Shown: positions 1 through 64,000 of the stretch, one piece after another
Layout: every line of letters starts with the position of its first letter
Position numbering within the stretch: position 1 is the stretch's first letter
Source: Octopus sinensis
Lineage: Eukaryota
Assembly (NCBI RefSeq): GCF_006345805.1
Contig: NC_043008.1
Span: 7,750,001-7,814,000 of the forward strand
Direction of reading: 5' to 3'
Length of the DNA: 64,000 nt
Notes under the pieces: generated by a model
The model's input: only the letters and a program-made list of their open reading frames with translations
Databases searched by the model: none
What the model was told of the DNA's origin: nothing
Made by a program: the position numbers and the translations under genes

Positions 1-4
1 CTCC

Positions 5-84
<80 letters not shown>

Positions 85-322
85 CAGATAGATAGATAGA
101 TAGACAGACAGATAGATAGATAGATAGATAGATAGATATATAGATAGATAGATAGACAGATTGATAGATAGATATATAGATAGACAGATAGATAGATAGA
201 TAGATATATAGATAGATAGATAGATAGATAGATAGACAGATAGATAGATAGATAGATAGATAGACAGATAGATAGATAGATAGATATATAGATAGACAGA
301 TAGATAGATAGATAGATAGATA
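5..322. repeat. (GATA)n microsatellite with GACA/TATA variants; 3' flank of the Tx1-like element
   Basis: Direct tetranucleotide repeat. Confidence 0.98.
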
Positions 323-663
323 TGTTTCTTTATTAGCCACACAGGGCTGCACACAGATAGAACAAATTACAAGGTAGAGCTTTTCTTTTGAAGGTTTAAA
401 AAATAAAAAAATAAAAAAATAAAAAAATAAAAAATAAAAAATAAAAAAAAATAAATAAATAAAATAAAATAAAAAATAAGAAAAAATAAAATAAAATAAA
501 AATAAAATAAAAAAGGGGGGGTCGATCAAAAGGGATCGTAAAAGGAGAGGAAGACAACAAAAAAAAAGGGGGGTTTAAAAAAAAAGGGGGAGAGGAAAAA
601 AATTGATCAATAGGGATCGTTATCACAGAAATGTCAATATGAAGTGTAAAGGGGGGGACAGGT

Positions 664-713
664 GAGGTTTACCCGTGGAAAGAAAAGCCTACGGAAAAGA
701 CCACGGTAACCTC
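664..713 (-). other. Stem-loop in the retrotransposon 3'UTR
   Basis: GAGGTTTACCCGTGG (664-678) pairs with CCACGGTAACCTC (701-713) with two single-base bulges. Confidence 0.6.
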
Positions 714-799
714 GGTCAATGAAGTCACATGTTATATTTCTTTTTTTTTTTTTTTTTTTTTTTTGCAAATAAGCAACTCTCTGTATTAATTTTTACGGT

Positions 800-3468
800 T
801 CATAGAATCATAGTCAAGGTGGCTTCGTCATTCATACGTGCCATCCTTGCTACATTCACCCATCTTTTTTTAAAACATTCACTAGACAAAACTTGCCTCT
901 CTACTCTCACTTTTTCTTCAAGTGATACTTGAAGAAGTTGATGAGAGATTGACCAGAGAGGAAAGTGTTTGTCTCTAATCCTTTCAGACGCGTCCACCAG
1001 AGATACATTCTTTCGCCATAGCCACAAGTATGATAAAAATAGCTCTTCCTTCCCGTTTGAAGGAAGGAGGCGTGACGATATTAACGATAGACTCGGCTGA
1101 TAAACCGACACGTCCCACACGTGACAGCAGTCGTTCGACATAAGCCCACAGGTGGGAAATTGCTGGACACTGCACGATTGCGTGCAGAGCGGTTTCGTCG
1201 CTCTGCCCGCATCTCGGGCAGTCGGCCCCGTGTTTCTCGAGCCATGCCTATAGAGCTTATCCCGAACGGGTAGCGCTTCTCGGTAGCACCGCCAGGCCAG
1301 GGATCTCTGGAGTTGTCCATAGGTCCCGGGCCGAAAGTCGTTTTGAAACAGGCGGGTCAGGTATTCCTCGTCGACGCCCAGGTTTGCCCCGAGCTCGTCG
1401 TCGTACCTCCCCTCCACTAATCCCCTATAGAATGCTTTGGTGTGTTGAAGTCACTCAAGGTCGACCCGGGACGGCAGAGTTGCTTGAGAGCAACGCGGAC
1501 ACTCGCGGTGCCATTCGCCCTTCTTCGGCCTCTTTTGATCCACGACTGTAGTTCGGTCATGGAGACGAGTTGCGGGAATGCGTGCCTCACAAACGGCGAC
1601 CACACCTGTTCACCGTCGTCTACATAGAGCCGGAGATGTCGCAGTCTCAGCGCGTGTCTGCGCATCATCAACCACGGCATGCCCAGCCCTCCTTTTAACG
1701 GGTGTTGACAGCAAATGGATCGCCTGACCATCGGGACGCATCCTTTCCACAAGAAGCGGAAGAGGATGCGTTTCTAGTTTGGTGATGGTAGGGTCGGGAC
1801 AAGGTACGACGGTCAGGCGGTAGTAGATGATGGACGCGATGTACGCGTTCACACCTCCGCCCGACCTTTTAGGGACAGTTTCCTCTCGGCCCATTGCTGG
1901 GAGAGAGTGACCACCCTACTCGTTATCTCGTTCCAGTTCTTCTCCATTTGGAGGTCCGGACCGAACCAGACCCCGAGCAACTCAACCGGGCCGTCTGTCC
2001 AGCGTCCCACGACGGAGGTACTGGTGGACGGCATGGGTTTGCTTCTCCAGGTGCCGAGCCGCAAGCCCACTGACTTTTCCCGGTTGATTTTTGCTCTGTC
2101 ACACCGCTTCGTAGTCTTTCAGTGTCTCGCCGACCGCTCGATGTGCTCGTGGCTTGACACTATGACGGTGACGTCGTCCGCGTATGCAGACACGCTCGTC
2201 CCGCATCCTAATTCTCGCGGGATGCCCTCAGAGTCGCCGGCTTCCGCATAGTAGTGGCTCAAGAGTCAATACGTATAGAAGCGCCGAGAGGGGGCATCCC
2301 TGACGGACCGAACGTGCAATGTCGAAGGGTCTGTTCATCTACCAGTGACCGAATGGTGGCTTTGTTGCCCTGTGTTGCGCCTCTGCCACCCGGGCCTCTC
2401 TCGCGGCTCCAACACCTTCGTTCCTTAGAGCACGCATCCTAGCTCTGACAGCACATCCTTCGTGTTTGGCGTTGAAGTGTTGTCGAGGGCCAACCTCGCC
2501 GCCAAAACGTCGGATGCGATGCCGCTTCTAATCTCTTCTAGCTTCAACTAGCTCACCCTCTACTCTATTTCTATCTATGGCTAGTGCTTTGCTGTACCTA
2601 ATCGCTCTGCTTTTACTGCTCTCTTGAGGCAAACCACCATTTGTTGTTGATGATGGCTCCCGTCAAGCCCTCTTTACTAGTGTGCTAATCCGGTCTCTGA
2701 AAACTTGTCTGGACGGGAATGATGCGTTCAGTTTCCCGTACCCAGGACCCTGTCTATGTGCCTTATCTAAGTCTAGCGTACACGTCACCAATTGTGATCC
2801 GTGTAGCTGACTGTGTGGAATTGTGGACATCCTAAGTTATCCTTGTCTACTGTCCTACACAGTATCCTATCTAGATACGATCTCGACGACCCACTGCGGT
2901 TGCTCCATGTCCACGTTGGTGCATTTGGGTGGTCGAGTCGGTACCTGTCAGACAGTTGGAATCGTCTGAGCAGGTCTCTGAGGCATTTGCATCCCCTTTG
3001 TTTCTGTCTCTACCCACGTAGTCTACATGCGTGTCCAAGGTAGCATTCCAATCCCCCACTAAGAGTAAAGGACGAGACGTTCCCAAGAATACTTCTAGGT
3101 CGAAAGAAATCCGCCCGACCTGTTAAGGGCGGTGCGTAGACTGATACGAGTCGAAAAGCGCACCCATTGCTGCCGTCAACATCCAGAACGATCAGTCTAC
3201 CCTCCGGGTCTACGAATATCGTCTTGACTTCGAGATCCAGGCTTGTGAAAAAGTACCGCGGTGCCACTACCGCCCATCCTCGGCAGACAGGGAGCGAAAT
3301 AAATGTTAAACTGTCCGCCAAACATGGACTTTAGGGCCCGTGGCTCGTGGAGTCTGGTCTCACTTATGGCTATGATTCCCAAATCATGTGACTTGATGTC
3401 ATTTAGGAGGTATCCTTGTTTCCAAGGAGACCCAAGCCACGCGCATTCACACAACCAATCTTGACCAT
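800..3468 (-). pseudogene. ORF2 of copy 1: APE endonuclease, RT (internal ~750-bp deletion at ~2330), C-terminal CCHC; multiple frameshifts
   Basis: MVKIGCVNARG, ISET, VYAP, GDWN, SYLD, TDH (APE); QGCPLS, YADD, LLGVWFG, GGLG (RT/thumb); CPRCGQSDETALHAIVQC at ~1165-1220; TGA at 800-802. Confidence 0.93.
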
Positions 3469-3519
3469 GATTCTATTGGGGGTGTGTGCTTTAAAACACA
3501 CAAATGAAAGTACAGAGAG

Positions 3520-5635
3520 TTACTTACTTGTGTCGAAAGTTTTGGCTTTCCTCGTTTGATGTCTTCGAGGAGGAGTTTCTATAGTTTTTGGGACAGAATT
3601 TCTGGAAACCACCCTACAGCATTTGGGGAAGAGGGCTTTGAGTTTGTGGTGTTGTGTTTGTGTGTGATGGTAGTATTTTGATGTGTTTGGGTGGTGTAGT
3701 GCGTGGATGATTGCTATTTTTAAAGTCATCTTCACAAATGTTTGTGTATCCTGTGATGTACTCCATTAGTTTGGAGTTTTTGTGTCTATCGCTGATAGCA
3801 TTGTTTTTGTGGTGTTGGTGCTTGTTTTGTTGTGTATGGAGTTTTCAGGGTTCAGGTATCTCCCTGCTTTGGTTGCGATTTCTTGTTTGGTTTTTCTTGA
3901 TCTTTTTTCTTTTAACCCCTGTGCTATTTGCCATTCTGTCGAACTTTCATCGTTAGATGAAAAGTCTGACGAATCAGCGGGGGCAAGGGTAAGGCGTCCT
4001 GGGTGTGTTTTGTTTGTGCGGTTGTAGATATTGTTGTGGTGCGCGGGGAGGGTGTTGCTGGGGGGTTTGTTGTGGTTATGTCTCTCCTACATCCTTGGTG
4101 CTTGTCTTCTTCGTTGTTATTCTTGGTGTTGGAATTGGTTTATTTGTTTGTGGTGGTGATGATTCTGTTCTTGGCGCTGGTGTTGGTGTTGTTTGGTTGG
4201 GTTGGTTTGTTCTTTTTGTGTTTTTCCTGCATTCCGCATACAGCTTCTGACTAGCTGTCCATATTGTGGTGTGGGCAATAATCTGGCTTTTGTGATTTTT
4301 CCTGTGGCTGTTGTTGTTGTTGTAATTTTGCGGCAGATTTGCACTCCTTTTTGAGGTGTGCCTCACTGCCACATGTATAGCATCGTGGCCTCTGCCCTCG
4401 ACTACTACTATATAACTTTGCGGCCATCCTCAAGATGTACGTGGGTGGGGATTTTATTTATGTCCTCTTGACTTATGTGGAAGAGGAACTCTATTCTCTT
4501 TCCCAGCCAGTCCTTGTTTTCCGAAACACCGATATCTAGGATGTTTATGTCCTCCATTTCGGATTTACGGCGGATGGATCCACAGTGTTGTAGTCACTTG
4601 GGGGACACCACTGATAATGACTTTCGTCACCTTCTGGCCGAGGTAACTCGGTTGTCAACGTTAGTTCATTCAGAATGAAGGGTTATCGTTGAGAATTTCT
4701 TCGCCAACTCTTCATTCTGAAAAACCACCTGTACGTGTGCGAAACTTGTTCGCCCAAGTCACACAATCCTTGTATCCCCAGATGGGGCGTAAGCACTTTT
4801 CGACTTTGTCTGTGCTTGCCTTTTCTGGACTTTTTGTTTTTTTATTTGTGATTTTATATACAATTGTCTTTTTTTTCTCCTCATTCAGTATGTGCTGAGG
4901 TATGTGTAAGAGTATTTTTCCGTTTTGATTTGTAATAAGGTTTCTGCAATCTTTAATCTGTTGTGTTGTAGTAAACGAAACTTTTGTTACCTTTTCTTTT
5001 ATCGCCTCGGCGAAGTTTGTTGTTGTTTGTTATTGTGTTACTGTGATGTTGATGGCAGGGGTGTGGTTGTAGGTTTGTGGTTGCTGATTATGCAAACTAG
5101 CAAGGGGTGGAAAATTCCTGCGTAATTTAGTCCTGCATTAGCGCAAATTTCGGCATTTCGTTTGCTTGTCGTCGTTATTTTTTCACTTGTTTGGTGATGG
5201 AGGTGAGCAGTGGTTGAAGGGAATTGTTGTTGTCGTCGTCGTCGTCGTTGTTGTTGTTGTTGTTTTGTGTTGTTATTGTCGTTCTTGGTGACGGCGGTGG
5301 TGTTAGTAAGTATTAGTAGCATTGACGGCACGGTCTTTGGTGGCGGTGATGGTGATGTTGGTATTGTTATTGGTGGCGACGTCTTTAGTAGGGGATAGCA
5401 GTTTTAGTAGCAGATTCTGCCATGGTGTTGTTGTCGGTGTTGGTGTGGTGGTGGACTCACTGATGGTGGTGTTGACGGTGCTTGGCCTTGCGACCTTGTT
5501 TTGTATTTGTTGCTGTTGTCGATGTTGTTGATGGTGGCGGAGTGTCAGGTTCAGCGTAAGGTAACAGAGCATCCTGTTTTCTGCCTCTGCGTCACGGTTG
5601 ACTTGCATCTCAGCCTCGTGGTGACCAGTGGCCAT
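3520..5635 (-). pseudogene. ORF1 (gag-like RNA-binding protein), frameshifted in this sequence
   Basis: Starts MATGHHEAEMQ (ATG 5635). Central HVQVVFQNEELAKKF...KVIISGVP segment resembles the Tx1 ORF1 RRM region. EGQRPRCYTCGSEAHLKKEC is a CX2CX4HX4C knuckle (~4340-4410). Thr/Gln/Asn-rich low-complexity flanks. Confidence 0.8.
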
Positions 5636-5857
5636 TTTGGAAATAAAATGGCTAAATGAAACCACGAAGGCTAGAGAATCTTTTCTTTTAAATTTTGCCC
5701 ACAAGGGGCAAAAATTTTGTGGAGATATTATCAAAGGTTTTACAGTGGATGTTGTCACAACTTTTAAAAACCCAAAATATTTCACAATAAGTAATTTTCA
5801 ACGTACAAAATGACCATTTTACGTGGAGCCCATTTGACTAGCGTCCGTCCGTCCGTC

Positions 5858-5863
5858 AGATAG

Positions 5864-5923
<60 letters not shown>

Positions 5924-5976
5924 CAGATAGATAGATAGATAGATCTATAGAATGATAGATAGATAGATAGATAGAC

Positions 5977-6062
<86 letters not shown>

Positions 6063-6070
6063 TAGATAGA
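5858..6070. repeat. (GATA)n array between the two retrotransposon units
   Basis: Direct repeat, same orientation as 5-322. Confidence 0.98.
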
Positions 6071-6153
6071 CGTATGCAGACACACTCGTCCCGCATCCTA
6101 ATTCTCGCGGGATCCCCTCAGAGTCGCCAGCTTCCGCAGTAGTGGCTCAAGAG

Positions 6154-7146
6154 TCAATACGTATAGAAGCGCAGGAGAGGGGCATCCCTGACGGACCGAA
6201 CGTGCAATGTCGAAGGTCTCGATAGATGTCCATTTACGCGAATTACCGAACGGATGCCTCTGTACAAGGCAGCTATCCAGCCGCGGAAGACGGGCCCGAA
6301 ACCAGCCGGTCTCAGGACTGCCTCCAAGTATCGATGGTCTACCCTATCAAAGGCTTTCGATTGATCCAAGTTGATCAGGGCCCCTCCCATGCCAGGTTCG
6401 TTAACTACCCTGTCTATGATGTAGCGCATCAGATGGAGGTTGTCATGGATGCTCCGGCCCGGCACGGCGCACGTTTGTGCGTTGTCGACCAGTTTCTCGA
6501 TGACAAGCGCCAACCTCTTGGCTAACGCCTTTGTCAAAATTTTCAGGTCTGCATTGAGCAGAGTGATTGGCCTAAAGTTATCTATAATGTTTCCCTTGTT
6601 TGGATCTTTCTTCAGCAGAGTTACAGCTCCTCGACTCACAAAACCGGGTATGCTCCCGTTTTGCTGCCAGTTGCAGTATACCGCTGCCAAGACGTCTCCA
6701 AACAAGTCTGGCATACAATAGTAAAATTCGTAGGGTAGACCATCCAAACCCGGTGATTTGTCCCTCGAGCATTCTGCCATCGCTTCCCGCACTTCCGCCG
6801 CCGTGATGGCACCTTCGCAGCACCCTGCCTTTCTTGTCGAGAGTCGTGGCAGGCTATGTAGGTAGGCACTGAAGTCTACCCTACGTTCTTGCCCTCCACT
6901 CGTCCCGAACAGTCGGGCAAAATGCTGCTGAAAAGCCTCACACATTTTATTTGGCTCGAGCAATTCGCGCCCCTGTTCATCTACCAGTGACCGAATGGTG
7001 GCTTTGTTGCCCTGTTGCGCCTCTGCCACCCGGGCCTCTCTCGCGGCTCCAACACCTTCGTTCCTTAGAGCACGCATCCTGGCTCTGACAGTACATCCTT
7101 CGTGTTTGGCGTTGAAGTGTTGGTCGAGGGCCAACCTCGCCGCCAA
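6154..7146 (-). CDS. Uninterrupted N-terminal RT-domain reading frame
   Basis: SPGLDGLPYEFY, FRPITLLNADLKI, GRSIHDN, LDQSKAFDRV; a frameshift near 6215 precedes QGCPLS. Confidence 0.88.
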   Translation of the reverse strand: MAARLALDQHFNAKHEGCTVRARMRALRNEGVGAAREARVAEAQQGNKATIRSLVDEQGRELLEPNKMCEAFQQHFARLFGTSGGQERRVDFSAYLHSLPRLSTRKAGCCEGAITAAEVREAMAECSRDKSPGLDGLPYEFYYCMPDLFGDVLAAVYCNWQQNGSIPGFVSRGAVTLLKKDPNKGNIIDNFRPITLLNADLKILTKALAKRLALVIEKLVDNAQTCAVPGRSIHDNLHLMRYIIDRVVNEPGMGGALINLDQSKAFDRVDHRYLEAVLRPAGFGPVFRGWIAALYRGIRSVIRVNGHLSRPSTLHVRSVRDAPLLRFYTY

Positions 7147-7380
7147 AACGTCGGATGCGATGCCGCTTCTAATTGCCTCTTCTAGCTTCTTAACTAGCTC
7201 ACCCTTCGTAGTCTTTCAGTGTCTCGCCGACCCGCTCGATGTGCTCGTGGCTTGACACTATGACGGTGACGTCGTCCGCGTATGCAGACACGCTCGTCCC
7301 GCATCCTAATTCTCGCGGGATGCCCCTCAGAGTCGCCAGCTTCCGCAGTAGTGGCTCAAGAGTCAATACGTATAGAAGCG

Positions 7381-8167
7381 CCGATGCCGCTTCTAATTGC
7401 CTCTTCTAGCTTCTTAACTAGCTCACCCTCTACTCTATTTCTATCTATGGCTAGTGCTTTGCTGTACCTAATCGCTTCTGCTTTTACTGCTCTCTTGAGG
7501 GCAAACCACCATTTGTTGTTGATGATGGCTCCCGTCAAAGCCCTCTTTACTAGTGTGCTAATCCGGTCTCTGAAAACTTGTCTGGACGGGAATGATGCGT
7601 TCAGTTTCCAGTACCCAGGACCCTGTCTATGTGCCTTATCTAAGTCTAGCGTACACGTCACCAATTTGTGATCCGTGTAGCTGACTGTGTGGAATTGTGG
7701 ACATCCTAAGTTATCCTTGTCTACTGTCCTACACAGTATCCCATCTAGATACGATCTCGACGACCCACTGTGGTTGCTCCATGTCCACGTTGGTGCATTT
7801 GGGTGGTCGAGTCGGTACCTGTCAGACAGTTGGAATCGTCTGAGCAGGTCTCTGAGGCATTTGCATCCCCTTCTGTTTCTGTCTCTACCCACGTAGTCTA
7901 CATGCGTGTCCAAGGTAGCATTCCAATCCCCCACTAAGAGTAAAGGACGAGACGTTCCCAAGAATACTTCTAGACGTCGAAAGAAATCCGCCCGACCTGT
8001 TAAGGGCGGTGCGTAGACTGATACGAGTCGAAAAGCGCACCCATTGCTGCCGTCAACATCCAGAACGATCAGTCTACCCTCCGGGTCTACGAATATCGTC
8101 TTGACTTCGAGATCCAGGCTCTTGTGAAAAAGTACCGCGGTGCCACTACCGCCCATCCTCGGCAGAC

Positions 8168-8169
<2 letters not shown>
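7381..8169 (-). CDS. Uninterrupted APE endonuclease reading frame (the ORF-track start in GATA repeats is spurious)
   Basis: [41 protein letters not shown] in the 7356..8435 ORF. Confidence 0.85.
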
Positions 8170-8222
<53 letters not shown>

Positions 8223-8223
8223 C

Positions 8224-8298
<75 letters not shown>

Positions 8299-8335
8299 CA
8301 GATAGATAGACAGATAGATAGACAGATAGATAGAC

Positions 8336-8418
<83 letters not shown>
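8165..8418. repeat. (GATA)n/(GACA) array, 5' flank of unit 2
   Basis: Direct repeat; overlaps the element end by AGACAG microhomology. Confidence 0.98.
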
Positions 8419-8419
<1 letters not shown>

Positions 8420-8685
8420 GGGCAGATTTATACATATATATGTATCGACATTTTAAAATGTGGGTATGTGTATTTATGCGTCTGCATGTATATATTAATT
8501 CGATATTGGTTTATCGTTACGATCGCTTATTATGGGTAGTTGCTACAATTTTTTTTTTTTTTGATTCTGTCTATTTTTCATAGGTAAACATAAATCTTAG
8601 CGATAAAATACAGAAAAAGAATGGAATATATACATGGGTGAGTGTGCAAGTGTATGTACGTACGTAAATACACACACACACACAC

Positions 8686-8725
<40 letters not shown>

Positions 8726-9487
8726 AATATATTAAATACGAGAAGTGAAATAGGGTGTGGGAGGGGGAATGCTGTGAAGTTAACCGAAAAGAAATAAAGG
8801 AAAAATGACTTCGTTATTCAAGTGTTTCATAGATAAACGTATTTAAAAAATGAGATATTAAGTAGATGTTAGAGAGGCTATACATCATGGCTCGTAGTTT
8901 GATATTAAACGTTTAGAATTCGATTTGTCGCTATGACTTAATCGATAAAACTATATAATTTCTGAGAAGGTCAAATGTTTCAGAGTTCAAAGTAGAAAGT
9001 GTAAGACGGGATATAATAATAATAAATCTTCAGATGACAATGGATAGGTTGTTGTGAAACATTCTTTTAACTAGAATTTTCTGTTTCTTTTATAAATGGA
9101 TCGCTTCGGCTTATGAAGCTCGGTTTTAGTCTACGGAACAACTTGTAACTCTTCTCATTTCCTTTTCTGTCGGCGTTTTCTCGTATCTGTCTCACATTCG
9201 TTTTCTACTGATTTCTTTTCCCCTCTCCCTCGCTATCTGTCCGTCTATACATTTATCTATCTATCTCTCAGTGTTAGTGTGGGGTTCTTCTGAAATAATG
9301 CTAAGGACCCTCGCATATAGATAATTGTATTAAATCGTTTAATAAGTGAATATTTCACTGCCCATGTCAAATGACTTTCCTTTTCGACTTGCTGATATAT
9401 CGAAAAACAGCGTAAGAGAGAGAAAACTTAAACATTCAAGGAGACATTCACTTACAATTATCATTTTACTATTCTTTTATTCGCTTA

Positions 9488-9675
9488 TTATTTTACTTGT
9501 TTCAGTGCCCACACTGGAACACACCATTGAAGCAATATAGTCGAACGAATCGACCCTGGTACTCAATTTTATGCCTTGTACTTATTCAGCCATATCGAAA
9601 TGCAAATGCTAGGCTATACGAAGATAAACAAACCAGCACCGGTTGTCAATCAGAGATGCTGGACGAGCACAGATG
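9488..9675 (-). mobile_element. 3' half of family-B (OR-like) SINE, diverged
   Basis: TTACTTGTTTCAG...AATCGACCC...CACCGGTTGTCAA matches the 3' half of the 38359 copy. Confidence 0.6.
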
Positions 9676-9772
9676 TAATGACTCTCTCTCTCATTCACTC
9701 TCACTGTCTCTCTCTCTCACACACACACACATTCATACACAAACGTACACACAGACACGCACATACATATAC

Positions 9773-9806
<34 letters not shown>

Positions 9807-9838
9807 TTGGGTGTGTGTGACTCTGTATAGAAGAATAT

Positions 9839-10053
9839 ATTCTTTTCTACTCTAGGCAGAAGGCCCGGATTTTTGGAGGAGGGGGCAATCGATTAGCTCA
9901 ACCCAAGTGCGTAACTGGTACTTATTTATTCGACCCCGAAATGATGAAAGGCAAATCCGACCCCGGCGGAATTTGAACTGAGGACGTAAAGATAGAGTAA
10001 ATACCGCTAAGCATTTCGCCCGGCGTGCTAACGTTTCTGCCAGTTCGCCGCCT
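9839..10053 (-). mobile_element. Family-A tRNA-SINE (OK-like)
   Basis: Reverse complement reads GGCGGCGAACTGGCAGAAACGTTAGCACGCCGGG...AGTTCAAATTCC (B box)...AAGTACCAGTTACGCAC. Confidence 0.9.
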
Positions 10054-11509
10054 TCTTATGAATATATCACCAAGTGTATGTGCACAAAACTTCAAAATAT
10101 TGAGTTGATACTGTTTCCTGACATTATGCCAATTCCAGCGTAGTTCTGTCTGATCTGTATTCAATCTGTATAATTCTTTAAAATTCATGACACCATATAA
10201 TATTTTAACTAAATGTCGTAGAAAAGGATGTTCGTTGATTTCAGCAAGTAATGTAAGAATGTGAAGTGTTTTATTTGTGTTTTATATTTCTAAACGGGTA
10301 ATCTGCACATCCAAGAATTCTGACTGGAATGCATAACCTTAATTTATTTGTATATTCAGCATAGAAATCTGCCATTAACGACGCGACATGTTTGATCAGT
10401 TTTCGATTTTATGAATCTTAATACAAATTCAACAATGCGTGTGTGTGGCGTGACCTGCGACACGAACAGATGTCATAAATCGAAACACCTTCAACGCCAC
10501 CCCCAAAACCACCACCACCAACAACAACAACAACAACAACACCAACACCAGAACCGTATCTTCCCTGTTATTCCATTCCTTGCCATACTACCATCGCTGC
10601 CATCATTGAAAAACCTCTTCCCTTCTTGTACTTATTTCGTTATCCAACCATTCTTTTCTACTTCTTTAAGTCACCACCTTGTGAGATTGTTTACTTAACA
10701 ATGTTCCATAGTTTTCCATTATTGATACAGATATTATAGAACACGGTTTAGCAATTACATATATATGTTTTAAAGTCTTATTCCGTTATAAACTTATTCT
10801 TATTCCTTATTATCTATTTCTCACCAATCTAATTCCTATTGTCTTCATTTTATTCCAACGAGAGCAGCATTAAGTTCCTAGGATTGACCTTTTCCTTCAT
10901 AGTATTTAAATATGCAATTCAGAGAGGAAATTTGTTAGATTTAAACTTCGACTCAGTTTCCCTGTAAGTACACGTCAATGATATATAACCGCATGCATGC
11001 GGCGCGCACACATGCAATACACACTCGCAAGCATGCATCTAGTCAGAGAGACGCAGACAGATAAACAGATAATTAGGCAGATGTATGCACACACATTTCC
11101 TTGAATTTTCTGCATTATTTGCTTCTGGAATTAACCTATCGAGATATTCAACAGCTCCCTTCACACACACACGCACATATAGATACACAATCACACACTC
11201 TCACAGACACTCGCATACACAATCCTATGATTTCGTTCATTTATGCATGGGACAATGCCTTTATACTCTTTCATCATACAATTCGTTGATTCCCTTTGTA
11301 ATGGACGTTTTCCAAGGGATTATCTTCAAGAGATTATTTGCAGGGATTACCTCGATTCTAATTACGCTAAGTTATGAATAACAATGAATAATTAAGGCAC
11401 GTGACTTAACATGACTTTCATTAAAGCAATACATTGAATAATAAGCACAGATTACATATATGAACGTTAAGCAGATATTGTTACTATCATGCATATATAT
11501 ATATTATAT

Positions 11510-11562
<53 letters not shown>

Positions 11563-12060
11563 GTATATGATTCTGATGTATATTTTCCAGTAACATAAAG
11601 CTATGATAATGTTTCTTATTTAAAACAAAAGAGAACACATTATCAATTTATTTTATTAATGATATAATTGAATTCTGAGGATCAATCCCGTAATTATGCC
11701 ATTACGGTTTATTCAGCGGTTCTGTCATCTGTCATTTGTCTCTTTAATCCGGCGAGAATAAAGCCTGTTTTCATTTCAACGAACAATACAATATTGCCCG
11801 TATATTTTGATCAACGCCATTTTTACTCGTGATTAGATTCAGATATTATCTGTTCTGATACACGCATATTGCGATGATGAATAATAAACCACATAATTAA
11901 ATGAGTTCTTGTTAGCATAATTAGTCTGTAACTCATTATTGAAAAAATGTCGTCCTTAATTAGTGCATCTATGATGCGGGTAGAGCTTCTGATGTTACCG
12001 GTTGCCCAGCTAAATAGAGAAGTCCGGGGTCATGCAACAACAATCACCAATATTAAATTT

Positions 12061-12292
12061 AGGCGGCGAGCTGGCAGAAACGTTAGCACGCCGGGCGAAA
12101 TGCGTAGCCGTATTTCGTCTGCCGTTACGTTCTGAGTTCAAATTCCGCCGAGGTTGACTTTGCCTTTCATTCTTTCGGGGTCGATAAATTAAGTACCAGT
12201 TACGCACTGGGGTCGATGGAATCGACTTAATCGCTTTCTCTGTCCTTGTTTGTCCCCTCTGTGTTTAGCCCCTTGTGGGTAGTAAAGAAATA
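12061..12292 (+). mobile_element. Family-A tRNA-SINE (OK-like), full length
   Basis: GGCGGCGAGCTGGCAG A-box region, GAGTTCAAATTC B box, 3' tail shared with the 56692 copy. Confidence 0.93.
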
Positions 12293-12692
12293 AACATTAA
12301 CTTCTCTCGTAGTTTCGATGAACCACAATATGATAGCTCCCCATATCACAGGAAGGGTGTAGCCACGAATATACTAAATGGATCAAGTTAGATTAATCTG
12401 AATAACTTCCCAAATACAAACTAATTATGAAGAGATATGAAATTCAAACTTTTTTTACTATTTACCTTAATTTTGTTTTCCCTTTTGTAAAACACGTTTA
12501 GGTAAACTTTGCAATAACTCACTTAAAAGAAAAATCAACAACGAAATTTGTTACCAAGAATGTTTGTAAGTGAAATACATAAACATTTACAAACATTTAC
12601 AAATAAGAACGACTAATGGCTTATAAAAAAGTAAAGTAATCTGTATAAGAGAAATTAGTATTCGGTTAATAATAGCGGTGAAACAAATACTG

Positions 12693-12732
<40 letters not shown>

Positions 12733-12738
12733 TATATA

Positions 12739-12800
<62 letters not shown>

Positions 12801-13800
12801 TATATATATATGTCTGTGCGTGTGTTTGTATGTATGCGTTTAAATATATACATACATCCATCCATACGTACATGTGTATACATGGACACACACCTACGTA
12901 GGAATACCTGTGCGTGTGCCTGTACGTGTGCGTGTGTGCGTCTATGTACAAGCACGTCTATTATATACACCCTTATTCTTTACAATACAAACAGCGCTAA
13001 ATCCCAATCGAATTTGAGCAAATGGTTGCAATTGCTTTTGTAAACACGCAGAGAGCATTAAAACGGCTGCCTTCCATTCATTATCTTTTATACTTAAAAA
13101 TAACGCAATAGTCCCTTGAAGGGCCTTTAGAATTAAAATTGAATCACAACGGTTGATCATTGAATGCTTTTCTTTATCCTCATTGCGTTCTGATTTTTTT
13201 TGCTCTTCCATTGGAAATATATTTCTTTATTTCTCAATATACTGCTTACTTGAATCTCATGAACTTGAAGTGTACACGGGTCTTAGAGTCTCAGAAATCA
13301 AAAAGAACTAGAAGCTCTGATTCCTTTGATCAAACCATTCATTGAATACCACATGAAAAGCTCGCAAATCTCCTGCGAATAATCGTCGTCGAATTATTCA
13401 TCTTGTTCTGCTTCTGCAATGACAACATTTGATTTATCAAATTCTAAAATTCAGATAATAGTGTTCGTATAAACAAAAATAATTATATAAAAATTGTATC
13501 TCGACAACAGAAAAAAAGGAAAAAAAATAGTGATTGAGGAGAAAAACAAGTAAATTAAACGAAAGCTTTAAAAAATTCACTCTCCTTGTTCATTAATGAA
13601 TTAAATTTGCCATTAGACAAACCAAATTGAATTTACAGGACATAAATTAATGAAAAGCAAAAAATGAGTAAAGAAAACAAAAATTAATTGTTTAATCTTT
13701 ACTTTATTATAAATTGCATCAACGATGGGATTTTTTAAAACTCCAATAACATTTTAGACCCAACCGTTTACTGTTCATAATGAAGTCTGAATGGTGCACA

Positions 13801-13806
13801 CATACA

Positions 13807-13903
<97 letters not shown>

Positions 13904-14075
13904 ACGCACGCACACTCGCTCACGCATACGCAACTGTTCTGAAACTAAGACATTTACACACATTCTCTGTCTATATAAATATGCAAACGCACACACACAC
14001 ATACACACATACGCAAACACACATACACATACATATATATATACGTACGTATACGTGTATGTGCGTGTGTGTATA
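13801..14075. repeat. (AC)n-dominated microsatellite
   Basis: Direct repeat; source of the HTHT/VCVC ORFs. Confidence 0.95.
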
Positions 14076-14529
14076 TAAATAATTGAATTGCGCGTCTTTC
14101 ATCAAGTAGCGATCAGCACAGCTAAGTCGGGGCAGTGAAAGATTTAATTTATTATTCTACTTTCATGAAATATCGCATATTTATTACTTTCGAGAGATTA
14201 AATTGTTAGTTAATGTTAGTAAATGACGATAATAAAGCGGCATATATTTAACATTTTAAACCCGGCAGACATGTGATATGGGACTTACAATATCGATTTA
14301 CTTCAATTATTCTGGCTTTTCATTATTTAAATACTATCCGAAAGATGCGGAGGGAAAGCGATGAGACTCGTTTAGGAGATAAAAAAATTACAATAAATAC
14401 TTATGTCTCTTTAGCCTCTGAACCAAGTTCCGGAGAAGTTTGCTTCGTTAGTAATTAGGATTTCATTGTTGTGTCCTCAATAAATTAAGTATCTGTAAAT
14501 TATTCGAGGTTATTCCATCAACTTTAATA

Positions 14530-14715
14530 CTTTCTACTATAGGCGCAATGCCTGGAATTTTGGGCGACGGGGTCAGTCGATTTGATAAAACTCCAGTACG
14601 TAACCGGTACTTAATTTATCGACTCCGAAATTATAAAACGCAAAGTCGTCCTCGCGGAATTTGAACTCAGGGCGTCGCGAAGGGCGAAATACTGTTAATC
14701 ATTCCGTCCCGCGTG
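14530..14715 (-). mobile_element. Family-A SINE, diverged, head truncated at the adjacent palindrome
   Basis: GGTACTTAATTTATCGAC...GGAATTTGAACTCAG matches other copies. Confidence 0.8.
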
Positions 14716-14990
14716 TTAATCATATCCCATCATCGGAGACGGTGTGAGAGGAAAAATTAAGTCTTAGTTAGTTTCGATGTGATGCAAAACAGAGAGTGAG
14801 ATGGAGGAAAGAAAATAGATGTAAGATATTTATGGGTTTTGAATTTGTAAATCCGTTTACAAATTCAAAACCAATACGTATCTTACATGTATTTTATTTC
14901 CTCCACCTCACTCTCTCTTTTGCATCACAATCTTTCGTCTCCGATGAAGGGATATTATTAATTAATATCCTAGAAACAGCTGTAAGACCT
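14716..14990. mobile_element. Fold-back (inverted dimer) element ending in a hammerhead-like motif
   Basis: Arms 14716-14851 and 14856-14961 are reverse complements around a TCCG loop; the left arm has a ~34-nt insertion. Confidence 0.85.
14937..14988 (+). ncRNA. Minimal type I hammerhead ribozyme-like motif (U4C core variant)
   Basis: GTCT / CCGATGA / stem II GGATATT..AATATCC / GAAA-C-AGCT-G-TA / AGAC. Stem I GTCT:AGAC, palindromic AGCU loop III, GUA triplet. Confidence 0.7.
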
Positions 14991-15263
14991 TCTATCTATA
15001 AATGCTCTAATATCTATACAGCCTTGTTTTTTTTATCTTATTATGCAAAAAGTCATTATATACACACGCTGACATAGAACCAATGTTGAACCATTTATTC
15101 GTAATAGTACCGAATCTGGAACTTAACTATCGTCTGTTTATAGAACTTATTCTGCAATACCTGACAACTTTGGGTCTCAACGATACCACACACACATACA
15201 CACAAACACACACACATACACACACACGCACGCACATACACACACACGCACATACACACACAA

Positions 15264-15340
<77 letters not shown>

Positions 15341-18331
15341 CAGTGTATGAGAGAAGGGATATATACATAACATTTTACAATTTGTATGAAATATATATTG
15401 TGAATATTCTATAAAGAAAATGAACTACAGGAGATACACATAGCTTTCAAGCATTTTATCATGTGTGTTAGGAGATATATCCAATTCTGAATAATGGAAA
15501 ACCTTTCCAAAAAAGATATCTTCCTTGTAAGGATCGATTATATTAAGAATTGCCACCACGAAAATGTTATTTCAGATTCTCGTAGACTTTGCAGTTCCCA
15601 GGTGTTTCCGTCAGATGCGATGGGTGTCTCTTCTATTTGTTTTCTACAGTCAGTTAGGTCCCTGGTAGATGCTCTGCATGAAATAACACAGAAAGCAAGC
15701 GAGTATTGTTAATCAGCTGCATTTAATAAACACCTCATGAATCACATCTTGGTTTGTTTCTGTCGGCACCGGGAAAAAATATTCCAAGCGTTACAAAGGT
15801 CACAGTGAATCCGGTTTGAATATGTATTTTTTTAATTATAAAGTGATATTTTGCCACTCTTATATCTATCTTTGTACGACTCTTGTCGCGCTGATTTTTT
15901 TTATATTCCGAAATCGTAGATAGGATTTGCCTGGCTTTTATCTTCAAAGAGTCGGATCCTGATAACGTCCACTTCGTATCAGAGTATAATTACTATATCA
16001 GCACAGACACGACTGTCAACACAGTTTAACACGTACTCTCTGGATACTGGCCGACGTTACCTTACTTATAGTGACTGCGTCATTCCACTCGTCACGTGAG
16101 AGGTTGTACCATTCATTACTAATCCACTACAACATTTTTTTTGTGTGTACTTCTTTAAAAGAACAAGGTGTACAATGAGACATTACCGCAAACTACTTCG
16201 GTGAGTGAACTTCTTTCTTCTTACTTACTCCTATCTCGTAATGAGAAGCTTGATACAAAATAGAAAATAACTCTTCACAGTTATTTAGAACATATGATGC
16301 TTCTCATATTCATCTACGGACTTTATATCTTTGAGCGGCGATACCCGAGGCATAGTGGATTTATCTCTTGTCCACGTCCCCTAATCTCCAGTTCAGCGAA
16401 CAATATTTTGCTTAATTATGCATCATTTCTAGAGAATAATAGATTCATAAGTTTCTTTGAATCCGGTAAGTATTGCCACCAAGCGGTCCTTCTCCAATCT
16501 CTAGATTCGCTTTAGATATATCAAGATCTTTTAATTCTTTACTATTTAATATATATTTTTCATCATTCACTTCCAAATATACGCCATCCATCGCTGTGAT
16601 TTATTTCTCTTAGGTACTTTTCGTTTGTCCAATGGAAGTTTTCTAGGATATAAATATATTCTACTGTCAATATGAATCCTTTTTGGGGTATTGGTGAGAT
16701 GATGGCGTTTTACTCAGGCACAAACACCGTGCATACATGCAGACGCTCTTCTGTCCAGTCAATATTTTGATTAACGGTGTGCTAATTTTTGAATCTTGCT
16801 GTTTATCCCCATTTCTCATTTGGAGTTGGTGCCTATTGTACCACGCAATTAGTAAAGGCTTTCTCTCATTGTTGAACTCAGTGTATTAAGAATGGGCTTT
16901 ATAAGTATACACACAAAAACACAAAAACGCATATAGACGCACACACGCTTATTTGATGGGTGGATTAATTTCTGTATGTGTGTGTGTTTCTCTGTTTATA
17001 CGCGTGTTTCTGTTTTAGATTGAAACATCTTCAGAAGTATTTTGTATGACAACCTGCGAAAATTTCTGCAAAGAATCTGAAGTTTCCCAATTTTGCTTCC
17101 TCACTTTTCTAACCTTATTATAAACTTAAGTTTGCTCTTTCTACCCAGAAGGTAATCATTTCATATTTCCTTCGAATCTCTATAAGACATTATAAGTTGG
17201 TTCGTCCTGCTTGGTACAGCAAATTTCTTTCCCGTCAGAAGCAATATTTTATTAAGAAATGAGGTATATTTCAACGATCTTTGATGAAAAAGATCAAATG
17301 TTTACGGTCTTCTAGGCAAAGTTGACATTTAGGTAAGCGACAGAAGTAGTAGAAACTCATTTTTCATAATATGGGTTACATTTTTCTTCGGTTTTCTGTT
17401 ACCATGCATTACTAGTAGGAAACAAAATGAAAGTTTTCAACATTTTCGTACAGAATATTTAGAAATATGCTCCCTTTTCCAGTCTGGCTTGTTCTAGTCA
17501 CACTACACAAAACTGAGAAAACTTTATAATGATCCCTGTCGTGGAGAATGGACTCTGGGATCATCATCTTGTCCACCGACTTCTAAAAGAACATATTTCT
17601 CTAAACAATATTTTGCTTCTACTGGAAATAGACAATTAGCTCCTTGATTCATCGGCTTAATTTATAGAAAGCATTATTAAATCAATGTAATATGATATTT
17701 TGTAATATACAACACAAAAGGGACTATGCGCCAGAGAGTCCAGTGTGTGACGGAGTTTCCTTTAAACTTTGCTTATGCTTAAATACAAAGAAAAAGCAGA
17801 AAAGAAAACATACATTATCACATTTAGTAATATACCAAATCACAAATTCCATTTCGTCCTCTGTACATATTGACTATTTTTCCTATATTTCTCTAGGCTA
17901 AAGAAAAAACATTCATGAATAACCTTCTGGCGCCTTGCGGTTAATAGAGCGTTTCGAATTATGGAAGAAGTGATTTTACTTTACATATAATATGGATTTA
18001 AACTTGTTCCTCATATGATGCCAATGCTATAATTTCTGTTATGGCAGCAAAAAGAAATAAAAGTTACATATTTACATAACATACTTCTTTGCATATAAAA
18101 AATATGTGCAGAACACGGTTTACTCAAATGACAGGAATATTTGAGCTCCATTTCTACATGTTATAACATTTCAGCAGGTCTACATTACGATGTAGCAGAG
18201 ACACAAGTTTATACAATACTTTATTATGTAGCAGTTGGAAAGCTTGCTAAAGATACGATATTATATTAGTTTTAAGTCCTGTAAACGCACCTTCATGAGT
18301 AATAAGAGTATTTAACTACTTTATGCATTAA

Positions 18332-18727
18332 CTAGCAGTGTCGCCCAGCGTTGCTCGAGTTTATTTCGACCCTTTAGAATTGAAGTTTTTGAAAAGTAAA
18401 ACATTTGCATTATGTAGCTTTTTATTCTCTTTAAGTGACCATTTTTCTGGTTGAAACACACCGAAAAATGGCGACACAGCGGTCAAAAAGTCGTAAAAAA
18501 TAGGGATTTTCATAGAAAAAAAGCACCTTTTTGATGTAAGTAATTTTTGGTGTTAACATTGTTCGATTTGAAATTTTTCGTCAACGGAAGGAAGAGCAAG
18601 CCTTCTTCTATCATACTCTCAATTTTGGTCAACTTGCGCTGTAGGGTCACGGATGAGATAGTGTTAGTTGAAGGCTACCAAACCTGCCATACACAGACCC
18701 GTTCAGCTTTGTATATATAGAGAGAGA
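18332..18727 (-). mobile_element. Non-autonomous Helitron (~396 bp)
   Basis: Minus strand starts TC (18727), ends with an imperfect GC-rich hairpin (CGAGC-AAC-GCTGG) then CTAG (18332); inserted between A and T with no TSD. Confidence 0.8.
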
Positions 18728-19390
18728 TTGATTACAGAAGAAATATAGCTCTCCCGTCACCTGATAAATATATGGCTAATTTCAATCCTGGGGTTCTATC
18801 TCTTCGATGTTCCAACGGCTTTGATGATATACTTCATATTCCTGCCAGCTTTCGACCGATTATCGCAACCGTATGCGTACTAAGAATTCTACATTTACAT
18901 GTTGCATTTTAAAGCATTGTTTACAGTACTAATTGGAACCCATTTCTAGAGGGATATATGAGCCGTGAGTTATGATTACATTGTATCCTATTGTAGACAA
19001 TGTTATATTAATTCTGACTACACTGGCGAAAGATGAAAATATTCTCAGGAATGCAACACTGCTCCAATAGTTATTCTTTAAAACGAGCGTCTCCAACAGG
19101 CTTTGATTACCCAAGGAATACATTTTACACTTTTAGAATCGTGGCAAGGGAAGACAAACATGTTCAAAATAAGTTCATAGCCGGACAGCGTGCGAGATAA
19201 TGTTTATTTTAATTTTAAGCATGGCAATGAATTAAAGAATCTGCCAAAATAAAACATTGTGATATTAGGTAGCATCATTGTTGTCCACGGTATTTCTCCA
19301 GAAACATGAGAGTCGATAAAATCAAATCTAACACTGAAGACTGTGTAGTTTCCTTTTTATCGAATTAGGAGAGTATAGTTGAGTGTACTG

Positions 19391-19643
19391 CGATTGGTCG
19401 AGGAAGGTCACGCGGTGTCATGGTTTGATTTTGGTATATGTGTAACGTTTAGTTTGAAAATATCGCGTGGCGAACAGGAAATTGACCACGTGGAGATTAG
19501 GCAATAGGGCACGTGGCGTTTAGAAAACGGCCAGGTTGTTGGCGGAGACCAATTCCTTGTTCGCCAAGCGGCATTTTCAAACTAAGTGTTACCCAAATAC
19601 ATATATCAAACCACGACACCACGTGATCTTCCTCAACCAATCG
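19391..19643. repeat. Fold-back/MITE-like element, ~94-bp arms and ~65-bp spacer
   Basis: CGATTGGTCGAGGAAGGTCACG...GGCGAACAGGAAATTG versus CAATTCCTTGTTCGCC...CGTGATCTTCCTCAACCAATCG. Confidence 0.85.
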
Positions 19644-20071
19644 TAGACCACCTTATGGTAATATCAATCATCTTCTGTATTTCGAATTCAAAATGGCTGT
19701 CGACTAGCATCACGTTTGAAACTCAAGAGTACCAACGAATTTGAATCAAACTGTTTTGATCCATACATGTATCTCCCAATAAATTAGTTGAGTGCCCTTC
19801 TTACGCTTGTCTACTCACTCTTATATATGTCCTCAGATTGGCACCCAAATACTCTGAAATGTTCGTATTGGAGATTGCGACGTGAATGCCAAGCAGTACA
19901 GCATTGGGTTTCCAAATTTCTGGCAGAGTTAATTGCGTCATTGTGCTGCTTGACTGAAAGACTGCGCCCAACTGACCCTACAGTACTGTGTAGTCGACAA
20001 AATAACAAACAATCAATGCGCATGCAAGAAATAAAAAAAATATAAAATGTCAACAATTTACCTATCGAACC

Positions 20072-20231
<160 letters not shown>

Positions 20232-20359
20232 AAGATAGATATGTGTATGTATGAATGTGAGTGTTTATTTATGTATGTATGTATGAATCTAATGATAGAT
20301 CGATGGCCATATGTATGCATGGATGTGTGCGTATATGACTTATATCTTTGTTACATTTC

Positions 20360-20695
20360 TTAGGCTGTGGCCATGCTGGGGCACTGCATTGAAGAAATCT
20401 AATTTAGCGAATCGACATTATTATTTATTATTTAAACCATATACTAATTCTAATGGTCTCTTATGCTGACCCACCAAGTTTCAGGGACATAAACAATCCA
20501 ACAGCGCTGATCAAGCTCTGGAGGAGAGCGAAAACATACAAAATCGTACGGCGCACGCTCGCAAACTCACATTCCTGTATATTATATAAATTCGCAAAGG
20601 TTTGGCCGGCCCGGGGCATTAGTAGAACTGTGAACACAGAATCATGTGGCTGAGAATCAAACCATATTCCACACAGCACACCTCTGCCTACTTAT
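20360..20695 (-). mobile_element. Family-B SINE, diverged
   Basis: GGCCATGCTGGGGCAC tail segment; GGCCGGCCCGGGG...ATCATGTGG...CACAGC head segment. Confidence 0.6.
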
Positions 20696-20713
20696 CTACT
20701 TATAAACATAGAA

Positions 20714-20776
<63 letters not shown>

Positions 20777-21889
20777 TCAGTAACAATAACAATAATATCA
20801 GTATGGAATTTATAAATATTTTTACCACATCGCTACGGTAGCCGGCATAAAAGATATATATTTATACACACAGACACACACACGCTCATACACACATACA
20901 TATTTTCATGCACACACCCATACACACGCACATATATATAAACGTACACATATTGGTATACGTACACAAAAACTCACGTACATAAGCCTATATCCTCGAA
21001 TACATATATATATATGCATATATATATATATATATATTTATAAATATAGATAAAGACGTACTCACACAGAAAAATATGTACACACATACACACTTGATGA
21101 AAGTAGTGGCTAATAAGATGTGAGAAATCAGAGACTGGATGTATGATATCTTCTTCAACATTAAAACCACATTTATCAACCTTCTTAAAAAAAACTGATT
21201 ATTTTAAATCATTGAAGAAAATGTTCATTGAAAATGATGGTGACATTTATCTCAAACGTGAATTCAATATTCATACTTCAAACAAACCGCATCCTCCATA
21301 AACTTCGAATCAACCAGAAAATATTGGAAACAGACCAGCGACAAGATAAAATATTTTTAGTTCTAGCTAAGAAAAGATTGGTAACCTCTAAACTTCGTGG
21401 AATTACGAATTCATTTCTAACTTATTTACATGATGTCTAATTGATATGAGATACTTGTAAAGTATTCTATAGCTGATTAGCAGATATATAAATACTTTGG
21501 AGGTCAGCTTCGCAGTTCCAACGCAGCACGCCATTAGAAATGAAGTACGGTTCCTGCAAATATATTTCTTGTGTATTTCCAGAACTCTCCAATGGTTCAA
21601 TATTAGTGATAACCAATCTTAAAAGCTAGTACCCCGAGTTTTAGTCCTAGAATAACTATTCTGATTATCCAAGGTGCTTTCTTATTAGTCATGAAAAAAT
21701 ATACAACAAATTGATTTGAAAACTGCTGCTTTTTGTACGGGTTAGATGTCCACCAAGAACACAATTCATCAGGGATGTTCTTCTCAGGCCGCTTTTACAT
21801 TTTCTTAATATGCTGAATCCAAAAATGGAATCCGTTTTTACCATCATGTCTTGATTCCAAGACATGTTTTCCGTATTTTTCAAAAAGCT

Positions 21890-22090
21890 GATCAATTTTC
21901 CCCTGGGGTACCAAATATCCATATTTTCATGTATGTTTGACAGTAGAGCCAAGGAAAACCATTGAATGACCAAAGAATGGCCGCGGCTAACATTAGGTCC
22001 AGGGTATTTTAATGTGACTGAAGAGGCTTTAGTTCACCTGCGGACAATCATTCTACCTCAGTTTCATATTAATTAAGAAGTTGGATTCAA
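21890..22090 (+). pseudogene. Second Chapaev3-like transposase remnant
   Basis: GTKYP...FDSRAKENH*MTKEWPRLTLGPGYFNVTEEALVHLRTIILPQFHI parallels the GYTxxPCF...KH...W...PG...EPL...LLPxHIK block at 35880-36070. Confidence 0.55.
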
Positions 22091-22226
22091 GATTAGGTAC
22101 TTGACCATCCTTAATGTAGACAGAAAAACGATAGGAGAGGAAGAAAAGTAGTTTAAGTGAATAAAATGTTTTATGGATGGGTTCAGAAATAAATCAATAA
22201 AACAAAATATAATATACTTGGGTTGA

Positions 22227-22390
22227 AAGGCGGCGAGCTGGCACAAACAGTAGCACGCCGGCTGAAATGCTTAGCGGTATTTCGTCTGTCTTTACGTTCT
22301 GAGTTCCAATTCGGCCTAGGTCGACTTTGTATTTCATTCTTTTGGGGTCGAGAAATTAAGTACCAGTTGCGTACTGGGATCTATCTAATA
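22227..22390 (+). mobile_element. Family-A SINE, 3' truncated
   Basis: GGCGGCGAGCTGGCAC...GAGTTCCAATTC...AAGTACCAGTTGCGTACTGG. Confidence 0.88.
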
Positions 22391-22477
22391 GAGTTTCAGG
22401 TTGGTAATTCACTTATACATATATACATGCATACGTTATGTATGTATATATATATCTATCTATCTATCTATCTATCC

Positions 22478-22514
<37 letters not shown>

Positions 22515-22518
22515 ACTA

Positions 22519-22567
<49 letters not shown>

Positions 22568-22621
22568 TGCTACTAAATCCACAGCCTCTATACATATATG
22601 GAGATACATAGACACACACAC

Positions 22622-22676
<55 letters not shown>

Positions 22677-23359
22677 TGCATGCGTAAAATACATGTCTAT
22701 ACTTATATACATACACGCACACATATTTCTATTCATATATGTATATGTGAGTATACCTATATAGATAACTAGAAAATTTGAAAGAAAGAAGGACGGGGAA
22801 ATAGTGGTAGAAAAAGAGAGAGAGGAAGTCACGGATAAAGAGGCATTACTGTTACCTATCGAAAATGTTCGACTTTGCTATGTTACATAAACTCCAATCC
22901 TCTTATTCTGCTCCCCTCTGGGCTCTTGCATGTAAGTCTAATTATATTTTCTACTATCAAAATGTTTTATAGATATTTACTGCTTTATCTCTGAAGCGCG
23001 ATATGTATGAACATATAAAATCTCCAAAGCGGCATCTTTACAGGTTATAGAATTTTCATTTGTCGTGTGTAATACAATAATAGTGAAGAAACTTAAAGCG
23101 TTTAAGGTAATACGTCATATATTTGAAATACATTTGATATGGGAGTTTAAAAAGACAGAAAAGAAAAACTTACTCGCTTCAAAGCATATCATTTCATTAT
23201 ACTAACAGATATCTGTATAACTGCAGGTCTCTGCATGTGTACGTATTAGTAGGTGCGCGCATCCGTTTACACATGTACATGTGTGCATGTGTCTATCGAT
23301 TTCATATACGCACATGTGGTACATATATACATATACATATAAATATATACATATATATT

Positions 23360-23392
<33 letters not shown>

Positions 23393-23466
23393 GTAAATAT
23401 ATGTAAATATATGTAAATATTATATATAAATACATATATATGTATACATATCTATATATGTAAATA

Positions 23467-23513
<47 letters not shown>

Positions 23514-24085
23514 CATATATATACATACATGTATTATATATATATATATAATATATATATATATATATTATATATATATATTATATATATAATATACATG
23601 CATATATATATATATAATATATATACACGCATACTAAGATACAGACATATATCGTAAAACATCTTAGAGTTATCTAGGAAGGGAAATGAGATTGTGCGAA
23701 AATCATGACTTTTAGGGGGGCATTGAGATGATATAAGAAGGAAAATAATAAGAGCAGTAAATCGAAGCTGGGTTAGAACAGCAATTCAAAGAAATTGTAA
23801 AATAACCGGATATATAATACTGCAGGTGTAGAAACGTGCACATATACAGAAGAACACACACACACTTACGCACACGCACACACGAATATGCACTACGTAA
23901 AAATACATACTATCACATACACGCATACACAAAGAAATCAATATGGGTGTATAAGCATATAAGCAGCCGGTTAATATCAAAGTACTTGAACATTTTACTC
24001 TGGGTATCTTATATACTTGTCAGGTTAACCTTATTAGAATTACAAGAAAAAACACACTGTTAATAAGAAGCCAACACACACACAG

Positions 24086-24118
<33 letters not shown>

Positions 24119-24242
24119 CATATAAATTCGTATATACGTATATGCACATATACATATATTTATAAATATATAATATACGCATGCATTTATGCATAGGATA
24201 TATTTATATAAATATGCATATACATATATTCACACACACACG

Positions 24243-24287
<45 letters not shown>

Positions 24288-25147
24288 TGTGTTTGTGTGC
24301 TTGCGTTGTGTGTGTGTGTGTAATTCACGATGCGTAAATGGATATGCAGAAAATTCCATATCTGCAAAATTAACGTTAGCTAGAGCAATGACGCTTAGGT
24401 ACAGACACACATAAGTTAATGTTTCGTATACACACATCCACGCACGCATACATACGAACACATACACACACATAATCGGATACCTGCATGCACACATGTA
24501 TGCATATACGCACATGCACACACACACACACGCTAACGCAGGCATTCGCTGTTGGAGATATTTTCTCATTCCGCTAGAATCGAACATAGTGAGTGAGAAA
24601 AGTCGTTAGAGGGAAGAGGATAAGATGACTTATAGTAAAAGAGAAGTAGAAATTGAAAATATGATAGAGTGAAAGAATGTTACGCAGTGTATGGAAGAGT
24701 AAAATTTGGAAAAGCTAAATCTTGTGGCTCAACAACATCAAACAATATTAAGGAATATTACGAGGCAAAATAACTCCCACTACTGTTGTAGTGAAGTCGT
24801 AATATATATAGCCCCGAACGTACACACTATTATACATATGGCTCGTATTTGATGTGATTTGTATTACAACAGAGTATGTATAAAATATATTATAGCCTCT
24901 ATGGCATCTAAAGAAATAACATTTTGTAAGTTCTTAGGTAGGTTCTTCAAAAACCTACTAACGTTTATGTCACCTGTTCAAACGATCGGTTTAAAAATTA
25001 ACGAAACAAATATAAGTATGACGGCACACACACTGACTGGCTTTGTTTTATTGGACAGGTCACCATATATCTAAATACATATACACTCCCATATATATAT
25101 ATATTATATATATACACACACACATATATATATATATAATATATATA

Positions 25148-25196
<49 letters not shown>

Positions 25197-25323
25197 ATTT
25201 ATCAAGCTTCTGTATTCCTAGCACATATTTCGCCTTAATGTACTGATATATGAAAAATATATGGCTTGTGTTAGTAATACCAGCGATTATAATTATTTTT
25301 ATTTTATCGCAATTTGATTTGTT

Positions 25324-25355
<32 letters not shown>

Positions 25356-25443
25356 TACTTACATATACGTATACATATATATTCATATATATATATATGC
25401 ATATATATGCACACGCCACCACATCTATATCTGTATATGTGCA

Positions 25444-25500
<57 letters not shown>

Positions 25501-25653
25501 GTATTTTTGTATATATGGCGAGGGGCATGGACATATAAATTAAAATATAGATGAGAGATAATTGCTGAAAATATGTATAACAGAGTGGTAAAATTGGTTA
25601 AGTTGTGCATGTTGGAGACATAAAAGTATACACTCATGAATATAGCTCTCTCT

Positions 25654-25737
<84 letters not shown>

Positions 25738-25814
25738 TGAGAGATACATATGTATATATATATATATACATACATATATATATAGAGAGACACACACACA
25801 CACATGCACGCACA

Positions 25815-25847
<33 letters not shown>

Positions 25848-27071
25848 CACGATACTTACAGACACGTTTAGTTAGGCAACCGAAGAGAAAGAAGGAAAAT
25901 GCGATATGTCAAATACATCGTTGGGATTATGGAGACAGATGGATTACCAAAATTATTGCTTTTGTAATATATATGTAATCTTGTCAGAGAAACAGTGTTG
26001 AATACTTTGATGTATCTTACGCTAATAAATAACGTAACTTGAACGGAGTTGTTTCTTTACTACAACTTCGAATCACCGATAATTATTATAATACATGATT
26101 ATATTATTATAATACATTCATAAACACCCATGATCGTACGGCCATATCTCTTTGACTGTTTTACAAAATATAGATCTAAATCGTGTTCTTGGCCGAGGAA
26201 TAATAATCAATATTTATGTGTTGCATAGGTATAATGGATAGCTGTGAATTACCAATATGACAATCATCATCAGTGAGGTGATAAAAGCATAATTATTATC
26301 TACTAGTAGTGAAACCTGTAATTTACTGGGTTCTGTTATGCGAAAACGTGTTTATTGGAAGTATATGCTTTTGTTTTAAATGTATTGTTTTAAATATATC
26401 TTACATAATACAGTTATCTGTTTAAACTAATATAACAATGCTGTGCATTTAACTGTATGTAATTTAAGCATTTTTAAAAGTATAATAATAATAATGATGA
26501 TAATAGTAATAATAATAATGATTATAATAATGAATAATAATAAATAATAATAATAAATATTATTATTGTTGTTGTTGTTGTTATTACTATTATTATCGGT
26601 ATTATTATTACAATAATAATTTTATAAACTAAATATAAATAGCATATACTAATACACATTTTTCAAAAATATATGTTAAGTCAAGGAAGAAAAGAATAAT
26701 AATCAACACATTCGAAATATCCGTATATAAATATAGATATATGAATATCCATATATATAGATCATATATCAATACATATATAAACATATGTATAAATATA
26801 GTACTGACTCTCTCAATAGCTTGGCTAAGAAGGTGAAATTGTATCTGGGTTATACGATATGAAATGTTAGCTCATGGCGCTCTTCTAGGTTGATAATATG
26901 ATAGGAAACTGGAAACGCTAAGGTATAATTTCATGAGAGCTTGCATAATTATTATTTTCCGTCTTTTTATAAGGTGAGACATGCAAGTCAGGCTCAGTAA
27001 TCCTGTTGAGATCGATAATTATAAATACCGCCGAATAGTGTGTGAATTTATATATATGTGTGTGTGTGTGA

Positions 27072-27115
<44 letters not shown>

Positions 27116-28241
27116 CTGTGTGTGTTTAAACAGGTACACTGCCGATTACGACGATGTAGGTTCTAGTTGGTCCGATTCAACGGTGCACCTGAACGTGAAA
27201 GGAACGTGGAAGGGGATGAGCAGTCAATAGACAAGCGTATCTATCTTTGTCGTAGTTCTCAGAGATACCTTATGGTATATACTATATACTACACAGAACA
27301 AATGCGAGCAAGAAAGATAATATTCTTAAGATTATTACATTGGAAAAGATCAAGAGAAGTTATTACATCAGGAAAATTTCGAGAACAAGAAAAATTTTCC
27401 TTAAAATATTGCGGCTAAGGATAAAAAAGAGGTTTCTTCCAACCGTTTATTAAAGACATTTTAAGGAATATATTTATAAGAAAGGCAATTTAGAGGATGA
27501 GGTTTTGTTTCTAAATCCATTACTTGTAATAAAATATAACAGCTGATTTTAAATTATTTAGCAGTCACTTCCTGCGTTCTTTATTTTCTACTTGTTTCTC
27601 AATAATGATATCGGGTACATAATATGCTATGTTAGAGCTTCCATAGTTAAAAACTGAAAATATTTGTAAAATATTATGTAGAATGAAAATAGAGTTGGCT
27701 AATATCTGTATGTATGTCTAAACGTATCTATGTATGTATGTGTGTAAGCATTATGCATGCATGTATGTATATACGCGTCTGAGCTTTGATGATTAATATT
27801 TCATAATGTAGCAATGTGATATAATCTGTTCTTGTAAACGCAGATGAACTGACGGGAGAGTTTAATGTGTTTACGACTGATGTGACGGTTTGTATAAGCT
27901 AGTTTCCAACTTTCATAATTATATCGAAATATATACGTATATCACTTGAGTATTTTCTTATATAATCTAAGTTTCAGTTTATGTTTAATGATGTTTCATT
28001 CTGTGTCCCTGAGACTGTTTTAGTGGCGGTTTCATCCACAGTTACCATAGTGGACTTAATTGAATACTATCGGATTACAATTTGGAATTTTTTATTGTGT
28101 ATGTTTGTGCGGATGAGTGTGTCACACTCTGCTTATCTATACTGATACGAGTAGCAGTTACTTACAGATGGTCGTATTACGAGCTAATTATATAATCAAA
28201 ACTACAAATTTCAAATAATTGAAACTGAAGAGCAGACATAC

Positions 28242-28311
28242 AGTAAGAATTGATTCCATCGATCTTCTTCCCCCGAAGCACGAAATGCCTTAAAAACAGC
28301 ACGCCAGAAGC
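28242..28311 (-). CDS. Candidate 70-nt internal exon of an unidentified host gene
   Basis: TTTTGCAG| ... |GTATGT splice sites; open frame FWRAVFKAFRASGEEDRWNQFL. No homology recognised. Confidence 0.3.
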
Positions 28312-28479
28312 CTGCAAAATCCACAGAGTATTTTGGAAAACTATTGTTATATATCAATGCTTATGAAAATATGAAGTTTGACGTATTCTTGACACAAACA
28401 AGTACATTGGATATATAATTTCCAAATGGAGAATTCTTTCTTGTCATTTACATTAATGATGTTGAAGCATTCCATGGAT

Positions 28480-28775
28480 TACGCCCACGCCCACGAGGGT
28501 TACAGCTGTTCCGATCATGGGAAGAGCCTGCTCGTGAAATTAACGTGTAAGCGGCTGAGCACTCCCCAGGCACCTATACCCTTAATTTAGTCCTGGGCGA
28601 GATTCAGCGTGACACAATGTGTAACAAGGCTGGCCCTTTGTATTACAGGTACAATAGAAACAGGAAAAAAGAGTGAGAAAAAGTTGCCGGAGCCTCGTGG
28701 GGCTTTAAGTGTTTTCTCACGATAAACACTCAAAACACCCAGTGTGGGAATCGAATCCGCGAGTCCGCAGCACCT
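28480..28775 (-). mobile_element. Family-D tRNA-SINE
   Basis: B box GGATTCGATTCCC on the minus strand; the GTGCTCAGCCGCTTACACGTTAATTTCAC segment recurs at ~36945. Confidence 0.6.
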
Positions 28776-29089
28776 CCACATATCAATTATAATAAGATAA
28801 AGAATAGTACACGAAAGTAAGATTAGAAAATCTTTCTGAAAACACAATCTCATTTTATTTCGAATTCAACAAATATAATAATGTTAACCACGAAAATTAT
28901 CCTTGCGTCACAAGGCAAAAATCAATGAACACACAAATGATTTTACAATAGTTACATATTGATCTCATGTAATTTGAACCAATTTACTTTCAAAAAGAGA
29001 ATGCGCACAAAGAAACACATTCACTTCCGTCTAATTAGTAATTCCGTCCAGAACATAATACAAAAGACTAAGGGGTAATTGTTGTCACC

Positions 29090-29660
29090 AGTCTCAGCGG
29101 GAGTGTTCACAACAAGAATGAAATCGATATGGCTCGCAGGATGAGATCCTGTATTCTCAGTACTTTTCAGTCCATAGGGAAATATGTCATCATTTCACAT
29201 TTATCCTTTTTTGTATAGCCACATCTGGTCACCCCACACCAAACAAATCATTACGAGAACTGAGTTACCCCAGAGAGCAACCACTTAAAATATAAAAGGG
29301 ATGGCTGATCTTAATTATTGGGATCTCCTCAAAACATTGACAATTTTACTTTGCAACGCTGCAAAAAGTATCTAATCTACCACAATTATTGCCGAAATTA
29401 TTTTACCATCAAATTCAGAATTCATTCAAAGTTGGGACCACTCACCATACACCTCTACACAATTCAGGCTGGAAACATATAAATGCACTGCAACGCAATT
29501 TCTTTTCCTCCACAAGTCCTGCTCTGTGTAACATTATCCCAGGAAAAAAACAGAGATCCCGCCACTTTCAAAGCAATACCTGGACAGATTTCTTCATACG
29601 ATACCAGATGAGGCAACACTAAAAGAATACATCTCAGTTGATAACTTGGTTCTTGATTGT
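29090..29660 (+). pseudogene. 3' remnant of a CR1/L2-type LINE ORF2
   Basis: IWSPHTKQIITRTELPQRAT (WSP...QRxAT), RNFFSSTSPALCNIIP, FKA-LDRFLHTIPDE, with frameshifts. Confidence 0.7.
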
Positions 29661-30981
29661 GCCATGATACTACAAAATTTGACTTTAACATGACGTGTCA
29701 TTAAGTTCAACATGCTCTGGGCTAATCTTTGTCTTAAACATGTTGGTGTCATTACGATAGACATGACCTGGGTTAATCTTTGGCTATTAAACATCCGAGT
29801 TTTATTTAAGATTTAATGCAAACAGATGTTGTATGATATCGAAGGGAAGTTAAATGCTGCATAATTTGATAACGATGAATTCCTAACTTCCTGGAAAAGT
29901 GGTAGGAATATTTCTGTTACGTTCCGAGGAATTCCTGCAAATTTCCGAGTACATCCGAGGATTTCCTGGAAAGTTTCGAGCAAATTTACTGTGAATTTGT
30001 TGTTATAGGTAGATTTTACTATAATATATGACTAATTTTTGTCTTATTCTATACTACTTTTATAACCTATTTTCAAATTTGTAATTATTGATTAATAATT
30101 AAAAGATGATTTTTTTTAAAAGTAAAAAAACTATTTTAATCGAGTTATTTTCAATTTATCATGAGTGACAAGTAAAAACAAATAGAAGTAATAACTTATA
30201 ATAACATTTTTAGTTTTAATAAAAATTAATATTTTATAAATCTACATATTTTACTTGAAATTTTATCCTTAGCCGCAATATTTTAAGGAAAATTTCTCTT
30301 GTTCTCTACTTTACTAGATGTAATAACTTGTTCTGATCTTTTCCAAGGTTATAATCTTAAGAATATTATCTTTCTTGCTCGCATTTGTTCCATGTAGTAT
30401 ATAATATATACCAAAATGTATGTTTAAATGGTGGTCAACGTCTCATCCGATTATTTCGTAATAAAGAATTATATCTCTAAATTACTATACACTCTTTGAC
30501 ATAGTCTACACAATGACACACACATATGCGCAGGCGCATATTCTTATATTTATGAATGGTTCTCTGTGTGTGTCTCTGTTGTATTTCCTTTGATAATCGG
30601 CAAATTAGGATCATCTGTGTTGTGTACAGTAGCTATAAGCTGCAATGAACTGAGACTACATCATGTATGAATCAATAACCAACAACATCGCCACAAGCTT
30701 TTCTAAATTTAACAATTGTTTAATTCTATAAGTATTGAACTTTCGATAGTTTTGATGTTTTTTCAAGACGTGGAGAGAAAGTTGATATCTTTAAGTTTTG
30801 AAAATGTTTTCAGGTGGATTAATTTCAGCGAAGTTTCCTATTTGAACCAGTCATGAAGATATATCCACATACAAACTTATTCATTACTTTTACATTCATT
30901 GAATTTAGGCCGCGTTGGTACATCTTCATACCGCACATCATGATACAAAAATGTACACACACACTCATATATATATATATA

Positions 30982-31197
30982 CGAGGCTGAGGCTGGAAAC
31001 TACCTGGCTCTAAGTTTATCGTGAAAGGCCTGGCTGCAGGCCCAACTTTCCTAGTTATGTTACAGGGCTAAGAAATACTGAAGCATCACTGCAATAAGTG
31101 TATTTATCTGAGATGAGGATATCTTGAACAAAATTATAATTAACTAATCCTCCTCTGTTTTCTTCTACCCAAAGCCAGGAAGTTTCCACCCCACTCG
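30982..31197. mobile_element. Tc1/mariner-type MITE (216 bp)
   Basis: TA|CGAGGCTGAGGCTGGAAACTACCTGGCT ... AGCCAGGAAGTTTCCACCCCACTCG|TA: ~28-bp imperfect TIRs and TA TSD. Confidence 0.75.
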
Positions 31198-31229
31198 TAT
31201 ATCTATATCTGTCTATCAATCTCTACTTC

Positions 31230-31274
<45 letters not shown>

Positions 31275-31309
31275 GTATATATGTATGTATGTATACATAA
31301 GTATAAAAG

Positions 31310-31430
31310 ATCGTGGGTAAGGCCAAAAGAATGCGAAGTAAATGCAAGGTAAGTCTACATCAATTCATATATTTGTTTTCTTGTTGTTTACGTTGTATTT
31401 ACTTCGCATTGTTTTGGCCTTACACCCGAT
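31310..31430. repeat. Short fold-back/MITE-like element, ~38-bp arms
   Basis: GTAAGGCCAAAAGAATGCGAAGTAAATGCAA versus TTGTATTTACTTCGCATTGTTTTGGCCTTAC. Confidence 0.75.
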
Positions 31431-31514
31431 TTATCAAACAATATATACTACACAATGTTTCACAATAATTATTCCATTATACTATATATAAACATACATA
31501 CATACACACATATT

Positions 31515-31596
<82 letters not shown>

Positions 31597-31606
31597 TGTG
31601 TGTGTG

Positions 31607-31646
<40 letters not shown>

Positions 31647-31649
31647 CAT

Positions 31650-31815
31650 AGGCACAACTGGCCTCTACACATTTTCTATCTGCTGAATTCACCGACGAAA
31701 TCTTTTGGGAGCCTTAAGTAGAAGACACATGCCTAAGATGTTGCACAGTTGGATTGAACTATAACTTCATGTTTGCCAACCAGCTTTCTTAACTACACTG
31801 GAATAGCTGTGCCTC
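31650..31815 (-). mobile_element. 5' half of family-B SINE, diverged
   Basis: GTAGAAGACACATGCCTAAGATG...GGATTGAAC matches the family-B head in reverse. Confidence 0.55.
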
Positions 31816-32599
31816 GAAACTTCTAAACAAACGATTTCTCTTTCAATACATACTGAAATGTCCTTTGGGAAATTTTGCAATTTGTAGATATGAGTAATTT
31901 AGATTCACTTTCCCCAAGATATCAATTTGGTATAGAGAAAAACGCGGGCTTTACAATATTCACCATCTGGTACCATACTTCGTATGCATCCATAACTTAT
32001 TCAAATATGACAAAGCTGCAAACTCTGTTCAGTCTTAGGTCAAAGTATCTCGGATATTGGGAGGGAATCTATCGAAGCTCAAGCTAGTGAAACTTCAGCA
32101 TGTATCCGTATTTTTCACTTGATATACATCATGAAATACTCTTTCACAGGAAGCAATCAGCTAAAAACATATACTGTAAATAAGAGACTACCGGTTAACG
32201 GCCTATTTCTAAATGTATACATCGTCTTTCCAATGCGGAACAAAATATACAGTGTAATCTCTCTACATCATTTCATATATATATGTTATTAAAAGCCCGA
32301 TATATTGTTATGGTGTTAACGCTATTCTGATGTAGCAGCGACAAATTTTGTTTGGTTTTCTTCTCTGCATCCGTTTTCATTTCATGTCGTTCGTTTGTTG
32401 TCATTTTGTTGGAAGATATTCAGTTTTAATATCAGGTGCTATATCCGTTTCATGTTTGTGTTTTTATAATGTCGATCTTGGTGAATTTATTACCGATCTC
32501 TCGTTTATTTCCCCACCGCAATCATAAAAAGAGCAAAATCGATAGGATGTTAATTGGTTTTCATTGACGAACGTTGAAAATACTTAGGACATTTAATAA

Positions 32600-32830
32600 T
32601 TATAAAAGTACTACTAATACTACTACTATTATTATTACTACTAATACAACTACTACTACAACAACTACTACCATTACTACTACTACTACTAATACTACAA
32701 TTACTACTACTACTACTACTGCTACCACTTCTACTTCTACTACTACTACTGCTACGGCTACCATCACCACCACCACTACCACCATCAGCACTACTACTGA
32801 TGATGATGATGGTAGTAATAACAATAATAA
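32600..32830. repeat. Compound (ACT/ACC/GAT/AAT)n microsatellite
   Basis: Direct trinucleotide repeats. Confidence 0.9.
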
Positions 32831-32840
32831 TAATCCTCTC

Positions 32841-33032
32841 TTCTATAGATACAAGGCCTAAAATTTGTTGGGAGATCACAGTGTTTCACTGGTACTTCAT
32901 TCGTCGACCCGAGAGGATGAGCGGCAAAGTGGACCACCGCGGAACTTGAACTCAGAACGCAGTGACAAGCGAAATACTGCTAAAGAACTTTGTCCTGCGT
33001 GCTAACGATTCTGCCAGCTCACCTTATTATTA

Positions 33033-33072
<40 letters not shown>

Positions 33073-33102
33073 AATATGATTATTATCATTATTATTAATA
33101 TG

Positions 33103-33165
<63 letters not shown>

Positions 33166-33293
33166 ATGATTATCATTATTATTAATATGATTATTATTAT
33201 TAATATGATTATTATTATTATTAATATGATTATCATTATTATTATTAATATGATTATTATTATTATTAATATGATTATCATTGTTATTATTAA

Positions 33294-33338
<45 letters not shown>

Positions 33339-33545
33339 TATAATTATTACTATTAATAATAATAATAAGGTGAGCTGGCAGAATCGCTAGCACGCAGGAC
33401 GTAGTTCTTAGCGGTATTTCGCTTGTCACTGCGTTCTGAGTTCAAGTTCCGTGGTGGTCGAGATTGCCGCTCATCCTCACGGGTCGATGAATTAAGTACC
33501 AGGAAAGCCCTGTGCTCAATGTGATCAACATACCCTCACCCAAAC
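32841..33545. mobile_element. Head-to-head pair of family-A SINEs (32841-33025 minus; 33367-33545 plus) separated by (ATT)n
   Basis: Both start AAGGTGAGCTGGCAGAATCG and share variants absent from other copies in the window. Confidence 0.88.
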
Positions 33546-33853
33546 AAATTTAAATATATTTATTTATATATTTATATATGAAATCATATGATCTGCAGTG
33601 AATCTGTTTTTAAAAATCTCGCTTCGTGAGTTGCATTCCATCGCGTTCGCTACAGTGAGTTTATTATGATAGTCTTGAATTTAAGAGTCCCTCCTAGCAT
33701 GATGCATTCATATATAGTAATGGCCTTAATATAAATAAATATATTTAAAGGCAATAATTAATAAATGTTTCCCTTATGAAGTTTTTCACGCTAACGACTT
33801 CAACTTCATCATTTATTATAAAGATCATATATATATATATATATACACACACC

Positions 33854-33952
<99 letters not shown>

Positions 33953-34659
33953 TTATAGGAGAATAACACATGACTAATGTTAATATTAGTGATAGTATTA
34001 GTATTTTACTATGAGCACACTTGACGGGCTCGATTCACCTAACATTTAGAGGACTTTTCCGTAATGATTCCAAGTGGAAAATGTTCCAGTGAACCTAGGA
34101 ATATGATTGGGATTTTAATTTGTTTATATTTTTGTTTATTTAATTGGGAAATAGTTTCTCATGGGTAAATAACTGAACATTTGTTTTCAACCATTCTCAC
34201 ACAAAATAAATTATTTTGTGTCAAAGTCTGAGCCGAAAGGTAACGGACCGCACCTAATATGTTTTAACAATCAGTAATTAGAGATTAAATAACACGATAA
34301 TTAACTCCGCAGCTGGGTATACTTATTTGAGAAGAAAGACATATTGAAAACATGAACAATTTAAATGATGAGATTAATAATAACAACATAAATATCAGTA
34401 ATTGGACACACATCATGAAGCTCAGTAATGAATGAAGAGTTCAATTGAAAAGTAATTTTATTCGCAAAGAGAATTAACTGGCTAGAAATAGGTTTCTTCT
34501 CTTTTTTTCTTTTTTGTTTGGTCTACAACGACGGAAGCTACATTCTATGAATATTTATAAATGCGGGGCGTACGCGTTTCTGGGAACCGTAAACCCTAGT
34601 GACAAATACAGGAAGACCGATAGAGTTTCACGATTCTGCCGGTGTAACAATGGAACAGT

Positions 34660-35040
<381 letters not shown>

Positions 35041-36525
35041 TATAACTAATCGTGTAAACGATCTATACGTCGATTATTGTGGTGTTAAATTCGGTGATGA
35101 AGACAAACATTGGGTTCCACACAATGTATGTCGCACTTGTGTGGAAGAGCTGAGAATCTGCAAAGCCGGTAAGAAAAGAGAAATGCTCTTTGGGATACAA
35201 ATGGTCTGGCGAGAGTCGAGTAACCACGTTGACGGTTGTTATTTCCGCATTACTAAAGTTGATGGGTGCAATGCAAAAATATAAACATAACACAGTCATC
35301 ATAGTATTCCCTCGGCTATACAGCCTATTTCACATGGAGTTTATATTCCATTTTCTCATCCAGCACTTGTTTTGAAGAATGTTATATCAGATAGTAATGA
35401 AGAGGACGAATACGAAGAAGAATGTGATGATTACTCTCCTGAAAAATCCGCAGTTATTTACACAGAAGGGGCGCAATGATTTGGTGAGAGTTTTGAACCT
35501 ACCAGAGAATGTAGCGGAATTTCTTGGTTCGAGGCTTAAAATGAAAAAGGTTTTGTTACCGGGATACTTTTTCTCGTGGTATCGTCACAGGAAAGACGAG
35601 TCGTTATCATTCTTTGCTGAGGATGGATCAATGGGTTGCTGTTCTAATATTCCAAACCTGTTAAACTATTTGGAGATCGAGAGAAATCCCTCAGAATTGA
35701 AACCGTTCATTTATTCTTCCAAAAGGAGTTTGAAGGCTGTCTTGCTACACAATGCAAATAAGTATTCATCCATTCCAATGGGACATTCTATAAACTAGAG
35801 GAGACGTATAAATATAAAGTATGTAGAATACTACAGGCAAATGTGTGGAGATTTCAAAATTATAGGCATTCGTTTACGCTAGCAGGCAGGCTACACAAAC
35901 ATTCCATGTTTCGTATGTAAATGGAACACAGAGCTAAAGAAAAGCATTAGATGGATAAAAACTGGTCACAAAGGAGACGTTGGTTACCTGGATTCAAATT
36001 ATTTGGTACGAACCCTTGATTGAACCTACAAAATTACTGCTACTACCTTCGCACATCAAACTGCTTTTGATAAAGCAGTTCGTTAAATCTTCGCCTGCAG
36101 ATAGGCCACAGTTTGTAGTATTTCTGAGAAAAATATCTAAATATAACCAGTGAGAAAATAAAAGCAGGACTATTTGTTGGTCTTGACATTCGTAAACTAA
36201 CGAAAGACCCATGAATGAATCTCAAAAATATACATAGATGAGCTTCAGGTGTATTGTCGGGAAAACTTTGAGAACCAATAGGTGTTCAAATTACGAAATC
36301 ATAGTTAATAATATGCTGTAAAACTTCAAAATGCTTGCGTGCAACATGAGTGTTAAAATGCTCTTTCTCCACTCACACCTTGAATATTTCCCGAAGAATC
36401 TTGGCAATTTCATTGAAGAGCATGGTGAGAAATTTCACCAGGATATTAAAGAAATGGAGCGGAGCTACCAGGGGAGATGGAATGTAAACATGATGGCGGA
36501 TTACATCTGGAGTCTAAAGTGAATG
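35041..36525 (+). pseudogene. Decayed Chapaev3-like DNA transposase
   Basis: GVKFGDEDKHWVPHNVCRTC, MVWRESSNHVDGCYF, PQLFTQ..NDLVR, SSKRSLKAVLLHN, CGDFK, LLPSHIK, GLFVGLDIRKL, HFLHSH-like LFLHSHLEYFP, EEHGEKFHQDIKEMERSYQGRW; many stops and frameshifts. Superfamily assigned from remembered motifs, not a search. Confidence 0.8.
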
Positions 36526-36899
36526 CATGCAGCAACCAAAAGCAGGAAGGAAATCGCAGAAAAGGAAATTTTAAAAGGTATAAAACTACTTTAAAACCAT
36601 GGTAAGTGCATTAGAAATACATATTTAGTCAATATGGAAACCTACATACATTATTCATATTATTTTTATTATTGTTCTAGTCGTTTGTTCTTGATTTCAT
36701 CTTACTTTTATCTAAGAATCCGCCAGAAAACGGAATGATTGGCAAGAAAAATCCTCATATTTGCGCAAAATATGTACGTGATAGGCAAAAACTTGAAACA
36801 TTTGAATTCATCATTAAAACATTATCCATAATTGCCAATAAGTAGACAATCATCATTCATTTCATTTAAAAAGTTAGACTTGTCTAATCTAACTCCTGG

Positions 36900-37012
36900 T
36901 TTGGAACTAAGACTACGGTAAAGGTATGCGAGTCTGTAGAGTGCTCAACCACATGCACCTTAATTTCACAAATCAACTGGAACCCGCCTCGTTAAAACCG
37001 ACGGAGTGCCAA
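36900..37012 (+). mobile_element. 3' fragment of family-D SINE
   Basis: GAGTGCTCAACCACATGCACCTTAATTTCAC matches 28540-28565 in reverse. Confidence 0.55.
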
Positions 37013-37811
37013 GGGAAGGTCTCTTCTTAAAGAAATATCTACTGAATACATTACAGTTGTAATGGGATTAATTGTTTTGTAGTATGCAAAAGTATAGTAA
37101 TATATTTTAGTAATCCTTAATAATGCAGTTGATGAGTACACTTGATAATGAAGGGGCATTATTCGCTTACTATAATATACTTTTTTCCCATTGTCACTAT
37201 ATAATGCATACTTCCCAAATACCTCATATGTAGAGCACCGCCTATTATTGTCAATAATCTGTCCAGATAAGTGTGAGCTTAGTCTTCTGTTTTGACATAT
37301 CTTCCAGCATCTTACATACAACTATCCGAGGCACAGGTGCTATTGTTCCTGTTCATTCGAAAACGTGTGTCTATGTATATGCGTATGTACATGTGAGTGA
37401 GAGAGAAAGAGAGAGAGAGGGAGATAAGTCGTTGCATACGCAGTCACATATAAATGGACTCGCCTACACTCACATTATGCTTCTTCAATGCAATATCAGC
37501 ATTTCTACTTTCCAAACTTCACGAAATATTTCCTATTTTTTTTCTTTTTGCTTATTCTGTCAGTTCTCCAAACTTGAAATCAATGGCTTTTGGAGTGGGG
37601 ATTTATGCACCACAGTTTTATACATAAAACGAGATAAGAAAGGAAATATAATGTCTAACAAGACACTTATCAGCTGAGACTCACACAATAAGATATCATA
37701 TATTCAGAATGTTTGGATATATAAGTCGCAAATCACACTTTTTCCCGCTCTAGACCATACTTCCAGGTGGTAACCAAAGTCGTAATTCATACGTCTAGCA
37801 GTGGTTCTAAC

Positions 37812-37911
37812 CTGATATTTTTGGGGGACAACACCTTTTTTCATGTCATTCCCAAAATATGTCAACACTTCGTTTCTAACAAAATTAGGAATATTCTGTC
37901 TACTGTCAGTG
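37812..37911 (-). CDS. Candidate 100-nt internal exon of an unidentified host gene
   Basis: TTTATTTCTCACAG| ... CAG|GTTAGA; open frame TDSRQNIPNFVRNEVLTYFGNDMKKGVVPQKYQ. Confidence 0.35.
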
Positions 37912-38358
37912 CTGTGAGAAATAAATGGCAACAAATTCGTTTTGAAACGTGAAGCAACAATTCCTCATGTTTACACACGTAAATATTATCTTGTTTCTTC
38001 TTAGTTCCTTTAATGTCTAAACCCCACCCTCCACCCCGTCTAACGGCACTTTTTCTTCTAACACTGACAACACAATTTTCATCCAATCGTTTTTTGTTTG
38101 TGACTTTTTTTAGAATACTCAAACATATGCCACGGGCAATTTCGTTGCCATACATTTTCTGTAAAATTTTATTCACAAATCTTGAGCAGTTGTTAAGTTC
38201 ATATACAAAGTTGTTTTACTAAATGATATTCGTGTGCTGAAAGCAGTTTACAACGTATGTAACAAAAGTACCATAACTCACACAATGATTTATGTCAGAC
38301 CAAATAATTTATACAAAGGTGTTCAAATATAAATAACTCAATCATCGCAGAAAATAAA

Positions 38359-38773
38359 GGCGCAGGAGTGGCTGTGTGGTAAGTAGCTTGCTAACCAACC
38401 ACATGGTTCCGGGTTCAGTCCCACTGCGTGGCATCTTGGGCAAGTGACTTCTGCTATAACCCCGGGCCGACCAATGCCTTGTGAGTGGATTTGGTAGACG
38501 GAAACTGAAAGAAGCCTGTCGTATATATGTATATAAGCCTGTCGTATATATGTATATATATATGTATGTGTGTGTGTGTTTGTGTGTTTGTGTGTCTGTG
38601 TTTGTCCCCCTAGCATTGCTTGACAACCGATGCTGGTGTGTGTTTACGTCCCCGTCACTTAGCGGTTCGGCAAAAGAGACCGATAGAATAAGTACTGGGC
38701 TTACAAAAAATAAGTCCCGGGGTCGATTTGGCCGCAGTCAAATGACTGAAACAAGTAAAAGAGTAAAAGAGTA
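38359..38773 (+). mobile_element. Family-B tRNA/CORE-type SINE (OR-like), full length
   Basis: GGCGCAGGAGTGGCTGTGTGG head, GGTTCAGTCCC B box, CORE-like CTTGGGCAAGTG, internal (TA)n(TG)n, (GTAAAAGA)n tail. Confidence 0.93.
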
Positions 38774-40005
38774 ACAATCAACCAAAACAATCACACGTTT
38801 TCATACACAACATCGTGTACTATTTGCCGAACCGCTAAGTTACAGATACGTAAACATATTAAACAGAGTACCAGCAACTAAGAGAGCGACATTCCTATAT
38901 ATATATGCTATCAAGTAATTGTTCCTGATTCTTTTTCTTCTCATTTAACGATCGAGCCTCTACGTGGTCACTTAGCCAGCGAGAAAGCGCAACTAAATTC
39001 CAGTACGATTCATCAAAATAATTTTATTAGTCAATGTATTCTGCGTTATACAAAAACAGGATGGTCACGGATGGAAGCAATAGATTAGGAATCAGATCAA
39101 GTGTGATATGAAAGGAGAAAAAACCTATTAATTTAATCAGGGGTCAATCATAAATATGAAAAAAATTCCTGATCTTATAACTCCACAATTACCACAAAAT
39201 CCTATTATCTACAAAATTAAGAAGATAAAAGAAAACATATAACTGGTGCAATATACAAGCTCACATCTACAATCCTTAAACATATTGCATTATTTCCATG
39301 CTTGCTTCCAATACATATACAGACGTTCCTGATGATGCAACACAAATCAGTTTTAAATTAAGAAGATAACACTATTGAAGACATCAACAAAAATAAGATT
39401 ACGCTCTTTGAAGAGAGAAACATATCATTTCCAAAGATAATTCAAGGCACCAGTATTTGTCAATATAGCATAACTTCACACATTAATTATAGTCAACCTT
39501 GGCAGAACCAATCACAGAATCCTCCTAGGAAAGTTAATTTCAAAAACTATTTCGCAATGGTCTTGTTAAAAACACCCAGGAGTAAATACATCAAATAAAA
39601 AAAAGTAATGTGTTGAAAGCTATTTTAGTTCAATATATAATCAACGAAGTTCAATATATTCTTAATTTTCATGAATGATTGACATTAATGTGTAACTTCG
39701 TTAAACAATATTTACTTTAATTAATATGAATGCATTAAAATATACACAAATTTAAACACAACGTTCATATGCATTTAAATAAGTGTAATTATTCAGTTTG
39801 TTCAGGTCGAGCGATTTTCTTTTCCTTGTGTAACCGACACAATTAGCGCGGACGGGTGTATGTGTGTGTGTGTGCTTATGCGAGTAAATGTGTGTGTATG
39901 CGTGGGCGAGCACGTATGTAAGTTTCTCAGCATATATTCGTGTGTGTATTCCTGTGCGTTTGTGTTTGCATATATGTATGTGTGTTTTTATGTATGTATA
40001 TAATA

Positions 40006-40082
<77 letters not shown>

Positions 40083-40083
40083 G

Positions 40084-40132
<49 letters not shown>

Positions 40133-41440
40133 TATATATATATAGAAATATATAACTGTGTACATATATACATATATATACAAATATATATATATATATA
40201 TATATTATGTATATATAATATATATATACAAATATGTTAATATATATATATATGTATATATGTATATATTATATATATACAAATATGTTAATATATATAT
40301 ATGTGTGGTGTGTGTGTATATATATATATATATATTATGCAGTACCCTTTTGGTTCTAGAAAGTGACTTTTAGACTAATTACAACTTGTATCAGGAGGCC
40401 GTGTTTAAATATTCTTACATATTTTGGGTGAAAAACTGTTATATAATTTAAAAAAGTAAAAATAATTTTTATGTAGTTTGAAAAAGATTGTGAACATCAA
40501 ACAAAAATATAATAAAGACAATATTTTGAAGAAAACTTAATATTTAGAGAAGGAAATAATATTGCAATGAAATAGCAGAAACCGCCCATTTAAAAAAGAT
40601 TCTTACAAATTGAAAAAAAAACGTATGGGAATAAAGAAAAACGATCGTATTATTTTTTTATTGTATAAGCTATCCCACAGACCGAATAATAAAGAAAGAA
40701 ATGATACGATAGGTGCTAAAAATAGAGAGTGTCTAATGCTTCTTAATTAGGTGCTTTGATCACGACAAAAGACATCATTAACGGTAGTAGTTTTAAAATG
40801 ATACATAAAGGCATTTTACTTTTCCAAGTCCTCGTAGGAGATGCGGAGACTTTCTCATACAATATATACTGACTGCTTGCTGTGACAGCGTAGAAGACAA
40901 GAAAAATACGAACATTAAGAAGACAATTTTTTCCTTTGCTCTTTAGATTTATCAAGATTTCATATCTCTCAGTTCTTATTTTAGCATTTTTTGAATATCT
41001 TTTTATATTTTCCCTTAATTTTTTTCTTAGCTTTTCCACCAGTTTCCTTTGCTCTTTTACTTTGGCTTGCAATAAATATGTTTACTCTTTGGTTATCTGT
41101 TAAATATTATTACGTGTTTTATGATATTGCGTATATTTAGGATGGTAAGTGAAGGTTTCATTCAGTTCGTACTTACATGAAAGCTCTATCTAAGAATTTC
41201 GAACAAATGTACATTTTCATTGTGTCTCCATTTCATAGTGACCAATTAACTACAGATTGTTCACTCCACGCCATGTCCATGTAAATTTGTTTACAACTAC
41301 ATATAACTAAATGCATTTCCATAGGTGAACCACTCCTGAGAGGGTTAAATTAGCTGATAATAAAAAAAAGAATGGAGATCCTTCCAGAGCAATATAAACC
41401 TCATAGGACGAGTTCCAAGTTTTCTTTTTTTTGCAGCGTA

Positions 41441-41752
<312 letters not shown>

Positions 41753-41836
41753 TTTATATTTATAGTATTTTTAAATTTAAATACTATTATATAGTATTAA
41801 TATTTATATAATAAGAGAAGTTAGTGGGGGTATTTG

Positions 41837-41869
<33 letters not shown>

Positions 41870-42629
41870 AAGAAAGGAAGGTTTTTTCAAAGCAATAAAA
41901 TCAAATCTGACGCATTGATTTGTAATTAAAATTCATCAAGCTTACCACAGCGTGCTATTGAGCAGACACTATATTTTCTCTGTCTTTTTTTATTCTATTT
42001 ACCCCTCTTTCATTTTTTTCTTTTCTCTTTCTTTCTTTCTTTCCTTCTTCCTACCTTTCGCCCTTTCTTTAAGAAACAAAATTGACATCTTGAAATTTCG
42101 TTAGAATCAATCACCTGTGAAAAACTACTGAACATTCCTTTTCTCACTGCTTTTATTTCACTTTCTCTCTTCGCCTTCTTTGTGTTAGCTTTTCTTCTCC
42201 TCTTTTTTACTCTTTTTTTAAAACTCTTTTCCCATGTACAAACACGTATAGATAACAAGACAAAACAATACCCATCCTCTTACAGACTTGTATAACAGGC
42301 AAAGAAATGTTCTATAAAGCGTTTATCTAAGGAGTCTCGATGAATGAGATAAAAGCGCTACTAATGTATTATTCAAAATTCTACATCCTTTCTCAATATG
42401 TAAAATAAGGTACTCCACTTTAAACAGTCTGTACAGACACGCACGCTGACACAGACACACACACACCATTTTTACAATCAGAAGTCAGTTTACCTGGCGA
42501 AACCAATCCAGTTGTTAATAAGAAGGGTTCAAATTAAAGCACGCAAAATTCCACAACATCACTCATTCATAGTCAGGTTATGAACATTTCATCCCACCCA
42601 CGTAGCTAAATAGATAGATAGATAGATAG

Positions 42630-42692
<63 letters not shown>

Positions 42693-45049
42693 TATTCGAG
42701 ACAAAACCACTATTTTGCAAATATATATATATATATATATATATATAGATAAATTGATAGATATATAGAGAGATAGATAGATAGATATATAGATAAATAG
42801 AGAGAGAGACAGAAAACTTGCTTTGATATTATCATAGTATTTCCCCACTGTATTGGTTGGGGAGTGTGTCAGCTATTTTAAGATTGTCATAATCTATCTA
42901 TCCCCAGGTCTAACCAGTTTCGAGTTCGAGACAAAATGAGAGAAATGAGGTATGACGGGAATAGTGGAAAGATCAAACTCAATACAGATCTGGTTCTTTG
43001 TCCAGCACAGTGTAATTAAATGTAGTATTGGCGTCGACCAGATTTGAACGCCGAGTCCTGATTGACTAAACAAATGTTGCAATGCTTTCTATCCGAAGTT
43101 ATATCGCCTTTGATACTACCTCGTCTTTTTATTGCGTACAATAATACTCATCGGAAGATGTCTAATAATAGAAAAACTCATTCTTAGATATAAAGACAAC
43201 ATCTATCTCTACTTGAGTTATCTTTATTTTACCAGAAAAAAATATCTATAGTGCAATCGTAGAAGTTATCTCCAAAGTGTGTTGATTCTTGACAATACAG
43301 AACTTCAAGGAGATCTTTCCAAAAATTGTTCATAATCTAAGTTATTCCAAATATTTTCTTTCTATATTATTTCCACGAGACCTTACAAAAGTGCATTTAG
43401 TTTACTAATTACTCCACTGAGGTATATTTATCAGCCATGATGCTATTGCTTAGAAAACATTGATATTATCGTAAGAGCTATAGGAAATTATAAACATATT
43501 TAAAGAAAATATTTGAATTGAACCGAACAATGTGCATGGGCCTCTAAATGTCTTCGGAACTGTCTTGCCTTATTCAAGTAGACAGAATAACTCCTTATAA
43601 ATCGTATTAGAGAATGATACGATCTACTTCCATTGATATTTCGCTGTAGTCTTCCTTTCGTCCAATTACAAAGAACAATATCAAATGGAAAATATCCTTT
43701 GAATGTATATTAGTAAATGGAATTGGTTGACTTCTAATAATTTTTTTCCGAAAGACACTTTGAACTTTATGTGCTTAGGTATAAGTGCTGTAACGTTCTG
43801 AGTAAATTAACGTATCTTCTTCCAGTTTTCCTTTCTCTGTTATTAATTGTTGCGGAAGGAACTATCTAAATGAAATATATATCATGTATAGCAAAACACA
43901 GGAAACTATATTTTTATGCATAGCGTTTAGAATTTTTTAATCGGAGAATTCATATAAAATATCATATTTAGAGTGAAGAATTTAGCTAGACAACGAAAAG
44001 ATTTAGAAAAAATAGATAATAATGTTAGAAAGCAGCGTAATACAGGAAGGATCAGTAAGGAAGTCAAATATAATTTATAACGAAATGTTGAAAGCTTGTG
44101 GACATTTACTTTGAAATATTTTATTTGTGATGTGCAAATATATACGGGATTAAGCTGTAAAAATTCTATATAAACTGTCAATGAAATCTTGCTGCTAATA
44201 TTTAACCCTATGTCTTGCTTGATTCGAGAGGCCTTTGATCAATAATGTTTCGACGAGGAACGTCTCGTATTAGTTGCATTAGTAAAATAGTTTGTTTGCT
44301 CTTTCTAGCCTATCAAACGAATCGTTAGACGCCCCATACTCGTTGTCACTTAGTCGTTGTTGATATATACGACTGAATCACATATTTTATATGAATTTAT
44401 TTATTTTTCAATAAATGGAATGCGCAGGTAAAAGTGGAAATACTTTATCGCCAAATATAATTTACTTGCTAAGGGAAAATAGCATATTTATCCTAAAATA
44501 CGTTGGTGTTCTTTCGTCATAACATTTGATTTAAATGCATAAAATTTCTCTTTTGGTAAAGTTGATAGCATGACGTCAAAAATCCTGGAACCTGAATCCC
44601 AGATCTAATCATAATTTTTATTTATTTGAAGTTGATAAATAACATTTCATTGGTTTACGGGATTATATAATTCAACATACACCACCAATAGCTTATTTCT
44701 ATAGCAACGTAGTAATATTTTATAAAGAGGAATAAAAAAATACTAAACAGTAGAGTTTTGTCTAGTTTAGTTTCAACTCCTCCTTTAACCAACATTCTTC
44801 ACTTACATATATAACAAATGCATTAAAGCCACATAAGCTATTCAATGTGGAAACCTATATCTTACATTTGTTTGAAAATAACCAAATTCTTAATAGAGTT
44901 AGACACTCAATTTCGATTCCTAGTTAACGCTGTTTCAACTCCCCTACAGTTCTCCCGCCTCAGGAAAACGTGATTATATCCCATTTCTTTATATATCTGT
45001 AGCCTCAAGATCAGACCGAAAGAAAATCAATACAAAATGCTACGCGTAA

Positions 45050-45360
45050 GAAAGGAAAGCGCATTGTTTGCTCAGACAATTGTGGTGTATTTTAACTGTT
45101 TACCTTTGACTTATATGTGCTACTCATTATTGCTTACCACAGAGTGCATTGGAATGTTTGTCTCTTAAGTACTAGAGGTAGTTGCTGAAATGACTTGTTT
45201 GAATACACGTGTTACTTTCTTCTTTCCTAAGTAAATGATGCGGTTATTGATTAACATTTTGTTTAGTCTCGCCGTATGGTGTGATTTGCTCTGGGTTGGT
45301 TTACCTTATATTAGCATGTATTTGTTTAGTTGGAATGTGGAAGACAATATTTTCAATCTG
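45050..45360 (-). pseudogene. Possible highly decayed Penelope-like GIY-YIG endonuclease remnant
   Basis: ENIVF...YGETK...SNYL*YLRDK...NCL loosely follows NxVY..YIGET..LSxYIWxLKD..CxLC; stops and frameshifts. Confidence 0.3.
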
Positions 45361-46866
45361 TGTCTGCTAAAGGCAATGCAAATAAAGAATGAAAAGATGG
45401 TGGAAACTATAATATAGTATCCGTGAAAAAAATATATAAGAAAAACTACATTACTTTCTACTTAGCGAGACAACATTACAGCAGTAATTTGCAAGTAGGT
45501 GACAATTGTTATAAACAACATTTTCAAAGATATAAATCACACATTTGAGGAATCACGGTTTGGTGAGAAATAATGTTTATCATACATTCGGTAGCACAGA
45601 AATCTGTGATAAATATAAGTATGTGGAATGTTTCAAAACAAATATACTTTCAAATAAGTGACACGGAACATGTTGCTATTAATATGCAGACAAAATCAGT
45701 TGCAACGCACTCGTTATCCGTAGCACATGATGATTACGCACGACAAACCTTATATGCAATCATACGAGAGAAATGGTAACCAAAAATCTTGATTATCAAC
45801 CGAGCTGAAGTTGTGAGAATATATTTCCAAGTGGTATATAATGCAAGATCAAACATCAAATCTATAAAAAGGTGTTTCAGTAAATAAACTTTCAGATTTA
45901 CCTAATCGCATACATTGACTTAATCAGATTCAAATACGGATTCCTCACATTGTATTGCTACCGAATATCTTTATGGAATTATACCTCACTGCACGGAAAC
46001 GGAAAGAATAGCAGCCGCAAGGTATTGTCTCGTGCCTCACACAGTTACTTTATTTACTAGAAATACCAACCACTTTTCTCGCGAATATGAGAAACTAATG
46101 TAGAGAGATGATGATCGAATTCAGAGAGTGTTTCTATAAACAAAGTGAAATATGACGAAATATTTATCTGGTAGATTGAAATTAATCCAAATGTGAATCC
46201 CATGAGCTATATATGTTTCATTCCAGATTGTGAGAGACAACTGTATGAATAAAAGTGAATTGTATTGTACATTTTTTTTCATCTTAACTTGTTTTACATA
46301 TGATAAAATAAATAAATTATTTTCACTTTCAAAATTATATATATTTTTGCCAAATAAAGTAGCAATCATAAGATGCGGGTTGCGATGAAGAAAATCGATT
46401 TCATAAACTTCAGGATTCTCCATCTAAATAAATATTTCATATACCTAACACACGTCCATCTTCATACTATATATACTTTCTGCTTTTTTCTATATTTACT
46501 TTACTGCCTTTGTGAAAACCACTCTTACATCCCGACACTCAATATTCCATTTCTTTTACTTACCCATTTTATATACGTAGAAGCGCGCGCTCTAAAAATT
46601 ACGACCAGTCCCAACTCCTTTCGATATCGATTCACTGGAATAATATTCTCTCTATTATTCTCGGCAGCCGTCTAATCAATTCCATGGGAACATTGGCGAT
46701 GAATTCGCTGCTTATATCAGGACGCAAAAGACATGGATCAATGCGTTTCTCCGATAGATGGCAATAAAATAAAACAAATAATATATATATCCGTCACCCA
46801 CGTTGTAATAAACGAGGAAGCAGATGTTCTACGTCTAATCAGCCAAAATTCAGTGAATATTTCCTC

Positions 46867-46878
46867 GCCGCCATTTTG
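46867..46878 (-). promoter_or_regulatory. Extended YY1-type motif GCCGCCATTTTG (CAAAATGGCGGC)
   Basis: Exact 12-mer in unique AT-rich sequence; function unproven. Confidence 0.3.
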
Positions 46879-46990
46879 TGCTAGGCAGATCTAAGAGTCG
46901 ATTGGGTAATACTGAATAGTAATAACATAAAAAAGATTCCCAAATCCAAAATTAAATTAATTAGGGAGCAAAGTATTATTAAAACACATA

Positions 46991-47158
46991 GGCGCACGCG
47001 TAGCTGTGTACTCAGGACTTTGCCTCCCAATGACATGGTTCCGGGTTCGATCCCACTTTTCTTTTCATCTTTGCAAGTGTCCTCTACTATAGCCTCGAGA
47101 CGACCAAGACATAGAAGTACATTTGATAGATGGAACCTGAAAGAGGCCATGTCGCTTA

Positions 47159-47191
<33 letters not shown>

Positions 47192-47466
47192 ATGGGTGTG
47201 CGTGTGTCTGTGTGTGTGCACGTGAATGCGTGTGCATGCGCGAGTGTGGATTTGTCTCTATTTTTGTCCCCTACAAAACCGCTTGGCAACTGATGTTGGT
47301 GTGCTTATGTCCCTGTAACATAACGGTCCGATAAAAGCAATCAATACCATAAATACCAAGCTTATAAAATGAAGTACTGGGGTCGATTCGTTCGACTTAA
47401 ACTTCTTCGTAGCGGTGCCCCAGAATGACCGCAGTTTAATGACTGAAACGAGTAAAAGATAAAAGA
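46991..47466 (+). mobile_element. Family-B SINE, diverged full length
   Basis: GGCGCA head, ACATGGTTCCGGGTTCGATCCC, internal (TG)n, GACTGAAACGAGTAAAAGA tail. Confidence 0.85.
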
Positions 47467-47584
47467 AAAACTTGTTGAATGGAAGAACATAACAGATGAT
47501 ATGTCATTGTGTTCCGACGTAATTATTTACATTGTTTACATTATTTACATTCGACGGATATTTGTCCTCATCTTGTTTGTTGTT

Positions 47585-47630
47585 AACACAACTTTTCGGC
47601 TGATATATCTTACAGCCTTCATCAGGTGTC
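47585..47630 (-). ncRNA. Minimal type I hammerhead-like motif (C15.2 changed to A in this copy)
   Basis: GACAC-CTGATGA-A-GGCTG..CAGCC-GAAA-AGTT-GTGTT. Confidence 0.65.
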
Positions 47631-47859
47631 TTGGGGAAATTTCGAACCTGAGTTCTTATTCCTAAGGTATTTTTCGATGTTGTTGTTATTATTATTATTA
47701 TTATGATTATTATTATGATTATGATTATTATTATTCAGGTCACTGCCTCGAATGGAACTCGACATATGGTGTAGTGGTTAAGAACACGGGCTATTAACCT
47801 CAAGATTCTGAGTTCGATTCCAGGCAATGACCTAAATAATAATATTAATAATAATAATA

Positions 47860-47944
<85 letters not shown>

Positions 47945-47986
47945 TAATAACCTTAGAAATGAAACCCATGTTCGAAATTTCCCCAA

Positions 47987-48032
47987 GACACCTGATGAAG
48001 GCTGGAGGGTATATCAGCCGAATCTTTGTGTT
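47987..48032 (+). ncRNA. Minimal type I hammerhead-like motif (stem III mutated in this copy)
   Basis: GACAC-CTGATGA-A-GGCTG-GAGGGTATAT-CAGCC-GAATCTTT-GTGTT. Confidence 0.6.
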
Positions 48033-48741
48033 AACAACAAACAAGATGAGAAAAAATATCCGTCAAAGATAAATATTGTAAATAATGTACATAATTCCTC
48101 ATCTCTTAATTATAGTTTTGCTTATAAAGCTTATATGACTGTGGAATTTTAGAAGAATTTCCCTCCTGTATTTTCCTATGGAATTTAGCTTCGAGGTATG
48201 AGATGTAACAAGTCTGTTATGTTTTATGTAGAGACCAATGCAACACTCTCGTTTAGGCTTATCATGAACTTACAACATGGTGCTATTGGAAAATGATTAC
48301 TGAAGATTTGTTAAATTCAACACGGAATCAGATTTATTATGGAAACAATATTCATATCAGAATATAATGCCAAATTCACATGCAAACACATACATCAGCC
48401 AATTCTCACGTGGCTACTGACACCAAACCTGCGTAGAAATCAAAATTTTACCGCAATAAACACATCAGCACGTGACTGCTGATGCACAATATTAATGGCG
48501 AAATAGAAGTAGTTACAGGAATTCAATCAGTACACAAGAAGAAACCCATACACCAAATATATTAAATTTGGTTCTTGAGCATACGAACATGCGGTTTTAG
48601 AGACTTTGCTTAAAGTCTAAAACGTTATTATTTAAAATGCGCTGATGAAGCCAATAGGAAAATATGAAAGCAGAAAATAAATGAGAGCATTAAACTTGGA
48701 CACTGTCGCATATTTAATAATACATCCATAGCTGCCAACAT

Positions 48742-49070
48742 ATCATCATCATCATTTAACGTCCACTTTCCATGCTAGCATGGGTTGGACGGTTCGACCG
48801 GGGATCTGGGAAGCCAGATGGCTGCACCAGACTCCAGTCTGATCTGGCAGTGTTTCTACAGCTGGATACCCTTCCTAACGCCAACCACTCCGTGAGTGTA
48901 GTGGGTGGCTTTACGTGCCGCCTGCACAGGTGCCAGGCTAGGCTGGCAACGGCCACGATCAGATTGGTGCATTTTACGTGCCACCGGCACGGAAGACAGT
49001 CGAGGCGGCACTGGCATCGGCCACCTTCAGATGGTGCTGTTTACGTGCCACCGGCTCAGGGATCACAACT
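48742..49070 (-). mobile_element. Family-C SINE-like 3' portion with (GAT)n tail and three tandem GTGCCGGTGGCACGTAAA-like units
   Basis: GGCGTTAGGAAGGGTATCCAGCTGTAGAAA...CCATGCTAGCATGGAAAGTGGACGTTAAATGATGATGAT on the minus strand. Confidence 0.75.
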
Positions 49071-49155
49071 GCAATATATACACACACACATATATATATA
49101 TATATATATGTGTGGTGTGTGTATATACACACATGCACTTATATATATATACATA

Positions 49156-49226
<71 letters not shown>

Positions 49227-49900
49227 AAGGTAGCTCGAGGACGATTCGACAGTTTTTTAATGACCACTACACAGGTTTTGATACAACATAGATCCACATA
49301 TATACAAGATTTAAATTTAAATTAAATAACGGTTTACCTGTATAATAGGACCTATTAGTATCTCCTCAGGTAATATAAAAGCACTCTCTCCGTAAAGAAA
49401 TGTTTGATTTCGATGCTATCACATCTAGCTGGCTCCTTTGAATCTAGCAGACACTGAAGGTTTCAATCCCCTCGCGGTGAGTGTGTTTCTACTCGCTGAA
49501 CATGAGCGGCATTGTGTATGTTGACTGCTTATTTTGTTTCACACACACGCTCATACTTATATAATCACTCACACACCGATATACCACTTCATATCTGGGC
49601 TTTCCCATACACACTCACACTCATTCTAAAATCTATATATTGGTGTGTGAATGAGTTCTCTTAGTAGAGATCAGCTGTAAGTGTCTTATTTGCATGGTTT
49701 ATGCAGATGTCTAGAAATTAGATTGAGACATGAATGCTATTTTTTGATTTCAGAAATTTTGTATGGTCCTCTTTATTCCGATTCTAAACTATAAAGCATC
49801 ATCTAAGAATGTTTTCCAGTCTCCTATAAGGTAGATTTGGAAGTTGTGGTCACGTTTCTGCAGCATAGCCGCCTTTGCTATTTCATTTGCATCCAGTTAC

Positions 49901-50063
49901 TCTCGACTATACAACTTTCATCCTGGTCCATCCACTGTCTGGGGAGAACAAGTTTTTGTTTTTCTGGCCAGTATTGTATTTGGTGATTATCATCGTCATA
50001 CAGAGAAATCAGCAGACTAAGCCCAGGGTAACAACAGCCAAAATAATTGCCTATTGGGTCGGC
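49901..50063 (-). CDS. Candidate exon of an unidentified host gene (3' boundary uncertain)
   Basis: TTATGTTTCCAG| acceptor; open frame ADPIGNYFGCCYPGLSLLISLYDDDNHQIQYWPEKQKLVLPRQWMDQDESCIVE; weak donor GTAACT. Confidence 0.3.
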
Positions 50064-50554
50064 CTGGAAACATAAGCAATGATAATAGCGGTAAATATGA
50101 TAAAGAAATAGCAGTTACGCTTCCTTTGAAAACTAGTAGCTTCAGTAATACTAAGGCAGCATCATAAATGGGAATAACTGCCTTTTCAAGAGGAGTATAC
50201 CGTACACTACTAATGTAACTAGGATTATAAAAAGACTTCGAGGAAAAGCCCCATTAAAAATGCCACTTCCACAAAACAACAAACAAATTGAGATCCACAT
50301 TGTGGTATAAAGGCTTCAATATGCAAATCCTTACTAACATCCTGGTTTAAAGTTCTCGCCGCGGTAGACAGGCATTTGTTTTTTAGATCGAACAACTAGA
50401 ACAGAGTCTATTACCAGCACACTACAAGATTGGCTGTTTCCGGTATCAAAAACTTGGCACAAATCATGGCGGTTCATGACACTAGGAGAATAGGAGAATA
50501 TCTAAATTGCAGAAGAGAAAAAGTACCACAGTAAAGTAGTTAATAGATTAAAAA

Positions 50555-50586
50555 ATGACGATGACGATGACGACGACGACGACGAC

Positions 50587-50626
<40 letters not shown>

Positions 50627-50717
50627 GTGATGATGACGATGACGATGACGATGACGATGATGATGATGATGATGATGAGATGATGGTATTATTATTATTA
50701 TAATAATATATATAATA

Positions 50718-50755
<38 letters not shown>

Positions 50756-50785
50756 CGATAGAAGAAGAAGAAGAAAAGAAGACAA

Positions 50786-50816
<31 letters not shown>

Positions 50817-50840
50817 AAGAAGAAGAAGAAGAAGAAGGTG
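50555..50840. repeat. Compound (GAC)(GAT)(AAT)(GAA) microsatellite
   Basis: Direct trinucleotide repeats. Confidence 0.95.
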
Positions 50841-51423
50841 AAAGCTGATATCATTTCTTCTAAATAGGAACGCAGGATTTCGTTTGTAATTTCAGTTTCT
50901 CAGTTCTGCGGCCATTTTTAATTTTGAACTTGAAGAAGACAGACGATCTGTTGTAATATTGTTCCAATCTTTAAATAAACAATCTCTATTACAAATTGCA
51001 TCGTGCTTTTATTACTCTCCAATAATAACAATACAAAACGATATTAATAACACAATAGGAGGGTCCTTGGCATCTCAGGCTATTTCTTGTAGCCCGATGT
51101 TAGGATTCTTTTCTTTTTCCAACAACTCTGGTAAACATTGCATTTATAACTCTCTCTATATCTCTCCCTTCAACTAAATTTTTAACCACGTAATATTTAT
51201 TCCTGTCCTTCTACCTCACGTCGTTGACAGGTCTCTACTTTTTCTTTTGCTCTTCGTCCATCACTTTGTCTATCTACGTTATTGCGTAACGCATTTGGTC
51301 CTAGCAGTATTGATATATAATCTCAGGCGTATAAATACGTTATAAATGTACCTGTACATCTCTTTTAATTATACTTTTTGTCTGCCCATCTCTCTATGTC
51401 TCCTCTCTGTATATATATACACA

Positions 51424-51464
<41 letters not shown>

Positions 51465-52370
51465 GTGTGCGTGTATGTGTATATATATCTATACATATAT
51501 GTATATTAACATATATATGTGCGTATATATATATATATATATATACATGCGCACTCTTAACCTTTCTCTCTCCCTCCCTTTCTCAGCCTTCATTCTTTTG
51601 GCTTTCCTTTTCTTCTACCTTACTGTCTCTCCCTCCCTTTCTCACATTCTTCATTCTCTTCTCTACAACCATTCCCTTTTTTTCTCTCCCTTTCTCTCCC
51701 TTTCTCCTCCTCCTCCCTCCCGTCGTTGACCCGCGACGAGAGCTCTGCTACTGTCTTTCTATCCTGGCTGCCTTCAAGTAGAGACGGCACTTTCTGTTGC
51801 TCCTTCGCCGTTCTCAAAAATAGCGTTCGTAATATTTTATCTCGTTCGGCTTAACAGCCCTTCTTGTTTGTGTTACTGTTATTCTCCTTGTCCTGTCTTT
51901 TACTGTTTATATTTTGTACTGTCGTTACTCTCCTGTTTTTGTTACCATTTTTACCCCTCCGCAAAAAAATCTCAAATTTTATTTTATTTGGTTTTCGCGG
52001 GAAGGAAATTTCCATTAAAGTCATGTATCGCCTTGACCTTCGAAACGTGGAGTAGATGAAACAAAGGAGACTGAATGAAGGAGAATTTTCCTTGTTTTGT
52101 ATGTCCTCTACTCTATTTTTTTCGTTGTTATAGAAAAATGTCCATTTCCTTGGTTTTGTGTTTATGTTTTCGTTTCTCATTGTGTTCTACGTTTTTTTAG
52201 TGTCCTGTATCCATATATGCATGTATATATACATGTAGAGGTAGGTACGTACATATATGTATGTATATATGCATATGTTTTATTTATTATGTATATATAT
52301 ATATATTATTATATATATATATATATATAATATATATATTATATATATATATATATATAATATATATATA

Positions 52371-52757
52371 GGCGCGGAGTGGCTATGTGGTAAGTAGCTT
52401 GTTTACCAACCACATGGTTCCGGGTTCAGTCCCACTGTGTGGCATCTTGGGCAAGTGTTTTCTACTATAGCCTCGGGCCGACATAAGCCTTGCGAGTGGA
52501 TTTGGAAGACGGAAACTGGAAGAAGCCCGTCGTATATATGTATATATATGTATATATGTGTGTGCGTGTATGTTTGTGTTTGTCCTCCTAGCATTGCTTG
52601 AAAACCGATGCTGGTGTGTTTATGTCCCTGTCACTTAGCGGTTCGGCAAAAAGAGACCGATAGAATAAGTACTGGGCTTACAAAGAATAAGTCCCGGGGT
52701 CGAGTTGCTCGATTAAAGGCGGTGCTCTAGCAAGTAAAAGAGTAAAAGAGTAAAAGA

Positions 52758-52760
<3 letters not shown>
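52371..52760 (+). mobile_element. Family-B SINE, full length
   Basis: Near-identical to the 38359 copy; (GTAAAAGA)3 tail. Confidence 0.93.
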
Positions 52761-52804
<44 letters not shown>

Positions 52805-53537
52805 ATAGATATATATACATACATAAATATACATATACATACACATATAGACACTTAGACACACGCAGTCACATGTATAGAATGAGATAAAGAGAGATAG
52901 AAGCGTAGGCCTAGAAAACAATATCGTAATTGTAATTATTGCATATAATCCAAGATGGACGAAGTTGTCAGAACATCGTTACCGAAGATAGGAAAACAAA
53001 AGAAAAAAATTATAATAATCTTTTGTGTTCTTTGTTCTAATCACACTCGAGGCCAATTTGCCATTTATTCAATCGAGCTGATGAAATTGTTATAAATCAA
53101 ATACATGGGTCGATATAATCGAAAAAACAAACTTTAATGGACGATATCGCAACTCAAAATGTACGGTCACGTGATAATGTCAGAAATCGTAATTACTGCA
53201 ATGAAAGAAGATTCGCGAATCTAAATTCACACTGTTTCACATATTGTAATGAGTTCGTCTTGTTATTTAACTAATTTCGAATATCATTCAACTTCAATAT
53301 TCGCTTTCATATTCCAGAAGCTTCTAATTACTCGCACCGATATAATTATGACCCGCTGCTACATGGTTTCGTTGTGGCATTTGTTTATTTGTTTGTTTGT
53401 TTCTTCTATTGATATCGCTTTCAACCGATGTTTAATAGGATCGATTATCGAAAATACAAACTTGCAATGTTTAAACATATTCACGAAATTATTTTCATCT
53501 CTCTCTCTATCTCTTTCTCTTTCCCTCTCCCTTTCTT

Positions 53538-53569
<32 letters not shown>

Positions 53570-53767
53570 CTTCTCTTTCTCATTTCCTCTCTCAGTCTTT
53601 TTCCTTTCTTGGCATATGTATGTGTGTGTGTGTATATGAGTGTGTTCTCAAATACATCGTATGGCATGCACATCCATAATATCCTATGAATTCACAAATA
53701 TATATAACTATCAATGTGAAACCTCATAGATGTGCACATTTATATTCATGTACAAACATGGGATTTT

Positions 53768-53832
<65 letters not shown>

Positions 53833-53919
53833 TATATATATAGTATATATATATATATATGTATGTATATATATTATATATATATATATTTATTATTATA
53901 TATATGTATATATATTATA

Positions 53920-53968
<49 letters not shown>

Positions 53969-54396
53969 ATGAATGGATACATGTATGTGTATATAATGTA
54001 TATATGCATACACACACATATACTTATATCTTCATATACACATATCATGCATGCAATAGAATGCATGTATAATAGGTACATGCTTATCAAGATACTAACG
54101 TGACATATTCAAATACGCCATTGTTATTTCAGAAAACTACGATTTTGTACAATATGTAATGAACACGGTCCGGCAGATATACGCTTTGAAATGGAGACTA
54201 AAAAACTACAAATGAGTTTTATTTCACGGAAATTGTTTATTGTTAGTAAAACTCAAACATAAACTCTTAGTCATATCAGAGATTGGAAGCATTTATCACT
54301 GTCGTCTGCAAATTCACTTATCTTTCGGAACTAGTTTTAGTAGCAAAAAATGTAGGACGTTTGATTTATATTAGTATATAAGTATACTGTACTTAC

Positions 54397-54429
54397 ATTC
54401 CATATAACATTACCACCTGGAGTACGTCT
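54397..54429 (-). CDS. Candidate 33-nt micro-exon (RRTPGGNVIWN), phase 0-0
   Basis: TCTCTACATGCAG| ... AAT|GTAAGT. Confidence 0.25.
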
Positions 54430-54765
54430 CTGCATGTAGAGACATTTTAAAACAGAATTCAAAAGTCCACAAAAGTGTCGGTTGTAGAAGTTAGAGCATG
54501 TATACCGACTCGAATCCCTTGGAGTTGCGTTTCTCTCCTGTTTTTATGGCAGGAAACATTTAAACGGCATCTTCCACGTTTAGGCCTGGTCGGGAAACAT
54601 AAAGGAATGAATGAAGAAGTGTTGTCATAAAGCAGGGGTAACTCATAGATTCATTTGTCAATATTTGGTCAATAATCGGCAATAGTGTCTATATTTAAAT
54701 ATTTGTGCATCTCTAGATATATATGTGTAAGTGTATCTCTATCTATCTTTCTATCTATCTTTCTT

Positions 54766-54883
<118 letters not shown>

Positions 54884-55140
54884 CAACATAGAGTATATGT
54901 ATACTGCATAAAATATATTCACCCAGATTATTCCATCGTGTGTAACTGGCAACAAAATTTAATCGTCTTCCACATTTTGTCCCAGTGGAGGGTAAAGAAA
55001 AATGTATATCTTATACACTCATTTGTTTACTTGCATTTAATATTAAAAATTCCTCTCTCCTAATTGCCCGCCATGTATGCATAACTGCATTAATTTGGTA
55101 AACTTAGCTTTCACTTAAATTATCAATGTTACATATATAT

Positions 55141-55543
55141 ACTCTTTTACTCTTTTACTTGTTTCAGTCATTTGACTGCAGCCATGCTGGAGCACAGCCT
55201 TTAGTCGAGCAAATCGACCCCGGGACTTATTTTTGTAAGCCCAGTACTTATTCTATCGGTCTCTTTTGCCGAACCGCTAGGTGACAGGGACGTAAACACA
55301 CCAGCATCGGTTGTCAAGCAATGCTAGTGAGGCAAACAGACACAAACACATACACACATATACACATATATATATACATATATACATATATACGACAGGC
55401 CTCTTTCCGTCTACCAAATCCACTCACAATGCTTTGGCCGGCCCGAGGCTATAGTAGAAGACACTTGCCCAAGGTGCCACGCAGTGGGATTGAACCCGGA
55501 ACCATGTGGTTGGTAAGCAAGCTATTTACAACACAGCCACTCC
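55141..55543 (-). mobile_element. Family-B SINE, full length
   Basis: Reverse complement of the 38359-type sequence with (TACTCTTT)n tail. Confidence 0.93.
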
Positions 55544-56507
55544 GGCTGTATATATATAATTTAAAGAATTCGGTGTATTTTCAACAACAAATTTGCCTAT
55601 ATTTTCGTGCGTGGAAACACATGCCGTCTTTTGTTATATGTATTTGGTTTACAGTTTCCCTTATCCTTTTCCCATAGGAGCTTTCGCTTGGAGAGGCATG
55701 TTTTGGAATCAGGTGTATTTATAATTTTTTTCGCGAGCGGATCTGATTTTTGATTCGTTAAAATACTGGTGACGTCATGTTATTTCGGTGGTCAAGTTTG
55801 TCGTTCTGCCTGGCTGGTTTCCCTGTGGGGAAATGTAATTAGTCGTTCCGGTTGGTTGATTCTCTTAAAAGGGTCATTTCGTTGTATTTGCTGAAGTCGC
55901 GTTTGATTGGTTTCGAGTTAGGTGATGTCAGCAACTGCTGTTAGTAAAATTCCATTGGCCTAAATTTAGGTGTTTGTATGGTGTTTGTATATTGATTTGG
56001 AGTTGCAGTTTCGAACCCGGGTGGAAGACTATTACTAAAGTTTTAAAAAAATGTCTAATGTACCTGGTTGTTTTTGTGGAGAAATTGAGTCTTTCCCCCT
56101 TTATCTTATTACTGTTTTTTCTTCTTTCTAAAATATATTCAGCAGTGGTTTATATTTTTGAATGAGTTTCTTTTCCTTATTTAAACAGAATTGGGTTGAA
56201 GTGTTTCTTGTGCATTGATAGAAAGAGAAGATTTGGAATGCATTATCGGAACACTCACGTGTCCACAAACAGTATATCCGGAAGACCAGTGTTCGCCAAC
56301 TTCTATTGAGCGAACATATAGAGACATGTGGTCAAAAAATGTTTCTAATTTTTTCCTTTCCACAAACTACATGTGAGGTTGGAAGAAAGATAAAATAAAA
56401 ACTGCTTATTAAAATGTACAAACATATTCCCGAACGGAAAGGCAACAATAATATAACAACTACTTAATGATGAGGATTAAGAAGTATCTCTAGCTTACAA
56501 ATATATG

Positions 56508-56921
56508 TCTTTATTGTCCACAGGGGGCTAAGCATAGAGAGGCCAAACAAGGACAGACAAATGGATTGAGTCAATTACATCGACCCATGTGGATAATTGG
56601 TACATATTCAATCGACCCCGAAAGGTTGAAAGGCAAAATCGACCTCGGCGGAATTTGAACTCAGAACGTAACGGCAGACGAAATACGTAATTCTTTACTA
56701 CCCACAAGGGGCTAAACACAGAGGGGACAAACAAGGACAGACAAAGGGATTAAGTCGATTATATCGACACCAGTGCGTAATTGGTACTTATTTAATCGAC
56801 CCCGAAAGGATGAAAGGCAAAGTCGACCTCGGCGTAATTTGAACTCAGAACGTAGCGGCAGACGAAATACCGCTAAGCATTTCGCCCGCCGTGCTAACAT
56901 TTCTGCCAGGTCGCCGCCTTT
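56508..56921 (-). mobile_element. Tandem family-A SINEs: full copy 56692-56921 and 5'-truncated copy 56508-56688
   Basis: Two consecutive GGGGCTAA...TCGACCCCGAAAGG...GGAATTTGAACTCAGAACGTA-type units. Confidence 0.92.
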
Positions 56922-57912
56922 TGTATTTATATTTGTAAGCTCTAACTTACAGAATATTGGTACGCCTGGCAAACCGTGATGCTTGAGATGCATGCAGATT
57001 GGTTAAAACCGTATTCAAAAAATTCGGCGTGTTGGAGCATTGTAATATGTTCTAAGATTGCCGAGAACTGAACTGTCACTTAAAGACCTTTGAAATCTGA
57101 TGATTACTCTAAGTATGAAAGCGCTAATTTAACTTAAAGAGCATTATGAAATATGTTTTTTTTTATTGTTAAAATACTATAATAAAAAACGTGAAAACAG
57201 ACCATGTTTCAACTTTATTCGATTGATATACTATTTGATACACATCCACACAAATTGAAAACAAATATATATATATATATATGTATATATATAAGTGTGT
57301 CTGTGTGTGTGTTTTGTCTATGTGAATGTGTGTGTGTACGTATGTGCGTGTGTGTGTATTACAATGATTTTCATCTGTCCACTGGCCGCTTCTGCATTAC
57401 TTCTGCAACAATAAATATAAAATTCAATTTTGGCGACGGGTTCTGCTGAGATCAAACGATATCTGAAGATGTACGGTTTGTAATGTTGGTTCAAATATTG
57501 AAACTCCACAAAGAAAATATATAAATCTACATACACGGATTGCTTTTCAGAGAAAATCAGATATATGAATATATTGAGGTATAAGATATAAACGTTTAAG
57601 TACTTAGAGTATGATGCAGTTCTACATGTAATTTCATAGATTAAAGCGCATACTCTCCGAAGTTGTTAGTCATGTGTGGGCTGAAGTAATTTTATTAGAA
57701 TGCCAACGTCAATTCATAAGTTTGGAGATCACTTGTAATATGTTCGTTGATAGCTGACACCAATACAATTCTAAAATTTGAATCAATGCCGTTTATTCAC
57801 CACTGATAGCACTGATATGGCACAGGTAAATAAGGTTATACATTTATGAGGTACTCAATAGAAAGCCAACCATTCATAAAGGCTATTTTTATTAATTCTT
57901 ATTATGTTGTCT

Positions 57913-58115
57913 CCGGGGCGGCGAACTAGTGGAAAGTACCGTGCAAAATTGTTACGGACATTTCTTGTGGATTCATTTTCTGCGTCCAAATTACGCAGAC
58001 GTCACAATATGCATTTATCTTTTCGTGGTGGATATATTAAAAATCAGCTGAGCCCTGGGATCGATGTAATCCATCCACCCATGAAATAGCTGGCCTTGTA
58101 CCAAAATTTGAAACT
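57913..58115 (+). mobile_element. Highly diverged family-A SINE
   Basis: GGGGCGGCGAACT head and GGGATCGATGTAATC...GGCCTTGTACCAAAATTTGAAAC tail. Confidence 0.45.
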
Positions 58116-59700
58116 TTTATCATGCAGCAACAGGTGTATCCTCATTTACAACACCTTTGATGATTTTTTGTTCCATAAAACAATGACATTAGTGGTTAAA
58201 ACAGAAATATACAACCGAAAGTACTAAAGAGTAATCAGCTGTTTATCTATCTATGACGTTCCAGGGCTAGTTTATCTTTTAGTTTAAATGATTGCAGGTG
58301 GCTTTAACGAACATAATTGCTATGTGTTGTAGATAAAGATACTGCACAGAAGATGGCCTTTGACCTATTTCGTGGCGAGTGTTAAAGACTGACAGCAATT
58401 AACTTCATCATCTGCGCAATTATTTCATCGGTTTCTGCTTACAATCAATTTAATTTCATTATTCATCGATACAGATAGTATAGTTGAAGTGATACTGACT
58501 CGACAGAGAAAATTCTGTATCAACCATCCTAAATGCTGATGATAACAGCTGATTAACTCATGCGAATTGTAATCTATAGGCAACCATCAGAATCTCTAAG
58601 CAACCATTGTATATAAAGATAATTCTTTACACGATTCACTAAACCAAATTTTGGGGAAACAAAACCCTGTCTTTATTGAAAACCAAAACAAAATTATGTA
58701 TATTATTCTATATTTATTACAATCATTCTACCTCTGCAATTATGAAAGATGTTTTCTCTCAAATATTTTCAATTTGGAGCGTAGAATATCGGCTTCGTTT
58801 AACATAGATCGCAAAGATGATGAGGCGTAGCGGAAGAAAAGCCAGCTTTAAAGAAAGGGGAGACAAATGCATTTTCGACCACATTCACATGCATGCTTAT
58901 ACATGCAACTTGTTTCCTTTCAGTTATTCTGTATCAAATTCTCTGACATGCCTCTGGTCGGCCCGATTATATAGTAGGCATGCCGCTTGCCTGGTGTGCA
59001 ACACAGGGAGATGAAAATCGAAATCACGAGTTTGCGATGATAATTCCTAGATATTCTCTCAATTGTTTAACAGTAAAATTGTAATCTGCGTAACAAAATT
59101 CGTGAAAGATTCATCAGCATATAACAGAGCCAGTATAAACAATTTCCTTTCAAGTAGACGAACAATCCATACACGTGCAATATACGTGTCTATGCCATAT
59201 AAACGAATGTTTAATGAAGCAATCTGTTATGAAACATTTCACCTAACCATAACAACCCCTTGAATAAACATGTTGAAAAACATAGCACAATTTTCAAATA
59301 GATATCGCTAAACAGTACACAAACAAAATCATTTGAACGGGAACAACACAAAACTTAGCACTGAACACACACCATTAAAGCAATAAAATTCATTATTTCT
59401 ACACAGTGCGTAGCAGAAAACATCTAAATATTGTAATTATCTTACGTTGATCAAAGGTAATTAAATTTACGAAATTCAAGATGGCTTTTATATATAGCAA
59501 ACAATAAACATAAGCACATGTACGGTTCTTCGCTTGACTCCCCTGAAGAAAATATTAATGAACCTAATAAGTATATATATTGTATCAACTTGTGCCTTAT
59601 AAACCTTATAAATGCATTGGAAGATATTAGAAGTGTAGTTGTCGTACACCATGCTATCTACCTCACTTTCTCTCTTCTTACCTATACGTGGCAGATAGAA

Positions 59701-60015
59701 CAGGCGTCGTCGCTTGGTAGGCAGCTTGCTCCCCAACAACATGGTTCGAGATTCTGTTGTACTACGTGGTACTTCGGAAAAGCGTCCTTTACAACATTCT
59801 AAGGCCGACCAAAGCCTTGTGAGAGGATTTGAGATACGGCAAATAAACAACGCCAGTCGTAATTGTGTCTTCTTTGTGAGTGTGTATGTGGATGTGTGTG
59901 TGTATCTTTGTGTCTGTTTTCATTTCTCACCACTGCTTGACAACCGGGGTGTTGGTGTGTTTACATCCATATAACATAGCGGTTCGGCAAAAGAGATCGA
60001 TAGAATAAGTACCAA
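59701..60015 (+). mobile_element. Family-B SINE, diverged
   Basis: ACATGGTTCGAG, GGCCGACCAAAGCCTTGTGAG, GCTTGACAACCG, GCGGTTCGGCAAAAGAGATCGATAGAATAAGTAC. Confidence 0.8.
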
Positions 60016-60408
60016 ACTGTAAAGAAGTACAGTAATTTCCTGTTGATTCGAAAGGAAAAATGTGTCGCTCAAGAAGGACTTCAGCAATTGTAACGTTTCA
60101 TATTTTTATTCTTTTATTGTATTCATTCAGTCGTTAAACATAAATATATCTTGGAATTACACGGTTTTGATTTACTGTCAGGTGACTTTTGGCCACATCT
60201 ACATACATTAGTAAGAATGAGTGTATTGAAATATATATTGCAGAAGATTAACTAAACGTTGAGACTAGATATTTTACACATATTTTCCACATAATTATCG
60301 TTCGAGAAACTTTCAAGTTAATGGAATAAATAATTCGTAAATAATAAGGAAATAAACAAATAATCTCCGAAACTGCAATGGTCAAATACAATGGCCATAT
60401 GTGTGACA

Positions 60409-60446
<38 letters not shown>

Positions 60447-60699
60447 TATATATATATTATATATATATATATATACATATAATTGGAATAGTTGAATGAA
60501 TTATCTTATTAAGGATAATTCGAAAGATTACCGATACCGGGGGGTAGCAAATTCACATCAGAAAGAACACGGTTGAAGTTACGTCCCTAGAGCATAGACT
60601 ACGTGCTTTCGTGCGGAAATTTGTATGTTTATTTTAAAAATATAAGTTTATGAAAGAATGGAGTTGAACGACTGTTAACAAATTTCCTTTATTTTCGAC

Positions 60700-60772
<73 letters not shown>

Positions 60773-60773
60773 T

Positions 60774-60828
<55 letters not shown>

Positions 60829-61290
60829 TATACACTATGCTATGTACACACACACACACTAGCGACTTAACCATTAATCATAAAATTTCAAATAGCTGAA
60901 CTCAGCGGAACCTGAGCCTGGTTACGTAGTGACATGTTCCTATACTACAAAAAAGACAAAAAAATACATACTTTTGGCTGCAGAACTTAAAAACGTATAT
61001 GCCACAATCTTTTTCTATACAAAAGTCTCATACGAGCAAGCAGCTCCTTTTTTTTTCGTGTACAGTTCCTGCTAAAGTTAAACTTACTTTGATCACACAC
61101 AGACACACAGACACACACATGCACACACACATACACGCAAACACACTCACGCGCACACACACACCCAAACACACACGTACACACATACAAACACCCAAAC
61201 ACACACACACGTAAACACATACACACACATTTATAAAAAATTTTAGGCGCATTCTCAACTTTTCGCAGGCTTTTCCTCTCTCTCTCTCCT

Positions 61291-61332
<42 letters not shown>

Positions 61333-61396
61333 ATATATATACATATATATATGCATAAATACACATATATATATATATTACATATACACACACATA

Positions 61397-61449
<53 letters not shown>

Positions 61450-62063
61450 TATGTATATATATATGTATGTATATGTATGTAAAATTACACGTGGAGTCCA
61501 GAAACTGATGGATATATAGAATGCATAGGTATTGCATCTCTGAATATGCATGCATATGTGTGGCTGTGTGCAGACGCATATCAATGATTTTCCTGCGAGA
61601 AATGTATTCGTGAGTAACTTGGTAAATAGGCATACTGCAAAATTTTACACATCAAACTGTGTAGGTGTATGATCGTCACATAATATACATAATTAAAATT
61701 TGCAACGAAACGGAATAATCCCTGGGGTACCGTATATTTTTTTCACTATTCAACCATTGAACCAACATTTTCGTCGAGTGTTAATTGAAGCCTGCTTTAC
61801 ACGCTAATCAATAGGAAATATTATTCTCCCTGCTGGCAACGCCGAACTCTGGAAAAAAATCATGCTTTAGATATATATATATATATTATTAGATATATAT
61901 ATATATAATATATATATTATATATATATAATATATTATATGTATACACACACACACACACAGATATATATATAGAGAGATAGATATACATATATTTAAAC
62001 ATATATGTATACATATATATATATATATACACATATATACAAATACATATATACATATATCTA

Positions 62064-62114
<51 letters not shown>

Positions 62115-62374
62115 TATAATATATATAATATATATATATATATTTATTTATACACACATACAATGCACGCATATGCATAATGTGCATTCATGCTTGAAAG
62201 AAGATAAGTATGTATGCATTGATGTCTACATATCTATATGGAACTATACACACATTCAATCACGTGCATGCGCACACGCTCAGACACACACATATGCATA
62301 TATACAAATAGATATGCATATATACGGACATACGGTATATGGTTCAAATTTGAGTACAAGGCCAGCAATATGAA

Positions 62375-62790
62375 AAGAAGTGGGGGGGTGTCGATTACAT
62401 TGACCCCCCAGTGCTCAACTGGTACTTATTTTGTCGACCCCGAAATAATTCTGTCTACTATAGGCACAAGACCTAAAAATTTGTTGTTGGGTGCGGTATT
62501 GTCGATTAGATCGATCAAGTACGCAACTTGTTCTTAATTCGTCGAAGCCGAAAAGATGAAAGGCAAAGTGGGCCTCGGCGGAATTTAAACTCAGAACGTA
62601 GCGGCAGAGGAAATACCAACATCATTTCGCTCTGTGTGCTAGCGACTCTGCCACCTCGCCGCATTATCGACCCTGAAATAATGAAAGGAAGGAGTCGATC
62701 TCGGCAGAGTTTGAACTGAGAACGGAATAACCGACCAAATGCTCGGCCTACTAACCATTCCTCGGGCTGGCCGCCTTAATGCGCATAAGA
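62375..62790 (-). mobile_element. Cluster of about three family-A SINE fragments
   Basis: Repeated TCGACCC..GAAA, GATGAAAGGCAAAGT, GAACTCAGAACGTA segments. Confidence 0.75.
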
Positions 62791-62818
62791 ATTAAATTAC
62801 TAAAATGAGTTATATATA

Positions 62819-63225
62819 GGCGCAGGAGTGGCTGTGTGGTAAGTATCTTGCTAACCAGCCACATGGTTCCGGGTTCAGTCCCACTGCGTGGCACCTTGGG
62901 CAGGTACCTTCTGTTTTGGCCCCGGGCCGACCAATGCCGTGTGAGTGGATTTGGTAGACAGAAACTGAAAGAAGCCCGTCGTATATATGTATATGTATAT
63001 ATATGTGTGTGTGTTTGTGTTTCTGTGTTCGCCCCCCTAGCATTGCTTGACAACCGATGCTGGTGTGTTTACGTCTCCGTCACTTAGCGGTTCGGCAAAA
63101 GAGACAGATAGAATAAGTACTGGGCTTACAAAGAATAAGTCTCGTGGTCGATTTTCTCGACTAAAGGCGGTGCTCCAGCATGGCCGCTGTCAAATGTCTG
63201 AAACAAGTAAAAGAGTAAAAGAGTA
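62819..63225 (+). mobile_element. Family-B SINE, full length
   Basis: Near-identical to the 38359 copy. Confidence 0.93.
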
Positions 63226-64000
63226 TATTACATCAAGTTAGCAAGCAATGGCTTCACGGCTAAATTATCCACAGCTTTATATATGTCAATGAACGTTTAG
63301 ACATGTTTTTGTTTTATTACTCTCGGTATATAATCCTTTTTATATCTCTGTAAAATGCATTGAGGAAATACACAAAAGGTGTTCATTGACAGTACAGCTT
63401 TCACATTTTCGGACTTTCCATGCGTGTTAGAAATCGTTATATTAATTTTCATTGGTAGACATTTATTGGACATTTATTAGAGAATGCAAAGAAATAACTG
63501 GACATAGTATTTTAAACATTACCCTTTGCATGTCACATCAAGACATTTTATTTTATCCAACACGATGATATCATTAATTTGTAAATCGAACGAATATATT
63601 TAATCTATACAATACACAGGATACGTTTTATTTATTGCAGCTTTTATTACGATAAACGAATAGAAATCATATTTAGTATTAACATTAGTATGTCCGTTTG
63701 CGTATTTTGTTACGAATACATTTACGCGAAGGCTACACTGTAGGGCGGACACAGAACAATTACAGAATGATATGCAGTGTTTAGAATTTGTCGTCAACAA
63801 ATACAGTGATTTCTTTTTCCAACATGGTTCGTTCTTCAGTGAATTTATTAATAAAAATTGTACTGTCTATATATGATAATTATACTAATAAATACGTATA
63901 TAAATACTGATAATGAAATATGGCTAGGCACTTTATAATGTTAATGAACATTTATTCATTATTTTGTACAACGACAAGAATAAACTTTCACCAACAAGTT

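What the first reader, a model, noticed from the sequence alone, without database searches (positions are those of the whole stretch)
1..8418. Tx1-like LINE that appears to target (GATA)n microsatellites
Seen: all four outer junctions (322/323, 5857/5858, 6070/6071, 8169) fall into (GATA)n arrays of the same orientation. The 3' end reads AATAAAGAAACAT-ATCTATCT with no poly(A), and unit 2 stops at an AGACAG microhomology with the array. Established: several Tx1-group L1 elements are sequence-specific through their APE domain (Keno, U2 snRNA; Dewa, tRNA arrays; Kibi/Koshi, TC/TTC-type microsatellites). Inference: a GATA-specific family in a cephalopod, which I do not recognise as described. It would use an abundant microsatellite as a safe harbour.
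Basis: partly seen in the sequence, partly recalled or inferred. Interest (0 to 1): 0.88.

Follow-up and report, generated by a model that had tools for sequence, protein, structure and literature searches.

The report
LINE retrotransposon sitting in GATA repeats
A young L1/Tx1-type jumping gene of a cephalopod lies inside a long GATA microsatellite, and its relatives in the paper nautilus end at the same repeat, so it probably aims at GATA repeats: a new target for a known kind of element, seen so far in only four insertions.

Summary
Three same-orientation (GATA)n/(GACA) arrays (6-322, 5858-6070, 8164-8419) bracket two minus-strand pieces of one LINE. Copy 1 (5857->323) is near full length and lacks 753 bp of the RT core. 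Unit 2 (8169->6071) is a rearranged fragment cut at both ends.

The element has ORF1 with a CCHC knuckle and ORF2 with APE, RT and a zinc finger. Its best solved relative is human L1 ORF2p. Its closest protein relatives are cephalopod (Argonauta hians 56-58%).

In an Argonauta locus, two relatives only ~71% identical to each other both end with the same motif, GTGGCTAATAAAGAAA(CAT), joined directly to (ATCT)4 or (ATCT)14. Both sit between identical flanks: 26 nt ending in TATC upstream, and 160 nt at 98.75% identity downstream. These look like independent hits on one TATC-containing site.

Targeting of GATA/TATC repeats is therefore the best reading, but it rests on four insertions at two loci. 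Argonauta keeps only 1-2 TATC units on the 5' side, and a sister contig carries the 3' motif without ATCT. Tx1 membership rests on published octopus trees, not on a tree made here.

No GATA-targeting LINE turned up in the searchable literature; Repbase and Dfam could not be checked. Verdict: a new member of a known kind, of moderate interest.

The parts
6..322 (.). (GATA)n array with GACA, TATA and GATT variant units. It is the 3' flank of copy 1 and runs off the window start.
   Evidence: TRF; unit listing
323..799 (-). 3' UTR of copy 1, about 480 nt and rich in low-complexity runs. It ends ...GTGTGGCTAATAAAGAAACAT directly against the array. AATAAA lies 7 nt from the end and there is no poly(A).
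   Evidence: Sequence. The terminal motif is conserved in Argonauta copies A and B and in L006.
800..3468 (-). ORF2 remnant of copy 1, with many frameshifts and a 753-bp RT-core deletion at about 2331/2332. APE lies at about 3468-2800, beginning MVKIGCVNARGLG at 3468. RT fragments lie at about 2560-1850. The zinc finger (CPRCG...H...C) lies at 1247-987. The stop codon is at 800-802.
   Evidence: Frame map; ORF list; Pfam zf-RVT; copy 1 versus unit 2 map
3520..5635 (-). ORF1 remnant of copy 1. The start is MATGHHEAEM at 5635. A CCHC zinc knuckle (CYTCGSEAHLKKEC) lies at about 4390-4340. The region also holds low-complexity stretches. The lower boundary is approximate.
   Evidence: Pfam zf-CCHC 20.8 bits, at the cut-off
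5636..5857 (-). 5' UTR of copy 1. On the sense strand it begins (GACG)4CTAGTC immediately after the array.
   Evidence: Sequence. For comparison, the Argonauta 5' ends begin (TGTC)4 and (CATC)4.
5858..6070 (.). (GATA)n array between copy 1's 5' end and unit 2's broken RT end. Units are irregular next to both junctions.
6071..8169 (-). Unit 2, a LINE fragment cut at both ends. The partial APE (8168-7359) is a 270-codon open frame lacking roughly the first 70 residues. The RT N-terminal half (7215-6157) is a 353-codon open frame that includes the core missing from copy 1. A displaced 176-bp segment (7206-7381) equals copy 1 positions 2102-2287 and is flanked by a 48-bp duplication (7158-7205 = 7382-7429).
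   Evidence: Against copy 1 there are 10 substitutions and 21 indel events in 1364 columns.
8164..8419 (.). (GATA)n/(GACA) array upstream of unit 2's 5'-truncation point. It shares the 6-nt AGACAG microhomology (8164-8169). Unique sequence follows from 8420 and no LINE lies upstream.
   Evidence: (D10)

Best explanation
Identity. This is a young family of L1-group LINE, very probably of the Tx1 clade, in a cephalopod. It integrates preferentially, in one fixed orientation, at GATA/TATC tetranucleotide repeats. The window shows one large GATA/GACA microsatellite hit by one near-full-length copy (now lacking its RT core) and by a second, 5'-truncated copy that was later rearranged.

Proposed mechanism (steps 1-4 are inferred, not shown):
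1. The poly(A) signal AATAAA lies 7 nt before the element's end, so transcripts should run into the flanking repeat and end in (AUCU)n.
2. The ORF2 endonuclease nicks the GATA strand of an array.
3. The freed ...GATA-3' end pairs with the (AUCU)n tail of the RNA and primes reverse transcription exactly at ...GAAACAT. This would explain the absence of poly(A) and the constant junction.
4. The 5' end is joined by microhomology, such as AGACAG in unit 2. Array then remains on both sides in the same orientation.

Shown: the anatomy, the junctions, and conservation of the 3' motif-plus-repeat across two species.
For: - Both 5' junctions and the one canonical 3' junction in the window lie in same-orientation arrays. 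GATA/TATC runs make up only about 0.3% of the rest of the window and are unoccupied.
- The array upstream of the 5'-truncated unit 2 (8164-8419) has no LINE before it, so it cannot be another copy's tail.
- All three arrays carry GACA variants, right up to copy 1's 3' junction. This fits one old array that was split, not a freshly made tail.
- In Argonauta hians locus L001, two copies only ~71% identical in nucleotides both end GTGGCTAATAAAGAAA(CAT)+(ATCT)4 or (ATCT)14.
- Both Argonauta copies are preceded by the same 26 nt ending TATC, and followed by the same 160 nt at 98.75% identity. The flanks are far more alike than the elements, which indicates independent insertions at the same TATC-containing site.
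- The sense strand reads TATC in 4 of 4 insertions.
- Domain content and L1 affinity.
- Copy 1 and unit 2 differ by only about 0.7% in substitutions, so the family is young.
Against: - Only four insertions at two loci were seen. No census was possible, because the source genome is not in the searchable collections.
- In Argonauta only 1-2 TATC units remain on the 5' side, so an own (ATCT)n tail plus a specific non-microsatellite site cannot be excluded there.
- Unit 2's 3' end is a break inside RT with no microhomology to the array. It is not a TPRT junction, so one of the 'four junctions' says nothing about targeting.
- Contig L006, a sister lineage, has the same terminal motif followed by GATTATTAC.
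- More distant cephalopod relatives (L007, L010) show no TATC arrays.
- Differences between the two window copies are dominated by indels, 21 against 10 substitutions. This points to a noisy long-read consensus, so some of the odd structure could be assembly error.
Confidence: 0.6

Rival explanations
1. The (ATCT)n is the element's own 3' tail, as in many LINEs that end in a short tandem repeat. It would be made or extended by the reverse transcriptase. Arrays on the 5' side would be tails of neighbouring copies, or expansions of them, and copies would pile up head-to-tail because a tail offers homology for the next insertion.
For: - The repeat is always 3' of the conserved terminal motif.
- Argonauta copies keep 4 and 14 units at the 3' side but only 1-2 at the 5' side.
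- Argonauta copy B starts 400 bp after copy A's tail.
- The window's middle array lies 3' of unit 2.
- Related cephalopod and limpet LINEs also occur in tandem clusters.
Against: - Unit 2 has no canonical 3' end, so the middle array is not its tail.
- The 256-bp array upstream of unit 2's truncation point has no element before it.
- The 3'-flanking array of copy 1 is at least 317 bp and impure right up to the junction.
- If a tail drives insertion into matching repeats, the result is still repeat targeting.
Confidence: 0.2
2. The real target is a particular interspersed repeat that happens to contain TATC, as Xenopus Tx1L inserts into Tx1D transposons. The window's long GATA array would then be a secondary or atypical site.
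For: Both Argonauta copies lie between the same 26-nt left flank and 160-nt right flank, although the copies themselves are only ~71% identical.
Against: - The only visible outer boundary in the window (8420 onward) bears no likeness to the Argonauta flanks. BLAST of that flank region against the window finds nothing.
- The shared left flank is only 26 nt.
- No RNA gene or tRNA is detected in it.
- What the two species share is the TATC repeat.
Confidence: 0.12
3. There is no targeting. On this view a LINE landed by chance in or beside a large microsatellite. Later microsatellite expansion, deletions or long-read mis-assembly then produced the array-element-array-fragment-array picture.
For: - Both copies are rearranged.
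- Indel-dominated differences suggest an error-prone consensus.
- All window junctions belong to a single locus.
Against: - The same terminal motif is joined to the same repeat in an independent assembly of another species, twice.
- GATA/TATC arrays cover only about 0.3% of the remaining window.
Confidence: 0.08

Closest known systems
Koshi and Kibi (Tx1 clade, teleost fishes), and crocodilian Tx1 families that insert in (TTCC)n/(TTTC)n
   Same: They are APE-type L1-group LINEs found inside a microsatellite, with the repeat on both sides and no poly(A) (PMC3812793; PMC4494074). In a published tree, octopus L1-group LINEs are sister to the group holding KoshiTn1 and Tx1_XT (PMC10294476 supplement).
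   Different: Their targets are TC, TTC, TTCC and TTTC, all pyrimidine-only on one strand. Here the repeat is GATA/TATC, with GACA variants. The host is a mollusc. Specificity here rests on four insertions, not on a census.
Tx1L of Xenopus laevis, which inserts into Tx1D transposons
   Same: A LINE of the same clade is found at one specific site inside another repeated element (PMC4494074). The Argonauta copies likewise sit at one site between conserved repeated flanks.
   Different: The Argonauta flanking repeat is uncharacterised, and its shared left arm is only 26 nt. The window copy lies in a plain long microsatellite.
Dong (R4 clade, TAA repeats), Waldo (R1 clade, ACAY), Mino (AC) and Togen (NeSL-related, TG)
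   Same: They use the same strategy of inserting into an abundant simple repeat (PMC3812793; PMC4640811).
   Different: They belong to other LINE clades, some with a restriction-like endonuclease, and they target other repeat units.
LINEs with their own microsatellite 3' tail (for example I, CR1 and L2 types; own knowledge)
   Same: A short tandem repeat directly follows a conserved 3' end, with no poly(A).
   Different: In those elements the repeat is only at the 3' end and the 5' flank is unique. In the window both 5' junctions are in long arrays.

Membership tests
L1 group of APE-type LINEs | ORF2 carries an N-terminal apurinic-type endonuclease followed by a reverse transcriptase | tested here: met
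   Pfam Exo_endo_phos 4e-10 and RVT_1 2.7e-13 on unit 2 pieces. Relatives give the same domains.
L1 group of APE-type LINEs | The RT is closer to L1 ORF2p than to other LINE groups | tested here: met
   In the PDB search, human L1 ORF2p scores 1.2e-22 against 8.6e-11 for the best R2 protein. The APE piece matches L1 endonuclease structures. Only solved structures were compared, so other APE-type clades are not represented.
L1 group of APE-type LINEs | A cysteine-rich zinc-binding motif lies C-terminal to the RT, and a separate ORF1 lies upstream | tested here: met
   zf-RVT scores 20.6 bits, below the cut-off, in the window and 36.3 bits, above the cut-off, in sister contig L006. ORF1 has a CCHC knuckle at the cut-off score and no L1-type Transposase_22 hit.
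Tx1 clade | The RT groups with Tx1, Keno, Koshi and Kibi references in a phylogeny | not tested
   No labelled Tx1 reference sequences could be obtained. Length limits of the protein search excluded them, and the stored alignment supplement lacks them. Indirect support comes from published work. Octopus L1-group LINEs are classed as Tx1 and sit next to KoshiTn1 and Tx1_XT (PMC10294476 supplement files 6 and 10). O. vulgaris lists L1-Tx1 as its only L1-group type (PMC13282606).
Microsatellite-specific LINEs (Kojima's criterion) | The same repeat is seen in the flanks of more than 20% of copies (criterion in PMC4494074) | tested here: inconclusive
   4 of 4 insertions have TATC at both junctions in the same orientation. 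However, n is 4 at two loci, and two of them have only 1-2 units on the 5' side.
Microsatellite-specific LINEs (Kojima's criterion) | The 3' end joins the repeat directly, without poly(A) | tested here: met
   The window and Argonauta copy B read GAAACAT|ATCT. Argonauta copy A reads GAAA|TCTATC.
Microsatellite-specific LINEs (Kojima's criterion) | The endonuclease cleaves the repeat specifically | not testable with these tools
   This needs a nicking assay.
LINEs with an own 3' microsatellite tail | The repeat is only at the 3' end, the 5' flank is unique, and target-site duplications enclose element plus tail | tested here: not met
   In the window both 5' junctions lie in arrays of 213 and 256 bp. 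In Argonauta the point is ambiguous, because only 1-2 units lie 5'.

The most novel reading that the evidence does not exclude
An old cephalopod Tx1 lineage, shared by the window's species and Argonauta, has kept a conserved 3' end (CCCTTGTGGCTAATAAAGAAAC) and a specificity for GATA/GACA repeats. That would make it the first LINE known to target this tetranucleotide. Its 5' UTR begins with its own tetranucleotide repeats, (GACG)4, (TGTC)4 or (CATC)4. These might serve to join the 5' end to the array.
Probability: 0.4. Interest if true: 0.6.

Novelty: new member of a known kind. Interest (0 to 1): 0.45.

Why it matters
Sequence-specific LINEs show how a mobile element can persist without damaging genes, and they are being explored for targeted gene insertion. 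A GATA-specific family would add a new target, mixed in purines and pyrimidines, to a clade whose known microsatellite targets are pyrimidine-only on one strand. It would also give a second animal phylum in which to compare endonuclease loops with target choice. For cephalopod genomics it would mean that part of the GATA microsatellite load and part of the L1-Tx1 load are linked.

Tried and rejected
- Metagenome scan for the 20-nt 3' motif: one chance hit in an AT-rich protist-like contig.
- Viral-contig scans by protein and by DNA: nothing related, and one chance phage hit.
- Second protein search, with the 729-aa Argonauta ORF: only two hits, so it was wasted.
- APE search: four hits, only one on a contig longer than 1.2 kb (L006), which lacks the 5' end.
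- Exact look-up of L006's ORF2: the same contig only.
- Whole-library HMMER search: 31,573 relatives at E up to 0.001. Only the Argonauta protein and short Logan fragments exceed 50% identity. Names were uninformative.
- More distant relatives L004, L007 and L010: no TATC arrays at their ends, so they say nothing about GATA targeting.
- Rfam and tRNA scans of the Argonauta flanking repeat and of the L010 spacer: nothing.
- Consensus RNA fold of the conserved 3' end: only a 3-bp stem and no covariation, so no structure is claimed.
- Reference RT sequences for a Tx1 tree: one paper has no held supplements, and the other paper's alignment file lacks the Tx1 rows in the stored part.
- Internal priming as the origin of unit 2's 3' break: rejected, because there is no complementarity between the array and the sequence that follows the break in copy 1.
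- The Argonauta flanks as part of the LINE: rejected, because they are 99-100% identical while the elements are ~71% identical.
Full report
**What is in the window**

TRF finds three period-4 arrays at 6-322, 5858-6070 and 8164-8419. All read GATA on the + strand and carry scattered GACA variants. The left array also has a few TATA and GATT units.

Between the arrays lie two pieces of one LINE, both on the minus strand.

Copy 1 runs from 5857 down to 323:
- 5' UTR, 222 nt.
- ORF1, starting at 5635, with a CCHC knuckle.
- ORF2, from 3468 to the stop at 800-802, with an APE domain, RT fragments and a CPRC...H...C finger.
- 3' UTR, about 480 nt, ending GGCTAATAAAGAAACAT directly against ATCTATCT. 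There is no poly(A).

Copy 1 lacks 753 bp of RT core and is broken by many frameshifts.

Unit 2 runs from 8169 down to 6071:
- It starts inside the APE domain at a 6-nt AGACAG overlap with the array (D10).
- It contains the RT core that copy 1 lacks.
- It has a displaced 176-bp segment flanked by a 48-bp duplication.
- It stops abruptly in the middle of RT.

No other copy occurs in the 64 kb. The other GATA/TATC runs, about 184 bp in 55.6 kb, are empty compound microsatellites. One caveat applies: 6070/6071 is a break, not a LINE terminus.

**Age and quality**

Over 1364 aligned columns, copy 1 and unit 2 differ by 10 substitutions and 21 indel events. That ratio is the reverse of normal divergence and points to an error-prone long-read consensus. 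Real divergence is about 0.7%, so the family is young. Part of copy 1's decay may be artefact.

**What kind of element**

- Pfam gives Exo_endo_phos, RVT_1, zf-CCHC (at the cut-off) and zf-RVT (below the cut-off here, above it in a relative).
- Among solved structures, human L1 ORF2p is clearly best for the RT, at 1e-22 against 1e-10 for R2. L1 endonuclease structures are best for the APE piece.
- The nearest proteins are an unnamed metagenome fragment (68%), Argonauta hians (56-58%) and Acanthosepion pharaonis (43%). A cephalopod host is well supported.
- I could not obtain labelled Tx1 references, so no tree was built. Published work classes octopus L1-group LINEs as Tx1, next to KoshiTn1 and Tx1_XT (PMC10294476 supplement). 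It also lists 13 recently active L1-Tx1 families in Octopus vulgaris (PMC13282606). 'Tx1-like' is thus likely but indirect.

**Evidence from a second species**

The Argonauta hians locus L001 holds two relatives on one strand, A (about 4573-12790) and B (about 13210-18858). They are only ~71% identical to each other in nucleotides.

- 3' ends. Both end with the window's motif, GTGGCTAATAAAGAAA(CAT), joined directly to (ATCT)4 in A or (ATCT)14 in B.
- Downstream flank. Both are then followed by the same 160 nt at 98.75% identity.
- Upstream flank. Both are preceded by the same 26 nt, TTTTTCTTGTCTGTAAAACTCTATC.

The flanks are far more alike than the elements. These are therefore independent insertions of two subfamilies into the same TATC-containing site of a repeated sequence, not a duplication of element plus flank. 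That is good evidence for site choice. It also shows that the 3' motif-plus-ATCT junction is conserved between species whose ORF2 proteins are about 55% identical.

All three 5' ends begin with about four copies of a tetranucleotide:
- (GACG)4 in the window.
- (TGTC)4 in A, where it is part of a 157-bp 5' UTR monomer present twice.
- (CATC)4 in B.

**Limits**

- In Argonauta only one or two TATC units lie 5' of the element. There the data fit a short TATC run inside a specific repeat as well as they fit 'any GATA array'.
- L006, a 3.9-kb consensus-like contig at 62% APE identity, has the same terminal motif but continues GATTATTAC before the contig ends.
- More distant relatives in a cuttlefish and in two ENA assemblies have no TATC arrays at their ends.
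- The source genome is not in the protein or contig collections. The metagenome and viral scans gave only chance hits.

**Target or tail**

A pure own-tail model predicts a repeat only at the 3' end. In the window, copy 1's 5' end abuts 213 bp of array. The 5'-truncated unit 2 abuts 256 bp of array, with unique DNA and no LINE beyond it. The array 3' of copy 1 is at least 317 bp and impure up to the junction.

These points favour insertion into a pre-existing array. An RNA whose 3' end runs into (AUCU)n would in any case favour integration at nicked GATA repeats, so the two models converge on repeat preference. They differ in whether the endonuclease itself is specific, which only an assay can tell.

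I put the targeting reading at about 0.6, the own-tail reading at about 0.2, a specific composite-repeat target at about 0.12, and chance or artefact at about 0.08.

**Mechanism proposed (inferred)**

1. AATAAA lies 7 nt from the end, which makes transcripts end in the flanking repeat.
2. The APE domain nicks the GATA strand.
3. The ...GATA-3' end pairs with the (AUCU)n of the RNA and primes cDNA synthesis at ...GAAACAT.
4. The 5' end is joined by microhomology.

Unit 2's RT-internal break shows no complementarity to the array. It is best seen as a later deletion or rearrangement, or as an assembly fault.

**Comparison and novelty**

Microsatellite-specific LINEs are well known:
- Kibi (TC), Koshi (TTC), Dong (TAA), Waldo (ACAY) and Mino (AC) (PMC3812793).
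- Crocodilian Tx1 families in TTCC/TTTC (PMC4494074).
- Togen in TG (PMC4640811).

None of the papers I could search reports GATA as a target, in cephalopods or elsewhere. Repbase and Dfam entries could not be inspected.

If confirmed, this is a new member of a known kind. It is a neat addition for transposon specialists rather than a surprise. The score is 0.45.

Noticed in passing
L001:4543-4567 and 13185-13209; L001:12806-12965 and 18915-19074: An uncharacterised Argonauta repeat flanks both LINE copies. The left arm is 26 nt (100% identical between the two) and the right arm is 160 nt (98.75%). No RNA gene or tRNA is detected in it. It may be the preferred landing site there.
   Followed up: partly
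L001:4579-4659 and 4736-4816: The 5' UTR of Argonauta copy A is built of 157-bp tandem monomers, each starting with (CTGT)n. This resembles the monomeric promoters of mouse L1.
   Followed up: partly
L010 (ENA ERZ26052130 ctg11195c), whole locus: Three copies of a related cephalopod-type LINE, one with an intact 1153-aa ORF2, lie head-to-tail with a period of about 7.6 kb. A T-rich spacer of about 0.9 kb separates them. The contig is flagged circular. It could be a tandem LINE array or an assembly loop.
   Followed up: partly
Patella caerulea proteins KAK6191799-KAK6191823 (cluster of P0137): At least 12 near-identical LINE ORF2 genes carry neighbouring locus tags (SNE40_003393 to 003415) on one chromosome of a limpet. 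This suggests a tandem cluster of a relative at 38% identity.
   Followed up: no
window 323-8169: Differences between the two LINE copies are mostly 1-3-bp indels (21 events against 10 substitutions). This is a sign that the assembly consensus is error-prone here.
   Followed up: yes
window 20186-20229, 22453-22512, 42613-42787, 54768-54811: Short GATA/TATC runs are embedded in compound microsatellites with (AT)n and (CT)n. None carries a LINE end.
   Followed up: yes
window 34683-34796: A trinucleotide (CAA/TTG)-type repeat matches the low-complexity (TTG)n stretch inside ORF1 (5224-5290). The likeness is repeat-level only.
   Followed up: no
window 742-772 (minus strand): A run of about 30 A on the sense strand lies just after the ORF2 stop, inside the 3' UTR. 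It is followed by about 420 nt of further UTR. The UTR is much longer than in the Argonauta copies (180-260 nt) because of low-complexity expansions.
   Followed up: partly
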